Source of the DNA: an uncultured Candidatus Saccharibacteria bacterium
Lineage (GTDB): Bacteria; Patescibacteriota; Saccharimonadia; Saccharimonadales; JAGQNJ01
DNA length: 64,000 nt
NCBI GenBank assembly: GCA_964504275.1
Contig: CAZDDV010000004.1
Location: 9,908 to 73,907 of the forward strand
Direction: 5' to 3'
The position numbers and the translations under genes are program-made. Shown here piece after piece: positions 1 through 64,000 of this stretch (positions are counted from its first letter, which is position 1; the number at the start of each line of letters is the position of its first letter). A model generated the notes under the pieces. It was given only the letters and a program-made list of their open reading frames with translations, was not told the DNA's origin and did not search any database.

Positions 1-1152
1 AATCTTTCGCATCTTGCCCTTGATTTTGTCGTACTCGTTTCGGGTTTGCTCAATGTTCTGGGTAAAGTACAGCTGTTGGTTGTCGTGCCTATTCCGTAGT
101 TCAGCAATGACTTGGTCAATCCATTCTTCTGGAACATCTACATAGGTTACATCAGCTGCCACGCCATCCAGTATAAGACTTTCTGCCGTGTTAGCGTTAA
201 GACACTTGTTGTTGGCACAACGCAGGTAAACAGTGTTACGTGCCTTAAAGGGTGACACTGCACGTTTGCACTTGCCGCACTTCACGATTTTCTTGAAGCG
301 GTAGTCTTTGCTATCGTATTTAGTTTTCTCGTGCTTTCGCTCATCTTTGACACGCAGACATTCACGGAACAACGCCTGGCTTATCAGCGGTGGATAGTTA
401 TGTTTGTACTCTCTGCCAGAGTGAACCATAACGCCGTAATAGAACTTGTTATTCAGTATTCGCTCAAGGAATGCCTTGTTCGGGGCTTTGCTGTTGGCGA
501 TATTGCTCCTAAAGCCCATTGCTCCAAGCTCCTTGGCAATAACAGCATACGGCTTGCCCATCGCACGTAACTCGAACGCTTTTACTATGTAGTGTGCTTT
601 GTTTTCATCAACTTCAATATCTTTAATCGGCTTTTGAGGCGTACCGCCTTTTAGCACATTCTTATAGCCAATCGGTGCTCTATGTACCCAAATGCCATCA
701 TTAAGCATCTGATCAAAGCGACGCTTTACGTTGTCCCGACTTGCATCCGAATAGTATTTTGCCAGAAGCATACCAATGCCAAGCCTAAACAAATCAGTGG
801 CTGGCGAGTTTTGCGAAATGAACAAGTTGTCTGATGGGAAATGTATTTCAATACTGCCTTTTTCAACCAGGCTGCTCATTATTCGTACTTCTTTTTGTGA
901 TGCGTCACGAGTAAAGCGGTCAATTTTATCAAAGACGATTATGGCAGGCACTTTGAGTGATTGAACCTTTTCTTCAATCAGTGTTGCGAACTTTTGCCTG
1001 TCGTCTTTATAGGCACTTTCGTCAAACTCTTGATAGTCCCATTTAGAGCCTATTGTTCTTGCGTAGTTTTCAAGCCGTTGTTTCTGAGCGGGCAGTGCTT
1101 TACGCTGCTCTATATCTGAAACTCTTGCAATCAGTATTATCTTCTTTTCCAT
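1..1152 (-). CDS. Large serine recombinase (resolvase/invertase-type integrase); C-terminus runs off the left window edge
   Basis: Not in the ORF track because it is open-ended. My reverse translation from the ATG at 1152-1150 (AAGGAG upstream) reads MEKKIILIARVSDIEQRKALPAQKQRLENYAR...PAIIVFDKIDRFTRDA, then RFKKIVKCGKCKRAVSPFKA (zinc ribbon). The frame stays open to position 1. Confidence 0.85.
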   Translation of the reverse strand, partial: MEKKIILIARVSDIEQRKALPAQKQRLENYARTIGSKWDYQEFDESAYKDDRQKFATLIEEKVQSLKVPAIIVFDKIDRFTRDASQKEVRIMSSLVEKGSIEIHFPSDNLFISQNSPATDLFRLGIGMLLAKYYSDASRDNVKRRFDQMLNDGIWVHRAPIGYKNVLKGGTPQKPIKDIEVDENKAHYIVKAFELRAMGKPYAVIAKELGAMGFRSNIANSKAPNKAFLERILNNKFYYGVMVHSGREYKHNYPPLISQALFRECLRVKDERKHEKTKYDSKDYRFKKIVKCGKCKRAVSPFKARNTVYLRCANNKCLNANTAESLILDGVAADVTYVDVPEEWIDQVIAELRNRHDNQQLYFTQNIEQTRNEYDKIKGKMRKI

Positions 1153-1177
1153 AATATTACTCCTTATTAACTTACCA

Positions 1178-2317
1178 TTAGTTACTATTATTTTCAATAT
1201 GTTTTAGGTATGCGCTCATCTTCGTAGGTGTAAACGTTTCCAAAGTGTCCGTCACTCGGTGGAAGTGTGAAAAACGATGTGCCTTGGGTGCTTTTGCTAA
1301 CTTCTTGATGCGATACCAGGTTGTGTCGGTGTACGCAGCCTCAATAAGGTTTCGCAGATTTCGCACGCCCTCTTGTCCGTTTATTAGCAACACTGCTGTT
1401 GCAGCAAGTGCCGCTTGCGGTGTAGCGTCTGGATTTTCAATCAAGTAGTTTTGAAACAGTTTATAGGGACGTTTCTCGTCAAGCGAGAGCATATCAACTG
1501 ATGCGGTTAGTTTTGCCCAATGTTCAAGCAACAACCCTTGGCACAGCTTTTTCTTGTACAGACCCTCAAAGGTTCTGTTTTCAACATCTGGATAGGCACG
1601 TTCAACGGCTTTTTTGCCAACGAGCCTGACCTCGTAACGCAGCACTTCAATTGGTGCGACCTCACGAAGCGGTTCAAGCAAACTCATCTGTATGCCGTTA
1701 TCTTTTTCAAAGGCACGCTTTTCGCTTATCTTAGCTCGACGCAGGTCAGCTAATTTGTCGTAAAAAGCAATGTCCAGTGAGTTGCAGTGAATGTGTATGA
1801 CGTGACCGTCACGAAAGTTAGTTCGCTGCAAATCATAGGTGCGGCTTATGTCCAGTTTGCCGATTGTGTTTAGTATGGTTTGGCACGAGGTGTAATCCAT
1901 AAACACAACGTTCTTGCAAGGATGCCACGCATTTACCTCAGCCTCTTTGAGCTGATGAGGGAAAAACTTATGACCAGTCAGCTCAAAGAGACACTTCTGT
2001 AAGGCAGCAATAATTGGCTCAAAATCTGCTTCCGTAACTTCATCAAAGTTCTGCTTGAACAGCAGTTTCGGTGCAGAAAACTCAATAGCCAATTGGTACA
2101 CAACGCCCCTAGTTTTGTTTGGTCTGCGGTGCAGCGTCAAACGAGGCATATACTTGCCCATCTTGGCATAGGTTGGCGAGGGGTTTAAGTATGTTCTGTG
2201 GTTACCCCAAGTTCCTGCAAGCTGCTCAACAGACAGCGGTGTAAATGCTCCTTTACGCAAAATCATCGGGTCACTGATTGTTAGCAGTAGTTTTACTGTG
2301 TCTACCATAATTGTCAT
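1178..2317 (-). CDS. Hypothetical protein; possibly a phage/plasmid replication-initiation (Rep-like) protein
   Basis: Track ORF 1178..2371. I prefer the ATG at 2317 (MTIMVDTVKLLL) to limit overlap with the upstream gene. The N-terminus and AIEFSAPKLLFKQNFDE resemble Rep proteins, from memory only. Confidence 0.4.
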   Translation of the reverse strand: MTIMVDTVKLLLTISDPMILRKGAFTPLSVEQLAGTWGNHRTYLNPSPTYAKMGKYMPRLTLHRRPNKTRGVVYQLAIEFSAPKLLFKQNFDEVTEADFEPIIAALQKCLFELTGHKFFPHQLKEAEVNAWHPCKNVVFMDYTSCQTILNTIGKLDISRTYDLQRTNFRDGHVIHIHCNSLDIAFYDKLADLRRAKISEKRAFEKDNGIQMSLLEPLREVAPIEVLRYEVRLVGKKAVERAYPDVENRTFEGLYKKKLCQGLLLEHWAKLTASVDMLSLDEKRPYKLFQNYLIENPDATPQAALAATAVLLINGQEGVRNLRNLIEAAYTDTTWYRIKKLAKAPKAHRFSHFHRVTDTLETFTPTKMSAYLKHIENNSN

Positions 2318-2582
2318 CACTTCTTTCAAAAAGCTCGTTGCACTTGGTAACGATAGCTTGTTCAATAGCACTTCCAGCCTCTTTGCTGAGCGGATGGTAA
2401 TAGTTCAGCTCACGTCTACCAATACGCTTTGTGGGGTAGGTTATGCGGTAACCTGAGCCATCCAAACGGCGATGTACGCCCATTGAGCCAAGATACAGCT
2501 GACCATTGATTACACAGCTGGCAAAAGCCACTAACCCGTCAACGGCTTTGACAGAGACAATGTTAACTTCTGTTACTTCCAT
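2271..2582 (-). CDS. SpoVG-like nucleic-acid-binding protein
   Basis: Internal ATG at 2582 preceded by AGAGGAG. MEVTEVNIVSVKAVDGLVAFASCVINGQLYL...YHPLSKEAGSAIEQAI parallels the SpoVG pattern MEVTDVRL..G..KA.AS...HP. Confidence 0.55.
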   Translation of the reverse strand: MEVTEVNIVSVKAVDGLVAFASCVINGQLYLGSMGVHRRLDGSGYRITYPTKRIGRRELNYYHPLSKEAGSAIEQAIVTKCNELFERSDDNYGRHSKTTANNQ

Positions 2583-2691
2583 CGCTTTCGCTCCTCTAGT
2601 TTCTTCTCTTGTTTGTTTGCCCAGAGCCATAGGCTCATCAGCCAATCAATACACTTCCGCAGGTTCACTTGGAGTAGTTTGTAAAGCAGCC

Positions 2692-3006
2692 TCATTTCTT
2701 ACTCCTATGCTTGGCACACTCTTGTTGGCAAATTTCGTTTTTACACGGGCTTTCCAGTAGCAAGTTGAGTTGCGTGATTACGTCCCGTAGGTCGCAATGT
2801 TGCATCTGTCCAAAACTTGCCCTGATTGATTTGACCCATCCTTCTGGGCTTACTTTGCCTGGCAATGTGTTCATAGCCTCAGCGATGATGTTTTCCAGCT
2901 GCGTTTCTTCCGTGTTCCAGATGTAAAATCTTACGGCAAATAGCTGACAGTGGTCGCACCAATTATTAAACTGGTCTATTGTTCTTATTTTCTGTTCCTC
3001 GTCCAT
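2692..3006 (-). CDS. Hypothetical small Cys-containing protein
   Basis: 104-aa ORF with AAGGAG 8 nt upstream of the ATG. Co-oriented in the minus-strand operon. Confidence 0.5.
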   Translation of the reverse strand: MDEEQKIRTIDQFNNWCDHCQLFAVRFYIWNTEETQLENIIAEAMNTLPGKVSPEGWVKSIRASFGQMQHCDLRDVITQLNLLLESPCKNEICQQECAKHRSKK

Positions 3007-3214
3007 TTTCCTTGCTCCTTATTTCATTACGTACTTTTTGTGCAAGGTCCATTTGAATGAGTACATCAAACCAACCTGTTAGGTTGTGAAGTGCTTCAGC
3101 ACTTAGTCCAGCAGGCACGCCTTTAATTGCGGCACTATTCTGTGCTTTTGCTGGCTGTTGTTTCGTAGCCTTTCTTTGTTGATGGGTATTCTGCTTGTCT
3201 TGCACAATATCCAT
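2966..3214 (-). CDS. Small element-associated protein with motif NLTGWFDVLIQMDLAQK
   Basis: 82-aa ORF. Its C-terminal motif recurs in the 55-aa ORF at 58167..58334 on the tRNA-Gln island. Confidence 0.5.
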   Translation of the reverse strand: MDIVQDKQNTHQQRKATKQQPAKAQNSAAIKGVPAGLSAEALHNLTGWFDVLIQMDLAQKVRNEIRSKENGRGTENKNNRPV

Positions 3215-3265
3215 TACAAAGAGTGGTCAATATAAACAGTTTAAATCTGTGGATAAGTAAGGTTT

Positions 3266-4495
3266 TTACAGATTGAGATAATCTGGATTTATAAAAAACT
3301 TGAAGCCGTCGTTATCAATAAATTTGGGCATTTTACCGCCTGAGGCAATCATTACCTGCTGGTTAAAATGGTGTGCGTAGCCTTTTATTTTGTTCTTCCA
3401 TTCATCTTCATCCTTAGCATTTGCTAAGTGAGTACCGTATACCTCTCGTACTAAATCTTCAATATGCCATTTTTCTACAATGTTTTCAGGCGAGCTTAAT
3501 AAGAAACGAGCTAGTCGGGTGTAATTGGAGCTGATTGTAACGGTAACTTTTAGTGTGCCGAGCAGTATCTGTATAGATGAACCTGTACGCTGGAAGTTAA
3601 CCTGTGACGGTGCTACAAGGAACTTACCCTGCTGTACATCTTTGGCGACAAGTTGTTCTTTAAGGTCACGCACATCTTGTCGTAGGTCGTTAAAGGCGAG
3701 TAGAAAACTAGCATTGTCGGTAAAGGTGATATTACCAACAGTATTTGTCTGTGTAGCCATTGCATTCGCAGTTAAGTTATCGTCATTCGTGGTTACGTCA
3801 TCTAATGCAAAATCTACCGTCTCAAACCGACTAAACTCAATGCTTGTCGTAAGTGAGCCAATATCAAACAGTAGTTCACGTACTACTCGCTCGTGCTTGG
3901 TATGAATATCTGCAAATAAAGTTCGTGCTATCAGTGGAGCTTGAAATGCCTCTTGAATACTTTTGATTGTGGCTATGATGTTTTCTGTCGGGAGTGTGAC
4001 CAATGACTTTTGTACTGCCGCAAGTGCAGTAAATTGATTTTGCGTAAATAGCGTACTTTTATAAATTGCCTCTAGTGCAGGAGCAATAGCTGTTTGAATA
4101 CCGAATGCCTTGTTTAGTGCAGGCTGCATAGCGAGCGTGGTCTTTTGCATATCTGCCACGATTTTTAGCATTGGCGATGTGTCTATTGCTTGAAGGGTCT
4201 GAAAGGATGGCGATATTTTGTAAATACTCTGTATAGACTGGGTTATCGCAGTAAAGTCGTACTTGCTGGCTAACATTTCAGTCATCATTTTTAGATGTTG
4301 CCGAGCTTCTTCTAGCTGCTTTCGTTGGCTTGGAGTTAGAGTAGCACGGTCCTCAGCACTCAGTTCCTTGTATTCGGCTAGTGTGATACCTGTGCGTTTT
4401 CTATTCTTAAAATCGGCAGCTTTAGAAACCGTAAGAGTTACGGTTTTAGGTTCAGCTTTTTTGGGTTTATTGCTGTCTTTCATCACATCTCTCAT
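3266..4495 (-). CDS. Hypothetical protein (about 409 aa)
   Basis: Long ORF that is first in the minus-strand operon. Start is ambiguous (GTG 4498, ATG 4495 or ATG 4483). No recognisable motif. Confidence 0.6.
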   Translation of the reverse strand: MRDVMKDSNKPKKAEPKTVTLTVSKAADFKNRKRTGITLAEYKELSAEDRATLTPSQRKQLEEARQHLKMMTEMLASKYDFTAITQSIQSIYKISPSFQTLQAIDTSPMLKIVADMQKTTLAMQPALNKAFGIQTAIAPALEAIYKSTLFTQNQFTALAAVQKSLVTLPTENIIATIKSIQEAFQAPLIARTLFADIHTKHERVVRELLFDIGSLTTSIEFSRFETVDFALDDVTTNDDNLTANAMATQTNTVGNITFTDNASFLLAFNDLRQDVRDLKEQLVAKDVQQGKFLVAPSQVNFQRTGSSIQILLGTLKVTVTISSNYTRLARFLLSSPENIVEKWHIEDLVREVYGTHLANAKDEDEWKNKIKGYAHHFNQQVMIASGGKMPKFIDNDGFKFFINPDYLNL

Positions 4496-4526
4496 CACAA
4501 CCTGTTAAGTGGTGTATAGTTATAGT

Positions 4527-4721
4527 ATGCCACAAAAGAGTAATAAAGAGCCGAAGTTACTCACGCTCAAACAGGCGTGCGAGATACTGAATTGTCATCC
4601 AAACACACTGCGTGCGTGGGACGAAAAAGGTTACTTAGTTGCGGTGCGATTTGGGACAAGACGTGATAGACGCTACCGCAGAGAAGATGTGATGAAGTTA
4701 TTGGAAAAGAAAGGTAATTAA
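4527..4721 (+). CDS. Excisionase/MerR-type helix-turn-helix DNA-binding protein
   Basis: LTLKQACEILNCHPNTLRAWDEKGYLVAVRFGTRRDRRYRREDV matches the excisionase-family HTH pattern. The ATG at 4527 is preferred over the track's GTG at 4509. The stop directly abuts the next ATG. Confidence 0.7.
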   Translation: MPQKSNKEPKLLTLKQACEILNCHPNTLRAWDEKGYLVAVRFGTRRDRRYRREDVMKLLEKKGN

Positions 4722-5732
4722 ATGAAAATCCAGATAAAAGATTTAAAAGAAAAAGTCACTGCATATCTACTAGCTAGTGGCTTTGATGAGCAAAACGCCA
4801 GTACCCTTACAGAGCTGGTTATTGAACAAGAGTTAGTGGGCAATCAGTTTAGTGCGGTTGGCGAATTGCCTGGAAAACACGCTCGCATAATTGAGAATGC
4901 AGGCAACGCTAAGGAAGAAGTTACCGTCACAAAACCTGCTATGAAACTTATTAAGGGTAACGGACGCCTAGCACCACTTATTACAGCAGACCATTTAGAC
5001 GACGTTGTAACCAATGCGAAAAAGCAAGGCATCTATGCTTTGGGGATTTATGACAGCACCTACAATGACTTTTTTGACGTTTTTTGCCGACGGGTTGCTG
5101 CACAAGACTGCATTGCAATCATAGTTGAAAACGGTGGTCCGCAAGGGGTAACACCATTCGGTGGCAAAACTGATGTTACAGGTACTAACCCGATTGCTTA
5201 TGGCATACCAACAAATAAATATCCAATAGTGTTTGATGCGGCAACTGCAATGCACGCCTATGGTCGGATTAAACAATCCAAAGAGAGTGGCGAGAAATTA
5301 CCCGATAATGCCTACGTTGATAAGCAAGGCAACGTTACAACTGACCCAGAAGTTGCATATGCTGTGTTACCGTTTGGCGGATTTAAGGGATTTGGTATCA
5401 ACCTTTTAGTAGGTGTATTGAGTGGTAGTTTGGTAAGAGGCAAAAGTGGCTTAGACCAACCGTTAGATAGTCAACGCTATATTGGAACACTTATCATCGT
5501 TATTGACCCAGCAGCTTTTGGTGAGATTGCTGATTTTAAAGTATCTACCACTAAACTAGCCGAGGACATTTTAGCTGTTGAACCGATTGACCCAAGTCAG
5601 CCAGTTCGTGTTCCTGGTTATCGTGGTGCAAAACGTCGTGAGGAGTTTTTGGCTTCTGGCACGATTGAAATTGAGGATGATGGTTGGAATAGATTTAAAG
5701 CTGCTTTAGATAAAGTTGGTAGTCAAAAATGA
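4722..5732 (+). CDS. Ldh_2 family (malate/L-lactate/sulfolactate-type) NAD(P)-dependent oxidoreductase
   Basis: 336 aa. GTNPIAYGIPT and the FGGFKGFGINLLV segment are typical of the Ldh_2 family. Confidence 0.7.
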   Translation: MKIQIKDLKEKVTAYLLASGFDEQNASTLTELVIEQELVGNQFSAVGELPGKHARIIENAGNAKEEVTVTKPAMKLIKGNGRLAPLITADHLDDVVTNAKKQGIYALGIYDSTYNDFFDVFCRRVAAQDCIAIIVENGGPQGVTPFGGKTDVTGTNPIAYGIPTNKYPIVFDAATAMHAYGRIKQSKESGEKLPDNAYVDKQGNVTTDPEVAYAVLPFGGFKGFGINLLVGVLSGSLVRGKSGLDQPLDSQRYIGTLIIVIDPAAFGEIADFKVSTTKLAEDILAVEPIDPSQPVRVPGYRGAKRREEFLASGTIEIEDDGWNRFKAALDKVGSQK

Positions 5733-6502
5733 TAGACCCACAAGAAAAGGAGACACCACAAACTATGGAAGCAAAATCTTATACTTTAATGACAGCCGAT
5801 GTTTACGATGCTATATATTCAAAAAAGAACTATGAAGCAGAGGCACAAGCACTTAAAGGGCTAGTCGACAGATATAAGAAGACTGACGGCAATGAGTTAC
5901 TTGACGTTGCTTGCGGAACAGGGCTGCACCTGCCTTATCTTGCTGCCGACTACCAGGTAACAGGAGTGGACCTGTCAGAACAACAACTTGAAGCCGCTAA
6001 GAAACGACTGCCTGACCTGACTTTCGTTCAAGGCGATATGCGTAATTTTGATTTGCACCATAAATTTGACGTGGTTACTTGTCTATTCAGTTCAATTGGT
6101 TATGTCCATCCTCTGGATGATTTAAAGGAAGCAGTCAAGAATATGGCTGACCACGTAAAGCCAGGTGGAGTTATGTTTATTGAACCTTGGCTACAACCAG
6201 GTGTTTTTGACCCTAACAGACCCCCTCATACAGAAGTGGGCGAGCTGCCAGAAAAGCATCTAAAAGTAACCAGAACAGCTCACAACAGTATTGATGGAAA
6301 CATTTCAATTCTAGATATGCACCACGTTGTTGAAACCCCAAGTGGCACGCAGGAATTTAACGAAGAACATAGACTTGCTCTGTATACGCCAGAGGAGTTT
6401 CAGCAGGCGTTTGCAGAGGCTGGACTTGAACTTCATCACGACGAGCAAGGATTATCAGGACGGGGTCTCTATATAGGCACAAAACCTAAGGAGCAAGAAT
6501 GA
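5729..6502 (+). CDS. Class I SAM-dependent methyltransferase, TylM1/DesVI-like (aminosugar N,N-dimethyltransferase family)
   Basis: LLDVACGTGLHLPYLA (SAM motif I). The sequence ...GDMRNFDL..KFDVVTCLFSSIGYV...PGGVMFIEPW...GRGLYIGTKP is collinear with TylM1 as I recall it. 4-nt ATGA overlap with the upstream gene. Confidence 0.75.
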   Translation: MIDPQEKETPQTMEAKSYTLMTADVYDAIYSKKNYEAEAQALKGLVDRYKKTDGNELLDVACGTGLHLPYLAADYQVTGVDLSEQQLEAAKKRLPDLTFVQGDMRNFDLHHKFDVVTCLFSSIGYVHPLDDLKEAVKNMADHVKPGGVMFIEPWLQPGVFDPNRPPHTEVGELPEKHLKVTRTAHNSIDGNISILDMHHVVETPSGTQEFNEEHRLALYTPEEFQQAFAEAGLELHHDEQGLSGRGLYIGTKPKEQE

Positions 6503-7233
6503 AAACAATCCTCATAACAGGTTCAAGTAGAGGTATTGGCAAGGCTATTGCCACGCTTGCTCATCAAAAAGGTTACAAAGTTATTGTTCACGGCAAGTCC
6601 GATAGCGACGAGCTAAAGCAGGTACATAAGGAGCTAGATGGCTCGCTCAAAGCTGTATTTGATATTTCTAACAAGGATGAAACAGCCAAAGCTATAGCTG
6701 GTCTTTTAGGAGAAGTTGGCACAATTGATGCCCTCGTAAACAATGCTGGCGTTGCTCGGAACTTTATTAAGGACGTATCCGAGGTTGATGATGACAAGGC
6801 TATTGAGGAGTACAAAGTAAATGTTCTAGGTACATTGCACTGTATTCAAGCCGTTTTGCCTAAGATGCTAGAACAAAAGAGTGGTAGCGTGGTCAATATT
6901 AGCTCAATCAAAGCCTACCCGAACCTTGCAACAATGAGTACGCTTACTTACGCACCTTCAAAGGCTGGCGTCATATCTGTCACTAAAGCACTAGCAAAGT
7001 CATATCCGACTGTTCGCTTCAATACTGTTGCTCCTGGCTACGTGGAAACTGACCAAGTGGATGACTGGAATGAAGAAACATTTAAGCGTATCAGCGACGG
7101 CACTATAGTGGGTAGAATTGCCAAACCAGAAGAAATAGCACCACTTGTTATGTTCTTGGCTTCTGATGAAGCTAGTTACATCACTGGTGCAGATTATCTT
7201 GCTGACGGTGGCTATTCAATAAAGGGTAAATAA
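6499..7233 (+). CDS. Short-chain dehydrogenase/reductase (SDR, FabG-like)
   Basis: TGSSRGIGKAIA cofactor motif, NNAG, and the YAPSKAG catalytic YxxxK. Confidence 0.85.
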   Translation: MKTILITGSSRGIGKAIATLAHQKGYKVIVHGKSDSDELKQVHKELDGSLKAVFDISNKDETAKAIAGLLGEVGTIDALVNNAGVARNFIKDVSEVDDDKAIEEYKVNVLGTLHCIQAVLPKMLEQKSGSVVNISSIKAYPNLATMSTLTYAPSKAGVISVTKALAKSYPTVRFNTVAPGYVETDQVDDWNEETFKRISDGTIVGRIAKPEEIAPLVMFLASDEASYITGADYLADGGYSIKGK

Positions 7234-7724
7234 TGAAAATACAAATAGTAAATGACCAAGACCAGCTTATCGGTGTAAAAGAGCGTATAGAGGTTGATTA
7301 TAAAACAGACACTTACCGTGTTTCTGCTTTATGGCTGACTAACACGAAGGGTCAAACTCTGCTTGCTAAGCGTGCGTCTGTAAAAGATAAAGACCCTAAC
7401 AAATGGGGACCTGCCGTAGCTGGTACGATAGACGAGGGTGAAACGTATGATGACAACATCTACAAGGAAGCTATGGAAGAAATTGGGCTTAATGGCGAAC
7501 CATTTTCTAAAGGACCAAAAATCCGAATTACACACCCAAGAAATTACTTTTGTCAGTGGTATTTTGTAACTCTTGACCGTGATACAGACAGCTTTGTAAT
7601 GCAAGCTGATGAGGTAGATGCTTTGGAGTGGATTGATATTGAGCAAATGAAGCAGGAGCTAAAAACTGACCCAGATAAATACGTACCTGCTATGAACCAG
7701 ATAATAGATGAACTTGGAATATGA
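7233..7724 (+). CDS. Nudix hydrolase
   Basis: Nudix box GTIDEGETYDDNIYKEAMEEIGL (Gx5Ex7REUxEExGU-like). Confidence 0.8.
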   Translation: MKIQIVNDQDQLIGVKERIEVDYKTDTYRVSALWLTNTKGQTLLAKRASVKDKDPNKWGPAVAGTIDEGETYDDNIYKEAMEEIGLNGEPFSKGPKIRITHPRNYFCQWYFVTLDRDTDSFVMQADEVDALEWIDIEQMKQELKTDPDKYVPAMNQIIDELGI

Positions 7725-8680
7725 GCGAGCAAAAACCAACAGATAGACTTAACTACACTGGTGACCTTGAGCCTGTCATTGATAGGCTCTGTGAGGCTTA
7801 TGACGTAGGCACACCTGCTAGTTCAAGTGTTGTTGAGGTTGGATACGAGGATTGCAATGTTATTTTGGAAACCGACCAAAACAAGTATCTTGCAAAGATG
7901 TTTGCCAAAACACGTACAGCCGAGGATATAGCACGTTATACGACTACAATGCAGAAAGTGGTAGAAGCAGGAATAAATCATCCTGAACTGCTAACTACTA
8001 TCTCAGGCGAAGTTACGTACACAGATAGCGGAATTACGCTTGTATTGATGCGTTTTGTTGAGGGTAAGACATTCTTTGAGGTTGACCGAGCACCTGATAC
8101 TGATGAGCGAAAAGCGGTTTTAGAACAAGCAGCATTGGTAAACGGAGTTGATTATAAACCGACATATCTCTTTGATAGCTGGGCAATCCCTAATATCAGA
8201 GCAATGTTTGATAAAGTCAGGCAGTTTGTTGAGCCTGATGATTTGAAGCTAGTTGAACAAGCGATGGCTCGTTATGAGGCAATTCCTGTTGACGACCTAC
8301 CGCATTGCTTTGTACACGGTGATTTTACAAAAACCAATGTACTCAAAGCCAACGACGGCAAAATCTATATCTTGGACTTTTCCGTAGCTAACTGGTATCC
8401 ACGCATTCAGGAGCTATCGATCATAGCCGCAAATCTACTACACGATAGTGGCGACAGTAGCTCGTTAGAAGCTGGGTGCAATCAAGTAGCTGACGAATAT
8501 AGCCAGTTCAATCAACTGACAGATGCAGAACGGCAACATTTACCAGCATACGCATTGGCAGGTATTGCAATGGAGTTTATGGGTGCTCATCAGGAAAAGC
8601 ATATCAATGGCAATGACACAGACGAAACTGGCTACTGGCTAAATCTCGGACGAGAGGGGCTTAGAAAGGCATTGCTATGA
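7721..8680 (+). CDS. APH-family phosphotransferase (aminoglycoside/homoserine-kinase-II-like small-molecule kinase)
   Basis: Catalytic loop FVHGDFTKTNVL (HxDxxxxN) followed by YILDFS (DFG-equivalent). Confidence 0.75.
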   Translation: MSEQKPTDRLNYTGDLEPVIDRLCEAYDVGTPASSSVVEVGYEDCNVILETDQNKYLAKMFAKTRTAEDIARYTTTMQKVVEAGINHPELLTTISGEVTYTDSGITLVLMRFVEGKTFFEVDRAPDTDERKAVLEQAALVNGVDYKPTYLFDSWAIPNIRAMFDKVRQFVEPDDLKLVEQAMARYEAIPVDDLPHCFVHGDFTKTNVLKANDGKIYILDFSVANWYPRIQELSIIAANLLHDSGDSSSLEAGCNQVADEYSQFNQLTDAERQHLPAYALAGIAMEFMGAHQEKHINGNDTDETGYWLNLGREGLRKALL

Positions 8681-9246
8681 ACATTGACCAAGTAGTGTCT
8701 CAGCTCAAGAAAGAAGATGTTCAGAAAATGCCAGTCTTAATAGCGATTGAGGGATTTGGTGGTTCAGGTAAGACAACGCTTGCCGAGCAGCTAAAAGATG
8801 TTTTGCAGGATGCTTATATCATTAACATTGATGACTTTATTATCAAATCTAAACTGACTGAACCATCTTGGGACAAAGGAGCGTTTGACCGTGAAAGGCT
8901 AGAGCAACAGGTTCTAATACCAGCGACAACTGGCAAGGATATTGCCTACCAAAAACTCATCTGGGTGACCGATACTTTGAGCGAGCCAGTAGCCGTGCCT
9001 AGAGTAACCTATCTTATAGTTGAGGGCATTTCATCTTTCCATCCAAACATAGCTAAATATTATGACTATAAAATCTGGGTTGATACGCCTATTGAACTTG
9101 CGAAACAGCGTGGACACGCACGAGATGGTAGTAACGAAAATGCCCAGCACTGGGATTTGTGGGCTGAAAATGACCTAAAATACCAGCAGAAATATCATCC
9201 AGAGCAAACTGCTGATTTTACGATTGAAAATAAAGAAACCGTTTGA
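8677..9246 (+). CDS. P-loop kinase, uridine kinase/PRK-like
   Basis: Walker A IAIEGFGGSGKTTLAEQL and later LIVEGI, as in Udk-family kinases. Confidence 0.65.
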   Translation: MNIDQVVSQLKKEDVQKMPVLIAIEGFGGSGKTTLAEQLKDVLQDAYIINIDDFIIKSKLTEPSWDKGAFDRERLEQQVLIPATTGKDIAYQKLIWVTDTLSEPVAVPRVTYLIVEGISSFHPNIAKYYDYKIWVDTPIELAKQRGHARDGSNENAQHWDLWAENDLKYQQKYHPEQTADFTIENKETV

Positions 9247-9257
9247 GGAGTACGTAA

Positions 9258-9800
9258 ATGAGTGACAAAATATTCGTATTAGCAATAACTGGACCGACGG
9301 GTTCAGGCAAGAGCACGGTAGCTGCAAGATTAGCAAAGCAAATTAGCTACTGCGTAAACATTGATGCTGACCATATCAAACATATGATAGTAAGCGGCTT
9401 TTATAAAGATGATAAAAATCCTGGCGGTTGGAGTTTTAGCGAGTGGGGTTTGGTCGGAGACAGCATCGGGCTACTTGCACAGAACTTCGTCAAGGCTGGC
9501 TATAAAGTAATTATAAATGGCTACATTGATGAGCCAGGTTGGACCAATATCCAAAAACAAATAACTCTCACCCACAAAGTACTGTTGTTGCCACATTTGG
9601 AAACTGTTGCCCTAAGAGATGCTGGACGAAACGAAGATGTGCGAATGGGCGACAAAGCGGTAAACGAGCATCACACGCATTTTTCTAGTGACATCTTTTT
9701 TGAGGATTTTACAAAGCTGGATACGACTGACCACACAGAAGATGAGACCGTCAGTAAGGTCCTGGAAATTGTGAACCTATCAGCAAAGGAGCAACTATGA
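9258..9800 (+). CDS. P-loop (AAA_33/zeta-toxin/TmrB-like) kinase
   Basis: Walker A ITGPTGSGKSTVAARLA. GAGGAG RBS 7 nt upstream. Size and layout match small-molecule or antibiotic kinases. Confidence 0.6.
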   Translation: MSDKIFVLAITGPTGSGKSTVAARLAKQISYCVNIDADHIKHMIVSGFYKDDKNPGGWSFSEWGLVGDSIGLLAQNFVKAGYKVIINGYIDEPGWTNIQKQITLTHKVLLLPHLETVALRDAGRNEDVRMGDKAVNEHHTHFSSDIFFEDFTKLDTTDHTEDETVSKVLEIVNLSAKEQL

Positions 9801-10465
9801 AGCTAGTTTTATGTTCGGAAGGTTTCCATACGTCAAACACAGTAGAGGCGTGCGTGAAGCTGGTCGGCAAGCCCCAAGACCAAATATCGGTAGGCATTAT
9901 CAACGAAGCCTTTGCGGTTGAAGAAGGCGACAAACGTTGGGTTTTGGATAACTTAAATTCTGTAGCAAGTAATTTTAGTGCTGATATAGACATAGTTGAC
10001 CTGTTAGCACTTTCAATAGAGGAAGTTGAAGAACGGCTGGCGAGCAAAGATGTGATTTTCGTTGTTGGTGGCGACACGGATTACCTTATGAGCGTGTACC
10101 AGAAGACTGGTTTTGATAAGCTATTGCCTAAATTGCTAGAAACCAAAGTGTACGTTGGCAGTAGTGCAGGTTCAATGGTAGTTGGTCGGCGTATTTCTAC
10201 TGCAGCTTATAGGCTCATATACGGCGAAGACAGCAAATGGAACATAGAAGAATACGTAGGTATTGTTGACTTGTCGGTAATGCCACACCTTGACTCGCCA
10301 CATTTCCCGAACCGAAAAGAGAGCCTGATTGAAGCCGTGGGCAGCTTCGAGGGTAAGGTCTATGGTCTGCGTGATGATAGTGCTGTAGTGATTGATGGTA
10401 GTGATGTTCATACGATTGGTAGTGAGCCAATCATCATAGATAAGGGTCATTTAATCAGTGAATGA
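9797..10465 (+). CDS. Peptidase S51 (dipeptidase E/cyanophycinase-like)
   Basis: VVGGDTDYLM...VYVGSSAGSMV matches the S51 nucleophile-Ser motif G.SAG. Confidence 0.6.
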   Translation: MKLVLCSEGFHTSNTVEACVKLVGKPQDQISVGIINEAFAVEEGDKRWVLDNLNSVASNFSADIDIVDLLALSIEEVEERLASKDVIFVVGGDTDYLMSVYQKTGFDKLLPKLLETKVYVGSSAGSMVVGRRISTAAYRLIYGEDSKWNIEEYVGIVDLSVMPHLDSPHFPNRKESLIEAVGSFEGKVYGLRDDSAVVIDGSDVHTIGSEPIIIDKGHLISE

Positions 10466-11099
10466 TTACACTTGGAAGCCAAAAGGTCTGCCTATTAAGG
10501 TTCAAGGTGTTGCGATTGACCCGTATCTTGCGTTCAAACACTTCGTAATGCCCGCTCTTGATGACCCAAACTGGATTGAAGATAGTAGCAAAGTGACCGA
10601 CACAGATATGAGCAAGCGAGAGTGGATTGGGCTCATTGTTCACGCAATTGCATTGATGGACTTAACTGGTGATGATTTACGTGTCGCTAAGATGCTGGAT
10701 AATGACGACGGCGGTTTGGTTCGTGGCGAAAGTGAAGCTGTCTACGTAGAGCAGACGCTCGCAACACATAGGAACAAAAAGCACGATACTTTACTTGAGA
10801 CTGTGGCTGAACGGGTTGAAGACAAGTCATCAAACGGCGAAAGTTACGCTGCCAATATGCACTTAATTGTATTCTGCAATATGGACGGCGACTTGAAGGA
10901 AGCTGAGCTAGCAAAAATAGTATCAGAGGGTAGATTTAATATCGTTAATATCTTTGGTTTTAATAGCAAAGATAGGCACTACCTGTCGCTGATATTTGAT
11001 AGGGATAAAGCTGACGCACCAATTCACAGATGTGCTATCAGTGAAGCTAAACTGGTTGAACAAGCTAAACGGACAGTATCAATAAAGCAACCTAGTTAG
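10458..11099 (+). CDS. Hypothetical protein (last gene of the operon)
   Basis: 213-aa ORF that overlaps the upstream stop by 8 nt. No recognisable motif. Confidence 0.5.
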   Translation: MNDYTWKPKGLPIKVQGVAIDPYLAFKHFVMPALDDPNWIEDSSKVTDTDMSKREWIGLIVHAIALMDLTGDDLRVAKMLDNDDGGLVRGESEAVYVEQTLATHRNKKHDTLLETVAERVEDKSSNGESYAANMHLIVFCNMDGDLKEAELAKIVSEGRFNIVNIFGFNSKDRHYLSLIFDRDKADAPIHRCAISEAKLVEQAKRTVSIKQPS

Positions 11100-11328
11100 G
11101 CTGCAAAAAAACGCTTGGTAATTCTACCCCCAAAAATTCGGCATTTATACTGCGAAGTACCTATAACAGAGGTAAAGGGTTACTACCCCCCTATCCTTGC
11201 AGTAAAAAACAACTCGTTTGAAACATCCCAATTATGCATCAAGCAGATTGCCTGATAATTGGAATATCTCTGCCAGATGTTTTAGTTTATAATCGTTGGT
11301 AGCACTAATAGCAGATGTTTGAAATGCG

Positions 11329-12879
11329 TCAACTATGCTGCACCATACGACTAAAATCAGACGCTTCGGCGTCTTTTTTGTTTGCCGCTAATCTGATGAG
11401 AGGGCTTATTTCGGGGGTGTAAACATTTTTATTATCATCCATGTAAAATCCAGCTGGAAAAAGGATCTGTTTACACTTTTTGGCGTCCTCAGGTGTAAGC
11501 GTAAAGAAACTCTCTTGCATGTTGATAGCGAAGTTGAATGCGAAGTCTAGGAAGCGTTGTTTGTCCGTATCTGATTTTTCGTTCAGTGCAGTTAGTTGCT
11601 TTTCGTACTCTGCTATATCGCTCTTCTTCTTATCAATGTTAGCTAGTATTTCTTGCTTGATGGCTATATTGGTGGGATCAATAGCGGCCATTGCATTATT
11701 GTTTATTTCTTGACGGAGAGTATTTATTTCTTGGCTTATACGAGTAATATCCTGCTTTGACTGTGCATCTTTTCTTTTCCAGACTTTATCGAGAGCTTCT
11801 GATAAGTTTCTGATACCCTCTTCGGTAATGGGGTTGTCAGCGAATAGTTGAGCAACTTTTGAGTGCAGTTCATCACGATTGAGGTAAAGTCCGCAAGAGC
11901 GACAACGGTACTTCTTATATATTAGACTGGGGTTTTTCCCGTTGCTATGTTTGTATCCAACAAATTTACCCTTATTTTTAAGTTCTAGGCATGTGTCATG
12001 AATAGTGATTGTGTTGAGCGGATATTCAGGGTTACCGTTTTTGCGTGGACCGATTTGATTTTTCTTTTTATTGTCAAATATCCTTACTAGCTCTATATGC
12101 TGCTCTATAGTGATTAAGGGCTTGTGAGATCCTCTCTCATTGCGGACTTTTACCTGTCTGTTCATCTCGACTATGCCAGCATAGAATGGATCGGTTGCAA
12201 TCTTACGGAATTTATCCATTTTTAATGGTGCACGATCCAATGTGTAATCGCTTTTGTTTAATTCAATTAGCCCTTCTGTTGGTTCTACTATATGCTCATA
12301 CATCCTCACTAGTACATCACGCAGTGCGAGACCTCTTACGGGGTGTACTTCAGGTACTCCAACTCGTGATCCACGCATATAGCCAGCTTTAGGGTGGAAT
12401 GTATACTTGCCAGCTTTGAGGGCAGTTGTATGACCTGATATAGACTTCCTCTGGCGTTCTTCATTACTACCTTCTGCTTTAAATGCACTCATAACACGCA
12501 TAAATTTAGCCATTGCATCATCGCCATTGAAGGCATCTGACTCTGATGCATACCACACTTTTACACCTTGCATGTGGAAAAGCACTTCGAAATACGGACC
12601 CTCATTTATGCTACGCATGTAACGGTCATACTCATCAAAAATCGCATATTTAATGCTCTTATTGCTCTTACACATCTCAAGCATTTCTTTAAGGTCTTTA
12701 CGAGAAACATTAGTGCCAGCCTTACTACTGACACTTCCAGACCAAAAATGGATTATTTCGGCTCCAAGTTCTTCGGCAGCTGATTCTACCGACAGCTTTT
12801 GTCTAGGTAGGCTCCCGTTCAGTAGCTGCTCATCACTAGATACACGACAGTTCGCTATGGCTAAGACCCTTTTAGACAT
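11329..12879 (-). CDS. Large serine recombinase/integrase
   Basis: N-terminal AIANCRVSSDEQ (catalytic Ser), FDEYDRYMRS, a central recombinase domain, the zinc ribbon YRCRSCGLY, and a long coiled-coil C-terminus. Confidence 0.9.
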   Translation of the reverse strand: MSKRVLAIANCRVSSDEQLLNGSLPRQKLSVESAAEELGAEIIHFWSGSVSSKAGTNVSRKDLKEMLEMCKSNKSIKYAIFDEYDRYMRSINEGPYFEVLFHMQGVKVWYASESDAFNGDDAMAKFMRVMSAFKAEGSNEERQRKSISGHTTALKAGKYTFHPKAGYMRGSRVGVPEVHPVRGLALRDVLVRMYEHIVEPTEGLIELNKSDYTLDRAPLKMDKFRKIATDPFYAGIVEMNRQVKVRNERGSHKPLITIEQHIELVRIFDNKKKNQIGPRKNGNPEYPLNTITIHDTCLELKNKGKFVGYKHSNGKNPSLIYKKYRCRSCGLYLNRDELHSKVAQLFADNPITEEGIRNLSEALDKVWKRKDAQSKQDITRISQEINTLRQEINNNAMAAIDPTNIAIKQEILANIDKKKSDIAEYEKQLTALNEKSDTDKQRFLDFAFNFAINMQESFFTLTPEDAKKCKQILFPAGFYMDDNKNVYTPEISPLIRLAANKKDAEASDFSRMVQHS

Positions 12880-13099
12880 TTTCGTTTTCCTTTCCGACTG
12901 ACCCTTTTGATATTACTGGACATTTCCTATTATATATTTTATAAATAAGTTCTGCTAGGGCTTGAGCGTCTTCTTTCCTCTGCTGGTGAGGTGTTGGTTT
13001 TAGAGTTTCTGTTGGGCTTTTTTGTTTTGGTTCTTCAGGCATTAAAGCCAATGAAGTTGAAGCCTGTGTTTGAACAGGCTCAATAGATAATGAGGACAT
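12872..13099 (-). CDS. Small hypothetical protein translationally coupled to the recombinase (possible accessory or directionality factor)
   Basis: 75-aa ORF whose stop overlaps the recombinase ATG by 8 nt. It shares an HQQRK segment with the 82-aa ORF at 2966..3214. Confidence 0.4.
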   Translation of the reverse strand: MSSLSIEPVQTQASTSLALMPEEPKQKSPTETLKPTPHQQRKEDAQALAELIYKIYNRKCPVISKGSVGKENENV

Positions 13100-13141
13100 T
13101 TCAGTCCCTTTCGTTGGACGCCCCAGTAGCCAGCTGAAAAG

Positions 13142-13168
13142 CAGATAAATTAGATTGTTATTTATCTG
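13142..13168. repeat. Perfect 9-bp inverted repeat CAGATAAAT-N9-ATTTATCTG upstream of the recombinase operon
   Basis: Read directly: 13142-13150 pairs with 13160-13168. Candidate operator or hairpin. Confidence 0.5.
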
Positions 13169-13483
13169 TTGGCGTTAAACCACTTTCACTGTTACATGTT
13201 AGTGGGGCTACTAAGAGAGAACACCAACGATTCTCTGACTTTAATTATACGCTTATGTTTAGAAAAAGTCAAATTAGTTGCGGCATATAAACGGCGTTCT
13301 TACCGTAGAGTCTTCGAAAAAAAGTATGTGAGCTGTTGCTACTAATTCATGAGAAGTAAAAGATGAACGAGAATACCCCCTGTAACCTCTCTGGAGACGC
13401 CTAGAGCGTGTTTTAGCATCAAGTTGAGTAAATGTCCAATCTGTCATAATTATTAGTAGAAATATAAAAAAATAGGGAGTTTT

Positions 13484-13717
13484 ATGACTACAAAAAATGC
13501 CGTAGGTAGACCACTGAAAGTAGACGCTAAAGTCATGACAAAGCTGATAGCTGCAATACAAACCAACTCTAATATTAAAGACGCATGTGGGTATGCAGGT
13601 GTTAGTCGTCAGACGTACTACTCTTACCTAAATAATGAGCCTATATTCGCCGAAAAAATGGCATTAGCAAAAAGCAACCGAGACAAATTAATGATGAGTT
13701 TTCTGACAGTTTGGTAG
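13484..13717 (+). CDS. Small helix-turn-helix protein (terminase-small/transposase-HTH-like)
   Basis: GRPLKVDAKVMTKLIAAIQTNSNIKDACGYAGVSRQTYYSYL is a typical HTH. AGGGAG RBS upstream. Confidence 0.5.
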   Translation: MTTKNAVGRPLKVDAKVMTKLIAAIQTNSNIKDACGYAGVSRQTYYSYLNNEPIFAEKMALAKSNRDKLMMSFLTVW

Positions 13718-13771
13718 CTAAACCAGTTCCGCTTACTATGTTTTTAAGAAAATAGTTGTCAGAAAAGAAGA

Positions 13772-14947
13772 CTATTCTTCAGCTTGGGCAACAATGAATT
13801 TTGCTCTTCGATACAGCTCATCATAGGTGAGTATTTTAGTGTTTCTTGAATCTCTGCAAAATAGTTCAAAGGTCTTCTTCTTTATCTCAATCTCTTTTTC
13901 GGTTCCAGAGAACATTGTGTCTCGCCCAATCACTAGAACTGTTTTTGGATCTAAGGCTTTCTGTGTAATTTTGTTTTCTTTGTCATCAAACCTTTTTGAC
14001 TCATCTTGCCACTCGACAATATGACTTGCCTTGTATTCAAGTATTTGTGAGACGGCGTGAAACAAAGAGGATGAAAGACGCCATGAATTAGACCGATTAG
14101 GCGTACCGTCGAACAATTCGGTTGACGGCTTCTTAAGTTCAACCAGGACCGTATAATCATTTGTTCCAGCGAGAGTATCAAGGCTCTCGCTGCCCTTGCC
14201 AGAAACATCACTGCCACGGACTGTAGCTTCTTCCTGAAGAATTTCAAGGTACTTGTAGTCTAGCCCGTAACCGAAAATCCAAGGGTTTTTCTTGAAGAAA
14301 TATTGCCATACTTTCTCTTCTTTTGTAGCGTCAAGGGAATTGTCCTTCTTCTTACAAGCTGCACCATAATCTTTCCAGAAGTCAGGAAAGTCCAGTAGTT
14401 TCTTGAATATTTGCAACTGCCGTTTTCGATAACCAACATTAACAATATCGAGTGATGTAATGGCTCCTTCGTTTAGTAGGGCAAGAATGACTTCCTGACC
14501 ATCATCTGTAGCCAGAAGAGTTTTTAGTTTCTTTTTGGTCTCATCATCCAGCTTGCCAAGATTGTCGCCTCCTAGCTGAACACGCCTCTCAGAAATGCCT
14601 TTTAGGTCAACCTCGGAAATGAATTTTGCAAAGGCAACTATCTCGCCTAAGTTGGCACTACTAAGAGTTATTTTTTCCTTCGTTTCCTCGTAAGGTGCTT
14701 TTGCAGATTTCTTTTTTATTTTGGTTATCTCAAAGCCACTTATTTCGTCCTTGTCATAGATATATACGACCTTTAGCTGTATATATGCACTAGCTTGCAG
14801 GGTGGCACCATCGTTGTCGTGATGTACAACCGAGAAAAATTTACCTTTCTTGACTCCACCTTGCTCAAAATCATGTGTGTACAAGTGATTAGGTATTGAA
14901 TTTTTGATGACATCGTCTTCTGTTGGGGAGGAATTACTTAAGCTCAT
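13772..14947 (-). CDS. Shedu-like (SduA/DUF4263) PD-(D/E)xK nuclease; candidate anti-phage defence protein
   Basis: The C-terminal half has WQYFFKKNPWIFGYG, then D..(13)..VELKKP and SQILEYK. This is the DUF4263 pattern (D...ExK...Q..Y) as I remember it. Confidence 0.6.
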   Translation of the reverse strand: MSLSNSSPTEDDVIKNSIPNHLYTHDFEQGGVKKGKFFSVVHHDNDGATLQASAYIQLKVVYIYDKDEISGFEITKIKKKSAKAPYEETKEKITLSSANLGEIVAFAKFISEVDLKGISERRVQLGGDNLGKLDDETKKKLKTLLATDDGQEVILALLNEGAITSLDIVNVGYRKRQLQIFKKLLDFPDFWKDYGAACKKKDNSLDATKEEKVWQYFFKKNPWIFGYGLDYKYLEILQEEATVRGSDVSGKGSESLDTLAGTNDYTVLVELKKPSTELFDGTPNRSNSWRLSSSLFHAVSQILEYKASHIVEWQDESKRFDDKENKITQKALDPKTVLVIGRDTMFSGTEKEIEIKKKTFELFCRDSRNTKILTYDELYRRAKFIVAQAEE

Positions 14948-15073
14948 AATATACCCTTAAGTGTACACTGAATAATTGACAGATACATAGTAATATTGTT
15001 AATACTTATGGTTGAGTGCGATTATTTTGGGGTATCAGTATATGGTCCATATCCTTTATAATGAAATTAAGAT

Positions 15074-16222
15074 ATGACAAACAATTTCCTATCAAGTGCT
15101 AGAAAAACAAAGAATGACGAATTCTATACCCAGTTCCATGATATTCAAAAAGAAATTGAAGCTTATATTGAATACAACAAGGACACCTTCAGGGGTAAGA
15201 TAGTTTATTGTAATTGTGACGATCCTTTTGAAAGCAACTTCTTCAGATATTTCGTACTGAAATTTAATACATTGGGAATTAAGAGCCTTATTACCACGAG
15301 TTATAAACCTTCACCAGTTGCCAATACTCGGCTGGGTCTATTTGGTAATGATAAAACGCTACAGCCCGAAAAGGGGAGGCCGAAGATAACTGCGAATAAG
15401 TTCGTAATAAATGAGGTTCATGACGTCAATGGCGACGGCTCATTTAGCCTTGAGGATATAGCAGAACAACTCAAAGCAAACAAAAATAATGAATGGCAAC
15501 CCCTGAAAGGTTCTGGTGATTTCCGAAGTGACGAATGTATAGAATTATTGAAAATGGCTGACATTGTTGTTACAAACCCTCCATTCAGTCTGTTTAGAGA
15601 GTACATATTGCAACTTTTCGAGTTTAATAAAAAGTTTCTGGTAATAGGTAATTTAAATGCAGTTACTTACCTAGAAGTATTTCCTCTAATAAAAGAAAAT
15701 AAGTTGTGGCTGGGACCAAGTATCACTAGTGGCGATAGAGAGTTTGAGGTACCTAAAACTGCAATCGATGAGACGAAATTTACTGGAGAAATACGTAATG
15801 GAAAATACTATCAAAAAGTAGTCGGAGTAAGATGGTATACAAATCTTGACCACGGTCGTAGACATCGGCCACTCAGTTTAATGAGTATGGCGGATAATTT
15901 AAAATTCAATAAAAAAATGCAAGACAAGACAGCATATAATAAATACGACAACTATGAAGCTATAGATGTGTCGTTTGTCGATTCGATTCCGAGCGATTTT
16001 TTTGGATTGATGGGTGTGCCAATTAGTTTCTTGGACAAATACTCACCGGACCAATTCGAAATTGTTGGTAGTTTTAATAACGGTGAGCATGGGAGAGAAT
16101 TAGGGGCTGCAAAAATTCCAGTAGACGTTAAGGGGAAAATTACGATGTGGAATGGTCCTGCTGTAAATAAGATCCCCTTATATAAACGAATCATCATTAA
16201 GCACAGAAGGGCTAACCCATGA
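15074..16222 (+). CDS. EcoRI-methylase-family DNA N6-adenine methyltransferase
   Basis: N-terminal [42 protein letters not shown] and catalytic [13 protein letters not shown] (NPPF motif IV). Confidence 0.8.
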
Positions 16223-17391
16223 TAACGACATTGTTGGCAAAAGAAACAGGTAAAACAATTGGGGATGTAATTGAAGGTTTTGAGTATAACGAGTATGAAG
16301 GCAAAGGACTCTTCGGACTAAATGGAAAGCTTACTATCCAACCTGAATATCAGCGAAATTATATTTATGCAGACGGTAAAAGAGATGTGGCTGTTATCAA
16401 CAGTATCCTTAAGGGCTACCCTATAGGTCTATTGTATTTTAATAAGTCTGGCGTAGATACTTATGAAGTACTCGACGGGCAACAACGTATCACAAGTATA
16501 GGGCGATTCATAAATGATAAGTTTCCTTGGGTAGACTCTAATGGGCATGAACAGTTCTATAGTGGCATGGCGAGTAGTTTGCAGGAGAAGGTACTCAATA
16601 CATCCCTTCTTATTTACGTATGTGAAGGTGATGAGCCGGAAATTAAAGATTGGTTCAGGACTATAAATATCGCTGGAGTACCTCTTACGGAACAAGAGAT
16701 ATTAAACGCTGTCTATTCAGGACCATTCGTTACACTTGCAAGAGAAGAATTTAGTAACAGTCAGAATTCACTCGTGCAAAAATGGAATGCTTATATATCG
16801 GGAGACGTAAAGAGACAGGCATACTTAGAGTGTGCACTCGAGTGGGTAAGCCACGGTGCGATTGACCATTATATGAGTAAGCACCGACATGACAATGATA
16901 TTATTGAGCTAAAGACTCATTTTAATAATGTTATCGATTGGATCTCAACTGTATTTACAGATGTAGAAAGCGAAATGAAAGGTCTCGAGTGGGGTCGTCT
17001 CTTCGAGACTTATCACAATAATAATTATGACCCGCAAAAAGTATTAAATGAGTTACGAAAGTTACTTGGAAGTTTTGAAGTCAAGGACCGTAAGGGTGTG
17101 TATGAGTACATTCTAGGTGGATCAACAGACACTAAGTTGCTGAACATCCGTGTTTTTGATGAGCCCACTAAGAAAGTTGTGTACGCTGAGCAAACAAAGG
17201 CAGCTCAAACAAAAGGTATTTCGAATTGTTCTTACTGTTCTATCGGTCATGATGCGAATAAGGATAAGCTTTGGTCATTAAGCGATATGGACGCCGACCA
17301 TGTGTCTGCTTGGAGTAAGGGCGGCTCAACCGAAAAAGAGAACTGTGAAATGCTCTGCAAGCCGCACAACCGTGCTAAAGGCAATCGTTAG
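16219..17391 (+). CDS. DUF262 (ParB/GmrSD-like) domain protein with a C-terminal HNH nuclease
   Basis: EYQRNYIY...[11 protein letters not shown] (DUF262 DGQQR). C-terminal [32 protein letters not shown] (HNH). 4-nt ATGA overlap with the methyltransferase gene. Confidence 0.8.
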
Positions 17392-17402
17392 TCACCCCTC
17401 AC

Positions 17403-18275
17403 TTAAAAGTCATATTTATCTTGAAGCTGTTTGTATTTAATGTCGTGTGATTTATCAGTTGCTCTATAGTTTTTGATTTCCTCCCCTTTCTTGAGCCTCT
17501 GAGTCCTGTTGATATTTTGAAGATACTTTAGGAAGAATTTGTATGCCACATGAGAAGCCCGGACCGTTTCATATAAAGGTGCATCTAATCTAATTTCGAG
17601 ACTAATCTTTGGGTCTATTCTGGTGTTACTCATATTCCCTAAGACGGTTGAATGGGTATCGCTCGAAAGAAGAGAATAGACACTGCGATAATCGAATTGA
17701 GTTAATGTTTGGAAATCAGAATTTTTAGCGAGATTTGATTCGTCGATAGCCTTTAAGCGGCCTAAAAGTGGCTTGTATGCACTCAGATTTATATCGGGGT
17801 GTTTTTGGCCAAAACGTGTCAGCTCGGATTTCCGCCTCGCTATAGTATTAGTAATTGCTTTGTCGGATATGGTCGATTTCCAAGTTTCAGCATTGGGGTA
17901 TGCCGAACGAAGTCGCTGAACATCGCTCCATGTACTTAATTGCTGCTGCGACTCATTAGCAAACCTGATTTCTAGGTTTATATTTGATTTCTTTAGATTT
18001 ATGAAATCAAATTCAGCTAATGTCTCCCACATTGAGCGAACAATGATGTTGGCCACGTTACCCTGATTTGTTCGTGTTAACGCCAGGACGGCATCTGCCC
18101 TTTGGTACATAGCACTAAATGTGTTGTATCGTATAACTGTTTTAGCTTGGATATGATGATTAAATTTGGCTGAACCTATGAGTTCTTTGGAAAAGATGAG
18201 TAATTTTTCAAGGTCATCTATAGATTCTTCTTTCAGCTGATTGAGGTCTTTGACATACTCTGATTCATTTGACAT
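17403..18275 (-). CDS. Hypothetical protein (possibly DUF5677-like), convergent with the MTase/nuclease pair
   Basis: 290-aa ORF. IVRSMWETLAEFDFI and SSDTHSTVLG faintly recall DUF5677. No firm motif. Confidence 0.45.
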   Translation of the reverse strand: MSNESEYVKDLNQLKEESIDDLEKLLIFSKELIGSAKFNHHIQAKTVIRYNTFSAMYQRADAVLALTRTNQGNVANIIVRSMWETLAEFDFINLKKSNINLEIRFANESQQQLSTWSDVQRLRSAYPNAETWKSTISDKAITNTIARRKSELTRFGQKHPDINLSAYKPLLGRLKAIDESNLAKNSDFQTLTQFDYRSVYSLLSSDTHSTVLGNMSNTRIDPKISLEIRLDAPLYETVRASHVAYKFFLKYLQNINRTQRLKKGEEIKNYRATDKSHDIKYKQLQDKYDF

Positions 18276-18437
18276 AGCTTTTATTATAGCTCTATAGAGC
18301 GAGTGTAAGTACCAACACTCACCTAATAACAGAATACTCTCGGTATTGGACGTCTAACAGTGACCTCCATCGGTTGTATTCATCTCGTAAAGAGTGAAAA
18401 CTTTCGTTCACATCCTGCACCACGCTGAAACCAATGG

Positions 18438-18460
18438 AGACGGATAAAACCGTCTTTTTT
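18438..18460 (+). terminator. Intrinsic-terminator-like hairpin (AGACGG-N6-CCGTCT plus T6) only 9 nt upstream of the next start codon
   Basis: Read directly: 18438-18443 pairs with 18450-18455, followed by a T run to 18460. No upstream plus-strand gene needs it, so it could be a leader or attenuator. Confidence 0.4.
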
Positions 18461-18468
18461 GATACAAT

Positions 18469-18717
18469 TTGAATATGGCAACACAGAAACCTAAGAAACA
18501 AGAAGTTATAGATGGCTTCACAATTAAATACCATGCAAACGACGTGACTCGTTGGTCAAAAGGTAAGGTAGTTGACAGCCATACGAATGGATACTGGGAA
18601 TGGTACCGCCTTGATGGTACGTTGAAGCGTTCAGGGTATTTCAAAATGGGTGAACCTGTCGGTGAGTGGATTACTTATGACGACAAGGGTAAGCCATATA
18701 AGACTACTCAAAGGTAG
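18469..18717 (+). CDS. MORN-repeat (YwqK-like) small protein
   Basis: GYWEWYRLDGTLKRSGYFKMGEPVGEWITYDDKGKP is a MORN-variant repeat, G.W..Y...G.....G. Confidence 0.6.
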   Translation: MNMATQKPKKQEVIDGFTIKYHANDVTRWSKGKVVDSHTNGYWEWYRLDGTLKRSGYFKMGEPVGEWITYDDKGKPYKTTQR

Positions 18718-18950
18718 AAGCTGTAGGCACGACGAACAATGAAGGAGCGCAAGTGTTTATTAGTATTGTGTCACTTTTTGTAATTCTCTAAGAAGTAATG
18801 TTTTTATCCCATAACTTAAAGCGCACCAAATATAACACCTCAGACTAGCTGGGGTTTTTGGGCATTTTGTTGTACTTTTTTACCTTTAGGGTAGGTATAT
18901 TCTAAACAGGCGTTATAATGTAAGAAGAATTAATTTAAGGGGATATAGAT

Positions 18951-19142
18951 ATGGCTACAGGATATTGCGTAAAATGTAAGGAAAAGGGCGTTGAGCTATC
19001 AGCACCAGAAGTTGTACAAACTGCAAAAGGCGGATTCATGGCAAAAGGTAAGCACGAAAAGTGTGGAACAACTGTTTGTGCAATGATGAGCAAAGAAAAC
19101 GCAGAAAAAGAAGTAGAAGCAGGCGCTAAAAAATCTTACTAA
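18951..19142 (+). CDS. DUF5679-like small zinc-ribbon protein
   Basis: YCVKCKEK...GKHEKCGTTVCAMM has CxxC...CxxxC spacing, as in DUF5679 proteins. AAGGGG RBS. Confidence 0.55.
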   Translation: MATGYCVKCKEKGVELSAPEVVQTAKGGFMAKGKHEKCGTTVCAMMSKENAEKEVEAGAKKSY

Positions 19143-19200
19143 GTTTTTAGGCGGCAACTTTAGATTAAGTTACGTCTTGAGTATCAGTGATGCAAAAACA

Positions 19201-19228
19201 AAAAACCCGGCCTTACGTCGGGTTTTTT
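19201..19228 (+). terminator. Rho-independent terminator (bidirectional-looking)
   Basis: AAAAACCCGGC-CTTAC-GTCGGGTTTTTT: a 6-bp GC-rich stem flanked by an A run and a T run. Confidence 0.65.
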
Positions 19229-19286
19229 GTTTGGCCGGAGCCCGCCACAAGCTCTTGTCTCCCGCAAAAACTGCTATCATAGGGTT

Positions 19287-19634
19287 ATGGCTTTATATGA
19301 CATTACTACAAAACAGGAATTTGATGACAAGGTGCTTAAGAGCAAAAAAGTTGTACTCGTAGATTTTTGGGCTAGTTGGTGCCCGCCGTGCCGAGCAATG
19401 ACACCAGTACTACACAATGTTGCAGAAGAACACGATGAATTAATAGATGTCGTAAAAATAGACATTGAAGATACAGAAGACAATCGTGCTCTGGCTGACG
19501 AATACGGGGTGCGTAGTATACCGAACATGCCATTATTTTTGGACGGCAAAGAAGTGGAGCGAATTATAGGAGTAGTCTCGAAAGGCGAAATAGTTGGTAT
19601 GGCCAATTACGTAAAAAAAAAGAGAAGTAAGTAA
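19287..19634 (+). CDS. trxA: Thioredoxin
   Basis: VLVDFWASWCPPCRAM (WCxxC active site). Typical size of 115 aa. Internal ATG at 19287 chosen. Confidence 0.9.
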   Translation: MALYDITTKQEFDDKVLKSKKVVLVDFWASWCPPCRAMTPVLHNVAEEHDELIDVVKIDIEDTEDNRALADEYGVRSIPNMPLFLDGKEVERIIGVVSKGEIVGMANYVKKKRSK

Positions 19635-19733
19635 CCTAAAATATGCAAACTGCGAGCCGAAAGCAGGTAGTCGTAGCTCCTGATCAATAACCTGGTGGGC
19701 TATGAGGATCTATTTTTCTGATATTATTAATCT

Positions 19734-20171
19734 ATGAAAACGACATTCGACACTAAGTTACAGGGTTCTGGCAATAACACCGGCATTCGAGTCCCAGAAG
19801 AAAACATCGCAGAATTAGGCGACAGCAAAAGACCGCCAGTGAACGTTGCTGTGAACGGTTTTAAATATAAAAGTACCGTTGCTGTAATGGGCGGTAATTT
19901 CATGATTTCATTCCCAAAAGCCAACCGAGAGGCGACTGGTTTAAAAGCCGGCGATGATATTAAGGTGGTTTTGGAGTTAGACGAAGGCGTGCGAGAAGTT
20001 GACATGCCCCAGACACTTAAAGTGGCGCTCGCTACCGAAAATCTGACCGAAGTATTTGCAAGATTGGCTTATTCTAAAAGGAAAGAGTTCGCCCGACAGG
20101 TTAATGACGCCAAAGCCGAAGACACAAGAAATCGCAGAATTGAAAAAATAGTCGCTTTGCTCAAAAGTTAG
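19734..20171 (+). CDS. DUF1905/YdeI-like protein
   Basis: The N-terminal beta-barrel-like segment GIRVPEENIAELG..PVNVAVNGFKYKSTV and the C-terminal YSKRKEFARQVNDAK...R..RIEK are typical of DUF1905 plus the YdeI tail. Confidence 0.55.
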   Translation: MKTTFDTKLQGSGNNTGIRVPEENIAELGDSKRPPVNVAVNGFKYKSTVAVMGGNFMISFPKANREATGLKAGDDIKVVLELDEGVREVDMPQTLKVALATENLTEVFARLAYSKRKEFARQVNDAKAEDTRNRRIEKIVALLKS

Positions 20172-20246
20172 TCCGCCAGCACAAGACGTTTTGAAGTAGC
20201 GACTCCAATAATAAGATCGCAGTGAGGGTTCTGGATTACTTTTGCT

Positions 20247-20978
20247 ATGCTAAGAAGAGTGAAAAATATTCTTAAAAACATAATGGCGAAAAAAGGTGTA
20301 AAAGTGATACTTATTATTATCGGCGCGATTGTGTTACTGGAAGCCGCAGCGTTGATATGGTTGGCGACGAGCGTCGGCCGGTACGAAAAATTCTGGATTG
20401 CAAAAGCAAAAGAGAACGGCGATATCACTTATTTGGCTTTGGGCGATTCGGCCGCGCAAGGTATTGGCGCTACGCGTCCGCTAAAAGGTTACCCGGGGTT
20501 GATCGCAAAAGATATCGAACGATCCACCGGTAAGTCGGTACGCATCGTCAACATCAGCAAAACGGGTGCCAAGATGGATGATTATTTGAGCGAGCAAGCG
20601 CCAATTGTCGCAACGCTCAAACCAGATTTTGTAACGATCGAAATTGGCGCAAATGACGTTGCCAATTTTGACGCAAATAAATACCGAGAAAAATTCAAAA
20701 AAGTGCTCGAGACTTTGCCTGCCGGAAGTTTTGTTTCAAACATGCCGCTATTTAATAGCCGCCCAGGCAGCACCGAAAACGCCAAACAAGCCAGCAAAAT
20801 TGTCGAAGAAGAGCTGCGCGCGTATCCGCAACTCAAGTTTGTAGATCTGCAAAAAGAAACCAAAGAAAACCAAAGTATTTTTGGTTTCGCGCCAGATTTG
20901 TTCCACCCTAATGATTTGAGTTACAAAAACTGGGCAAACGCATTTTTGAAAGTAATAAACACAACTGATAATCGATGA
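20247..20978 (+). CDS. SGNH/GDSL hydrolase with an N-terminal membrane anchor
   Basis: YLALGDSAAQGIG (block I GDS), GANDV (block III), and DLFHPN (block V DxxH). Alternative start at 20283. Confidence 0.75.
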   Translation: MLRRVKNILKNIMAKKGVKVILIIIGAIVLLEAAALIWLATSVGRYEKFWIAKAKENGDITYLALGDSAAQGIGATRPLKGYPGLIAKDIERSTGKSVRIVNISKTGAKMDDYLSEQAPIVATLKPDFVTIEIGANDVANFDANKYREKFKKVLETLPAGSFVSNMPLFNSRPGSTENAKQASKIVEEELRAYPQLKFVDLQKETKENQSIFGFAPDLFHPNDLSYKNWANAFLKVINTTDNR

Positions 20979-21063
20979 CCGATAGCCAAAAAATTGACGA
21001 ACTTATAAAATCAGTTGCTCGTAACAATAAAAACGGTGGCTGGCGCAAACTTGGGGCCGAATT

Positions 21064-21837
21064 ATGAGTAAGTTAGTAGTTATCACCGGAGCCTCCAGTG
21101 GGATTGGATTATCGCTTGCCAACAAATATGCCAGCGAAAATTATAATCTGATAATTGTGGCCCGCGGCCAAAAAACCTTGCAAGAAATTGCCAAAAAAAT
21201 TCGTGAAGAACATGGTGTCGAGGCCTCTGTTATATCCGCCGACTTAAGTTTGCCTGGCGCAGCAGATTTACTATGGCAAAAAATGAAGCACCAGAAAATT
21301 GACATATTCATAAATAATGCAGGTTTTGGTGATCTGCATGATGTTGTTGATGCTGACCCAAGCAAATTGAGTTCGATGATTGCGCTCAATATTACGACGC
21401 TTACCAGACTAAGCCAACTGGCGGCGATTTCTATGAAAAAGCGAGGAGTTGGCGCGATCGTAAATCTAGCAAGCGTGCTTTCTTTTTTTCCGTCTCCGCA
21501 TGGGGCTGTGTACGGAGCTACCAAGGCCTACGTACTCAGCTTTACCGAAGGGTTGAGTGAGGAATTAAAAGGAACAGGTGTGCATGTAACAGCCATTTGC
21601 CCAGGGCCAACTAAAACTAATTTTGCTGCGCAGGCAAGTATGCAAAAACTGAGTGTCATGAACGGAAACATGCCAACCGGAGACGACGTCGCAGAGTACG
21701 GATACAACGCGGTCGCTCAGCACAAAGTGGTTGCTGTTCCGGGATTGCGTAATAAAGTCAGCACTTTTATTGCGCCAAGAATACTTTCTCGGGCAATTTT
21801 GCGGCGCATTAGCGGCAAGGTTCAGTCCACAAAATAA
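21064..21837 (+). CDS. Short-chain dehydrogenase/reductase
   Basis: ITGASSGIGLSLA, NNAG, and YGATKAY (YxxxK). Confidence 0.85.
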   Translation: MSKLVVITGASSGIGLSLANKYASENYNLIIVARGQKTLQEIAKKIREEHGVEASVISADLSLPGAADLLWQKMKHQKIDIFINNAGFGDLHDVVDADPSKLSSMIALNITTLTRLSQLAAISMKKRGVGAIVNLASVLSFFPSPHGAVYGATKAYVLSFTEGLSEELKGTGVHVTAICPGPTKTNFAAQASMQKLSVMNGNMPTGDDVAEYGYNAVAQHKVVAVPGLRNKVSTFIAPRILSRAILRRISGKVQSTK

Positions 21838-22337
21838 AACGCTACCCGAGCTCCGTAAAATCCCATACATCACTTTTCTGATCATCGCATGGACAATAAT
21901 TTTCGCTGTGAACAAATTTGCTACGTTTTACTAAAAAGTATATAGTTTGTAAAAATCATGGACGAACAACTAATGCCAGAACTGCCGTCACGGCGTGATA
22001 ATCCTGACGTCGTAGGCGTATCCATATCAACACCTGATGTAGATTATATTTTGCGCCCAGATGTTGGCGCTAGCGAGAACGATCCACCGTACACCGGCTC
22101 GAGGCTTACCGATGAGGGTTCAGAGGGTCGGCGATCTTGTGATTGGATCTTTAGGTATTGACTCCCGAATACCCACGAACTTTCGCGTTAAAAGTGCAAG
22201 CGCCGAAGAGAGTATACTCATACCAAAACGCTAAATGTGAGTATCTTTGCACGACTAAATATAAAATTACTCAAAAAATACCTTATAGTCTCATCGGTTT
22301 GATACAATAAACATATCTGAGTTTGTTCAGAGGTTTT

Positions 22338-22411
22338 GGTGCGTTGGCCGAGAAGTTAGGCACAGGTCTGCAAAACCTGGTAGACGAGAGCGTTACTCGT
22401 ACGCACCTCCA
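22338..22411 (+). tRNA. tRNA-Cys(GCA) with non-canonical D and T loops
   Basis: Manual fold. Acceptor GGTGCGT/ACGCACC, anticodon stem CAGGT/ACCTG with loop CTGCAAA, discriminator T73 plus CCA (the Cys identity element). The T arm is ACGAG-AGCGTTA-CTCGT and lacks TTC. Confidence 0.6.
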
Positions 22412-22419
22412 ATAAAATT

Positions 22420-22507
22420 GGGCAGGTGGTGGAATTGGTATACACGACAGACTTAAAATCTGTTGCCCGTATAGGGCTTGCGGGTTCAAGTCCCGCCCTG
22501 CCCACCA
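22420..22507 (+). tRNA. tRNA-Leu(TAA), type II with a long variable arm
   Basis: Acceptor GGGCAGG/CCTGCCC, anticodon loop CTTAAAA, variable arm TGCCCGTATAGGGCTTG, T arm GCGGG-TTCAAGT-CCCGC, ACCA end. Confidence 0.9.
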
Positions 22508-22549
22508 AAAAAATCCTTAGTTTTATGAGGTATTTTTTATACGAGAGAG

Positions 22550-22558
22550 TGGTATAAT
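22550..22558 (+). promoter_or_regulatory. Extended -10 promoter element TGgTATAAT upstream of lemA
   Basis: TG at 22550-22551 and TATAAT at 22553-22558. GGGAGG RBS at 22575-22580. Confidence 0.45.
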
Positions 22559-22585
22559 AAACAGTACAAAGTTAGGGAGGAAAGT

Positions 22586-23149
22586 ATGATTTGGATTATT
22601 TTAGGAGTTGTCGCAGTAGTACTTATTGCGCTTATAGCGATTTATAACGGACTGGTAAAATCAAAAATTCGCACCGATGAAGCGTGGAGTGATATAACGG
22701 TGCAGCTCAAACGTCGGGCTGACTTGATCCCAAATCTCGTCAACGCCGTTAAAGGTTACGCAAAACACGAAAAAGAAGTGTTCGAAAACGTCACCAAAGC
22801 TCGTGCCGAAGTAACAGCAGCAACCAAGCAAGGTCCAGCCGAAACCGCCAAGGCCGAGAACGTATTTCAGGAGACACTCAAAAGTTTGTTTGCGGTTGCT
22901 GAGGCCTATCCAGACCTAAAAGCCAACACAAACTTTCAGCACCTGCAAGAAGAATTGGTTGATACTGAAGACAAAATTCAAGCATCTCGCCGCTTTTATA
23001 ACGGTGCTGTGCGCGACCTTAACACCAAAATCCAAGTGTTCCCAACCAACATTTTGGCCGGAGCCATGGGTTTTAAAATCCGCGAATTCTTCGAAGTAGA
23101 CGAGAGCGAAAAAGCTAAGATTGAAAAACCAACAGAAGTAAAATTCTAA
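22586..23149 (+). CDS. lemA: LemA family membrane protein
   Basis: N-terminal TM helix, then [29 protein letters not shown] and [13 protein letters not shown], the canonical LemA pattern. Confidence 0.85.
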
Positions 23150-23176
23150 GTTCGTAGAACGTATTTCGTATAGTGT

Positions 23177-23551
23177 ATGACGGAGAAGATTACTTCATTT
23201 ACGCAACTTAGAACTTGGCAGCATGCACGCAAACTGGCGGTTGCCACAAACAAGTTGTCAGAAAAATTTCCTTCAGACGAAAAATTTGGTTTAATATCAC
23301 AAATCAGACGCTCAAGCGTGTCGGTTGCGGCAAATATCGCCGAAGGTTTTTCTCGTAACGGAGCAAAGGACAAAATTCAGTTTTATTCTATAGCCCTTGG
23401 TTCGGCAACCGAAACACTAAGCCACACATATATTGCATTTGATCTTGGCTTCATTCAAAAAACGGATATACAATACATGGAGGAACAAATAATGGATGTA
23501 CACAAAATGATTAACGGACTTATTAAAACTGCCAAAGCGAGGGCCGCGTAA
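23177..23551 (+). CDS. Four-helix-bundle protein (23S rRNA intervening-sequence protein family)
   Basis: WQHARKLAV....FPSDEKFGLISQIRRSSVSVAANIAEGFSR...F..IALGSATE matches the TIGR02436-type pattern. Confidence 0.75.
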   Translation: MTEKITSFTQLRTWQHARKLAVATNKLSEKFPSDEKFGLISQIRRSSVSVAANIAEGFSRNGAKDKIQFYSIALGSATETLSHTYIAFDLGFIQKTDIQYMEEQIMDVHKMINGLIKTAKARAA

Positions 23552-23580
23552 TACCTCATACGTAATACGTCATACGCACT

Positions 23581-24446
23581 ATGTATTCTGAAATCGCCGC
23601 CAATAAGCGAAAAACATGGTTCATACTCATGTTTTTCGTGGTTTTTACCGCCGGCATGAGTTGGATTGTGGCGATGTTTATGGACGAGCCAATGATCACA
23701 CCGTTTGTGCTGGTTGGCGCGCTCATCTACGTTTTGATCAGTTATTTTAGCGCTTCTAAAATGAGTTTGGCCATGAACGGTGCCAAGCCAATCGAAAAGC
23801 GCGACAATCCGCGCTTGTACCGCATCGTCGAGAATCTGGCAATTACCGAGGGAATCCCGACTCCAAAAATTTACATTATGCCAGAAGCTGGTTTGAACGC
23901 ATTTGCCACCGGGCGCAATCCGCAGAATTCATCAGTTGCAGCGACGCAAGGTTTGCTGGACGCATTAACCGACCAAGAATTAGAAGGCGTCATGGCACAC
24001 GAACTTGGCCATATTCGCAATTATGATATTCGTGTTTCGCTAATAGCATTTGCGCTCGTTGCCATCATTTCGCTTTTGGCGGATTTTATTTTTCGCTTAA
24101 CGTGGTTCCGTGACAGCGACGACGACAATGCATTATTTTTTGCTATTGGAATTGCGGCAGCAATTTTAGCGCCGTTTGCTGCGCTGCTTATTCAAATGGC
24201 AATTTCGCGCCGACGTGAATATTTGGCCGATGCTACTGGCGCGCTGACAACTCGATACCCAGAAGGTTTAGCGAGTGCGCTCAAAAAAATTCAAAGCCAC
24301 GGCAGTACCATGAAAAAGCAAAATACTTCCACGGCGCACTTCTTTTTTGCCAACCCGCTCAAAAAAGGTAGTTTTGCCGGGCTATTTAGCACCCATCCGC
24401 CGGTAGCAGAACGAATCAAACGCTTACATGAAATGGGCGGCAAACT

Positions 24447-24450
<4 letters not shown>
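23581..24450 (+). CDS. htpX: Zinc metalloprotease HtpX (peptidase M48)
   Basis: HELGHIRNYD (HExxH), multiple TM helices, and C-terminal STHPPVAERI. Confidence 0.9.
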
Positions 24451-27415
<2,965 letters not shown>

Positions 27416-27548
27416 GTTATGCTTAAAGTACCTCAGGCGCATGGCTTCCTTCTTCGCTAGATTTAGCTACGGAAGGATTCACATGCAAAAACAAAAACCT
27501 GCTAAAAATAAAAAAAGAAGCGAAGCCTCGGTGGGCGCGCCTGAAAAC

Positions 27549-27583
27549 AAAAAAGTCCGAACATTGTTTCGGACTCTTTTTTT
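27549..27583. terminator. Bidirectional rho-independent terminator between ligA and tRNA-Ala
   Basis: Perfect 8-bp stem AGTCCGAA (27554-27561) / TTCGGACT (27568-27575), flanked by an A6 run and a T7 run. Confidence 0.7.
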
Positions 27584-27657
27584 GGTGGAGTCGGGGAGAA
27601 TCGAACTCCCATTTCATCCATGCCATGGACATGTATTAGCCATTATACGACGACCCC
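27583..27657 (-). tRNA. tRNA-Ala(GGC)
   Basis: The reverse complement folds canonically. Acceptor GGGGTCG/CGACTCC with G3:U70, anticodon loop ATGGCAT, T arm GGGAG-TTCGATT-CTCCC, ACCA end. Confidence 0.9.
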
Positions 27658-27747
27658 AGTCAATTACCTCTGAGCGAACGGGACTATTGTACAAGATACA
27701 GCGGATTTTTTCCACTTCTTTCGAGTGAGCTGTTACAATACATTTCT

Positions 27748-28644
27748 ATGACGAGGTTTTCCGAGGCAACCGACACAGTTAAATTGTACGCCGTTAGCTT
27801 GCTGATACTGACGATTGGATTTTTTTTGTGGTATCAATATTTGTACACGAACCCAACACATGTGTTTTGGTCGGCGGTTAATAATGGCTTGCAGACAACC
27901 GGCGCCACGCGCTCTTTGAACCAACAAAGTAACGATGGTGCGCTAAACCAGCATTTGCAATTGCAACTTGGAGCCAATAATTTAGTCAGCGGCAAGACGG
28001 TTGTCGAGCAAACTCGCGAAGGCCAAACGCTCAGCAGAGTCGTAACCGACGAAATAGGCACGCCGAGCGCAAACTATTCTCGGTACCAGGACATCAGCGT
28101 GCCGGCGCAGAACGGCCAGCAACCAAACCTGGACAGCGTTTTAAACAAATGGGGCAAAACTGATCTAACGCAGGGTGGTCAAGCGCAAAGTTCATTTAGT
28201 GAACTAGTATACGGAGTCTTGCCACTCGGGCGATTAAACCATGGACAGCGCCAAGAATTACTTGAACTCATGCAAGAAAAAAAGGTCTACACAATTGATT
28301 TTACAAAAGTCACTAGCGAAAAATTAGACGGCCGCAGCGTATTCAAATACGATGCAGAAATTACGCCAGAAGCGTACATTGCGGTGCTACAGCGGTTCGA
28401 CGAAATGATGAACCTCAAGCAATTAGAAGGCATCAACCCGAGTTCGTACGCCAATTCGCCACCATTTAAAGTCAGCATTTTTGTTGATAAGTACGCGCAT
28501 CAACTGGTTAAACTAGAGTATGCCACCGACTCAACGCGCCAAGAAACGTACGCCGGTTATGGCATTCAACCGCAAGTTACAATTCCAGCCGAAACTATTC
28601 CACGACCCGAACTTGAAGCCCAATTCAGTCAACTCTTGCAATAA
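27748..28644 (+). CDS. Hypothetical membrane-anchored/secreted protein
   Basis: 298-aa ORF with an N-terminal TM helix (LYAVSLLILTIGFFLWY). No catalytic motif. Confidence 0.55.
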   Translation: MTRFSEATDTVKLYAVSLLILTIGFFLWYQYLYTNPTHVFWSAVNNGLQTTGATRSLNQQSNDGALNQHLQLQLGANNLVSGKTVVEQTREGQTLSRVVTDEIGTPSANYSRYQDISVPAQNGQQPNLDSVLNKWGKTDLTQGGQAQSSFSELVYGVLPLGRLNHGQRQELLELMQEKKVYTIDFTKVTSEKLDGRSVFKYDAEITPEAYIAVLQRFDEMMNLKQLEGINPSSYANSPPFKVSIFVDKYAHQLVKLEYATDSTRQETYAGYGIQPQVTIPAETIPRPELEAQFSQLLQ

Positions 28645-28698
28645 ACTTCCATCAAACCCGATCAAGTAATTAAAACAATTAAAACAATCAAAGTAAAT

Positions 28699-28722
28699 AA
28701 AAAACTCCCATTTGAGTGGGAG
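28699..28722 (-). terminator. Minus-strand intrinsic terminator (CTCCCA-N6-TGGGAG followed by a U run on the minus strand)
   Basis: Stem 28705-28710/28717-28722. The A run at 28699-28704 becomes a T run on the minus strand. No minus-strand CDS lies upstream of it. Confidence 0.5.
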
Positions 28723-28737
28723 AATATCCAAAAAAAA

Positions 28738-28773
28738 TGGTGGAGCCTTGTAGATCGAAACCTACGCGGCCCC
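28738..28773 (-). other. tRNA-like acceptor/T-arm minihelix ending in ACCA (tRNA remnant or small RNA)
   Basis: The reverse complement reads GGGGCC-GC-GTAG-GTTTCGAT-CTAC-AA-GGCTCC-ACCA. This gives a 6-bp acceptor-like stem with G3:U, a T-arm-like hairpin and an encoded CCA, but no D or anticodon arms. Confidence 0.3.
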
Positions 28774-28900
28774 ATGTCAAAAACTAACAAAAACTATAAT
28801 ACCACGCATCGCCACTTGTTAGCCACGATTGCATGGTATTAAAACTAATTAGGCAGCTGGGTGCGTATGGTTCGCAGGCGTTTTACGGTAGAATAGGTGT

Positions 28901-30181
28901 ATGGTTAGTAGCATCAAGCGACGTTTGTATTTTTTGATTGCCAGCTATTTTGCATTTTGGGCACGAATTGTGCTGTTGCGCTGGAAGCCGCGGATTATTG
29001 TTATTACTGGATCAACTGGCAAAACAACAGTGCTGCATTTGGTAGAAGCGCAGCTTGGTGACAAAGCAACTTACACGCATCACGCAAATAGCTCGTTTGG
29101 TATTCCGTTTCATATTTTGGGCATGAAGCCAAACGTTGATAGCAAAGCGCAATGGCCACTTTCCATACTAAAAGCGCCATTCTATATTTTTAGAAAACTG
29201 CCAAAACAAAAACTGTACGTGGTCGAAGCAGATTGTGATCGCCCCAATGAGGGAAAATTTTTGTCGAAGTTGCTACGGCCAGAAGTAACACTTTGGGTCA
29301 GTGTGTTTCGAACTCACAGCATGAACTTTGATCGGTTGGTTGCAACTGGCGCGTTTTCGAGTCACGAAAAAGCAATCGCATACGAGTTTGGGTATTTTGC
29401 AGCCTCTACAAAAAAATTAGTTTTAGCCAGCGGCGACCAGCCCGAGCTAGTAAAACAATTAAGCAGAGTGCCAAAAAATTCAGAACTAAAACTAGCAGAA
29501 AAACGCAACCTCAAAGCATATTATTTTGATCGCGACAAAACTATTTTTGAGTTTAAAAAATCCAGTGTCTATTTGCCTGGTTTGCACCCGAAAGAACTTG
29601 GCGTAAGCGTACAGCTTGTGTACGAACTCATGAATTATTTGGACTTGCCACGCGACGAACATTACAAACAATTACAAATGCCACCAGGTCGTAGCTCGGT
29701 GTTTGCTGGCAAAAAAAACATCACTATTGTTGATAGCACCTACAACACCGGACTTGGTGCAACGAGCGCAATTATTGCATTATTTGGTTTATATCCAGCT
29801 CAAAAAAAATGGATTGTGTTGGGCGATATTTTAGAACAAGGTAGTTTAGAGAAAGCCGAACACCAAAAATTAGCCGACGTAATTTTGGCACAAAAAAATA
29901 TTGACCGCGTAGTATTGCTAGGTCCACGGACGCAAAAAAATACACTGCCGAAACTGCAAAAACATTTTGGCGAGCGAGTCGTTAGCTTTGAAAGCCCAAA
30001 AGAAGTGCTGGATTATTTGCAAGAAAATTTGCAGGGAAAAGAAGCCTTGCTTTTTAAAGGCGGCAGATTTTTAGAAGGCGTTATAGAGCAATTATTACAA
30101 AATCCAGATGATGCCAGGCACTTGGTTCGTCGCAGCAAAACTTGGACGAAACGTCGCCAACAATGGGGTTTGCCAAAATGA
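28901..30181 (+). CDS. Mur ligase family protein (MurF/MurE-like)
   Basis: ATP-binding ITGSTGKTT, later VVEADCDRP and DSTYNTG..ATSAAI, typical of the Mur ligase central and C-terminal domains. Confidence 0.7.
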   Translation: MVSSIKRRLYFLIASYFAFWARIVLLRWKPRIIVITGSTGKTTVLHLVEAQLGDKATYTHHANSSFGIPFHILGMKPNVDSKAQWPLSILKAPFYIFRKLPKQKLYVVEADCDRPNEGKFLSKLLRPEVTLWVSVFRTHSMNFDRLVATGAFSSHEKAIAYEFGYFAASTKKLVLASGDQPELVKQLSRVPKNSELKLAEKRNLKAYYFDRDKTIFEFKKSSVYLPGLHPKELGVSVQLVYELMNYLDLPRDEHYKQLQMPPGRSSVFAGKKNITIVDSTYNTGLGATSAIIALFGLYPAQKKWIVLGDILEQGSLEKAEHQKLADVILAQKNIDRVVLLGPRTQKNTLPKLQKHFGERVVSFESPKEVLDYLQENLQGKEALLFKGGRFLEGVIEQLLQNPDDARHLVRRSKTWTKRRQQWGLPK

Positions 30182-30876
30182 AACACACGGCTTTTATTTT
30201 GCATGGTTGGGCTTACGATATTGCTAAGTGGCATCCTTTGATCGAAGAGTTACAAAATGATGGTATAAGCGTCCAAATGCTCAATATTCCCGGGCTAACA
30301 ACCGAACCGCTGACAAAAGCTTGGGATATCAACGATTATGTTTCGTGGTTAAAAAAAGAAATTGGTAATACGCCAGCCATTTTGATCGGTCACTCTAATG
30401 GCGGAAGAATCTCGCTTAATTTCGCAAAAAAATATCCAGATTTGGTAAAGCAGCTAATTTTGATCGATAGCGCAGGAATTCCGCGCCGCGAACTAAAAGC
30501 GCGGGTGAAACGCAGCGTCTTAAAGATGGCCGCAAAAACTGGTAAAGTTTTTACGCGCAGTGACCGCGTTCGCCGACTATTATACAAACTTGGTCGCGCT
30601 GATGATTATTACAAGGCGCAGCCGGTCATGCGCGAAACGATGGCTAATTTACTGCAGTCTGATTACGATCTTGACGCGACGAAAGTTGTCGTACCAACGC
30701 AACTTATTTGGGGGAAAAATGACACAGCAACACCGGTAAAAGATGCCCACGCGTTAAAAAGCCAAATAAAAGATGCACAACTAAAGATTATTGACGACGC
30801 GCGACATTCGCCACAGTTTACACACATGCCAATCGTCGCAAAAGCAATCAAGGAGTTCGTCCATGGCGATCTTTAA
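30178..30876 (+). CDS. Alpha/beta hydrolase
   Basis: FILHGW, nucleophile elbow GHSNGG, and a late DDARHSPQ (catalytic His). ATGA overlap with the upstream gene at the chosen start. Confidence 0.75.
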   Translation: MKHTAFILHGWAYDIAKWHPLIEELQNDGISVQMLNIPGLTTEPLTKAWDINDYVSWLKKEIGNTPAILIGHSNGGRISLNFAKKYPDLVKQLILIDSAGIPRRELKARVKRSVLKMAAKTGKVFTRSDRVRRLLYKLGRADDYYKAQPVMRETMANLLQSDYDLDATKVVVPTQLIWGKNDTATPVKDAHALKSQIKDAQLKIIDDARHSPQFTHMPIVAKAIKEFVHGDL

Positions 30877-32038
30877 CTCGCTTGGTTCAAACTATTCACG
30901 AACATTTGTACTAAAAAGTTTGTTTGCATTTGGTTCGCCAAAAGATACGCAAACCGTTCGCGAGCATTTAAAAAGTTTATTTGGCGGCAAGGTCACGCTT
31001 ACGTACAAAGGCCGCCAGGCATTGGAACTGGCATTACGTCGAAGCGGCTTGCCTGCAGGTAGTCGAGTCGGCATTAATGGTTTTACTTGTTACGTGGTGT
31101 ACCAAGCCGTAAAAAACGCGGGCTTAGAACCAGTCATGATTGATGTTGCCAAAGATTTATTGCATTTTGACGCGGACGGTTTAGAACAAACGCGCAACCT
31201 AAAAGCTGTAATAATCCAAAACACATTTGGTTTGGTGGTTGATATTGTGGCAATCGAAAAAGTTGTAAAGCAAAATAAACTTTTGCTGATAGAAGATCTA
31301 GCGCATAGTTTTGGCGCTGTCTACGACGATGGACGCGAAGCTGGAACAGTTGGTGATTTAGTAATGCTTTCATTCAGCCAAGACAAACAGCAAGATGTTG
31401 TTGCTGGTGGCGCGCTGATTGATCGACGCCAAAAGGCAGTACGTGACAATGCGTTGCCACAAGCTTCGTTGTGGGTGCGTGCAAAAAATAGAACGTACCC
31501 GTTCTGGTCTGGGTTAATTCGCACTGGTTACAGTCTGGGCTTAGGGCGCTATATTCATTTTGTTTTGAAAAATCTACACTTGCTGGCAACGCCAATGGGG
31601 GACAACAAACAAGGTTTGGCATCGATGTCGTTTGGTGCTGCGCGTTTGTTAAAAAATCGCCTGCAAAATCAGGCCAGCGAAACTTTGCATCGCAGGCATA
31701 TTGCGGCGGTGTATCAAAAAGAATTATCAAAAAATCTGCAGTATGCATTTGTGGGGGAACCTTCTTTTGTGCGCTTTCCGGTACGAGTTAAAAATCCCGC
31801 CCGAGTAATTACAGCGCTGAAGAGACGCGAAATATACATTGGCGATACCTGGTACGACGCGCCAATTGCACCTAAAAAATACATGGCGCATGTTCAGTAC
31901 GAATCAGGGCAATGCCCGAACGTCGAAAAACTTGTAACAGAAATTGTTAACTTGCCAACGCACAAACACGTGAGCCCGCAGCAAGCAAAAAAAATCTGCG
32001 ATATAGTTAATCAAACCCAAAAGGACGAACAAAAGTGA
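30863..32038 (+). CDS. DegT/DnrJ/EryC1/StrS-family PLP aminotransferase
   Basis: LIEDLAHSFGAVYDDGREAGTVGDLVMLSFSQDKQ (PLP-Lys context SF...K). Internal ATG at 30863 chosen (MAIFNSLGSNY). Confidence 0.75.
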   Translation: MAIFNSLGSNYSRTFVLKSLFAFGSPKDTQTVREHLKSLFGGKVTLTYKGRQALELALRRSGLPAGSRVGINGFTCYVVYQAVKNAGLEPVMIDVAKDLLHFDADGLEQTRNLKAVIIQNTFGLVVDIVAIEKVVKQNKLLLIEDLAHSFGAVYDDGREAGTVGDLVMLSFSQDKQQDVVAGGALIDRRQKAVRDNALPQASLWVRAKNRTYPFWSGLIRTGYSLGLGRYIHFVLKNLHLLATPMGDNKQGLASMSFGAARLLKNRLQNQASETLHRRHIAAVYQKELSKNLQYAFVGEPSFVRFPVRVKNPARVITALKRREIYIGDTWYDAPIAPKKYMAHVQYESGQCPNVEKLVTEIVNLPTHKHVSPQQAKKICDIVNQTQKDEQK

Positions 32039-33063
32039 GCACGAAATTCACAGGGCAAGACATCACCGATAAAAAAAACTGGGAAGATTTTATTGCAACT
32101 CGTCCGGAAGCAAATTTTTTGCATTCATGGTTTTGGGGTGTGTTTCATGAGCGACTTGGGCACAAAGTTATTCGCCGCGGTTACTACAAAAATGAAAAGT
32201 TGGTTGGCGTGTTGCAGGCAATTGTTGAGCCGGCACGACGCGGCAAACATGTAACGGTGCCCGGCGGACCAATTTTAAACTGGGAAGAGACTGGCTTAGA
32301 AAAAAAATGGGCGGAAGATTTGAAAGAAATTTGTCGTCAACATTCTTGTGTTTTTGCGCGGGTTCGTCCACAACTTTTAAGTACTCAGATAAACCAGTTG
32401 CGATTTAGAAAGCTGGGTTTCAAAAAATCGCCAATGCACTTGACGGCTGATTTGACCAGCCAGTTGGATTTATCTAAAAGTGATGATGAACTAAAAAAAG
32501 CTATGCGAAAAGGCACGCGATACGAGATCAATCGTTCGGCTAAACTCGACATAAAAGTAGAAACCGTTCGCGATCAAAAATATCTAGATGAGTTTTATGA
32601 TTTGCAGTTGCAAACCGCCAAGCGTCACGGTTTTGTGCCATTTAGCAAAAAGTTTTTGAGCGAGCAATTTAATACATTTGCCGAATCTGACCACGTCGAA
32701 ATGTATCGTGCAACGCAGAACGGAAAGTTGCTCACGATGGCGTTTGTAATTTTTTACGGCCAAGAAGCAGCCTATCATTACGGGGCCAGTGCCGATTTAG
32801 CGCGCAAAGTTCCTGGTGCTTATGCAATTCAGTGGCAGGCAATCCAGGAGGCTCGTCGCCGTGGTTGTTCGCGTTATAATTTTTGGGGCGTAACAGAACA
32901 TGGCCAAACCAAACATCGTTTTTACGGCGTGTCGGTTTTCAAACGCGGTTTTGGGGGCGAAGACGTGGCCTATTTGCCAGCACAAGATTTAATAGTCGAC
33001 AAAATAAAATATCCTCTGACCTATGCATTTGAAACAGCCCGTCGTAAACTACGCAAATTGTAA
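32035..33063 (+). CDS. FemAB-family peptidoglycan interpeptide-bridge peptidyltransferase
   Basis: W..FI...PEANFLHSWFWG, ...FYGQEAAYHYGAS and RYNFWG are characteristic of FemAB/lipid II aminoacyl transferases. Confidence 0.75.
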   Translation: MSTKFTGQDITDKKNWEDFIATRPEANFLHSWFWGVFHERLGHKVIRRGYYKNEKLVGVLQAIVEPARRGKHVTVPGGPILNWEETGLEKKWAEDLKEICRQHSCVFARVRPQLLSTQINQLRFRKLGFKKSPMHLTADLTSQLDLSKSDDELKKAMRKGTRYEINRSAKLDIKVETVRDQKYLDEFYDLQLQTAKRHGFVPFSKKFLSEQFNTFAESDHVEMYRATQNGKLLTMAFVIFYGQEAAYHYGASADLARKVPGAYAIQWQAIQEARRRGCSRYNFWGVTEHGQTKHRFYGVSVFKRGFGGEDVAYLPAQDLIVDKIKYPLTYAFETARRKLRKL

Positions 33064-33112
33064 AAGCTATACTTGGTGTTTTGGCAACAGTTTCTGTTAG
33101 AATATAACAGAT

Positions 33113-35575
33113 ATGAGGCGATACAATCCAAAGGATATTGAAGGCAAGTGGCAAAAAACTTGGTCTGATAGCAAAATTTATCAAGCTATTGATTTTGATA
33201 CGTCTCGCCAAAAATTTGTCATGTTGACGGAATTTCCGTATCCGTCTGGTGATGGCTTGCACATGGGTCACACCCGCGAATACACATTGGGTGACATTAT
33301 GGCGCGCCACAAACGCATGCAAGGATTCAACGTTTTGTATCCAATGGGCTACGACGAATTTGGTTTGCCGACCGAAAACTACGCAATCAAAAACAAAGTT
33401 ACGCCGCAGTCTGCTACAAAAACCAACACCGCGAATTTTCAGCAGCAGTTTGAAAGCCTCGGCTTTAGTTTTGATTGGGACCGCGTTATACGAACCTCCG
33501 ACCCGAGTTATTACAAATGGACGCAGTGGTTATTTTTGCAATTTTACAAAGAGGGTTTGGCGTATCAGCAAGAAACAGCAATCAATTGGTGTCCTTTTTG
33601 TAAAACTGGCCTTGCCAACGAAGAAGTTATAAATGGTCGCCACGAACGCTGCGATAATTTGGTCGAAAAAAAACAGCTCAAACAATGGTTGCTTAAAATT
33701 ACTCAGTACGCCGATCGTTTAATCGAAGGCTTAAAAGATGTCGACTACCCCAGCCGCATAGCCGACCAACAAATAAACTGGATCGGAAAAAGTCGCGGCG
33801 CTGAAATTGACTTTGCGGTCGAAAACAGTGATCAAAAAATATCGGTTTTTACTACACGTGCCGATACGATTTTTAGCGGTGCGTTTTTAGTATTAGCTCC
33901 AGAGCACAAAATGGTTTCTGTCGTTACAACCGAATCGCAAAAGTCAAAAGTTGCAATGTACCTAAAAGAGGCTCAAGCAAAAACCGAAATCGAACGTACA
34001 AGCGAGGGCGATAAAGAAAAAACTGGCGTGTTCACGGGTTCATACGCGATTAATCCCGCCAACGAGGAAAAAATTCCAATTTGGGTTGCTGATTTCGTAC
34101 TTGGCAATTATGGAACAGGCGCTGTTTTTGGCGATATTCACGACGAACGAGATTTTGAATTTTTGCGCAAATACGACATCCCAGCCCGCGTAACTGTTAT
34201 TCCGGAAGACGCTACCGAAGCCGCCACAGTAAAAGCAAAAGAGTATCCATATACAGGCCAGGGAATATTGATTGAATCCGGCGAGTTTACTGGCCAAAAA
34301 ACTGACGTGGCCCGCGATAAAATTATTGATTGGCTAAGCCAAAAAGGCGCAGCCCGAGAAAAAATAAACTACAAGCTCCGAGATTGGATTTTTAGCCGCC
34401 AGCATTATTGGGGCGAGCCGATTCCGATTATTCACTGCGACAAATGTGGTGCCGTTGCTGTTCCGGAAAAAGATTTACCAGTTGAGCTTCCGGACGTAAA
34501 AAATTACGAACCAACTGATGACGGCAAAAGCCCGCTGGCGGCAATTACCGATTGGGTAAACGTAGATTGTCCAAAATGTGGCGGAAGCGCAAAACGCGAA
34601 ACCGACACCATGCCAAACTGGGCCGGTAGCAGCTGGTATTACTTGCGCTATTTTGACCCGCACAATGGCAACGCGTTTGCAGATAAGAAAAAGCTGGAAT
34701 ATTGGGGCGACGTCGACATGTATTTGGGCGGCATGGAACACACCACGCTGCACTTATTGTACTCGCGATTTTGGCACCAATTCTTTTACGACCAAGGTTT
34801 AGTGCCCACGCCAGAACCATACGCGGCGCGCCGTGGGCAGGGAATCATCCTCGCACCCGATGGCCTTAAAATGAGCAAATCCAAAGGCAACGTGGTAAAC
34901 CCAAGCGATATCATAAACCAAGGTTACGGTGCTGATGCCATGCGCGTTTTGATTGCGTTTTTGGCACCATTTGACCAAACAACTCCGTGGAATCCAGAAG
35001 GCGTCGCCGGAACATTTCGATTTTTGCAACGCGTTTGGACGTTAATGCACGAATACAAAGACGCAAATGTTGACGGAAAATCAGACAACAAAGACTTGCA
35101 AATAATTCAGCACAAACTGGCCAAAAAAGTCAGCCAAGATTTAGACAGCATGAGTTTTAATACTGCAATTGCCGCGCTTATGGAAGCCGCCAACGACTTG
35201 TACAAAATAAAAGCCAGCGACAAATTTACGAGCCTTGAATGGCCAGAAGTTTTAGAAACTTTATTAAAATTACTAGCACCATTTGCGCCGCACATCAGCG
35301 AAGAGCTGTGGCAACAACTTGATAAGAACCACTCGATTCATACTGGTCAGTGGCCAACGTGGGACGAAAAATTATTGGTAGCCGATTCCGTCACAATCGT
35401 CGTACAAGTAAACGGCAAAGTTCGCGCTAACATCGAAATGTCCATAGATGCTAGCGAAGACGAAATAGTAGCAGCCGCCACAGCAGATGAAAAAATCGCC
35501 AGCTACCTAGAAGACAAAAAAATCATCAAAACCATTCTTGTCCCCAACAAATTGTTGAACATCGTCATCACTTAG
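33113..35575 (+). CDS. leuS: Leucine--tRNA ligase
   Basis: HIGH-type GLHMGHTREY and KMSKS (LKMSKSKGN). N-terminal YNPKDIEGKWQKTW. 820 aa. Confidence 0.95.
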   Translation: MRRYNPKDIEGKWQKTWSDSKIYQAIDFDTSRQKFVMLTEFPYPSGDGLHMGHTREYTLGDIMARHKRMQGFNVLYPMGYDEFGLPTENYAIKNKVTPQSATKTNTANFQQQFESLGFSFDWDRVIRTSDPSYYKWTQWLFLQFYKEGLAYQQETAINWCPFCKTGLANEEVINGRHERCDNLVEKKQLKQWLLKITQYADRLIEGLKDVDYPSRIADQQINWIGKSRGAEIDFAVENSDQKISVFTTRADTIFSGAFLVLAPEHKMVSVVTTESQKSKVAMYLKEAQAKTEIERTSEGDKEKTGVFTGSYAINPANEEKIPIWVADFVLGNYGTGAVFGDIHDERDFEFLRKYDIPARVTVIPEDATEAATVKAKEYPYTGQGILIESGEFTGQKTDVARDKIIDWLSQKGAAREKINYKLRDWIFSRQHYWGEPIPIIHCDKCGAVAVPEKDLPVELPDVKNYEPTDDGKSPLAAITDWVNVDCPKCGGSAKRETDTMPNWAGSSWYYLRYFDPHNGNAFADKKKLEYWGDVDMYLGGMEHTTLHLLYSRFWHQFFYDQGLVPTPEPYAARRGQGIILAPDGLKMSKSKGNVVNPSDIINQGYGADAMRVLIAFLAPFDQTTPWNPEGVAGTFRFLQRVWTLMHEYKDANVDGKSDNKDLQIIQHKLAKKVSQDLDSMSFNTAIAALMEAANDLYKIKASDKFTSLEWPEVLETLLKLLAPFAPHISEELWQQLDKNHSIHTGQWPTWDEKLLVADSVTIVVQVNGKVRANIEMSIDASEDEIVAAATADEKIASYLEDKKIIKTILVPNKLLNIVIT

Positions 35576-35578
35576 TTA

Positions 35579-35605
35579 TTGACTCCACACCGCTTATGCT
35601 ATAAT
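35579..35605 (+). promoter_or_regulatory. Candidate sigma70-type promoter: TTGACT-N15-TATAAT with TGc extended -10
   Basis: TTGACT at 35579-35584, TG at 35597-35598, TATAAT at 35600-35605. About 40 nt upstream of the GTG start at 35644. Confidence 0.45.
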
Positions 35606-35643
35606 AAATCTATACATCAAAATAAAAAGGATACAAACATCCC

Positions 35644-36411
35644 GTGGCCACAGCAAAAAAAACAACCCGCACAAAAGTTGGCGGTACTAGTAAGCTAAAA
35701 TCAAACAGCAATAACAAACTAATTATTGTAATCGTAGTACTTATTATTGCACTCGTCGGTGGATTCTTCGTCTACCGCAGCTTTGCAGCAAGTAAGCGAC
35801 GCGTACTAACTGCAGCAGATAGTGAATTATCGGTTAATCCGGTTGATGCAGTATCGGCGAGAAGAATGAAAGATGGTGCAGCCACCGTATGGAGCTTTTA
35901 TGGAAAGAAGGAGTTTGCGTCATCACGCGACGGCCTTAACTATAGTGGCGGGCGAAATGCCTGGGAAGCTATCGAAATTAGCACAAACGGGGCAAAAGTT
36001 GTTCCTGGTGATATTATCTGTGTTTATGCTGCTGTACTTGACATAAGCGGCCAAGCAGTTGACGCGGACCAAATTAACTCTAATGATCCTGGCACACAAA
36101 CCCACATAGGTAGTTACGGTCTTACGTACGCGAAGCCAACAAACAGTGGCACAAATGCACTGCGTGGTGGACAAGGCTATACACTTTCGTCGCACCTCAT
36201 AGGCGGCAAAACAAGCTTTGCGGGTGTTGGTGCATATCGAAAGTATTGTTTTGAGCAGGGAAATTTTACTACCGATAAATTAAACTTCTCAATCGCTACG
36301 CATATAGGTCTCAACAGCATATTCCAAAAAAGTTACGAAATCCGTCTACTCAAGGTTGTTATTGGTGACACGCTTGCGGACGCACCATATAGCAAAAATC
36401 CATACCAGTAA
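35644..36411 (+). CDS. Hypothetical N-terminally anchored extracytoplasmic protein
   Basis: 255-aa ORF with a GTG start. Basic N-terminus followed by a TM helix (LIIVIVVLIIALVGGFFVY). Confidence 0.55.
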   Translation: MATAKKTTRTKVGGTSKLKSNSNNKLIIVIVVLIIALVGGFFVYRSFAASKRRVLTAADSELSVNPVDAVSARRMKDGAATVWSFYGKKEFASSRDGLNYSGGRNAWEAIEISTNGAKVVPGDIICVYAAVLDISGQAVDADQINSNDPGTQTHIGSYGLTYAKPTNSGTNALRGGQGYTLSSHLIGGKTSFAGVGAYRKYCFEQGNFTTDKLNFSIATHIGLNSIFQKSYEIRLLKVVIGDTLADAPYSKNPYQ

Positions 36412-36430
36412 AATAGAAATTTAATAAAAA

Positions 36431-36468
36431 CTGCTTGTGCGTGGTCTAGCGCACGGGCAGTTTTAATT
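36431..36468 (+). terminator. Rho-independent terminator
   Basis: 11-bp stem CTGCTTGTGCG/CGCACGGGCAG (two G-U pairs) with an 8-nt loop, followed by TTTTAATT. Confidence 0.75.
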
Positions 36469-36481
36469 GGGGTTTCACCCC

Positions 36482-36510
36482 TTGAGTTTTGGTGTAAATT
36501 GCTGTATAGT
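36482..36510 (+). promoter_or_regulatory. Candidate promoter TTGAGT-N17-TATAGT for the rpmF-nusB operon
   Basis: TTGAGT at 36482-36487 and TATAGT at 36505-36510, read directly. Confidence 0.45.
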
Positions 36511-36552
36511 ACACGCAAGCGTTACTAGATAAACTAAGGAGTTCTACGAAAC

Positions 36553-36720
36553 ATGGGTAAGCCAAAACACCGAACAACCCCCCGCCGGACGGGCACACGT
36601 CGCAGCCACATGGTTGTAAAACTTGCGCGTGCCGTCAATGCGAAGTCGCCAGTAAAGGCCTACACAACGCGTAAAGAGACCGGCGCAAATATCGAGAAAA
36701 AAGTTACAAAAGCAGCCTAA
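36553..36720 (+). CDS. rpmF: 50S ribosomal protein L32 (bL32)
   Basis: Below the ORF-track size cutoff. My translation gives MGKPKHRTTPRRTGTRRSHMVVKLARAVNAKSPVKAYTTRKETGANIEKKVTKAA. The basic N-terminus with RRSH is the bL32 signature. AGGAG RBS at 36536-36540. Confidence 0.75.
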   Translation: MGKPKHRTTPRRTGTRRSHMVVKLARAVNAKSPVKAYTTRKETGANIEKKVTKAA

Positions 36721-36807
36721 TTTGGCCGCGCTTTTGAGCGTTTCCCTGGTATAATAACAAGTGCCGCTACCAAATATTTGGTAGCTAAACAAGGAACATT
36801 TAACAAT

Positions 36808-37302
36808 ATGGCTTCAAATCGTCACCTCGGTAGAATCGTTACCATGCAAACACTGTACGAAGAAGAATTTCGCGCAGCTTGCGGTGATAAAAAACTCGAT
36901 TTCGAGCAAGTTCTGAAGCGCAATATCGAGCGTTATGGTAAAACGCTGGACGACACCACTTTTGTACGCGAATTAGCGCGTGGTGTACGTGCAAAAACAA
37001 CCGAACTAGATGGTGTTTTGCAACCGATTGCACCAGATTGGCCAATTGATCAAATTTCCCGTATTGACCGCACAATTTTGCGCATTGGGGCATTCGAGTT
37101 GATAAATCAGCGAAACGCCGTACCGCCCAAAGTTGTTATTAACGAAGCTGTTGAACTTGCAAAAAACTTTGGTGGCGAAAATTCATCAAAATTCATCAAT
37201 GGTGTTTTAGGCAGTTTGCTTAGGCAACTTGAAGCCAGAAAAGAACAATTAAGCGGGAAGACACCGCCCAAAGAGACCAAAGAAGATCCTACAGAAACAT
37301 AA
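36808..37302 (+). CDS. nusB: Transcription antitermination factor NusB
   Basis: RHLGRIVTMQTLYEEEF, ...IDRTILRIGAFEL, and INEAVELAKNFGGENSSKFINGVLG (the NusB signature). Confidence 0.9.
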   Translation: MASNRHLGRIVTMQTLYEEEFRAACGDKKLDFEQVLKRNIERYGKTLDDTTFVRELARGVRAKTTELDGVLQPIAPDWPIDQISRIDRTILRIGAFELINQRNAVPPKVVINEAVELAKNFGGENSSKFINGVLGSLLRQLEARKEQLSGKTPPKETKEDPTET

Positions 37303-37312
37303 GAGTTAGCAT

Positions 37313-37813
37313 ATGAATAGACCCAAACCATTCGAAAACATCAGGCGATTTATGCCACGCAAACGACCGGTTATTCGCGAAGTTCTTCGTGAGCCAACCG
37401 CCGGCGGCGTTGTATTTAGGCGCAATAGCACAACAAATAAGATAGAAATCTTGCTGATTCAAGATGCCAAAGATCGCTGGACGATTCCAAAGGGTCACAT
37501 CGAAGAAGGCGAGACCGCCAAAGAAACCGCTAAACGTGAAATCGGCGAAGAAACCGGCCTTAAACATCTGAACATTCTAAGTTGGCTTGGTAAAATTAAC
37601 TTTCAGTATCGTCGCCAACAAAGTTTAGTGCTTATGACTACCGAGATTTTTTTGGCACATGCAACCAAAGACACCGACGCGATTGTGCCAGAAGATTGGA
37701 TGAACGGCATCAAGTGGTTCTCTAGTAACGACGCGCTTGAAAAAATCGAATACGAAGATATCAGCAAACTAATACTGCTAGGACTAAAGAAGATCCGACA
37801 GGCAAACCTGTAA
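37313..37813 (+). CDS. Nudix hydrolase
   Basis: Nudix box GHIEEGETAKETAKREIGEETGL. Confidence 0.8.
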   Translation: MNRPKPFENIRRFMPRKRPVIREVLREPTAGGVVFRRNSTTNKIEILLIQDAKDRWTIPKGHIEEGETAKETAKREIGEETGLKHLNILSWLGKINFQYRRQQSLVLMTTEIFLAHATKDTDAIVPEDWMNGIKWFSSNDALEKIEYEDISKLILLGLKKIRQANL

Positions 37814-37824
37814 AAGATTGAAGA

Positions 37825-38526
37825 TTGATTATGGACACAGCAAAATACCAACAATTTGCCAACGACAAACTTGGCGTCACATTCAAAAATCTCGAACTAT
37901 TGATCACGGCGTTTACGCACCGATCGTACGTGAACGAACATCGCAAAACAGTCAAAGAGCATAACGAACGCTTGGAATTTTTGGGCGATGCCGTTTTAGA
38001 ACTTGTGGTAACCGACTTTTTGTACACAAATTACAGCGAACCAGAGGGCATTTTAACCAACTGGCGAAGTAGTTTGGTGCGTACAGAAAGTATTAGCGAC
38101 GCTGCTAAACGATTCGAGTTCGAACCATTGCTACGCTTGAGCCGCGGCGAACGACGTGGAACCGACAGGGCACGAGCACAAATTTTGGCAAACGCGTACG
38201 AGGCCGTCGTCGGAGCAATTTATTTAGACCAAGGCTATGACGCCGCCAAAGAATTTATCACAAAAAGTATTTTAAGTACGTTCGAAGAAATCCTAAAAAC
38301 CGGTTCCTGGATGGATGCAAAATCTCACTTGCAAGAAGTTGCACAAAGCCGTGACGGCGCAACACCACAGTACAAAGTATTGAGCGAAGAAGGCCCCGAC
38401 CACGACAAAGTTTTCGTCGTTGGCGTATACGTTGCCGACAAACTTATGGGCGAAGGCAGCGGCCCGAGCAAACAAATCGGCCAACAACAAGCCGCCGAGC
38501 AAGCTCTCAAAAAGTACAACGTTTAG
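37825..38526 (+). CDS. rnc: Ribonuclease III
   Basis: Signature ERLEFLGDAVLE, AYEAVVGAIYLD, and a C-terminal dsRBD (PKS.LQE..Q...G..P.Y). Confidence 0.95.
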   Translation: MIMDTAKYQQFANDKLGVTFKNLELLITAFTHRSYVNEHRKTVKEHNERLEFLGDAVLELVVTDFLYTNYSEPEGILTNWRSSLVRTESISDAAKRFEFEPLLRLSRGERRGTDRARAQILANAYEAVVGAIYLDQGYDAAKEFITKSILSTFEEILKTGSWMDAKSHLQEVAQSRDGATPQYKVLSEEGPDHDKVFVVGVYVADKLMGEGSGPSKQIGQQQAAEQALKKYNV

Positions 38527-38584
38527 TAATTGCGCTGCCTGAAAAGCCTCCGTATACTTGCTAGACATAAGCGGAGCAAGTCAG

Positions 38585-40435
38585 ATGCATAATCATAGTT
38601 CAAAATTGCGTAGTAGAGTTGCGATTTTGGATGCCGGCGCGCAGTACGGCAAGGTGATTGATCGACGCGTTCGTGGGCTGGGTGTTTTGTCTGAGATTTT
38701 GCCAATTGACACACCTGCTGCAATGCTCAAAATGTACAACGCCATTATTATTTCGGGCGGTCCGCAAAGTGTTTACGCCGACGGTGCGCCGCGAGTCGAC
38801 GAAGATATTTTCAAGCTAGACGTACCGATTCTAGGAATTTGTTACGGCATGCAGCTACTCAGTTTTTATTTTGATGGAACAGTCAGCAAAGGCACGCGCC
38901 GTGAGGATGGTGCGAGCACAGTAACCGTAAAAACCAACTCAGAATTATTCAAAGATCTGCCCAAAAAACAAACGGTGCTGATGAGTCACGGTGATAGCGT
39001 CGCCAAACTCCCAAACGGATTTGTCTGTTCCGCAAAGTCCGGCGAAATCATTGCGGCGATAGAAAACTCTGCCCAAAAATTGTTCGGTGTGCAGTTTCAT
39101 CCAGAAGTTGATATTAGTGAATTTGGCTCAAAAATAATTGCTAACTTTTTGTTTAACGTCGCAAAACAGAAAGCTGATTTTACGCTGGCTGATCGTGAAA
39201 CAGAATCGATTAGTTATATTCAAAAAGTCGTTGGCAAAAAAGACGTGTTGGTGTTTGTCAGCGGCGGAGTTGACTCGACCGTGTGTGCAGTGTTGCTGGC
39301 TCGTGCGCTGAGCCCAAAACAAATTCACGCCGTACATATAGACATTGGTTTTATGCGCGAAGGCGAAAGCAAATTAGTTGTCGAGGCGTTAAACGCGGCC
39401 GGAATTGAAACGCTACTGATTGATGCGAGTAAGCGGTTTATGAGCAAACTCTTAGGCGTTCATGACCCAGAAAAAAAACGTCAAATTATCGGCGATCAGT
39501 TTATGGTTGAACGCGAACGAGCCATAAAGCAACTTGGGTTAGACCCAAAAACAACTGTACTTGGGCAGGGGACGTTGCGGCCAGATTTAATCGAAAGTGC
39601 CTCTGAGCTTGCTAGTAGTAAAGCTGACGTTATAAAGACTCATCATAATGACACGCCGCTGGTTCGGGCACTTCGCAAAACTGGCAATGTTGTCGAGCCC
39701 TTGCAGGATTTACACAAAGACGAGGTGCGCGAACTTGGTGAAAAACTTGGATTATCAAAAGAACTCGTTTGGCGCCAGCCGTTTCCTGGCCCAGGTTTGG
39801 CGGTGCGATTATTGTGCGCAGAACAGCCGTATTTAGACAATGCCGAAAAACTAATGACACAACTTAAAAAATTTGAAACCAAAGAAACCAGCGTTTGCTT
39901 GCTGCCAGTACGAACGGTTGGCGTACAAGGCGACGGTCGCACCTACAGCCATTTAGTTGGTTTGTCCGGCCCAAAGGACGGCGAGCCCGATTGGAAAAAA
40001 CTACTACAAATCGCCAATGAAATACCCAAACAAGTCCACGGCGTGAATCGAATTATCTATATTTTTGGCGACAAAGTTTCTGGAATCGTCAAGGACATCA
40101 CACCAACTTTGCCAGAAAAAAATGCAATCGATCAGCTTCGTGCGGCGGACAAAATCGTAAATGATTTGCTGCAAAAGCATAATCTGATCCAAAAACTCAG
40201 CCAAGTTCCAGTCATTTCGTTTCCAGTAAATTTTGGCCAAAAAGGAAAAAGATCGATCGGAATCCGCACATTTATAACTAATGATTTTATGACGGGTGTG
40301 CCCGCAACCCCAGGCCAAGAAATTCCAATAAAAGTTTTGGACGCGATGGTGCGGGAGATTTTGAAAGTGCCAGGAATTGTGCGTGTAGTCTATGATTTGA
40401 CTGCAAAACCACCCGGTACCACCGAATGGGAATAG
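38585..40435 (+). CDS. guaA: GMP synthase (glutamine-hydrolysing), long eukaryote-type form
   Basis: GATase ILGICYGMQ, PP-loop SGGVDSTV, and a C-terminal YDLTAKPPGTTEWE. At 616 aa it is about 100 aa longer than typical bacterial GuaA. Confidence 0.9.
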   Translation: MHNHSSKLRSRVAILDAGAQYGKVIDRRVRGLGVLSEILPIDTPAAMLKMYNAIIISGGPQSVYADGAPRVDEDIFKLDVPILGICYGMQLLSFYFDGTVSKGTRREDGASTVTVKTNSELFKDLPKKQTVLMSHGDSVAKLPNGFVCSAKSGEIIAAIENSAQKLFGVQFHPEVDISEFGSKIIANFLFNVAKQKADFTLADRETESISYIQKVVGKKDVLVFVSGGVDSTVCAVLLARALSPKQIHAVHIDIGFMREGESKLVVEALNAAGIETLLIDASKRFMSKLLGVHDPEKKRQIIGDQFMVERERAIKQLGLDPKTTVLGQGTLRPDLIESASELASSKADVIKTHHNDTPLVRALRKTGNVVEPLQDLHKDEVRELGEKLGLSKELVWRQPFPGPGLAVRLLCAEQPYLDNAEKLMTQLKKFETKETSVCLLPVRTVGVQGDGRTYSHLVGLSGPKDGEPDWKKLLQIANEIPKQVHGVNRIIYIFGDKVSGIVKDITPTLPEKNAIDQLRAADKIVNDLLQKHNLIQKLSQVPVISFPVNFGQKGKRSIGIRTFITNDFMTGVPATPGQEIPIKVLDAMVREILKVPGIVRVVYDLTAKPPGTTEWE

Positions 40436-40507
40436 TCGCTGGCACACTACCCCAAAGAGGCCGATACACGCGGATTCACACGCTGGTAGCTTTGAAAGAG
40501 CGAGTAT

Positions 40508-40594
40508 ATTTCACGAGAGGGGCTTATTGCCTTAGTAGCGCCGGACATTTTTTGATGAAAAAATGTCCGCGCGGAACGGCCCCTCTCGTGAAAT
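40508..40594. repeat. Nested long inverted repeat (16-bp outer stem enclosing a 12-bp inner stem) between guaA and rpsP
   Basis: Outer stem ATTTCACGAGAGGGGC (40508-40523) / GCCCCTCTCGTGAAAT (40579-40594). Inner stem CGGACATTTTTT (40542-40553), GATG loop, AAAAAATGTCCG (40558-40569). Confidence 0.7.
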
Positions 40595-40607
40595 GTACGA
40601 GCGGCAG

Positions 40608-40636
40608 TTGACAATAGGGGTCGTAATCTGTAAAAT
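40608..40636 (+). promoter_or_regulatory. Candidate promoter TTGACA-N17-TAAAAT for rpsP-KH-trmD
   Basis: Consensus -35 at 40608-40613 and a -10 at 40631-40636, with exactly 17-nt spacing. Confidence 0.5.
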
Positions 40637-40688
40637 AACCGAAAGACTAATTTAATACTTTTAAGTCAAGAAAGAGTTTACAAAATAC

Positions 40689-41216
40689 ATGCTAGCAATT
40701 CGTTTGCAACGTACCGGCCGACACGGGCACGCACAATATCGCGTCATTGTTCAAGATTCACACCAATCGCCAAAAAGTGGTAAAGTTGTGGCTCGTTTGG
40801 GCAGTTACAATCCTCATACCAAAGAAAACACAATTGATACCGAAAAAGCACAGCACTTCTTGGAGCATGGCGCACAGCCAAGTGATCGCGTTGTTAGTTT
40901 GCTTACTCGTGAAGGTATGAAAATGCCTAAATGGGTAAAAGTTAGCGAACCAAATACTCGTTCGACTCGCAACCCAGAAAAACTTCGCAAAAACCAACCA
41001 GCCACAGAAAAGCCCGAAGAAAAAGCAGAAGAACCAACTGCTGACACAGTAGAAGTACCTGCTGCTGAAGCTTCAGCACAAGAAGTAGCTAGCGCAGAAG
41101 TTGTAACTGCTGAACCTGCTGCTGAAAAAGTCGCAGCGGAAGAAGTTGCCGAAGAAAAAGTTGCTGATGAAAAAGCAGATGTTGCACCAGAAGAAGCTGC
41201 AGATAAAACTGCTTAA
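40689..41216 (+). CDS. rpsP: 30S ribosomal protein S16 with a long Ala/Glu-rich C-terminal extension
   Basis: MLAIRLQRTGRHGHAQYRVIVQDS...GSYNP is canonical bS16. Residues from about 95 to 175 are low-complexity AEEVA repeats. Confidence 0.9.
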   Translation: MLAIRLQRTGRHGHAQYRVIVQDSHQSPKSGKVVARLGSYNPHTKENTIDTEKAQHFLEHGAQPSDRVVSLLTREGMKMPKWVKVSEPNTRSTRNPEKLRKNQPATEKPEEKAEEPTADTVEVPAAEASAQEVASAEVVTAEPAAEKVAAEEVAEEKVADEKADVAPEEAADKTA

Positions 41217-41230
41217 TCTACCGAGCGTTT

Positions 41231-41239
41231 TGCTATAAT
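41231..41239 (+). promoter_or_regulatory. Extended -10 element TGcTATAAT upstream of the KH-domain gene
   Basis: TG at 41231-41232 and TATAAT at 41234-41239. Confidence 0.35.
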
Positions 41240-41278
41240 TTGTACAGTACTGAATCATTAAACGGAGACTGAAAAATC

Positions 41279-41809
41279 ATGAGTGCCAGCATTGACCAAC
41301 AATTTATTGAGTACATTGTAAAAGGAATCGTCGGAAAACCCGATGCAGTTTCGATTGAACGAACCATTGATGAAAAAGGCGTATTGCTAGAACTAACTGT
41401 AGATGGCGAAGATCTTGGCCGTGTAATTGGCAAACGCGGAAGCGGCGCGCAGGCACTTCGCACATTGTTGCGTGCACTTGGCACAAAAAACGATGCCCGT
41501 TATAACCTAAAAATTGTCGACGTAAACGGCGAACGCCCAGAACGAACAGAGCGAACAGAACGAAGTCAACGAAGCGAAGAATCTGATCGTCCAAACACAT
41601 ATAACCGTGATACTGTTCACGAAGATACGGCGTCTGATAAAGTCGAAGTAGCCGAAGAAGTTCCTGAAGAGCCAGCCGCACTAGAAGAAAAAAGCGAAAC
41701 CCTCAGTTTTGCTGACGATGACGACGAAGACGAAAAAGAAGACGACTCCGACAGTATGGCTGCTCGTACTCGAAAAGAACTTGCTGACCTTGACGATTTA
41801 GATATATAG
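41279..41809 (+). CDS. KH-domain RNA-binding protein (KhpA/YlqC-like) with a long acidic C-terminal tail
   Basis: IVKGIVGKPDAVSIE....LLELTVDGEDLGRVIGKRGSGAQALRTLL (KH GxxG). The tail contains ERTERTERSQRSEE repeats and an Asp/Glu run. Confidence 0.8.
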   Translation: MSASIDQQFIEYIVKGIVGKPDAVSIERTIDEKGVLLELTVDGEDLGRVIGKRGSGAQALRTLLRALGTKNDARYNLKIVDVNGERPERTERTERSQRSEESDRPNTYNRDTVHEDTASDKVEVAEEVPEEPAALEEKSETLSFADDDDEDEKEDDSDSMAARTRKELADLDDLDI

Positions 41810-41817
41810 GGCTAACA

Positions 41818-42474
41818 ATGAAATTTTATATCATCTCACTATTTCCAGAGATGTTTGATGGTGTGCTGAACGCCAGCATGCTACACAAGGCGCAAAAAAT
41901 TGGCGCGGTAGAATTTATACATATTAATCTACGCGAATTTGGTCTTGGTCCGCATCGTCAGGTTGATGACACGCCGTATGGTGGTGGCGATGGAATGGTG
42001 TTGCGCGTTGAGCCAATTAAGGCCGCCGTTGATCACGCCAAAAAACTCTCACAATTATCATCAAAGGGGGCCAAAGTTATCTTGGCAACTCCGCGCGGCA
42101 AATTTTACAAGCAATCTGATGCAAAACGATTAGCGGCTGCCAACCAAGATTTAATTTTTATTTGTTCGCGCTACGAAGGTTACGACGAGCGAATTACGAG
42201 TTGGGTTGATGAACAATTTTGCCTGGGCAATTATGTACTGACTGGCGGGGAACTGCCAACTATGACTATTATCGATTCGATTACACGGTTGTTGCCCGGT
42301 GTTTTAGGCGGCGAAACGAGCGCCGAAAAAGAATCATTCCAAGACGACGATGTTGCAATCGAACATCCGCAGTACACACGGCCTGAAGAATTCGAAGGTC
42401 AAAAAGTCCCAGATGTTTTATTAAGTGGGCATCACAAAAACATTGATGACTGGCAACAAAAAAACAAAAAATAA
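41818..42474 (+). CDS. trmD: tRNA (guanine37-N1)-methyltransferase
   Basis: ISLFPEMF, DDTPYGGGDGMVL, CSRYEGYDERI, and GNYVLTGGELP are TrmD signature blocks. Confidence 0.95.
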   Translation: MKFYIISLFPEMFDGVLNASMLHKAQKIGAVEFIHINLREFGLGPHRQVDDTPYGGGDGMVLRVEPIKAAVDHAKKLSQLSSKGAKVILATPRGKFYKQSDAKRLAAANQDLIFICSRYEGYDERITSWVDEQFCLGNYVLTGGELPTMTIIDSITRLLPGVLGGETSAEKESFQDDDVAIEHPQYTRPEEFEGQKVPDVLLSGHHKNIDDWQQKNKK

Positions 42475-42481
42475 GTTGTTA

Positions 42482-43006
42482 TTAACTCTGCTCGATTGTT
42501 CCGCAGAGTAGTCGCGGGCCGCCGCTGTGGCCGGAGCCTGATTCACCTGGCGTGTGCGGGTCAGGATTAGCATGGACCATGATTGATGTGCCATCTGCAG
42601 GCTGCAAGATCGAAACTGGTCCGTCGCTGAGTGTAACTCGAGTCGTAATGCATTCGAGGTGGCCTGTGCCGGATTCGTCGATCGTAATGCTCGGCAAGTC
42701 ACCGGCGTGGTAGCCATGGTTTGCGTCGGGGTCGGTGTTGCCATTTGGGCCTGGGTCGAAATGTCCGCCAGCGCATTTGAAATCGTCGCAGTCGCAGGAA
42801 GCCTTTTCGTGAATATGCACGGCATGTTTACCCGGAGTAATATCTTTGGGGTCGCCCGAGACATCCAACACAATTCGTACGTACTTGTAGTCGTCGATAT
42901 CATATTCGGTAAATTCCGCAGTGGCCGAAACATTTGTGTGGCTTTTGAGCTTGCTTGTTGCGGTTGCCGTTATTTTTTTATTTGGTGCATCTAAGTCTAC
43001 GTGCAT
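42482..43006 (-). CDS. sodC: Cu/Zn superoxide dismutase family protein; no obvious signal peptide
   Basis: HAVHIHEKASC...AGGHFDP...HAGDLPSI...IMVHANPD covers the metal-ligand His pattern of SodC. Confidence 0.8.
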   Translation of the reverse strand: MHVDLDAPNKKITATATSKLKSHTNVSATAEFTEYDIDDYKYVRIVLDVSGDPKDITPGKHAVHIHEKASCDCDDFKCAGGHFDPGPNGNTDPDANHGYHAGDLPSITIDESGTGHLECITTRVTLSDGPVSILQPADGTSIMVHANPDPHTPGESGSGHSGGPRLLCGTIEQS

Positions 43007-43077
43007 ATATTCCTTCTAGTTATTCAAATTTTATAGTAGCACAAACATCCACCTAACAGCGTGCTATACTAAAATAT

Positions 43078-43470
43078 ATGGCCCAAAAAATACTGATCGT
43101 AGACGACGAACAAGCAATTTTAGATATGTATAAAACTACGTTTGAACGCGCCGGTTTTGACGTACAGACGGCAGATAATGGCAAGCAAGGGTATGGACTA
43201 GCAAAAAGCTTTGCTCCACAAGTGTTGCTGCTGGATTTGTCACTTGCAGATCTAGAAGAAGAGGGTGGCATGAGCGGCGAAGAGCTGCTGCAAGAGCTAC
43301 GCGTTCAAGAATGGGGCAAAGACATGAAAGTTATTATCCTAACCAACACCGACCGCGACAACGCACCTGACTCACTGACCAATCTCAACATTAGTCGCTA
43401 TATTGTAAAAGTCGATGAAACCCCAAACCAAGTCGTAGAACTTGTCCAAGAAGTACTTGGCGCAAACTAA
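43078..43470 (+). CDS. Stand-alone response-regulator receiver domain (CheY-like)
   Basis: ILIVDDEQAILDMY, phospho-acceptor context VLLLDLSL, and a late conserved Lys (YIVK). Confidence 0.8.
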   Translation: MAQKILIVDDEQAILDMYKTTFERAGFDVQTADNGKQGYGLAKSFAPQVLLLDLSLADLEEEGGMSGEELLQELRVQEWGKDMKVIILTNTDRDNAPDSLTNLNISRYIVKVDETPNQVVELVQEVLGAN

Positions 43471-43487
43471 TCAGACTACGGACTACT

Positions 43488-44576
43488 CTAGAAACTAGTT
43501 GCAGTTGTAATTGATTCAGTTTTCCAGGTATTGCCAACTTTTGCAAGGATTACACCGGCGCGGTATGGCTTACCCTTTTCGGTTTCGTTAAATAGCAGCA
43601 AAAACCCTATCGACTCACTCCTCCAAGATGATGCACCTGCTGTACTAACTGGGAGTATTTTGCACGAGCGTGGTCCTAAATTTTTGAATGAGTTATTTAC
43701 TGCAGTTGTATTGGTCGAAGCGGATGCAGGGCGTGCCGATCTCGGCACCCAGCTGGTTAGGTCGCCGGTTGTTCCGACCAGTGCGGCATTAGCAGAAATT
43801 GATAATTGCGAAATAAGCACCGAAGCAATATCGTAAGGATATCTACTGTCCTTACTACAAGTCACCGACGTTGGAATGACTTTGCCATTTGCACCACCAA
43901 CCTTTGTTCCTGTGCTTTTCGAAACAGAAGAGCTGGTTTTTTTCACCTGGGTGCCGACGCGTACCGTTGTTTCTTTGCTCGGTGATTTCTTCTTTATTGT
44001 TGTTCTTGGTTTGCTTGAAGAAACTGGCGTGCTGCTCTTGTTGTCGCTCGAACTTGTATTTGCAGAGTTCGATGATTTTTTTGTTTCTTTTTTGTCAGTC
44101 GCACTATTTTGTTCCGGTAACTCTGTGTTTTGCGTTAACGCTGTTAAAACAGGGCTGGTGGCGCTGGGCAGTTGCTCGGTTCCTGACTCTGTTGCGGTTG
44201 AAGTGATTGCTGAAGAATTCTTGGAACGGTGTGCCAGAAATACACCACTACCAGTCGCGACAAACAACAAGAGCGTCATTGCAGAACCGATGACCAATAG
44301 CCTTTTTTTACTTTTTGGTTCTTCCGGCAATGCTTGGTACGTATTCATGTCGGACGAAACAACGTTCGGTCCAACTTCTGATGCTTGAACGGGTACGTCA
44401 CTTTGAAAAAGCTGAGAAGTATCAATACTGACAGGGTTTTGTGCGGGTTGCGGGTTAATCGGCGGCACTTGCTGGGAAAATTGAGGGTTAGTGGGATGTA
44501 CTTGTTGTGGAACTTGAGGGTTAGCAGGAGAAGCCTGTGGAGTTGGTGTTGGTTCGGGTATGTGCTGATTGTCCAT
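43488..44576 (-). CDS. Hypothetical Pro/Gln- and Ser/Thr-rich membrane-anchored protein
   Basis: 362 aa. P/Q-rich repeats, a TM helix (LLVIGSAMTLLLFVATGSGVFLA), an S/T/K-rich linker, then a globular C-terminus. Confidence 0.6.
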   Translation of the reverse strand: MDNQHIPEPTPTPQASPANPQVPQQVHPTNPQFSQQVPPINPQPAQNPVSIDTSQLFQSDVPVQASEVGPNVVSSDMNTYQALPEEPKSKKRLLVIGSAMTLLLFVATGSGVFLAHRSKNSSAITSTATESGTEQLPSATSPVLTALTQNTELPEQNSATDKKETKKSSNSANTSSSDNKSSTPVSSSKPRTTIKKKSPSKETTVRVGTQVKKTSSSVSKSTGTKVGGANGKVIPTSVTCSKDSRYPYDIASVLISQLSISANAALVGTTGDLTSWVPRSARPASASTNTTAVNNSFKNLGPRSCKILPVSTAGASSWRSESIGFLLLFNETEKGKPYRAGVILAKVGNTWKTESITTATSF

Positions 44577-44612
44577 GTGAGTGTCCTACTTTACATTTGC
44601 TTTGATTTAGGA

Positions 44613-45170
44613 CTAGGGGAAGCGGGCGCTTCGCAAGGTACTGTCTGTGCACTCTGGTACGTAGTTTAGATTAACACTAGCCTGCGCTGTCGTGTATACC
44701 GAACCAGCATTCAAAATGTCACCCGGAGAATAACTAAGAGATTTCATGGCCATTATTTCTCCACCAAACCATTGGTCGCTCCATTGCGTGTTTCCAACTA
44801 CGTTGCCAGCTGCATCTTGGATTTCCATGTAAGCTTCTGCGTTCGGTTGGCTTTTTTCTTTAATAAAAGCAACAACAACACCACGGGTGTAGTTCCCCTG
44901 AGTTACTATGCAAGTATATGTTGCGTATTCATTGTTCTGGTTGGCCAGCAAACCCCATCCGTTCTGGCCAGCAGCCTTAGCTTTTTTTGCAAGATCCATA
45001 TTCGGGTTTGTCCTCGCAAGGTATTCGCTATATCCAAAGTATCCAGCAGTTGAGAGTATCGCTGCGGCTACAATAAATACAATAAATTTTGCTGGACTGG
45101 ATAGTTTGCCCCAGAATGATTTTTTGCTATTACCAACCCGTACTTTGCTTTTTGCAATTTTTTTTGACAT
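44613..45170 (-). CDS. Hypothetical N-terminally anchored protein
   Basis: 185 aa with a basic N-terminus plus a TM helix (FIVFIVAAAILSTAGYFGY). Confidence 0.55.
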   Translation of the reverse strand: MSKKIAKSKVRVGNSKKSFWGKLSSPAKFIVFIVAAAILSTAGYFGYSEYLARTNPNMDLAKKAKAAGQNGWGLLANQNNEYATYTCIVTQGNYTRGVVVAFIKEKSQPNAEAYMEIQDAAGNVVGNTQWSDQWFGGEIMAMKSLSYSPGDILNAGSVYTTAQASVNLNYVPECTDSTLRSARFP

Positions 45171-45275
45171 CAGGAATGTTCCTTATTTTATTGTTTATGT
45201 ATATATGTATAATAATTCATATTGCTTATGTCTGTCAATTTTATAATATTGCCTCGAGTCACCAAAACTCATAAA

Positions 45276-46151
45276 ATGCAGTTACTTGCTGGTACTGCTG
45301 TATTAATAATGTGGGCATTCACAATTATATGTTTGTCTCCAGTGGTTTCTGCACAACAAGATTTCGCGCGCCCACTTTCGTGTGGAGCATCTGACGGCGC
45401 GCAGGTAACCACGAACGTGACATCGCTTCCATCGGGAGACGTATATATAAGAACCCAAAAGTCTAACCAATATACACGGTTTGACGTTGCGGTGAGCGTG
45501 GCTGGTGGAGGATGCCTCAAGATGCGTAGCGTCAAGTCTAAAGAATCGTCGTGGACAAAAATTGGAACAATCCCAGCAACGGTTCAGGGCAAACAGGCCG
45601 ATATGGTGGTGAGTGCCGCTGATTTTAAGCTAGAGAACGTATACAGTAACATTGCCAGTATTCTTGTTGTTAACCCAAAAGTTTGTAAAATTACACAAAC
45701 AGATTGCATTGCGCGTTACGGCGGAGCAAAAGTTTTGGTTGAGCCCAAAACCCTCAGTGGTAATCAGGATCATATTTCATTGCAAGTTGTGAAGCCGTTT
45801 GCTGATCAGATGATTGATTACGTGGATTATTTTGACGGTGGCGAGTTTTTGTATCGTAGCAAATCTATCGATCCTGTTGACGAAAGATATTTGCGCGGGG
45901 GCGAGCGTCAGGTGCGCAAAACAGTTCACTTATCCGGCGGTAGCGTTTTGCATATCGACGAAGTATCAAATCAGCCAAACGACCCGCTGTATTCAAAATA
46001 TCTCAGTAGCAGTTTTTTCCGTTTGAGCCGCCAGTTTAAGATTGTGATTGTCGTTGCCGGAGTTGCAATTATTGGTTTGGTATCTTTGGGAGCCCTGCGG
46101 TTTGTCCATAAGCGCCGGCAATATATGCGAAGCCATGGTTTCAAAAGATAA
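45276..46151 (+). CDS. Hypothetical secreted protein with a C-terminal membrane anchor
   Basis: The signal-peptide-like MQLLAGTAVLIMWAFTIICLSPVVSAQQ motivates the start at 45276 (the track begins at TTG 45222). C-terminal TM VIVVAGVAIIGLVSLGAL followed by basic residues. Confidence 0.55.
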   Translation: MQLLAGTAVLIMWAFTIICLSPVVSAQQDFARPLSCGASDGAQVTTNVTSLPSGDVYIRTQKSNQYTRFDVAVSVAGGGCLKMRSVKSKESSWTKIGTIPATVQGKQADMVVSAADFKLENVYSNIASILVVNPKVCKITQTDCIARYGGAKVLVEPKTLSGNQDHISLQVVKPFADQMIDYVDYFDGGEFLYRSKSIDPVDERYLRGGERQVRKTVHLSGGSVLHIDEVSNQPNDPLYSKYLSSSFFRLSRQFKIVIVVAGVAIIGLVSLGALRFVHKRRQYMRSHGFKR

Positions 46152-46155
46152 TCCG

Positions 46156-46842
46156 TTACAAAAGTGTGAAGCCATTGAGCCGCAGAATAGAACGACCAAC
46201 AATGTCGCTGGCCGGAATTTGCCCAAGTTTAGAGCGAGAATCAATTGAGCCGCCGTTTGTGCGGTTATCGCCAACAACAAAGATATGCCCTGGCTGAATC
46301 GTGATGTCGATGTTATCTGGAAGCTCGGCGAGGTTGGCGCAACAAGGCGGGTTTGTGATATCTGCCCCGGTCGGGCTAGTTTCGTTAAAAACAGTGATTG
46401 TACTATTTTTAATCACGATTCGGTCGCCCGAAATGCCGACAACTCGTTTGACGTAGGCGCCGTCGCTTTCGCGCACAATTACAACGTCGTGGCGTTTTGG
46501 AATGTACAGACTGCGGGTTAACTCTGCCCAGGCTTGAGGTGCTTTCAGCACGAGCATTTTGTCTTCGTTGTTAAGTGTCGGAGTCATGGACTCGCCGTCG
46601 ACAGTATAGATGCCAACGCCCCAAAGATTGATTGCGACTACTACAAATAAAACTGCCGCGCCGGTAAGCAACCATTTTAGGGTGCTGCTAATTTTTCGCT
46701 CGGTGGCATGTGTTTCTGGGGCAATCGGGACCTCACGTGGTTGTGTTTGGAATTCGACAGGTTTAGTTAGGAGCGATTCTGGCACTTCTGGCTCGTCTTC
46801 TGGCTTGGCTTTGGGTGCAACATGCTGATCCATAATAAGCAC
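46156..46842 (-). CDS. lepB: Signal peptidase I
   Basis: GESMTPTL (catalytic Ser), RHDVVIV, and GDNRTNGGSIDSR (box E). Confidence 0.9.
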   Translation of the reverse strand: MLIMDQHVAPKAKPEDEPEVPESLLTKPVEFQTQPREVPIAPETHATERKISSTLKWLLTGAAVLFVVVAINLWGVGIYTVDGESMTPTLNNEDKMLVLKAPQAWAELTRSLYIPKRHDVVIVRESDGAYVKRVVGISGDRIVIKNSTITVFNETSPTGADITNPPCCANLAELPDNIDITIQPGHIFVVGDNRTNGGSIDSRSKLGQIPASDIVGRSILRLNGFTLL

Positions 46843-46974
46843 TAGTGTATCATTTTGTGAGTAAAAAATGCGCTGCGGTTGACTGACTACTCGAATTGGG
46901 CATAATAGTAAGTAACCATAAGGGGATGGGTGTTTTTGGGGTATAGCAAAGAAATTGACGAAGGGCTTGTGTAA

Positions 46975-47112
46975 ATGGCGAGACTACCAAAACCAGGTGG
47001 CGATGAAGGTAATTGGGGAGATGTGCTCAATGCTTTTTTAAAGCACGCACATAATTCTGACGGAACGCTAAAAGACACTGGAGTTTTGTCTGAGAAACTG
47101 GCGACACAATGA
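46975..47112 (+). CDS. Tail-fibre-like protein, N-terminal module as a separate 45-codon ORF (probably a frameshifted part of the next ORF)
   Basis: Not in the track. MARLPKPGGDEGNWGDVLNAFLKHAHNSDGTLKDTGVLSEKLATQ is homologous to the N-termini of the 48651 and 50960 proteins. Its stop overlaps the next ATG (ATGA). Confidence 0.5.
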   Translation: MARLPKPGGDEGNWGDVLNAFLKHAHNSDGTLKDTGVLSEKLATQ

Positions 47113-47699
47113 CTGGTGATTTAGATATGGACAGCAATGTTATTACTGGCGTGGCGGACGGATCAGACGATGCTGACGCCACGAATATCGGACAATTAGC
47201 GGCAGCAATTGCTGATGTTGAAACTGATCTCGCTAGCGTTGGCACCGAAATTACTGACTTGCCAGCTGCAACCCGCACCGACGCATCGTGGGATCCCGTC
47301 TATGTAAATAACGAAAATTTTGTACCGATTGTACAAGATGGTGTGGCCAAGAAAATGCCGCTTGAACTTCTTACGTCTATGGGTCCATCGCTCGGCGCTA
47401 CGGTTACGGGGACAACCTACATATGGAGCAGTAACGAGACAGGAATACTTTGCAATAACGATAGCCCGCTTGTTATTACGCTCCCGACATTTGGATCTGC
47501 GCCGGGTCTTCATGCGCCAATTCGTGTTGTGAGTATTGGAGCGGGCAGTGTGACGTTAGAAGCCGCTGGGTCCGTTGTCATTAATCGCGCAACGGGACTT
47601 CCACTGACACTCAGGTCGCGGTATAGTGTTGCGTACTTTCAGCCATATTTTTGGCTGGCAGGAACTACGCTATACATAGCATACGGAGATCTCGGCTAA
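47109..47699 (+). CDS. Tail-fibre-like protein, C-terminal portion
   Basis: MTGDLDMDSNVITGVADGSDDADATNIGQL is the classic phage-fibre motif. The C-terminus (PIRVVSIGAGSVTLEAAG...YGDLG) parallels the C-termini of the two large paralogues. Confidence 0.6.
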   Translation: MTGDLDMDSNVITGVADGSDDADATNIGQLAAAIADVETDLASVGTEITDLPAATRTDASWDPVYVNNENFVPIVQDGVAKKMPLELLTSMGPSLGATVTGTTYIWSSNETGILCNNDSPLVITLPTFGSAPGLHAPIRVVSIGAGSVTLEAAGSVVINRATGLPLTLRSRYSVAYFQPYFWLAGTTLYIAYGDLG

Positions 47700-48529
47700 T
47701 GCTCGTAACATCTTCGGGCAGCCCACTTTTGCTAGCCGGACAACAAGTGTTGCATAGCGGTACGTTTGTTGATAATTTTCAGCGGGTAACTTCGTTGCCG
47801 CATGCGCCACTTGGTATGGGATGGACTGATCTTGGGTCGTTGTTTCCGCAGAGTTATGATCCGGCCCGCATTTATAACGGTGGTGTTACTTCTGGCGATC
47901 CGTATGCTCGCGGCAATAACGGTGCAACGATGGCGCCTGATGACGATTGGGAGCATTACGCTGATTATCCTGGAATGGCTGGGGGCGGAATTGGCGGCGC
48001 TGTTAGGAACCTTGGCACGGGTCAGTTTAATTATGATGTTACGGTCCGTATGAGTGGTGTTTTGTCGGGGGGCACCGAACACGGGGCCGAGGCCGAGGGT
48101 ACACCACTTGTCGGTGTCGATACCGCTACGCCTGGTGTGGGATATGGCGCCTGGCTCGTGAACATGCGAAACGTAATCGCGCCGTACAACACTGACGTCT
48201 TTGTGTTTTTGATAGGCACGATAAATAATCCGCCCGAAAGCTTCACGGTGTATTATCGGTCGGGCCTTGTTACTCATACTGACGGCCAAGCTCGTGACTT
48301 AACGATAAAATATCGCGGCTCGACGATCACGATTTGGCTCGACGACGTGCAGGTTACGGGTCTTATTGATCACCAAACCGATCTGCCGGCTTCTAGCACA
48401 ATTACGTTACCGGCGGCCCACCAAAATAAATCTTGGGCGGGGTTTGCGTTTGACCATCATATTACGCCTCCGGCCGACATCACGACAACTCCGGCAGTTT
48501 TGCGGTACTCGCACCAAATAATAACTTAG
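47699..48529 (+). CDS. Hypothetical protein, possible jelly-roll/LamG-like fibre accessory protein
   Basis: The ATG at 47699 overlaps the upstream stop (TAATG). Gly-rich beta-type sequence ending ...DLTIKYRGSTITIWLDDVQV. The LamG-like assignment is tentative. Confidence 0.45.
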   Translation: MLVTSSGSPLLLAGQQVLHSGTFVDNFQRVTSLPHAPLGMGWTDLGSLFPQSYDPARIYNGGVTSGDPYARGNNGATMAPDDDWEHYADYPGMAGGGIGGAVRNLGTGQFNYDVTVRMSGVLSGGTEHGAEAEGTPLVGVDTATPGVGYGAWLVNMRNVIAPYNTDVFVFLIGTINNPPESFTVYYRSGLVTHTDGQARDLTIKYRGSTITIWLDDVQVTGLIDHQTDLPASSTITLPAAHQNKSWAGFAFDHHITPPADITTTPAVLRYSHQIIT

Positions 48530-48650
48530 TTCGGCGTCAAGCCATTAGTAATAATTGACCGAACCGGCGAGCTCTGATATACTAGATTTAAGCATGAGGG
48601 GATATTAGGGTTATTAACATGAATAGATATGTTCGGAGTTACAGTTAGAA

Positions 48651-48785
48651 ATGGCACGCCTACCAAATCCAGGTGGTGACAGTGACGAATGGGGAGATAT
48701 CCTCAATTCTTTTTTGGGTGTTGCTCATAACGACGACGGAACACTAAAATCACTCGATCCCGACGACGTCGGACTTGGTAACGTT
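48651..48785 (+). repeat. 135-bp near-identical direct repeat (copy 1) at the 5' end of the fibre paralogue
   Basis: 133/135 nt identical to 50960-51094 by direct comparison. Differences are at offsets 35 and 117. Confidence 0.85.
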
Positions 48786-50822
48786 AACAACACGAGTGAT
48801 ATAAACAAGCCGGTTTCTTCCGCCGCCCAAACTGCACTAGACCTGAAGCTGAGCAAAACCGGCGGTACGATGAGCGGCAATCTAAACATGGGCGGTAGCC
48901 AGGTTACTAACCTTGGGGTCACTACCAGTGATGCGGATGCTGCAACCAAGAGTTATGTAGACTCGATTAGCTTTGAGAGTATGGCAACTGCAAGCGGCGG
49001 CACAAATATGCGCGATGCAAATCTAGATGCGTGGTACGAAGATCTCGAGAACGCTACGACTCAATCGGTTGATCTTGTTGTGCTTGCGGATTCGATTGGC
49101 GAATTTGGCTGGATTGACGGCCTAGAGACGCAACTAGCCACTCGTTATAATGCCCGCCAAGATGTGATGACTCAGCCAATTGTCGGCTATCATACTGCGG
49201 GCAGTACTTCGTTTCATGCGATGCCGACCAGTACTGGATCGGATAGTGAATCTGGCGCAGCTGGTTTTTCTTCGACGCTCACTGATGGGCAGTCGTCGTC
49301 AATGACAGTCTATTGTGACGGTGTCATTGTGTTATGGACGGCCGGGACGGGCACACTAACCGTAAAGGATGGTGGCTCTGGTGGTTCAACGGTGGCTACT
49401 ATCGATACAAACACCGGAACAGGTTCGAGCAACATCACGTCGATTGATCTCACTACTCACGCCAGCCACAATATCTGGATTGGATCGACAGGGAATACCC
49501 ACCTCGAGGGCGTATATCCGACAGCTGGTAATCGAACTGTCGGTGTCAGGGTGTGGCGATTTGCACACGCAGGCTATAGTACTGCGGATTTCGTCGATAA
49601 TACTGACTATGGCCTGGACTTTATCGCAAAACTAAAGGTTCATACTGGGCGCGAACCGCATGTCATGGTAGCAACCGGATTCAATGACCCAGTGGTTAGC
49701 TATGAGGACGACTTAAACAATTTAATTACAGCCATAAAGGCGCGAACTAACGGGACACTTACCCGCTGGATTAACTGGGGGAGTTCCACGGGAAATGCTG
49801 GTGGCGTCGCTAAGCATGACATCGCACTTGATGTAGCCGAGCAGCAAAATATGGCCGTTATCGATGCATATCGAGCATTTGGCGATATTGGCTTAGGGGC
49901 GGATGCAAACAATCTGAGCCCAGATAATGCCCATCCGGGTGCCTCTGGCAGCGGTGTTATTATGACGCAAGCTTTGTTGGTGCTAGGAGGGGATCCCTTA
50001 GGTGCACTCAGCGGGGTGGTTACTTCATATCCATGGAATTATCGTGGCACCATTAGCACTACGCACGCAGTTCCGACCGGCAATTCGTTATGGTCGCCAA
50101 CTCTTGATCTTGGCAGTATCGACACCGCCCACTTTTTTGGCTACCCAATGTTCCACGTTAAAAATAGTAGTGGGGATGACTGGGGGCAAATTTCAATTGT
50201 TCCGGGACCAGCGGTTGAACAGTTGTATCCTGCATTCGATGCCGCGACAATAGCTTTTGGTCCTGGCGGCGATGGCGCTTTTGCTCCAACGTGGGATACG
50301 TATCTCTACCGCAGCGGTAGTGGTGAATTGTCATTGCGAGCGAGTAACACCACATATGCCAACCTTGTTACGAACCTAACTCGCAGTGGTGCTGGATCTC
50401 CAGAGACAAGCGTAGCTGCACCTATCGGCGCAACTTATAAAGACACCACCAACGGCACCAATTATATAAAAACGGTCGGAACTGGCAACACTGGCTGGCA
50501 AGCGGCTGGCGGAAACCGTGCCATTAATGCCCAGGTAGGAACCAGTTATACGCTGTTACTTGCCGACCAAGGAAAAGTTGTAACGCTTAATAACGGCTCA
50601 GAAATTACTTTAAACATACCAACCAACACAACGGCGGCTTTCCCAGTCGGGACAGAAATAGACATAATTCAGCTTGGTATCGGGCAGGTAGTAGTCACGC
50701 CCGCTGGAACCGTGACAGTAAACAGCACGCCAGGCCTAAAAATTTCTGCTCGATATGGCCGCGCCAAGTTGTTAAAAATTGCCACCAATGGATGGGTTCT
50801 TTCGGGTGACCTATCGGCTTAG
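48651..50822 (+). CDS. Tail-fibre/tail-spike-like protein with a central SGNH-esterase-like domain
   Basis: N-terminal MARLPNPGGDSDEWGDILNSFLGVAHNDDGTLK, the fibre motif GGTMSGNLNMGGSQVTNLG..DAATKSYVD, SGNH block I DLVVLADSIGE and block V DNAHPGASG, and the shared C-terminal module. Confidence 0.65.
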   Translation: MARLPNPGGDSDEWGDILNSFLGVAHNDDGTLKSLDPDDVGLGNVNNTSDINKPVSSAAQTALDLKLSKTGGTMSGNLNMGGSQVTNLGVTTSDADAATKSYVDSISFESMATASGGTNMRDANLDAWYEDLENATTQSVDLVVLADSIGEFGWIDGLETQLATRYNARQDVMTQPIVGYHTAGSTSFHAMPTSTGSDSESGAAGFSSTLTDGQSSSMTVYCDGVIVLWTAGTGTLTVKDGGSGGSTVATIDTNTGTGSSNITSIDLTTHASHNIWIGSTGNTHLEGVYPTAGNRTVGVRVWRFAHAGYSTADFVDNTDYGLDFIAKLKVHTGREPHVMVATGFNDPVVSYEDDLNNLITAIKARTNGTLTRWINWGSSTGNAGGVAKHDIALDVAEQQNMAVIDAYRAFGDIGLGADANNLSPDNAHPGASGSGVIMTQALLVLGGDPLGALSGVVTSYPWNYRGTISTTHAVPTGNSLWSPTLDLGSIDTAHFFGYPMFHVKNSSGDDWGQISIVPGPAVEQLYPAFDAATIAFGPGGDGAFAPTWDTYLYRSGSGELSLRASNTTYANLVTNLTRSGAGSPETSVAAPIGATYKDTTNGTNYIKTVGTGNTGWQAAGGNRAINAQVGTSYTLLLADQGKVVTLNNGSEITLNIPTNTTAAFPVGTEIDIIQLGIGQVVVTPAGTVTVNSTPGLKISARYGRAKLLKIATNGWVLSGDLSA

Positions 50823-50959
50823 TGGGTGCTCGCAAGAGTAATGACAGAAAAGGGTGTTTCTGTCACGAGCATACATATTAATTTATGCTACAATACAACA
50901 TAAGCATAAGGGAACAAGCAGTAAAGGGTATGTGTATAAATAACAAAGGCTCCAACTAA

Positions 50960-51094
50960 ATGGCACGCCTACCAAATCCAGGTGGTGACAGTGGCGAATG
51001 GGGAGATATCCTCAATTCTTTTTTGGGTGTTGCTCATAACGACGACGGAACACTAAAATCACTCGATCCCGACGATGTCGGACTTGGTAACGTT
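50960..51094 (+). repeat. 135-bp near-identical direct repeat (copy 2)
   Basis: See 48651-48785. A second shared block of 48 nt with 1 mismatch lies at 50451-50498 and 52778-52825. Confidence 0.85.
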
Positions 51095-53146
51095 GATAAC
51101 ACCAGCGATGTAACAAAAAACTCTGCCGTCGCAACCCTAACAAACAAAACAATCGACGCAAACGGAACTGGCAACAGCATTACGAACCTAGAAACTGCTG
51201 ACTTTGCCACCAACGTCATCGATACCGACGACACGCTGACTGCTAACTCTGATACGCGTATCGCAACGCAGCAAGCAACCAAGGCGTATGTAGATAATTC
51301 CACGATTGCGGCCTTACCCGAACCTGGTGGCACGATGATGCAAGACCCGCAATTATCGGCATGGTTTAGCGATTTAGAAAACCCGCGCGATAACCCGATA
51401 GATCTTGTATATTTGGGTGACTCGATTCACGAAATCGCAAGCATTGCATTAGTGGTGCAAACACAGTTGGCAACTAGGTTTAACAGTGATCTTGGTGTGC
51501 CAACCGTAACACAGATTGGGTATCGCCGTGCATCATCTGGTGGTTGGGGTCCAATGGACACAATTGGCGGAACAAGCAGTACTGACGTCAGTGGTTTTGG
51601 TGGATACCATTGCACGATGACCAATGGTCAATCTTGTGCGCACACCGCAACGTGTGATGGCGTGCTTGTGGTATGGCGCGAGAACACCGGCACATTAACG
51701 ATCAAAGATGGTGGTTCTGGCGGCACGACAATCGGCACAATTGACACGACAACCGGTAATGGCTGGAGCAATGTCAGTAGTTTTGATTTCGGTACTCTTG
51801 CTAGTCGTGAAATTTGGATTGGGTCAACTGGTAATACGACACTTGAGGGTATTTTTGTTACGGTCGGTAACTTAGATGCCGGTATTCGCGTGTGGGACGG
51901 TACAAATGCCGGTACAGCGGTAGAGCATTTTGCAAATGATAGTTCGTGGGGTATTGATCTTATCGCCGGGATTAAGGCGCTAACTGGCCGAGAAGTTCAT
52001 TATTTCTTGGCGCCAAGCTTCAATACGGCCGAAGTAGACTACCAGTCCGAAATGGAACAGCTTATTGACAGTATTCAGGCAGTGAGCAGCGGCTCGGGTA
52101 TTATCTGGTCGCCATGGCTAAACCCGTCAGTCGGAAAAGAGCTGGGTCGAGGCAACATTGCTCGTGCGATTGGAGCAGACAAAGGCTTGGCGGTCATTGA
52201 CGCCGGCCGGGCCTTTGGTGACATTTCAGCGATTGGCGACGCCAATAATTTGAGCGGCGACGGCGCACATCCGAGTACAAACGGCGCCGCCGTGCTCGCA
52301 CTGCACGAATTAATGGTGTTAACCGGTGATCCGCTTGGCACGCTCGCAGCTGCGATCCCGATGGGTTATTACGACTACACGGGCACATTTACTGGCCCAA
52401 CTACGGGTGCCCATACTGGAAACTGGAAGGTGGACGGTGGTGACAACGGAAGCTTAGAGGGTACATCGGTATTTGGATATCCATATATCGGGGTTAAGGT
52501 TGACGACGACGACCTGGTCCAGCAAGTTTTAATTGCACCAAGCTCAACAATGAGTGCTCTAACTGCCGGTGCAATTACGAATGCGGTTATTGCGCTCGGC
52601 GTTGGCGGTGGAACAGCCCAAGATGTATTTTTGATGCGAACCGCGGCGGGCGAGCTGTCAATACGAGCATCAGCAACAACCTATGCAAATGTAGTAACGA
52701 ATCTTATCCGTAATGGCGCAGGCTCACCAGAAGCCAGCGTTACTGCACCAGTCGGGGCAAATTATACTGACACTACAAACGGCACCAATTATATAAAAAC
52801 GGTCGGAACCGGCAACACTGGCTGGGCATATGCAAGTGGCGTGCAGCCTATTAACGCGCAGGTTGCGAGCTATCCATTGGTGCTTGCAGATCAATTCAAG
52901 ATGGTGACAATGACGAGTGGCTCTGCGATGGATCTTACGGTGCCGTTGAATTCAAGCGTCGCATATCCAGTTGGTACGCGAATTGATATCACGCAGCTTG
53001 GAGCCGGTCAAGTTACTGTCGTTGCAACTGGTGGTGTCACGATCAATGCCACTCCAGGCCTTAAGTTAAGTGGGCAATATGCCGCTGCCTCACTCGTCAA
53101 AACTGCCACAAACACATGGCTACTGATTGGTAGTTTGTCAGCATGA
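50960..53146 (+). CDS. Tail-fibre/tail-spike-like protein with a central SGNH-esterase-like domain (paralogue)
   Basis: The first 45 aa are almost identical to the 48651 protein. SGNH block I DLVYLGDSIHE and block V DGAHPSTNG. Conserved C-terminal TNGTNYIKTVGTGNTGW...GSLSA. Confidence 0.65.
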   Translation: MARLPNPGGDSGEWGDILNSFLGVAHNDDGTLKSLDPDDVGLGNVDNTSDVTKNSAVATLTNKTIDANGTGNSITNLETADFATNVIDTDDTLTANSDTRIATQQATKAYVDNSTIAALPEPGGTMMQDPQLSAWFSDLENPRDNPIDLVYLGDSIHEIASIALVVQTQLATRFNSDLGVPTVTQIGYRRASSGGWGPMDTIGGTSSTDVSGFGGYHCTMTNGQSCAHTATCDGVLVVWRENTGTLTIKDGGSGGTTIGTIDTTTGNGWSNVSSFDFGTLASREIWIGSTGNTTLEGIFVTVGNLDAGIRVWDGTNAGTAVEHFANDSSWGIDLIAGIKALTGREVHYFLAPSFNTAEVDYQSEMEQLIDSIQAVSSGSGIIWSPWLNPSVGKELGRGNIARAIGADKGLAVIDAGRAFGDISAIGDANNLSGDGAHPSTNGAAVLALHELMVLTGDPLGTLAAAIPMGYYDYTGTFTGPTTGAHTGNWKVDGGDNGSLEGTSVFGYPYIGVKVDDDDLVQQVLIAPSSTMSALTAGAITNAVIALGVGGGTAQDVFLMRTAAGELSIRASATTYANVVTNLIRNGAGSPEASVTAPVGANYTDTTNGTNYIKTVGTGNTGWAYASGVQPINAQVASYPLVLADQFKMVTMTSGSAMDLTVPLNSSVAYPVGTRIDITQLGAGQVTVVATGGVTINATPGLKLSGQYAAASLVKTATNTWLLIGSLSA

Positions 53147-53859
53147 TTCCGCTTGGAATTATGGCGAGCCAAAGCAGTACCCCACTTCCACCATTTGATA
53201 TTCTAACAAGCATTCCATGGCACGCAGCATATTGGGCCGAAGATCCTGGCTGGTCAAATCCTGGCGATGGCAACACTGTTACGACCTGGGATGATGCCAC
53301 AACAAATGGTCGTGATTTAACGCAAGGTACGGCAGGTAGCAGGCCAACGTATCGTAGTAGTTCAGCTACGCTGAATAACAAACCAGCGCTGGAATTTGTA
53401 AGTGATTTTTTTACGGCTACTTCTGCTGCTTGGGGTACATTAACGCAGCCAGTAAGTATTGTTGTGGTTGGATTCTGGACTGCCCCAGACGCAAGTAACG
53501 ATGCGATTGTTGGCGCAAACAGCGGCACATTTTTACTTCGTAAAAGTGCTACGTCATCAATACAAATTTTTGCTGCAGGAGGCGTTACGGGTGTGACGGT
53601 GAATGGCAATGGCCATCTTTATGGGGGCGTATATAACGGTGCTAGTTCAAATATCATTTATGATGGCACGCTTACCAGTGGTAACGTTGGCGCAGGTAGC
53701 TTGGCCGGTGTTACATTGAGTGGCGCCACCGGCGCAGCCGCTTCATCACATACCTTTACTATGGCGTTTGCGGGGTTCTACAGTGGAATTATAACCAGCC
53801 ACTTGCGTTGGACTGATCTAAAAACTTGGGTCACTAGTCAATACGGCATATCGATGTAG
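53143..53859 (+). CDS. Hypothetical protein, LamG/concanavalin-like (tentative)
   Basis: ATGA overlap with the fibre gene. W..EDPGWSNPGDGNTVTTWDDATTNGRDLTQGTAGSRPTY....LNNKPALEF resembles the opening of LamG-domain proteins. Confidence 0.5.
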   Translation: MIPLGIMASQSSTPLPPFDILTSIPWHAAYWAEDPGWSNPGDGNTVTTWDDATTNGRDLTQGTAGSRPTYRSSSATLNNKPALEFVSDFFTATSAAWGTLTQPVSIVVVGFWTAPDASNDAIVGANSGTFLLRKSATSSIQIFAAGGVTGVTVNGNGHLYGGVYNGASSNIIYDGTLTSGNVGAGSLAGVTLSGATGAAASSHTFTMAFAGFYSGIITSHLRWTDLKTWVTSQYGISM

Positions 53860-53860
53860 G

Positions 53861-54550
53861 TTATGGGTTGATTGGGTCGCCCAGGACTGTCGGTTCGCCT
53901 TTTATGTAGACATTGTAGAGTGCTTTGACACGGGCTAGGATTTCGCGGCGAGTGCTGCCTATGGCCTCTACATTATTCGCAACACCGTAGCTATCGATAC
54001 CAAAATGTTTGCACAAAAATATTGCCCGCGGCAAGTGCGATCCGGCGCTAAAAATGATCAGTTCGGATTGCCCAAAGATTTTGTTGGCGCGCTCGCACGA
54101 CTCAAAAGTGCTACGGCCGGCGTAATCCGGTATCAGCTTTTCGCTCGCGATTCCTTTGGCGATTAAATAATCTTTCATCGCTTGCGGTTCGTTGTATTCA
54201 AAAAACCGGTTATCACCAGATAAAATGAGCTTGTCTACTTTGCCGGCTGCAAGGGCTTCGGCGCCGCTGTCCAAACGTGCTTCCAGTTCTTTGTATGGTT
54301 TGCCCTCGGCAGTAATTCCGGCGCCTAATACCAACCCAACCGAGCGCTTCGGCGCCTCATCTATCGAAACAACCCGATTTTTATAGGGGTTAATTATTAA
54401 GTATGAAGCCACAATCAGCAACACGGGAATCAGCAACAAAACATCAATTGCCAAAAAACCAATCAAGAGTTTTTTGCGCGTAGTAGTGTTAATCATTATT
54501 TTAATCATACCAAATATGAAAACAGATACTGATATTTGGGGTGAGTTCAT
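53861..54550 (-). CDS. SanA/YdcF (DUF218) family envelope protein
   Basis: N-terminal TM helix, then VGLVLGAGI and KLILSGDNRFFEYNEPQAMKDYLIAKGI, matching the SanA pattern SGDN...YDEP.AM. Confidence 0.7.
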   Translation of the reverse strand: MNSPQISVSVFIFGMIKIMINTTTRKKLLIGFLAIDVLLLIPVLLIVASYLIINPYKNRVVSIDEAPKRSVGLVLGAGITAEGKPYKELEARLDSGAEALAAGKVDKLILSGDNRFFEYNEPQAMKDYLIAKGIASEKLIPDYAGRSTFESCERANKIFGQSELIIFSAGSHLPRAIFLCKHFGIDSYGVANNVEAIGSTRREILARVKALYNVYIKGEPTVLGDPINP

Positions 54551-54589
54551 TATGCTGCGTAGCCAAGGGGTTGCTGTATAATTGTTGTA

Positions 54590-55570
54590 ATGTCAAAAGT
54601 GTCAAAAGCAAAACAAAAACAAGAATCAACTTTTAATCACGGTGCCAAAGGTCGCATTAAACGACTATATTTTACGGGATTTTCGATGGGAATGGCCGAT
54701 TTAGTGCCGGGTGTTTCTGGCGGAACGATTGCGTTTTTGTTCGGCATCTACGACGAATTGTTATTTAGCATTAAAGCCGTCACCGGCAAGGTACTTAAAC
54801 TTGCACTCAAGGGTAAATTGTTGCAGGCAATTGCAGCCGTACCTTTTGGTTTTTTGGTGCCGCTCATGCTAGGAATTTTGACGGCTATTTTTGGCATGGT
54901 TGGCATCGTTACCTATTTACTGGAGCAATATCCGGTGTTGATATGGTCGGCGTTTTTTGGGTTGGTGATTGGGTCGGCATACGTTGTTTCAAAGCGAGTA
55001 ACGCGGTGGAATTACCGCCGCATTTTGTTGTTGGTTCTCGGGTTCATTGTCACGTATGTTGTCGTCGGACTTCCAAATTTTAGTGCGAACGCGTCGCCGC
55101 TGGTTATTTTTGCAACCGGCGCGGTGGCGTCATGCGCAATGATTTTGCCGGGTATTTCGGGCTCACTTATTATGGTGATTTTGGGACATTACAAAAACGT
55201 GCTAACCGCTGTTGCTAGTCGCGACTTATTATTCTTGGCAATTTTTGCTTCGGGTATTGTTGTGGGGCTGGGGTTGTTTTCACGCTTACTAAGTTGGTTA
55301 TTGCGCGTTCATCGTAGCGGTACAATTGTGTTTCTCATTGGTGTTATGCTTGGGTCTCTGCGCAAAGTTTGGCCATGGCAAATTGATAATCTTGATAAAA
55401 CATTTTCGAACGTGGCACCTCAGTTTGGCTGGCAGTTTGTGTTCGCGCTGATTATTGCCGCCGCAAGTTTTGTGTTGGTCTGGAAGTTAGAACAACTTGG
55501 CTTTGCCAAAGATCACATTGATATCGACTCAAAAGATTTCAAAAAAGAACTCGCCGAGCAGCATGACTAA
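54590..55570 (+). CDS. DUF368 family polytopic membrane protein (putative polyprenyl-phosphate transporter family)
   Basis: Duplicated motifs [10 protein letters not shown] and [10 protein letters not shown] within about 8 TM helices are diagnostic of DUF368. Confidence 0.75.
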
Positions 55571-55916
55571 ACCACGAATTTACAGCATGAGTTTCGCCAA
55601 CGTATATCCGCTGTATATTGCCAAAGCCGAAAAAAAAGATCGCACCAAAGCAGAAGTAGACGAGATAATTTGTTGGTTGACCGGGCACAGTCAAAAAAGT
55701 TTAGAGACGGAGCTAGAAAACCAAACCGATTTTGAAACGTTTTTTGCAACTGCGCCAAAACTAAATCCTCTGCGACGTTTAATCACGGGCGTTATTTGCG
55801 GCATAAGGGTTGAGGAAATCAAAGAGCCAACCATGCAAGAAATCCGCTACCTCGACAAACTCATCGACGAGCTAGCGAAGGGCAAACCAATGCAAAAAAT
55901 CCTCCGCACAAAATAA
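55563..55916 (+). CDS. DUF2200 family protein
   Basis: Internal ATG at 55563. [37 protein letters not shown] matches DUF2200 as I recall it. Confidence 0.6.
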
Positions 55917-55935
55917 AAAATTCTAGCGTACTGGC

Positions 55936-56190
55936 TTAACTGCCGGCTTCTGACTCCATTTTTTCTAGGCGTGTGTAATAATCTGGGATTTCTTTTAAGT
56001 GAGCCCAAGCGATTTTTCCGGTCATCGTAAGGTCATTGTTAGTGACATTTGTTTCAGGATCTTGCGCGCCGTGTTCTAGCTCGATCGCTAAACCTTTTCG
56101 GAACTGCTCAATGTCATAAACACTAAAGTCTATGCCCAATTTTTCGCCAATGCTTTTTGCTTCATCTAATGTAAATTCTTTTTTAGTCAT
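55936..56190 (-). CDS. DUF5661-like small protein
   Basis: FTLDEAKSIGEKLGIDF...FRKGLAIELEHG...IAWAHLKEIPDYY is the pattern of the DUF5661 family. ATG at 56190 chosen. Confidence 0.55.
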   Translation of the reverse strand: MTKKEFTLDEAKSIGEKLGIDFSVYDIEQFRKGLAIELEHGAQDPETNVTNNDLTMTGKIAWAHLKEIPDYYTRLEKMESEAGS

Positions 56191-56241
56191 AACGTAACTA
56201 TAACACCGAAGCATCCGTATAATGGATTTAATCCGAGTTTA

Positions 56242-56262
56242 TCGTGGCTGGGGCGGTAGGAT
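56242..56262. repeat. Orphan 21-bp copy of the tRNA-Gln 3' end (distal att-like repeat)
   Basis: Exact match to 62531-62551. No remaining tRNA sequence is adjacent. Confidence 0.85.
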
Positions 56263-56435
56263 AATCGCACGACTGCAATCATGCTCGAAGCAAACTTCTG
56301 CGCGTAATCTTGCGACCGAACCTCGGCTTTGCCGAACAGTTCTCGGCATAACACACAAGCCAATATAAAAAGGCCTCAAACGAGACCTGTTTATATTGGC
56401 TGAGCATGCTGGTCTGGAACATAATTATAGATGAG

Positions 56436-56460
56436 AATGAGACAAATTAGACACTATAAA
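56436..56460 (+). repeat. 25-nt motif AATGAGACAAATTAGACACTATAAA (copy 1; promoter/operator-like)
   Basis: 23/25 identical to 58103-58127. It is preceded by CTGAGCATG..GGTCT (56400-56420), which also recurs at 57993-58013. Confidence 0.7.
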
Positions 56461-56474
56461 TGCAATCTATATAG

Positions 56475-56957
56475 TCAATTTGACTCGAAAGACTTTCTGA
56501 GTGCTTCTGCATCTATGCCTGGCGAGAAAGGCACATTCTGATAACTCACCAGAAGCGTCCACTTAACATCCTCAGATTTATGATAAGTGCTTGCCATCAT
56601 TGTCCCAAAATCACCATCACTATCCGTTGTACTAACATTGTAAAATAACACAGCAGTATTACTAGTTGGTTGTGAGAATTCAATGAATTTATAATAGCAG
56701 TCTCCCCATGGCTTAGAGTTCGTTGATAAATCAATAAATTGTGAACGTGAAATAGTTACCCAAAAACCTCCATCAGAGGGCATAAAAAGAAAGCCGCCAG
56801 GATATACATTTTTTGTAATGTAACTCCTTGCCATATTTTTTCCTGTTGCTCTCCAAAAACCACGTTCAATCTCAAATATCAGATTAAATGTTGGGTTTCC
56901 CTCGAGGATTGTTGGAATCTCATAATGATCTTTTAGGTTTTCATCTATATTTGCCAC
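56475..56957 (-). CDS. Hypothetical protein (island cargo)
   Basis: 160-aa ORF with no recognisable motif. Confidence 0.5.
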   Translation of the reverse strand: MANIDENLKDHYEIPTILEGNPTFNLIFEIERGFWRATGKNMARSYITKNVYPGGFLFMPSDGGFWVTISRSQFIDLSTNSKPWGDCYYKFIEFSQPTSNTAVLFYNVSTTDSDGDFGTMMASTYHKSEDVKWTLLVSYQNVPFSPGIDAEALRKSFESN

Positions 56958-56997
56958 AGACTCGACTCCTTAGTTTAATCTAAACATTAATTAATCA

Positions 56998-57684
56998 TCA
57001 TCTGATTCTCACTAATATTTCCTTAAATGCATCAACTTTTACATCTATTTTTGTTAAAAGTTCCTCTCGGTTTAGACCGTAGGAATTTGGATGTTTCTTT
57101 CTTGATAAGACATGTGCTTTTACGTTATTTTCAAACCTCTTTGCGCCTTCTATCTGATTATCGAGAATTATTTTCGAGATATTTTGATCACTTATTATAA
57201 CGATGTCATAGATTGCTTTGTTGGAGATCTTATAGTTTACCTTGGTCTTGTTTCTACCTTCGATAAGTTGGCAATTCTTCCCTCTTACGATATCTAGTAA
57301 ATATCCATCTTTTTTACAAAGCTCAATTAAACCATCTCTTTTATATCCCAAATCCATTTTGAGGTCTATGAAAGTTGTAATTTCATTATTCTTTATAATA
57401 ACAATATCCGGTATAAATCTTTTAGTATCATTTTCTATTACTATGGATTGGTCGACATAAATTTTCTCGATTGTGTCATCGTTTTCGGCAAGATACTTTG
57501 CAAATAAATCTTCAGCTAGTGGAGAAATTGATCTCGACCTACCTCTGTAAATTTTATCTTTTGGGTAAAAGGGAATACGTGCTAAGTGGTACTGGTTGAT
57601 AATTTCTTTGATAAAATCAGTTGGACTTATAATTTCCTCCTCACGCTTCGTCAATACTACTGATAAGCACTTTGCGTTGTCCAT
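56998..57684 (-). CDS. PD-(D/E)xK restriction-endonuclease-like protein (island cargo)
   Basis: RFIPDIVIIKNNEITTFIDLKMDLG gives the D...(D/E)xK core. Start is uncertain: ATG 57684 overlaps the upstream gene by 44 nt, and a GAGGAGG lies right after that gene's stop. Confidence 0.5.
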   Translation of the reverse strand: MDNAKCLSVVLTKREEEIISPTDFIKEIINQYHLARIPFYPKDKIYRGRSRSISPLAEDLFAKYLAENDDTIEKIYVDQSIVIENDTKRFIPDIVIIKNNEITTFIDLKMDLGYKRDGLIELCKKDGYLLDIVRGKNCQLIEGRNKTKVNYKISNKAIYDIVIISDQNISKIILDNQIEGAKRFENNVKAHVLSRKKHPNSYGLNREELLTKIDVKVDAFKEILVRIR

Positions 57685-57916
57685 TTTCAATAGCTGGCCC
57701 AATATAGCCCAACTGTTCCATGGTATCAATAAGCCTTGCGGCTCTTGCGTATCCAATCCTTAATTGTCTCTGCAGTAAGCTCGGGCTTACCGAGCCGGCT
57801 TCAATAGCTACTTTAACGGCTTCTTTCAAAACATCGTCTTGACTATCGGTAACTAGCACTTCGTCATATTTATTTAAATCATGTCCGCAGTTCGGACAGA
57901 AATGTATTTTACTCAT
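57641..57916 (-). CDS. Zinc-ribbon plus FtsK-gamma winged-helix DNA-binding protein
   Basis: N-terminal FCPNCGHDL. The C-terminal SVSPSLLQRQLRIGYARAARLIDTMEQLGYIGPAIENGQRKVL is an unmistakable FtsK gamma-domain pattern. Confidence 0.7.
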   Translation of the reverse strand: MSKIHFCPNCGHDLNKYDEVLVTDSQDDVLKEAVKVAIEAGSVSPSLLQRQLRIGYARAARLIDTMEQLGYIGPAIENGQRKVLISSIDEA

Positions 57917-58102
57917 GTTATAAATTATAACTCATTCTCGCTTAATAAATGAACTCAGTTCTGCCCAAAGCGCTTGGACAAGACCCGAAAGTCTGAGCAT
58001 GTGGGTCTAGACCTGAAAGTCCGGCTTTATGTTTCACTAAACGTGACTCGAGTCATTGGGCGCTCGGGTCTAGATAGTTTTCACAGGGTAGATTAGCCAA
58101 AA

Positions 58103-58127
58103 AATGAGACAAATGGGACACTATAAA
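58103..58127 (+). repeat. 25-nt motif AATGAGACAAATGGGACACTATAAA (copy 2), 40 nt upstream of the 55-aa ORF
   Basis: See 56436-56460. The nearby GGGTCTAGA is itself duplicated (58003-58011 and 58066-58074). Confidence 0.7.
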
Positions 58128-58166
58128 AAAGGGTGTACCATTTTAGCTTAACAAACGGAGATAAAT

Positions 58167-58334
58167 ATGGCATACATATCTCAAAACCAGAAAGACGATG
58201 ATCGTGAATTGACTAAAGAAGAGCTTTCTAACCTAACAGGTTTTTTTGATGTACTTATTCAGATGGACTTGGAGCAAAAACGGAAAGCTAAACATGCAGA
58301 GGAAAAGAAGTTTCAAATCGAGCAAGTTGATTAA
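58167..58334 (+). CDS. Small element-associated protein with motif NLTGFFDVLIQMDLEQK
   Basis: Below the track cutoff. My translation gives MAYISQNQKDDDRELTKEELSNLTGFFDVLIQMDLEQKRKAKHAEEKKFQIEQVD. GGAG RBS. It is homologous to the 2966..3214 product. Confidence 0.6.
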   Translation: MAYISQNQKDDDRELTKEELSNLTGFFDVLIQMDLEQKRKAKHAEEKKFQIEQVD

Positions 58335-58401
58335 GGTTTTTATAACTGTGCTCTAGCTATAAATATACTTCTCAGCACATCGAATTATTTATCCCAGATG
58401 T

Positions 58402-58980
58402 TTAGGAATTAGAGGTATTTGGTGCGTTTAGATTATGCGCCGACGCAGGTGCTCTTTGGCACATATTTATATTGAGGTAATTCAAACTTTCGAAAAATTC
58501 TAGTCGAGATTTCAGATCACTTTCAGCCTCTTCGCGGACTGCCTCGACTTCCGCAATTCGGGTTACATGATTGATTTTATTTGGGAGAAACCCGTTATAG
58601 TGCTGGCCCGTTATGTAGTATGCATGTTTTGCTTTTAGCAACTCAACGTATTGAGGGAGTTGGACTTTGATACCATGAATATACGATGGGTACTTATCAA
58701 CTTCACCTTTCATAGAGTTGTTTTTTAATAACTTGAGCTCAATCGCTATCCTACAACTCTTGTAGATAACGTGAAAATCTAGATAGCCGTTACCTGACCC
58801 TGACTCCGCAATAAACGTAACGTCATCAAAGTGGTCGAAGAACGCTAACCCCATAGCACGAAACTTTCTGCCTATAACGGGCTCTGTCTCAGGTTTTAAC
58901 GGCATCCCTTTCCATGCATCTTTCCAGCCATCCCTCAAGCTGAATTCATCGTCGACGACTTTAAGCAGTTTTTCCACCAT
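58402..58980 (-). CDS. PD-(D/E)xK nuclease-like protein (island cargo); possibly 5'-truncated
   Basis: YLDFHVIYKSCRIAIELKLL gives D...ExK. The frame stays open a further 75 codons upstream (to 59205) with no ATG, GTG or TTG. Confidence 0.5.
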   Translation of the reverse strand: MVEKLLKVVDDEFSLRDGWKDAWKGMPLKPETEPVIGRKFRAMGLAFFDHFDDVTFIAESGSGNGYLDFHVIYKSCRIAIELKLLKNNSMKGEVDKYPSYIHGIKVQLPQYVELLKAKHAYYITGQHYNGFLPNKINHVTRIAEVEAVREEAESDLKSRLEFFESLNYLNINMCQRAPASAHNLNAPNTSNS

Positions 58981-59212
58981 CGCTTTTAATCCATTGCAGT
59001 CTTCAATTGGCTTGAGGTCTAGGTCCTCGTACTCATCAAAGTAATCCGAGAATGTTTTGTCTGCGAGTAAATTGAGGGGATCATCGGCAAAGTCATATGG
59101 ATCTGTCTCTTCCTCTAGAAGTTTGAGATACCGGAAGTGTACAGCTTTTTCTTCTTTGAAGACGTTACGAATTTTTGCGGTACCTTGTACCTTGAAAAGA
59201 AAGGATTAACGG

Positions 59213-59554
59213 ATGAGAATAACTAATGTCGATATGAAAAAACGCTCAGGCACAAGCTTTAAAGGCTTTGTATATGCTACTTATGACCAGCTTCTAGCCT
59301 GCTTTGGAGATCCGGCAATAAATATGGACAACGATAAAACTGATGCAGAGTGGGTAGTTGATACACAGCACGGCGTAGCCACGATCTATAACTACAAAGA
59401 CGGTAAATCATATCTTGGTGATGCTGGGTTGGAAATGTATAAGATTTGCGAATGGCACGTAGGCGGTAAAAATAACGAAAGCTATGATTGGATAAAAACC
59501 CAATTATTTAAACCTATTGGTTTATTGCATGGCTCTGACGAACAAGTGTTATAA
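59213..59554 (+). CDS. Hypothetical small phage-type protein
   Basis: 113-aa ORF with GAAAGGA RBS. The FKGFVYATYDQLLACFGDP...AEWVV...ATIYNYKDG...WHVGG pattern recalls uncharacterised phage proteins. Confidence 0.5.
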   Translation: MRITNVDMKKRSGTSFKGFVYATYDQLLACFGDPAINMDNDKTDAEWVVDTQHGVATIYNYKDGKSYLGDAGLEMYKICEWHVGGKNNESYDWIKTQLFKPIGLLHGSDEQVL

Positions 59555-60437
59555 CGTAAGGTATTTCGTCAAGGTTAGTTAGCGTTACCTCATAGTCACC
59601 ATTACCCCAGTGACCAATATGTACTGGCTTTTCTAGATCCCTCGCGATACCCTGTGGATCAGTTAGTTCGCCTGATTTAACATTCAAGAACAATTTCAAT
59701 TTGTTCTTTTTGAACACAACATCAACAAAATTTCGTGTCATTTTATAGGCAACATACAACTTTTTTGGCTCCTCAGTAATGTTTTGGTCTAGGGCAAGTA
59801 TTTCTTCTTTTAGTGCTTTGAATAATTCTTGCGTATTATTGTCTGCTTGAGCAAGATGCTCTTCAAGCGTGTATGTTTCCTGAAGTTTTCCATGCTTAGC
59901 TGCGTCGCCGTTGCTAAACTTTGGCTTATCTGAAATCTTTACTTTCTGATAGTTCTCTTTATCAAGCACCAACATATCGTCTTCATAGAGCTTATATTTG
60001 TAGAGCTCAATATTAATGGGCAAAAGGTCGGCTGTATCGGCATCGAATTTATTGTAATTTTCGGCTACACAAATAACACGAGGTGCGTTCCATTGAATTG
60101 CAGTCATAACATTCATTTCATTACATAACTTCTCAAAACTATCCTTGTGATCCAATAACCACCGGAGGTAAGACAAGCCCTGGTTAATTACACTGTCATT
60201 TTGGCCTTTTTTGTACTCGATAATACATGGGTTACCCTCCCCGTCGATACCGAGAGTATCCATGCGACCTCCGAAGCTAGTTGAGTATTCATGCGCCAAG
60301 AAGGTTACATTTAGCAATTCATCGAGGTTTTCCTCAAAAATTTTCTGAACTTCTCGCTCAAGCGTCTTCTTGCCATTACTTACTACGACAGGATTTAATC
60401 GAGAGACTTTTTGATTCTTTATCTTAAATAAACTCAT
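59514..60437 (-). CDS. NucS/DUF91-like PD-(D/E)xK nuclease domain fused to a DUF5655-like C-terminal domain
   Basis: GRMDTLGIDGEGNPCIIEYKKGQNDSVINQGLSYLRWL (D..ExK..Q..Y). The C-terminal YVAYKMTRNFVDVV is typical of DUF5655. ATG at 60437 (MSLFKI) preferred. Confidence 0.6.
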   Translation of the reverse strand: MSLFKIKNQKVSRLNPVVVSNGKKTLEREVQKIFEENLDELLNVTFLAHEYSTSFGGRMDTLGIDGEGNPCIIEYKKGQNDSVINQGLSYLRWLLDHKDSFEKLCNEMNVMTAIQWNAPRVICVAENYNKFDADTADLLPINIELYKYKLYEDDMLVLDKENYQKVKISDKPKFSNGDAAKHGKLQETYTLEEHLAQADNNTQELFKALKEEILALDQNITEEPKKLYVAYKMTRNFVDVVFKKNKLKLFLNVKSGELTDPQGIARDLEKPVHIGHWGNGDYEVTLTNLDEIPYVITLVRQSHAINQ

Positions 60438-60501
60438 ATCTGTAATTATACGCATTATGTACTAGCTTAACCAAAAGCATTGCGGTACTGTTGTGCTTGC
60501 C

Positions 60502-61761
60502 ATGGAGTCAATAATAGATACAAAGTACTGCCTATACGCTCGCAAATCTAGTAAGCAAGATGAACGTCAAGCAATGTCGATAGACTCGCAAGTTAAAGAA
60601 ATGCTTACCTTGGCAGAACGTGACGGCCTGAATATAGTAGAGACCAAACATGAAAGTCATTCAGCAAAAGAATCTGGGAAGCGGCCAGTATTCAACGAAC
60701 TTCTAGCTGACTTGAGAAACGGCAAATTCAACGGCGTGCTTACGTGGGCACCCGACAGGCTAAGCAGGAATGCAGGGGATCTAGGATCGTTAGTAGATCT
60801 AATGGACAACAACATGCTTCATCAGATCCGGACGTATGGCCAAAGCTTCAGTAATACTCCGAATGAAAAGTTTTTACTAATGATCCTATGCTCTCAAGCA
60901 AAGCTAGAGAATGACAACAGGGGTGTAAATGTAAAACGCGGAATTAGAGCGAAGTGCGAAATGGGGTGGCGACCATGCATGCCGCCTCTTGGCTACTTCA
61001 CGCGTGCTGCAACTGGTGGTGCTAGAGATGTGATAATTGACGAAGAACGCGCACCCTATATTAAACAGATGTTTGAAATGTCGGCAGACGGTAAAAGTGG
61101 CCGCCACATAAAAAGATGGCTAGAAGACAACAAAGTTCGTACAAGGGGTGACAAGGTCATACCACTTAGTATGATATACCGGATACTTTCTAGCGAATTC
61201 TATTACGGAGAATTCGAATACCCTAAAGGGAGTGGACAGTGGTATAAAGGCAATCACGAGCCGATGGTTATAAAAGAGCTTTTCTTAAGAGCCAGAGAGC
61301 AAGCCAAAGTACCAATTAAAGGCAAATGGGGTGCAAAACAGTTTCCGTTCAAGCAATTTTTGAAATGCTACTCATGCGGATCAACCATAGTCGGCGAAGA
61401 GAAAATCCGGAAATACAAAAACGGAAAAACACATCGTTTTGTTTATTATCACTGCTCTAGACAGGTAGAGCTTAAATGTAAGGAACCATACGCCAGAGAA
61501 AAGGACATTATAGAGTCTCTAAGAACGATGTGTAATGACCTAATAACTGATACTGCTGGGTTAGAACCAGGACTGCAAGATGCAATAGACAAGTTCACTA
61601 GAATGATGAGCGCAACACATAAAGGCTACGGCAAAAAGAACATGATAGGAGGCTATATTAAATATGTGCTGCAGGAAGGCTCAGACTTCGAGAAAACTAG
61701 GCTAGTGAGGAACTTGGATCTTGAGCTTCGTCTACATAACAGAACAGTAAACCGTGTTTAG
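60502..61761 (+). CDS. Large serine recombinase/integrase of the tRNA-Gln island
   Basis: CLYARKSSKQDERQAMSIDSQ (catalytic Ser), WAPDRLSRNAGD, recombinase domain, and zinc ribbon CYSCGS...YYHCS. Confidence 0.9.
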   Translation: MESIIDTKYCLYARKSSKQDERQAMSIDSQVKEMLTLAERDGLNIVETKHESHSAKESGKRPVFNELLADLRNGKFNGVLTWAPDRLSRNAGDLGSLVDLMDNNMLHQIRTYGQSFSNTPNEKFLLMILCSQAKLENDNRGVNVKRGIRAKCEMGWRPCMPPLGYFTRAATGGARDVIIDEERAPYIKQMFEMSADGKSGRHIKRWLEDNKVRTRGDKVIPLSMIYRILSSEFYYGEFEYPKGSGQWYKGNHEPMVIKELFLRAREQAKVPIKGKWGAKQFPFKQFLKCYSCGSTIVGEEKIRKYKNGKTHRFVYYHCSRQVELKCKEPYAREKDIIESLRTMCNDLITDTAGLEPGLQDAIDKFTRMMSATHKGYGKKNMIGGYIKYVLQEGSDFEKTRLVRNLDLELRLHNRTVNRV

Positions 61762-62474
61762 TTCGAAGCTTTTGCAGCTCTTACCATTATTGATTTTTCT
61801 AAGGAGCTATCAAAATCTCCTCGATTATGAACAAAAACGTCCAAATTGCTTTCTAATGAAAGACGGCTCATAACTACATCATCTCTTGAATCAACCTTTA
61901 CCCAAAACTTATACAAACCTGGTAAGTAGGCCTCGTAATAAACGATCCCTTTGATCCGTGTTTTAGCAGGAAACATTATTCCACCCACTTCCTTGCCTGT
62001 GCTAAATTTGCTAAAGATGACTGTGTAGTCATTCGGTTTACCACTTGAGTTTGCGAATATCAACTCACGCATCTTGTTTTCATGCTGAACTCCAAGACTA
62101 ACACCAGAAAATTCACTTCTTGATGTTATTGAAGCTCTCCATAGATATGACACACAGAATAGCTTTAACTTTTTTTGATCTATACCACTTATAGTCCAAC
62201 CTAAGCCTGAAGGATGATTCACAAGCTTGCTGTCTGTTATAAATTTGATGCAATAATCATCATATTCGCCAATTTTATTATCACAATTTGCACAAAGTAT
62301 TCCTGAATCATAAGAACCTACAGGGGCACGGCGTTTTTTATCAAAGTCTGTACCGACAATTAATAAATTGCCGTACTCATCTTTAGACAGTAGCTTCAAT
62401 AGTCCGCGAGGGAATATGTGTGCATCACATTTGTTAGTCGAATCAATAAGTATTCCGCACAGCTTACATTTCAT
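61758..62474 (-). CDS. Hypothetical Cys-cluster (HNH/zinc-finger-like) protein
   Basis: The track ORF extends to 62765 across the tRNA gene. I truncate it to the ATG at 62474 (GAGGA RBS). MKCKLCGILIDSTNKCDAHIFPRGL...CANCDNKIG suggests a zinc/HNH-like N-terminus. Confidence 0.5.
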   Translation of the reverse strand: MKCKLCGILIDSTNKCDAHIFPRGLLKLLSKDEYGNLLIVGTDFDKKRRAPVGSYDSGILCANCDNKIGEYDDYCIKFITDSKLVNHPSGLGWTISGIDQKKLKLFCVSYLWRASITSRSEFSGVSLGVQHENKMRELIFANSSGKPNDYTVIFSKFSTGKEVGGIMFPAKTRIKGIVYYEAYLPGLYKFWVKVDSRDDVVMSRLSLESNLDVFVHNRGDFDSSLEKSIMVRAAKASN

Positions 62475-62533
62475 ATGTGTCCTCGATTTATACCAAAATA
62501 TACACCCCTTCGGGTCATGTTTGGTGCAAGTCG

Positions 62534-62608
62534 TGGCTGGGGCGGTAGGATTCGAACCTACGCATACTGGTACCAGAAACCAGTGCCTTACCACTTGGCG
62601 ACGCCCCA
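62534..62608 (-). tRNA. tRNA-Gln(CTG)
   Basis: The reverse complement reads TGGGGCG-TC-GCCAAGTGGTAAGGC-A-CTGGT-TTCTGGT-ACCAG-TATGC-GTAGG-TTCGAAT-CCTAC-CGCCCCA-G-CCA. U1:A72 and G73 fit Gln identity. Confidence 0.9.
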
Positions 62609-62766
62609 TTGCTGATATGTAACAGGGGAGATTATAGCAAACAATCAATATTGCTGCCAGTACTGCGCATCTATTTGCGGACACAGAATGCTGCGTAAAA
62701 AGCATGTGCTTGCAAAATAATCCAGGACCATTACTATACGTGTAATAATGAATATAAGTAGTCAAA

Positions 62767-63540
62767 ATGACGCGACCTGAAATTACACCAGAAAATTACG
62801 AAGCAATTTACGCGCATTTCCGCGACTTCGAACCGAATCAACGTATTCAGCAACTGGGATTTACTGTGATGCATACGCTGTATCGTAGCGAAATGCACTA
62901 TGTGGGCGATGCAGAAGAAACTATTCCGGCTCATTTGCAGAGCGGGGGAAGTATTCTAATTTCGCCGTATCACCAGTCCTTAGCCGACACACCAACTTTG
63001 GCTGGCATTGGGTGCGAGAAGCCGTTTATCACTTTGAAAGGTACTACGAACATTCCAGCCAAGGCCGAAATGTTTGGTTGGCCGTTAGTGGGAAGATTTG
63101 TTCCGCACATGCGAGCACATCCTACATTCCGCGGTGCAGATTTTGCGCCAGACGACGCCGGTCAGGCGCTTCGCAAAGAAGTTGGCCATGCGGTTGTTGC
63201 ATTAAACATTGATAATATTGACGCGGGTGGAAATGATGCGATGTTTGGGCGGGGCACGCGTGATAAAACTCGCAGTGGTCAGGCTGGTCCACTTCGAAAA
63301 GGTATCGGTCGTATCTCGACTGGTGTTAAAAACCCGGAAAATTTACTGGTGGTCACAGCTGGAATTGCGTATCGTTGGTACCACTTGAGGTTGCGGCCAC
63401 TCGTCGTGATTAATGAGCCGTTTTGTCCTGCTGGTATGACTGTCGAAGAGGTTGTCGAAGAAGCCGAAATACGCACTCAAGAAGCAACAGATTTGGCGTT
63501 TTTATTTGCCGGGCAAGCAAAACGACTAGTTAAACCATAA
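62767..63540 (+). CDS. Lysophospholipid (PlsC-like) acyltransferase
   Basis: The HX4D motif in SPYHQSLADTP and the later GTRD/PLRKG blocks are typical of the 1-acyl-glycerol-3-phosphate acyltransferase family. Confidence 0.65.
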   Translation: MTRPEITPENYEAIYAHFRDFEPNQRIQQLGFTVMHTLYRSEMHYVGDAEETIPAHLQSGGSILISPYHQSLADTPTLAGIGCEKPFITLKGTTNIPAKAEMFGWPLVGRFVPHMRAHPTFRGADFAPDDAGQALRKEVGHAVVALNIDNIDAGGNDAMFGRGTRDKTRSGQAGPLRKGIGRISTGVKNPENLLVVTAGIAYRWYHLRLRPLVVINEPFCPAGMTVEEVVEEAEIRTQEATDLAFLFAGQAKRLVKP

Positions 63541-63578
63541 TGCCCACTAGCCCAAAAGAGCTGTTACAATAAAAGGTA

Positions 63579-64000
63579 ATGATTGAAATACTGCACAGCA
63601 CAGGGCGTGCGCCAACGCCCGTCCGCCAAGAGAGCGCCAAGCCCGGCTCGTGGGTTTACGTTGTCGAACCAACTGACCAAGAGTTGGACCAATTAGTCGC
63701 CGATTACAAACTCGATTTAGATTTGCTAATCGACGCACTGGATATCTACGAAACTCCCCGAGTAGAACGCGATGGCAAAACCACGTACGTGTTCGCGCGC
63801 TACAGTCACCCAGAAGGTCGTGACATTGCCACCGAGCCACTGCTGATTATTTATCAAGACGATTATATTATTACGATCCAGCGGTCCGACACCAAGATTT
63901 TGTCTAGGCTAGCTGACGGCGTCGAACCTATTTCTACCACGCAGCGCACCAAAACATTTTTGCAAATCCTCGGCGCAATAAATTATTCGTACGAAAAAGA
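63579..64000 (+). CDS. CorA-like magnesium/cobalt transporter, N-terminal part (runs off the right edge)
   Basis: Not in the track because it is open-ended. My translation gives MIEILHSTGRAP...SWVYVVEPTDQELDQLVADYKLDLDLLIDALD...TEPLLIIYQDDYIITIQR, resembling the CorA cytoplasmic domain. Confidence 0.55.
   Translation, partial: MIEILHSTGRAPTPVRQESAKPGSWVYVVEPTDQELDQLVADYKLDLDLLIDALDIYETPRVERDGKTTYVFARYSHPEGRDIATEPLLIIYQDDYIITIQRSDTKILSRLADGVEPISTTQRTKTFLQILGAINYSYEK

Follow-up and report, generated by a model that had tools for sequence, protein, structure and literature searches.

Organization of the fibre-like locus

The window, the whole 64-kb stretch of DNA that was analysed, contains a fibre-like locus at positions 46975-53859 on the + strand. 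The ORF list and translation gave five ORFs in the order g1, orfA, g2, g3 and orfB, all on the + strand, and the coordinates and gene order of the first-pass annotation proved correct. Start and upstream stop overlap by 1 nt at the g1-orfA junction and by 4 nt (ATGA) at the g3-orfB junction. A Pfam scan identified an S26 signal peptidase, a DUF218 protein and a VCA0040-like protein in the flanks, confirming that the locus is embedded among core and envelope genes. The annotation had also counted three fibre-like paralogues. An N-terminal module (N-module, MARLPxPGGD…WGDxLNxFL) was found in g1, g2 and g3, with 13 of its 33 positions invariant among 13 copies from 9 loci; g1, however, is frameshifted and lacks an SGNH core.

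The reading of g1 as a single ORF was rejected. A 1-nt frameshift leaves a 45-codon ORF carrying the N-module MARLPKPGGDEGNWGDVLNAFLKHAHNSDGTLK (46975-47112, +), which stops at the TGA at 47110-47112, and the remaining 196 aa (47109-47699, +) follow in the -1 frame from an ATG at 47109 that overlaps this TGA. The identical split was present in two other assemblies (L001 and L002). The second piece contains the stalk motif TGDTMTGDLDM and a YadA_stalk-like segment (Pfam YadA_stalk, 5.9e-7, above the cut-off), and it matches PHROG 21978 (2e-5); it probably represents a copy that has been split or is decaying. The adjoining orfA (276 aa; 47699-48529, +) belongs to an unnamed family of about 260-aa members, with 53 representative relatives among 1.84 billion proteins. 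It matched no family in Pfam, PDB or NCBIfam, there is no domain model for its 53-member family, and it has no detectable relatedness to orfB. The LamG/jelly-roll fold proposed for it could not be demonstrated, the sole lead being a sub-threshold Pfam match to 3keto-disac_hyd (E 0.028). The g1-orfA pair is probably a degraded third copy.

By sequence, each fibre gene has its own promoter-like site. A consensus scan placed TTGACT-16-CATAAT with the leader motif CATAAGGGGA 5' of g1 (46879-46926, +), and the same scan combined with a motif search placed TTGACC-17-TATACT, with a TG and the leader motif CATGAGGGGA, 5' of g2 (48555-48602, +). Upstream of g3, sequence reading and the motif search revealed an extended -10-like element TGCTACAAT followed by the leader motif CATAAGGGAA (50886-50914, +). 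The motif CATRAGGGRA occurs three times in total in the window, once 5' of each fibre gene, a statistic that is indicative only because the pattern was derived from those same three sites. The orthologue of g3 in a second species (L018, see below) retains TTGACT-17-TATCAT…TAAGCATAAG upstream.

g2 and g3 are modular proteins with an SGNH esterase core

The intact paralogues g2 (723 aa; 48651-50822, +) and g3 (728 aa; 50960-53146, +) are 51% identical. In g2, the N-module (residues 1-33) is followed by a stalk with GGTMSGNLNM (about residues 34-119), an SGNH core with an inserted, sugar-binding-like β-sandwich (residues 120-455, nt 49008-50015), a β-rich region (residues 470-619) and a phage-type C-terminal domain (residues 620-723, nt 50508-50819). 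In g3, the SGNH core, which has the same kind of insert, spans about residues 127-464 and the C-terminal domain residues 626-728. The GGTM[ST]G motif, which had been described as shared, stands for g2 but is absent from g3, where a different stalk, TLTNKTIDANGTGNSITNL…SDTRIATQQATKAYVD, takes its place. Similarly, the common C-terminal module holds for g2 and g3, whose C-terminal 100 residues match PHROG 8780, minor tail protein (4e-21 and 6e-19, respectively), but for g1 the likeness to the g2 C-terminus is weak (29% over 58 aa, E 3e-5, BLASTP).

The central SGNH domain attributed to both large copies was assessed by structure prediction, the check that the annotation had proposed for the triad. 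The AF2 model of the g2 core had a pLDDT of about 90, and its top PDB matches by Foldseek were the Ape1 peptidoglycan O-acetylesterases 4k3u and 8gkd (4k3u: E 6e-13, TM 0.68 on the target, 382 columns). The catalytic blocks are present in g2 (D147-S148, G308, N345, D425 and H428, with S148 at nt 49092 and H428 at 49932) and in g3 (D154-S155, G318, N355, D434 and H437, with S155 at nt 51422 and H437 at 52268). The D-S, N, D and H residues do not vary among 16 homologues, in which conservation of the Gly reaches at least 90%; block I of g2 reads ADS rather than GDS. The predicted core of g2 and g3 therefore has the SGNH esterase fold claimed for it, with an intact Ser-Asp-His triad and Gly/Asn oxyanion hole.

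The likeness to Ape1 (Neisseria, Campylobacter; CE3) extends to its two-module plan, in which a CBM35-like β-sandwich lies between the block I Ser and the block II Gly. Residue spacing is also comparable: S148, insert, G308, N345 and D425-H428 in g2 correspond to S80, CBM 104-221, G236, N268 and D366-H369 in Ape (PMC6174289). Sequence identity, however, is only 13-14%. Ape1, a housekeeping enzyme, carries a signal peptide and is secreted to the periplasm, whereas g2 and g3 lack such a peptide and hold the core within a fibre with phage-type ends.

The g3-orfB pair is conserved in a second species

The mostly β protein orfB (238 aa; 53143-53859, +) is the coupled downstream partner of g3. It has 9 homologues in all among 5.8 billion proteins, and it matches PHROG 10356 (1.9e-7). 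A LamG/jelly-roll fold could not be demonstrated for it either: the AF2 model had a mean pLDDT of 50 and no significant Foldseek match. Its counterpart at another fibre locus (L021) is 37% identical (E 1e-50), and by sequence orfB is a conserved partner of the SGNH-type fibre genes.

The contig L018 comes from a second species, as judged by the identity of its TrmD (69%) and SodC (72%) to those of the window, and in both the block rpsP-khpA-trmD-sodC lies upstream of the locus. The g3 orthologue in L018 (P0004) is 56-59% identical, and the orfB orthologue is 75-80% identical, above TrmD and SodC. With synonymous sites saturated (pS 0.72-0.85), pN/pS values were 0.29/0.85 for g3, 0.13/0.72 for orfB and 0.20/0.72 for trmD. 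On these alignments, g3 and orfB are syntenic between the two species and evolve under purifying selection. Strain-level SNPs in g2 and g3 were few (5 non-synonymous and 2 synonymous).

The fibre family is of phage origin

The phage-tail-fibre likeness reported earlier was upheld by several lines of evidence. Besides the PHROG tail families, g2 had structural matches in BFVD to tail proteins of Gordonia, Arthrobacter, Rhodococcus and Klebsiella phages; 336 phage records match the stalk and C-terminus; and the homologues P0005, P0013 and P0015 lie in phage contigs that also carry TMP, Dit, capsid or scaffold genes. P0005 has the same C-terminal domain as g2 and g3, and its C-terminal half is 53% identical to the cellular P0006. 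Sequence comparison thus assigns the fibre family a phage origin. In a distance tree, cellular and phage core copies interleave, so the selection signal could stem in part from time spent in phages.

The N-module, as judged from its contexts, is not a cell-specific anchor. It heads tail proteins directly after TMP/Dit in one viral contig (L033) and after TMP in another (L043), and therefore resembles a part that docks onto the virion more than one that anchors a protein at the cell surface; it also occurs in a head-gene contig (L031). Some of the viral contigs with the N-module have a Saccharimonadales-like GC of 0.42-0.44. Three phage copies with an SGNH core were examined, and all have N-termini other than this module. 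Neither a signal peptide nor a membrane segment was detected in g1-g3, orfA, orfB or their relatives.

The locus stands alone among cellular genes

A Pfam scan of nearly all ORFs of at least 150 aa in the 64-kb window found no capsid, portal, terminase or baseplate family, in agreement with the earlier statement that structural phage genes are absent nearby; across the window, the scans returned cellular genes and two unrelated islands, and nothing else. The annotation had allowed that the locus might be a prophage edge. Among the scanned ORFs of the 64 kb, no phage structural gene was found, no att-like repeats flank the locus, no integrase or other phage gene lies at it, and its GC3 (0.46) equals that of housekeeping genes.

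The annotation had also suggested looking for the locus in relatives, and at least eight further Saccharimonadales-type contigs have comparable stand-alone loci (L003, L006, L015, L017, L018, L019, L020 and L021). In these, N-module fibre genes lie alone among housekeeping genes, and several have an ORF behind them that is coupled or begins a short distance downstream. The gene tables of seven related cellular loci (up to 10 kb on each side) contain no tail, baseplate or capsid gene. Among 185,579 species representatives, just 2 carry patterns for the core, at 3 loci in all. Given the synteny and purifying selection, the native GC3, the separate promoter-like sites and the recurring stand-alone loci, these sequence data support the view that the locus behaves as a set of retained cellular genes and not as a decaying prophage edge. 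Because the genes are kept intact by selection, the cell itself probably uses them.

Proposed role and alternatives

We tentatively propose, with a probability of roughly 0.45, that this locus is a receptor-binding module of phage descent, now stably established in a Saccharimonadales-type chromosome and maintained by selection. The product of each fibre gene would begin with a short docking module, continue in a trimer-type stalk and end in a phage-type C-terminal domain, and g2 and g3 would additionally place an Ape1-like enzyme between stalk and tip. The proteins would assemble into fibres, presumably trimeric, that bind cell-wall glycan, and the esterase would then strip O-acetyl groups from the bound glycan, possibly peptidoglycan or a wall polysaccharide. 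In an epibiont, a lifestyle suggested by the names of related MAGs, the fibres could work outside the cell, on the host bacterium's envelope, as the epibiont attaches or feeds, the MAT fibres of Bdellovibrio being the analogue; the adhesin or host-recognition role suggested by the annotation remains an inference. Some observations run against this proposal, namely the missing export signal, the presence of the N-module on viral tail proteins, the interleaving of phage and cellular core copies, the frameshift in g1 and the mostly non-synonymous strain SNPs.

The fibre genes could instead be spare parts for a phage-like particle, which we consider rather unlikely. The N-module would dock either on a tail or baseplate whose genes lie elsewhere in the genome, as part of a scattered tailocin- or gene-transfer-agent-like system, or on the virions of infecting phages, giving these an alternative host range or acting as decoys that spoil or misdirect progeny. 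The position of the N-module on tail proteins after TMP/Dit or TMP and in a head-gene contig fits this idea, as do the Saccharimonadales-like GC of some of these viral contigs and the exchange of sequence between phage and cell gene pools, and virion proteins freed by lysis would need no export signal. The gene transfer agent of Rhodobacter likewise has head-spike and tail-fibre genes away from its main cluster. Yet neither the 64-kb window nor the seven related loci hold a tail, baseplate or capsid gene, there was no match to a PADLOC defence family, and the three SGNH-bearing phage copies examined have other N-termini. Moreover, a decoy needs neither conserved catalytic residues nor a strongly conserved partner. 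The same residues, invariant as they are, speak against a cryptic prophage remnant, in which the tail-fibre cassette would be the last surviving piece of an old prophage, without function in the cell and acting as a reservoir for occasional recombination with incoming phages. In E. coli, cryptic prophages often retain their tail-fibre genes, and the frameshifted, coreless g1, the interleaving of phage and cell copies, the patchy distribution of the core and the mosaicism of the genes (96% DNA identity between g2 and g3 over the 5' 156 nt, which covers the N-module region, as against 51% for the full proteins) could all be so explained. Such a remnant is nevertheless distinctly unlikely, as g3 and orfB have stayed intact at low pN despite saturated synonymous sites, orfB exceeds TrmD and SodC in conservation, the locus keeps its place after rpsP-khpA-trmD-sodC, GC3 is native, and integrase, att repeats and other phage genes are absent from the locus; moreover, a genome of roughly 1 Mb would seldom carry about 7 kb of junk.

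The esterase might also act on the cell's own envelope, the fibres binding the cell's own wall glycan and stripping its O-acetyl groups so that related phages cannot adsorb, a receptor-destroying, phage-inherited form of superinfection exclusion. There are well-known SGNH tail enzymes that modify receptors (PMC5380687, PMC13123978). The contigs of the closest phage copies have the GC of 0.42-0.44 seen in Saccharimonadales, whose surfaces their fibres would then bind, and P0005 shares its C-terminal domain with g2 and g3. That Saccharimonadales are the hosts of these contigs is, however, an assumption; the C-terminal domain also occurs in phages whose hosts range widely (Gordonia, Variovorax, Pseudomonas and others) and so need not carry specificity; and the absence of a signal peptide or membrane segment is as much a problem here as for the receptor-binding module. 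We regard this explanation as quite improbable.

Comparison with known systems

The phage-derived receptor-binding module shares its order of N-terminal docking part, stalk, SGNH esterase and distal domain with the SGNH-esterase tail fibres and tailspikes of phages, including actinophage proteins named 'minor tail protein' or 'hydrolase'. G7C gp63.1 and the epsilon15 tailspike esterases are named examples of SGNH tail enzymes. Sequence homologues of g2 and g3 lie within phage tail or structural modules, and in one phage (L007) a coupled partner gene, for a LamG protein, comes after the fibre gene, an arrangement like that of the fibre gene and coupled ORF described here. Unlike phage fibres, the genes of the window stand alone among the housekeeping genes of a cellular chromosome, with their own promoter-like sites, a conserved position and purifying selection between species.

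By analogy, the nearest concept is that of the mosaic adhesive trimer (MAT) fibres of Bdellovibrio bacteriovorus, which combine a conserved N-terminal part with variable distal parts in several paralogues (PMC10769870). The genes of the window have the same features, a likeness by plan only. Many MAT fibres end in an S74 chaperone-protease (PMC10769870), whereas the window proteins have no S74 domain; they also differ in having no signal peptide, a 33-residue N-module that phages use as well, and an esterase core.

The stf/tfa genes in defective prophages of E. coli K-12 are cryptic-prophage tail-fibre cassettes. There, too, a fibre gene and a small downstream partner persist without the rest of the phage, and the genes are mosaic and recombining, with one copy in the window being a pseudogene. 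In contrast to these cassettes, the locus of the window has no neighbouring phage remnants, invertase or integrase, and it shows cross-species synteny and strong purifying selection.

Organization of the fibre locus and interruption of g1

The locus consists of five coding units on the forward strand, bordered by a convergent S26 signal peptidase gene (46156-46842, reverse strand) and a DUF218 gene (53861-54550, reverse strand). g1 starts at 46975 with the N-terminal module and runs into a TGA (47110-47112) after 45 codons; its continuation of 196 aa lies in the -1 frame (47109-47699). The stop of g1 overlaps orfA (47699-48529) by one base. g2 (48651-50822, 723 aa) and g3 (50960-53146, 728 aa) are intact, and orfB (53143-53859) is coupled to the g3 stop by an ATGA overlap.

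Addition of one A to the run at 47095-47097 restores the g1 reading …LSEKTGDTMTGDLDM…, for which the counterpart in g2 is …LSKTGGTMSGNLNM…. L001 and L002, two near-identical metagenome contigs of different sample origin, show the identical split, so the interruption is genuine rather than an artefact of sequencing. Programmed frameshifting was considered and rejected, given that no slippery heptamer is present at 47092-47112 and that loss of one nucleotide from the A-run is the simpler explanation.

The first-pass annotation had described three paralogues sharing an N-terminal module, a GGTMSG fibre motif and a C-terminal module, the two large ones with SGNH blocks. The N-module is indeed present in g1, g2 and g3. 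The GGTMSG motif is missing from g3, whose stalk is of another type, so this motif is not common to all three. The C-terminal modules of g2 and g3 are strongly similar, but g1 resembles them only weakly there. Esterase cores hold for g2 and g3, which are 51% identical over the full proteins with the blocks conserved, but not for g1, which is both split and truncated and has no SGNH core. The first 156 nt of g2 (48649-48804) and g3 (50958-51113) are 96% identical, which, on the sequence comparison, indicates that gene conversion has recently homogenized the N-module region of the two genes. These stretches form direct repeats that could also delete g2. The window copy of g2 differs from the database copy by G714E.

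The locus is embedded in a cellular chromosome

The Pfam scan covered nearly all window ORFs of at least 150 aa, plus the pre-computed gene table of L001. The genes recovered were cellular and included guaA, rpsP, khpA, trmD, sodC, ligA, leuS, nusB, rnc and murein genes. Neither the scanned ORFs of the 64-kb window nor the gene tables available for seven related cellular loci contained a phage structural family, and the scans agree with the earlier statement that no phage structural gene lies nearby, showing cellular genes and two islands unrelated to the fibre locus. A repeat search found no direct (att-like) repeats flanking the locus, and no adjacent phage-derived gene or integrase was found. 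The edge of a prophage was thus rejected for this window, given the lack of phage structural genes in the scanned ORFs and of att-like repeats.

The GC content of the fibre locus is 0.50 vs 0.43 elsewhere. A foreign composition was rejected, since the raised GC comes from Gly/Ala/Thr-rich proteins and GC3 is native (0.46 for g2 and g3, equal to that of housekeeping genes). A sigma-70-like promoter match is located 5' of every fibre gene. The sequence CATRAGGGRA (46917, 48593 and 50905) lies about 10 nt past the -10-like box and 55-58 nt ahead of the ATG start codons of g1, g2 and g3; it occurs only in these three copies in the 64-kb window, the pattern having been derived from those same sites. 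Part of it is retained at the g3 orthologue in L018, a contig of a different species. CATRAGGGRA is possibly a leader element or regulatory site common to the three genes.

An Ape1-like SGNH core in g2 and g3

The block I serine is found as LADS148I in g2 and LGDS155I in g3, with D and S invariant among 16 homologues. The block III asparagine (N345 in g2, N355 in g3) and block V (D425-N-A-H428 and D434-G-A-H437) are likewise invariant, and a glycine (G308, G318) is at least 90% conserved. G308/G318 is assigned as the probable block II glycine of the oxyanion hole, from its position in the model and by analogy with G236 of Ape. No Pfam match was obtained for g2 or g3 even at E 0.1, and Lipase_GDSL_2 matches the homologues P0005, P0014 and P0018.

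An AF2 model of g2 built on the 16 homologues had a pLDDT of about 90 at residues 120-455; the stalk was poor in this monomer prediction (pLDDT <50). With this model as the Foldseek query against PDB, Ape1, CE2 and GDSL structures were matched (E 6e-13 to 1e-3). The peptidoglycan O-acetylesterases Ape1 (CE3) of N. meningitidis and C. jejuni ranked at the top (E 6e-13 to 3e-11; 370-386 aligned columns; TM 0.62-0.68 on the target; 4k3u, 382 columns, TM 0.68), and were followed by CE2 esterases, GDSL enzymes and CBM6 modules. The SGNH-type fold and the conserved Ser/Asp/His in both g2 and g3 substantiate the SGNH hydrolase-like domain that the first-pass annotation had read in the two large genes.

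A beta-sandwich (~197-305) is inserted in the g2 model between the block I S148 and G308. Ape has S80, a CBM35-like module at 104-221, G236, N268 and D366/H369 (PMC6174289; bioRxiv 10.1101/2021.09.23.461501). g2 thus resembles Ape1 as an SGNH domain with a CBM35-like-placed sandwich between blocks I and II, although sequence identity in the structural alignment is only 13-14%, and although Ape1-type enzymes are secreted to the wall compartment by a signal peptide that g2 and g3 lack. Because the fold, the catalytic residues and the layout of the insert mirror Ape, the core of g2 and g3 is very probably an active carbohydrate O-acetylesterase, as predicted from the model.

Apart from the fibre genes, the window encodes a conventional GDSL lipase/esterase at 20247-20978; its N-terminal segment is hydrophobic, and it is an example of a secreted SGNH enzyme in this organism.

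The fibre genes are of phage ancestry

In PHROGs, the last ~100 residues matched a minor-tail-protein family (PHROG 8780), the stalk matched tail-fibre families, and PHROG 35419 was also among the matches. A tblastn search against 50,697 phage records gave matches in 336, of which 239 were Gordonia phages, restricted to the stalk (residues 39-110) and the C-terminus (620-722). In BFVD, the core resembled tail proteins of Gordonia, Arthrobacter, Rhodococcus and Klebsiella phages, and the C-terminal domain superposed at 1.3-1.8 Å on many uncultured-phage proteins.

Full-length homologues were scarce, and three of them lie in clear phage contigs. P0005 is 3' of tape-measure, Dit (tail protein) and M23 peptidase genes and is followed by a Laminin_G_3 protein; P0013 is 5' of capsid, tail-tube and tape-measure genes; P0015 is 3' of minor-capsid and scaffold genes. 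The GC content of these contigs (0.42-0.44) is like that of Saccharimonadales and unlike that of Gordonia. Phage and cell copies were interleaved in a neighbour-joining tree of the core, and the C-terminal half of the phage P0005 is 53% identical to the cellular P0006, which makes the two closer than P0006 and g2. The tail-fibre character that had been read from the DNA is borne out by the PHROG, tblastn and BFVD matches and by these homologues in phage contigs, and the g2 and g3 proteins join the known class of SGNH-bearing phage fibres. A YadA_stalk match in g1 is the one hint at a possible homotrimeric fibre.

The N-module defines a large unnamed superfamily

A pattern scan with the 33-residue N-module returned at least 549 metagenome loci with GC contents of 0.35-0.69, often as tandem arrays of up to four genes; among L044-L123, for example, L066 carries four paralogues and L101 three. 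The protein bodies behind the module are very diverse. The module was also found in 19 IMG/VR contigs (L025-L043), where it follows tape-measure and Dit genes in L033 and a tape-measure gene in L043, and where L031 carries portal and major-head genes. Six Streptomyces BRock-like phages have it on a collagen-like protein whose gene lies in the tRNA region. The members tested matched no Pfam or NCBIfam model, and a 45-residue N-module query gave no candidates in a word-indexed protein search. The N-module defines a large unnamed superfamily common to phages and cells.

The N-module was considered as a cell-specific anchor because the homologues first examined were cellular and the three copies in phage contigs lack it. 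This idea was rejected, given that 19 IMG/VR contigs carry the module, two of them right after tape-measure/Dit genes.

The partner ORFs orfA and orfB

orfA had a sub-threshold match to 3keto-disac_hyd (E 0.028) and belongs to a family for which there is no domain model. No Pfam match was obtained for orfB; one distant homologue carries ArabFuran-catal, and the AF2 model (pLDDT 50) had no significant Foldseek match. BLASTP detected no sequence relation between orfA and orfB. The jelly-roll/LamG character suggested for both was not confirmed, since Pfam, profile and fold searches gave no significant match, and BLASTP, hhalign, Pfam, PDB profile search, AF2 and Foldseek all returned nothing significant for orfA and orfB as paralogues or as LamG proteins. 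The partners in the orfB position of the related loci L007 and L017 are true Laminin_G_3 proteins with no detectable relation to orfB.

Partner ORFs of cell and phage loci start with a sequence of the [IL]G[IF]xA[AS]Q type (MIPLGIMASQ, MFHIGIQAAAQ, MIGIIASQ and MSPRIGFFAAQ), while their bodies are not detectably related. Starts of this type were located at 53143 (orfB), at 12853 in L017, at 13186 in L007 and at 12667 and 14230 in L003. Judged from its sequence, this start is a candidate peptide for docking to the fibre.

The fibre-esterase module is retained in cellular genomes

Two N-module loci (L003/L004 and L006) are situated among housekeeping genes in JTS-RE76, a Ca. Saccharimonadales MAG. 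In L015, two N-module paralogues adjoin tatC/tatA, as in L003, and the 817-kb contig L017 carries two paralogues and a Laminin_G_3 partner. L020 and L021 each have an N-module gene with a coupled partner, and in L021 a relative of orfB (37% identity, E 1e-50) stands behind a very distant SGNH-fibre relative. In L019, an N-module fibre gene with a phage C-terminal domain (6905-8608) lies between dnaK and dnaJ, that is, inside the heat-shock gene cluster of a Saccharibacteria-type MAG.

L018 represents a different species (identity of RpsP 67%, TrmD 69% and SodC 72%). The rpsP-khpA-trmD-sodC block is upstream in L018 as in the window, and a g3 orthologue (P0004, 56-59% identity) is coupled to a 238-aa orfB orthologue (75-80%). 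Comparison of the window with L018 shows saturation of synonymous sites in every gene (pS, synonymous differences per site, 0.72-0.85); the non-synonymous value pN is 0.29 for g3, 0.13 for orfB, 0.20 for trmD and 0.19 for sodC. pN is thus far below pS for g3 and orfB, a comparison that concerns this pair only. On this sequence evidence, a neutral remnant would not be expected to remain intact over such a distance. Strain-level dN/dS was discarded as a test, since the 8 SNPs in the locus, 5 of them non-synonymous, are too few to be informative on selection. A metagenome scan with the VCA0040-like neighbour for relatives without the locus found no relatives.

Collectively, this evidence shows that a phage-derived, putative receptor-binding/esterase module has been fixed, is separately promoted and is selectively maintained in a cellular chromosome. 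What is new is the conserved stand-alone chromosomal state of phage fibres in Saccharimonadales, a case of phage-fibre domestication. No Pfam, NCBIfam or PADLOC model names the proteins of the locus, and the Saccharibacteria papers searched give no description of phage-fibre-like genes.

Possible roles of the fibre proteins

Little is known of how ultrasmall epibiotic bacteria recognize and open the host wall; the literature puts forward type IV pili, a type IV secretion system and a small number of proteins that bind glycans (PMC10633639). With its conservation, selection and stand-alone position, the fibre-esterase module is a concrete and testable candidate for epibiont-host contact. The reading that we rank first, with a probability of roughly 0.45, is an extracellular role in which the proteins would bind and de-O-acetylate wall glycans at the epibiont-host interface. 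The fibres would then act at the contact site in parallel to the mosaic adhesive trimer (MAT) fibres of Bdellovibrio. MAT fibres have a signal peptide followed by a conserved N-terminal domain of ~130 aa (PMC10769870), whereas the window proteins have no signal peptide and their 33-residue N-module is unrelated in size. Neither a signal peptide nor a membrane segment was found in the fibre or partner proteins, unlike the envelope proteins of the same window (maximal 10-residue Kyte-Doolittle value in the first 45 residues, ≤1.3 vs 2.6-3.6).

The absent export signals, together with the phage-type N-module, suggest instead that the fibres would serve phage-like particles or the virions of phages that infect the cell, a reading that we place second and regard as rather unlikely. 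If the genes serve such particles or decoys, they would be informative on phage-host conflict in streamlined genomes. That the locus is a functionless remnant or a recombination reservoir seems improbable and ranks third; it fits the split g1 but does not fit the g3-orfB pair. A self-directed receptor-destroying enzyme, ranked fourth, is quite improbable. A known defence system was rejected, as there was no PADLOC match. The first-pass annotation, which proposed domesticated adhesins as candidates for host-cell attachment here, is confirmed in part as to its observation and supported in part as to its interpretation.

Returning to the extracellular role, a more far-reaching version would join several steps, and as a whole we hold it to be doubtful. 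Saccharimonadales epibionts, and possibly also many other bacteria with tandem N-module arrays, would have domesticated whole phage receptor-binding proteins as a host-targeting organelle. The fibres would be exported by a route independent of a signal peptide, would bind the wall of the Actinobacteria host and would de-O-acetylate its peptidoglycan, thereby exposing the wall to epibiont lytic enzymes, and continuous exchange with the phage receptor-binding-protein pool would keep the host range evolving. If this is true, the Bdellovibrio MAT principle would have a second case in this organelle, independent of the first and with a different mechanism, and a new export pathway would be indicated.

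Other features of the window

A low-GC serine-recombinase island of 6.1 kb (56403-62533) abuts tRNA-Gln (62534-62608) and encodes an FtsK-gamma protein, an HTH protein, DUF5655 and a large serine recombinase (60493-61761). Because it is missing from the otherwise 99.8%-identical L001 and L002, both of which still have the fibre locus, it has the appearance of a recent integration with no relation to that locus. A low-GC defence island (11329-18275) carries a serine recombinase, Shedu SduA, an EcoRI-type adenine methylase, a GmrSD/HNH nuclease and DUF5677.

Compared with L001, the segment 45935-46246 has ~36 clustered SNPs and a part that cannot be aligned (46018-46192). The 3' ends of a 309-aa envelope gene and of lepB converge in this segment, which looks like a recombination tract directly 5' of the fibre locus. 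The window differs from L001 and L002 by a 1-nt indel at 55630, within the DUF2200 gene region, which overlaps the end of the VCA0040-like gene, and the gene calls there differ between assemblies.

Follow-up and report, generated by a model that had tools for sequence, protein, structure and literature searches.

A 6.1-kb integrative element of Saccharimonadales, probably inserted by its own large serine recombinase at the extreme 3' end of tRNA-Gln(CUG)

By textbook account, tyrosine integrases land in tRNA genes, whereas serine integrases are known for protein-coding targets; the small serine recombinases of the phiRSM type target tRNA-Ser. Sublocation classes of tRNA- and tmRNA-integrating islands were reportedly laid out by Williams in 2002. 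Little has been described of the mobile elements and defence islands of Patescibacteria, Saccharimonadales included, and few genetic tools exist for these bacteria. Mageeney et al. 2020 (PMC7192596) saw t(m)RNA genes used by only 14 of their 297 S-Int elements, a use that they described as previously unreported; the same work calls serine-integrase use of tRNA genes unreported or needing proof, and it presents the phiRSM group as serine-family site-specific integrases of integrative elements. Durrant et al. 2022 (PMC10083194) make no mention of tRNA, and a large serine recombinase (LSR) is used by 27 of 937 Prochlorococcus tycheposons (Hackl et al., bioRxiv 10.1101/2020.12.28.424599). Documentation is scant for LSR clades that target tRNA genes.

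The locus analyzed here, part of a 64,000-nucleotide stretch of DNA (the window), very probably holds a 6.1-kb Saccharimonadales integrative element inserted by its own LSR at the extreme 3' end of tRNA-Gln(CUG). It provides a base-precise pair of empty and occupied sites, together with a family of hundreds, for an LSR clade consistently set against the 3' end of tRNA genes, its core being 6 bp and its arms conserved. Like PhiC31, Bxb1, A118/LI, TP901-1, SPbeta SprA and SCCmec CcrAB, the enzyme combines a resolvase catalytic domain with a recombinase domain and a zinc ribbon that, in its predicted structure, is interrupted by helices, and, as in known serine integrases, attP/attB identity is short (6 bp here) and the integrase gene lies beside one element end. 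Unlike them, this LSR would target a tRNA 3' end instead of a protein-coding gene, its att sites are without evident dyad symmetry, and its clade is almost confined to Patescibacteria; it is also small (~420 aa), with ~15-20% identity to solved serine integrases. The phiRSM enzymes likewise act as site-specific integrases of integrative elements, but they are of the resolvase-sized "S-core" kind, without recombinase and zinc-ribbon domains, whereas the enzyme of this island has all the domains of an LSR. The locus resembles Islander-type tRNA/tmRNA islands in having an intact, restored tRNA at one end, with the island downstream of its 3' end, a lower G+C content, accessory or defence cargo, and empty sites in related strains; it differs from them in carrying no tyrosine integrase and in an identity block of 6 bp, not ~15 to 50 bp. 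Tycheposons likewise sit at tRNA genes, are small and either carry cargo or resemble satellites, and come with partial tRNA fragments and arrays; terminase genes occur both in relatives of this element and in PICI-like tycheposons; here, however, the host phylum is another one, the LSR is the rule and not the exception, and no replication module was seen in the island. None of the hallmarks of a phage satellite or PICI-like element (terS/terL or capsid, repressor and replication genes) was found in the island with Pfam, PHROG and NCBIfam.

Comparison with empty-site contigs delimited the island to 6,137 bp (window 56403-62539), bounded by a 6-bp direct repeat, TGGCTG. This is the reverse complement of CAGCCA, the 3'-terminal six bases of tRNA-Gln, in which CCA is preceded by the discriminator and the final 2 nt of the acceptor stem. 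The empty sites came from three independent assemblies (metagenome contigs L001, L002 and L004, from ENA ERZ505514, JGI 3300020219 and Logan SRR6448204), and each matched the window continuously until 56402 and again from 62534, with a 6-bp overlap; in L001, identity stopped at 56402 and restarted exactly at 62534. The flanks of the empty sites were 99.86 to 99.89% identical to the window, and two occupied JGI contigs were 100% (L003) and 99.95% (L008) identical to it, so that the presence/absence polymorphism (three empty versus two occupied contigs, at least 99.86% identity) is precise, with the same tRNA sequence in both states. Uninterrupted junctions in relatives had been set beforehand as a test, and they were thus found in near-identical strains. 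At 39.0%, the G+C content of the island is lower than that of the remaining window (44.5%) and of the flanks next to it (~48%). The genes named beforehand on either side were recovered as well, namely, DUF5661, DUF2200 and a VCA0040-like gene on one side and CorA and a weak acyltransferase match on the other. All LigA homologues (70-73% identity) were named Saccharimonadales or Saccharimonadia. We conclude that window 56403-62539 is a strain-variable, recently mobile element site-specifically integrated at the 3' end of tRNA-Gln. The empty sites may represent the ancestral state and not the outcome of excision. Feature coordinates are given in Table 1.

Table 1. Features of the element and of its insertion site (window positions)
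Feature	Position	Strand	Evidence or remark
Orphan 21-mer (3'-terminal 18 nt of tRNA-Gln + TCG)	56242..56262		Kept in all three empty-site contigs
Chromosomal spacer, 134 bp	56263..56396		Identical in L001, L002, L004; in both empty and occupied sites
Distal junction: core TGGCTG (56397-56402), then P arm AGCATGCT-GGTCTGGAAC	56397..56420		Empty-site identity ends at 56402
Terminal motif AATGAGACAAATTAGACACTATAAA, tandem TGAGACA-like repeats	56436..56460	+	Conserved in 27 related loci
160-aa cargo protein	56475..56957	-	ORF list; called in L008
~228-aa cargo protein, no assigned function	56998..57684	-	ORF list; gene call in L003
Zinc-ribbon + FtsK-gamma (winged-helix DNA-binding) protein, 91 aa, cargo	57641..57916	-	Pfam FtsK_gamma 8.5e-25; PHROG FtsK/SpoIIIE-like
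DUF8371 protein, 192 aa, cargo	58402..58980	-	ORF list; PF28130 on identical L003 gene
o113, 113-aa protein	59213..59554	+	tblastn matches in L009, L076, L121, L145, L154
DUF5655 protein, 313 aa, PADLOC defence candidate PDC-S18	59514..60455	-	PADLOC, Pfam, NCBIfam
Large serine recombinase (LSR)	60493..61761	+	422 aa from GTG; 419 aa from ATG at 60502
o238, 238-aa Cys-rich protein	61758..62474	-	ORF list; also called in L003; directly downstream of tRNA, same strand
P' arm, tRNA-proximal element end (+ strand ...GGGTCATGTTTGGTGCAAGTCG, then TGGCTG)	62474..62533		~90% identity over 60 bp to L162 end
tRNA-proximal core TGGCTG	62534..62539		L001 identity resumes here; same in L162 and other tRNA-Gln elements
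tRNA-Gln(CUG), intact, CCA encoded; integration target, attB B arm	62534..62608	-	ARAGORN; Rfam RF00005, 63.4 bits

The sole recombinase of the island is the LSR, whose gene ends 773 bp from the tRNA, in agreement with the 0.8 kb given in the preliminary description. Its protein matched Resolvase (PF00239, E value of 1.9e-20, residues 14-158), Recombinase (PF07508, 3.5e-14) and Zn_ribbon_recom (PF13408, 2.6e-5; at 24.9 bits, slightly below the 25.3 cut-off) in Pfam and an integrase family in PHROG (4e-62). Across 32 LSR homologues, Y15-A16-R17-K18-S19 was near-invariant and C292, C295, C321 and C329 were invariant. The AF2 model gave full-length Foldseek matches (probability of 1.00) to the SPbeta, Bxb1, PhiC31 and LI integrases, and the fold of its catalytic domain matched TP901-1 and Sin. 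Serine integrases have a coiled-coil motif inserted in the zinc ribbon, and in the model helices 336-406 are placed between zinc-ribbon strands 290-321 and 412-421, with a pLDDT of ~80 to 87. With the family-invariant residues present and the modelled fold complete, the LSR appears to be intact. Among the island ORFs with a length of 80 aa or more, none gave a Phage_integrase match in Pfam, PHROG or NCBIfam.

Both ends of the element are conserved in its family. Directly after CCA, the sequence xGAxxxGCACCAAAxxTGACC recurs in L009, L011, L014, L020, L026, L064 and L091. At the other end, the P arm directly abuts the core, and the layout of core, 8 nt and GGTCTGGWAC is found in 10 elements and also in L162. 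The core itself follows the target, being TGGCTG in Gln elements and TGGCGG in Ser elements, and the crossover must lie within the tRNA-proximal 6-bp core TGGCTG. In the 27 loci that share it, the TGAGACA-like terminal motif is on the LSR strand, with no convincing copy on the reverse strand; in our element it overlaps a promoter-like site at 56448-56475. Serine integrases are known for imperfect inverted-repeat half-sites on either side of the crossover; no clear dyad symmetry was seen around the core in the reconstructed attP and attB, and in attP at most 6 of 25 positions were symmetric for any center within the core. The P arm showed 37% identity to the tRNA T-arm in register and 16 to 30% when shifted.

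We propose that the circular element has an attP consisting of the P' arm, TGGCTG and the P arm, which the LSR would pair with an attB formed by the T-arm and acceptor end of the tRNA (B arm), the shared six bases and, as the B' arm, the trailer of the tRNA. A 2-bp staggered cut is typical of serine recombinases, and the LSR would make such a cut somewhere inside CAGCCA, where the crossover dinucleotide would be located. After integration, the insert would be flanked solely by the 6-bp direct repeat, and the tRNA would be restored exactly because the element carries the same six bases. The element may also move between cells. A compact LSR with a defined attP and attB could serve for DNA integration into Patescibacteria.

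The remaining genes are the cargo and the neighbors of the LSR. The 313-aa protein matched PADLOC PDLC04946 (E value of 4.7e-94, residues 4-310) and Pfam DUF5655 (1.1e-12), and a weak NCBIfam match to NucS (0.004) gave a NucS-like nuclease signal; this PDC-S18 protein is a candidate anti-phage defence gene product. A DUF5655 or DUF4268 gene likewise adjoins the LSR in L157, L158 and L160, where o113 lies between the terminase and the LSR. Homologues of o113 are located 0.9 to 1.9 kb upstream of related LSR genes and belong to a family of 178 proteins with no Pfam domains. Serine integrases catalyze attP x attB integration in one direction and need a directionality factor for excision; no recombination directionality factor was identified for the element, and a role as such for o113, a recurrent neighbor of the LSR, is only a guess. 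An o238 homologue (88% identical) occupies the same position beside the LSR in L162; the PHROG matches of o238 were to unknown-function families only, and Pfam, NCBIfam and PDB gave none. The ~228-aa protein has ~50% identical homologues in L013 and L153, and the 160-aa protein had no family match in Pfam, PADLOC, PHROG or NCBIfam.

The preliminary description had read the locus as a classical 6.3-kb tRNA island (56242-62551) with 21 bp of attP/attB identity, its left 21-mer being the displaced tRNA 3' end. The perfect direct repeat on which this was built was reproduced at both positions: the window has exactly two copies of TCGTGGCTGGGGCGGTAGGAT, one spanning 56242-56262 and the other 62531-62551 (0 matches in 100 shuffles), the right copy consisting of the last 18 nt of the intact minus-strand tRNA (2 nt of the T loop, T stem, acceptor strand, discriminator and CCA) and 3 trailer nt, and the left one being an orphan. 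The DNA between the copies is AT-richer, as had been stated, and repeats of 18 to 24 bp flank LSR-bearing segments in L016 and L043. Excision across the 21-mers would put CGATAAACTCGG directly after the tRNA. However, each of the three empty-site contigs still has the left 21-mer together with the 134 bp beyond it, the ends conserved across the family (P arm and TGAGACA motif) start at 56403 and not at 56263, and there is no tyrosine integrase in the island, which makes this reading very improbable; for this island it is refuted, since the empty sites retain the left copy. As the empty-site contigs match the window through 56402, the orphan 21-mer and the 134 bp that follow it (56242-56396) are chromosomal; a terminator scan placed the original tRNA terminator within this 134-bp spacer (56371-56388, minus strand). 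The tRNA-derived part of the orphan (56245-56262) lies 134 bp beyond the insert, and the 134 bp before the orphan showed no similarity to the tRNA body. The left 21-mer is therefore an older orphan tRNA 3' scar, incidental to this island. What holds of the earlier account is site-specific integration leaving the tRNA intact; the element did not supply the tRNA 3' end beyond, at most, its last six bases, and the "classic signature" implies a tyrosine integrase and long attP/attB identity, in place of which we find an LSR and 6 bp. The Islander displaced-fragment rule fails here, since the orphan fragment is present in empty sites and is not the island boundary, which mapping by displaced tRNA fragments would shift outward by 155 bp. 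Even a perfect direct repeat of tRNA origin can mislead when it lies beside a recombinase.

It is also conceivable, if unlikely, that the island is what remains of a larger prophage or satellite, no longer mobile, and that its polymorphism arose by homologous exchange between strains or 6-bp-microhomology deletion and not by the LSR. Against this, the LSR appears to be intact, neither of the conserved ends has been lost, and the break points match the ends of independent elements to the base, which random deletion would not produce. Consistent with a remnant, no transfer, replication, packaging or repressor genes were detected in the island (Pfam, PHROG and NCBIfam), while terminase-like, S24/M78 repressor-like and ParB-methylase genes are found among relatives of 12 to 13 kb (L033, L046, L157, L158 and L160); moreover, the excised-circle (attP) junction, for which the preliminary description had called, was not found in JGI metagenome contigs or IMG/VR. 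An assembly or binning artefact, with the island as a chimeric join in a MAG contig, is hardly credible: the window does stem from a metagenome-assembled contig and contig L005 breaks exactly at the tRNA, but both junctions are present in the independently assembled L003 and L008, and a mixed population of occupied and empty sites would give a break of the L005 type at the junction.

Integration of an LSR-bearing element at the tRNA is in line with what is seen in its relatives. A search with alignment A1 returned at least 588 LSR relatives in GTDB species genomes, nearly all of them in Patescibacteria. Among the best 80 of these at least 588 loci, 51 had a tRNA gene downstream, in every case (51/51) on the opposite strand and converging on the LSR gene, while only 2 of the 80 had one upstream. 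The downstream tRNA was within 4 kb of the LSR in 38 loci, 25 of them with tRNA-Gln; overall, Gln prevailed, the others being Ser, Asn, Glu, Lys, Asp, Pro and Trp. The same adjacency pattern was observed in 63 IMG/VR loci. The closest relative, L162, is an 11.8-kb element in tRNA-Gln(UUG) of another host, with a 91% identical LSR, near-identical ends and different cargo, and its two junctions again have TGGCTG alone in common. Elsewhere, the cargo includes restriction-modification, CBASS-like or KAP NTPase genes and, in some relatives, terminase genes. The element is thus a small member of a modular family in which the cargo can be exchanged and the conserved parts are the ends and the LSR, joined by o238 in the closest relative. 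More tentatively, and with the odds somewhat against it, there might be a Patescibacteria-wide LSR clade specialized in tRNA genes, for which the universally conserved T-arm and 3' acceptor/CCA would form one attB half-site, with crossover in the terminal six bases, while attP would contain a degenerate imitation of the T-arm. If true, such a clade would explain how targets were switched between tRNAs for Gln, Ser, Asn, Glu, Lys and Asp, its modular elements with defence cargo and satellite-like members would account for much of the gene flux in candidate-phyla-radiation bacteria, and it would provide an integrase/attP/attB toolkit for organisms with almost no genetic tools. In L016, L043, L024, L075 and L012, tRNA 3' repeats of 18 to 27 bp were found; identity blocks may thus be longer in part of the LSR family, or these sites may be subject to other processes. 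Finally, chromosomal P'-core-P junctions in tandem arrays were observed in L013, L022, L059 and L081, an arrangement unexpected for an LSR, for which attL should be no target.

Contigs from other assemblies were retrieved by exact look-up of two flanking proteins, and three of them, ENA ERZ505514 (L001), JGI 3300020219 (L002) and Logan SRR6448204 (L004), turned out to be near-identical to the window (flanks 99.86 to 99.89% identical) and to lack the island, thus providing the empty sites that the integration proposed in the preliminary description should have in relatives. All three follow the window to position 56402 and resume at 62534, with TGGCTG common to both sides, and the insert is therefore 6,137 bp long, with a 6-bp direct repeat at its ends. 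A 21-bp direct repeat had previously been taken as the limit of the island, but the island-free contigs all retain the left, orphan 21-mer copy, the 134 bp that follow it and the whole tRNA, so that this delimitation does not hold. Occupied junctions were also recovered, L003 being 100% identical to the window over 57053-63611 and L008 99.95% identical over 54908-56976, and one further contig ends exactly at the tRNA, a break that is expected where occupied and empty states coexist in one sample. The window itself stems from a 77-kb NCBI MAG contig, and the named relatives of its LigA (70 to 73% identity) are Candidatus Saccharimonadales or Saccharimonadia. With 39.0% G+C, where the remainder of the window has 44.5% and the immediate flanks have about 48%, the island is indeed AT-richer, and the flanking genes are those first described (DUF5661, DUF2200 and a VCA0040-like gene on one side, a weak acyltransferase match and CorA on the other). 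We conclude that the island is real and recently mobile, and that it departs in anatomy and mechanism from the first reading.

In tRNA orientation, the 6-bp repeat is CAGCCA, namely, the last two acceptor-stem bases, the discriminator and the CCA of the tRNA-Gln(CUG), whose intactness and minus-strand position were borne out by ARAGORN and Rfam. Insertion at CAGCCA was precise and the tRNA was restored, its original terminator now lying 6.1 kb away from the gene. The predicted attP is ...GGTGCAAGTCG-TGGCTG-AGCATGCTGG..., and the excised circle that had been suggested as a check gave no match to its junction in JGI metagenome contigs and none in IMG/VR with two degenerate attP or P-arm patterns. 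Dyad symmetry was sought about every candidate central dinucleotide of the reconstructed attP and attB, with no convincing result.

The recombinase gene reported 0.8 kb from the tRNA ends 773 bp from it and encodes the sole recombinase of the island, a 422-aa large serine recombinase (LSR) with Pfam Resolvase, Recombinase and zinc-ribbon domains, matching a PHROG integrase family (4e-62) and closest, among NCBIfam models, to the SCCmec Ccr recombinases and XisF. An AlphaFold model (32 homologues as input, mean pLDDT 76) displayed a catalytic domain and a long helix, a recombinase domain composed of helices, and a zinc ribbon with helices 336-406 inserted in it; the model matched the SPbeta, Bxb1, PhiC31 and Listeria LI integrases over the full length in Foldseek. 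Membership of the LSR family is established. No tyrosine integrase was found in the island and the identity between attP and attB is only 6 bp, a departure from the classic tRNA-island signature initially invoked: so short an identity suits a serine recombinase, whereas the long identity blocks of tyrosine-integrase tRNA islands do not fit here.

Homologues of the LSR number thousands at 65 to 91% identity. A scan of one genome per GTDB species yielded at least 588 relatives, the best 80 of which came almost all from Patescibacteria (Saccharibacteria, Peregrinibacteria, Parcubacteria, Levybacteria, Berkelbacteria and others). In 51 of these best 80 loci a tRNA lay downstream of the LSR, always on the opposite strand (51/51), and in 38 it lay at most 4 kb away; any tRNA upstream of the LSR was seen in only two. 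The 38 near tRNAs comprised 25 tRNA-Gln (CUG or UUG), the rest being Ser, Asn, Glu, Lys, Asp or Pro. At 63 IMG/VR loci with 45 to 57% identical LSRs, the tRNA pattern was as in the GTDB loci.

The related elements also have common ends. Directly after the tRNA CCA comes the tRNA-proximal P' arm, in tRNA orientation xGAxxxGCACCAAAxxTGACC, and the distal end, common to ten elements, consists of the core, eight bases, GGTCTGGWAC and, 2 to 17 nt further, tandem TGAGACA repeats, which is exactly the layout found in the window. The distal core equals the last six bases of the local tRNA (Gln, TGGCTG; a tRNA-Ser element, TGGCGG). Convergence of the family on tRNA 3' ends is established, as is conservation of the arms, and the shared ends bear out the boundaries as corrected. 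The strongest independent example is the 11.8-kb element of contig L162, which resides in the tRNA-Gln(UUG) of a different host: its LSR is 91% and its copy of o238, the 238-aa Cys-rich protein of the island, 88% identical, its P and P' ends are near-identical to those of the window element, and both its junctions share only TGGCTG; its cargo is different (an MmeI-like restriction-modification gene, an SNF2/NgoFVII-like gene and a ParB-methylase). The tandem TGAGACA motif, AATGAGACAAATGAGACAcTATAAA in the window, is always on the LSR strand and in L035, L044 and L047 precedes the LSR start by about 220 bp; the repeats could serve as operator, promoter or accessory site.

Coordinates of the features discussed (L-numbers denote the other contigs and loci compared)
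Feature	Location	Strand	Remark
Left (orphan) 21-mer copy	window 56242-56262
Original tRNA terminator	window 56371-56388	minus
Insert	window 56403-62539		equivalently 56397-62533
Distal element end	window 56397-56460
Tandem TGAGACA motif	window 56436-56460		near distal element end
o113 gene (113 aa)	window 59213-59554	plus
PDC-S18 gene	window 59514-60455	minus
LSR gene	window 60493-61761	plus
o238 gene	window 61758-62474	minus
o238 start to tRNA promoter-like site	window 62474-62660		no terminator between tRNA and o238
Right 21-mer copy	window 62531-62551
tRNA-Gln(CUG), intact	window 62534-62608	minus	ARAGORN and Rfam
tRNA promoter-like site	window 62660-62631
TGAGACA motif carriers besides the window	L017, L030, L031, L035, L043, L044, L046, L047, L051, L059, L067, L069, L072, L082, L086, L162, 11 IMG/VR loci
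attP-like P'-TGGCTG-P junctions	L013:12725, L022:11399, L059:7413, L081:15507		in chromosomal contigs
Orphan tRNA 3' fragments	L016:4321-4338, L043:2143-2166, L024:11394-11420, L075:11447-11468, L012:8987 and 9826
Module terminase (small or large subunit)-o113 homologue-DUF5655 or DUF4268-LSR	L157:4399-8548, L158:5350-8571, L160:3936-8972
CBASS-like pair	L046:1610-3432		in 12.4-kb element
Region of second defence island	window 11329-18275		low G+C
Paralogous gene pair	window 48651-50822 and 50960-53146		723 and 728 aa

Junctions resembling attP were found inside chromosomal contigs. They point to a tandem of two elements or remnants at a single tRNA-Gln, an arrangement that standard LSR rules do not predict. 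In L081, a 2.6-kb element adjoins one of about 13 kb.

The perfect 21-bp repeat was itself correctly described: the window has exactly two copies of the 21-mer, TCGTGGCTGGGGCGGTAGGAT, which matched in none of 100 shuffles. Its right copy reads, in tRNA direction, ATCCTACCGCCCCAGCCA, which takes in the final two bases of the T loop, the 3' strands of the T stem and of the acceptor stem, the discriminator and the gene-encoded CCA; after it comes CGA, the three trailer bases. In the window-type elements (L014, L020, L091, L162 and that of the window), the P' arm after CCA likewise begins with CGA, a match that could be due to chance (1 in 64) or to mimicry. The left copy is an orphan, as had been stated, and its origin as a decayed tRNA copy was rejected because the 134 bp preceding it, aligned with the tRNA body, scored at the shuffle mean. 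That it is the scar of a tyrosine-integrase element is unsupported, since the 18-bp repeat of L016, which has a similar breakpoint, encloses only an LSR and a KAP NTPase (1,050 aa), with no recombinase besides the LSR. Identity to the tRNA ends at the identical T-loop position in the window and L016 orphans. Orphan tRNA 3' fragments of 18 to 27 nt were present at or near LSR elements in L016, L043, L024, L075 and L012, some at the far end of the LSR-bearing segment and others adjoining the P' arm; some of the latter directly abut it, resembling truncated attL sites. Relatives with longer tRNA identity may have left these fragments as scars when they integrated earlier; alternatively, the fragments may have arisen by rearrangement in tandem arrays. 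A search for the 21-mer elsewhere returned five matches among the scanned metagenome contigs, a collection apparently without the source metagenomes: three are in tRNA-Gln genes of unrelated high-GC organisms, a fourth (L091) is in a tRNA-Gln gene at another LSR-type junction, and the fifth (L093) is a chance, non-tRNA match. The scan does not inform the ancestral state.

We propose that the LSR would recombine attP with attB, cutting with a 2-bp stagger within the core; the B arm would be the tRNA T-arm and acceptor end. Set in register, the distal P arm (GGTCTGGAAC) resembles the tRNA T-arm (GGATTCGAAC), with 37% identity over seven mutually related elements versus 16 to 30% when slid; this resemblance is suggestive of T-arm recognition and no proof of it. 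Excision would need a directionality factor, o113 being a candidate by guess only, and cell-to-cell transfer would proceed via a helper phage or DNA uptake. Co-oriented with the tRNA and downstream of its 3' end, the o238 gene begins after 56 bp that contain no terminator, so that read-through could occur from the tRNA's own promoter-like site, the only one near o238.

The island encodes the PADLOC candidate PDC-S18 (DUF5655, 4.7e-94, with a weak NucS-like signal), a DUF8371 protein, a zinc-ribbon/FtsK-gamma DNA-binding protein and five proteins without assignable function. Domain and family searches of the island ORFs revealed no transfer, replication or packaging genes, PDB sequence searches with PDC-S18 and o238 were uninformative for function, and only o113 and an ORF of about 228 aa have homologues in other loci. 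In L157, L158 and L160, o113 has a terminase large-subunit gene on one side and, on the other, a DUF5655 or DUF4268 gene adjoining the LSR; the L157 LSR is split in two ORFs and is probably a pseudogene. The delimited 12- to 13-kb relatives L033 and L046 carry terminase-like, S24- or M78-type repressor-like and ParB-methylase genes together with a CBASS-like SMODS/SLATT pair and methyltransferases, and no capsid or tail genes were recognised in them. In L046, the pair consists of an SMODS and AGS_C cyclase and an SLATT_4 effector, and the element also has an S24 repressor-like gene and genes for two Dam-type methylases. Members of the family commonly carry defence cargo, and the family, given its exchangeable cargo and the terminase- and repressor-like genes of the relatives, looks like one of modular, cargo-bearing and satellite-like elements; the window island is a minimal member that keeps the LSR and both ends.

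Taken together, the island is an element of candidate-phyla-radiation bacteria that is driven by an LSR, its presumed catalyst, and directed at the 3' end of a tRNA. That an island should lie at a tRNA is ordinary; less so are its enzyme class, the 6-bp core at the CCA end, how broad the clade is, and the prospect of a genetic tool for Patescibacteria. Mageeney et al. 2020 (PMC7192596) found t(m)RNA genes to be used by 44.5% of tyrosine-integrase elements versus 4.9% (14/297) of S-Int elements, and stated that such use by S-Int was unreported and in need of proof. The catalogue of thousands of LSRs by Durrant et al. 2022 (PMC10083194) leaves tRNA unmentioned, and among tycheposons, which are tRNA-associated, 27 of 937 have an LSR (bioRxiv 10.1101/2020.12.28.424599). 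In the literature covered, which is incomplete and does not prove absence, we found no specific description of this Saccharibacteria/Patescibacteria element family.

Two other loci of the window were recorded. A second low-G+C (about 39%) defence island, with no adjacent tRNA, has its own serine recombinase (516 aa, Resolvase domain, weakly XisF-like), neighboured by Shedu SduA, an EcoRI-like adenine methylase, a GmrSD-N/HNH nuclease and a DUF5677 protein. Further on, two adjacent genes, neither with a Pfam domain on record, are partly paralogous: they are 95% identical over a 160-bp segment at the 5' ends and 84 to 85% identical over an internal 112-bp segment.
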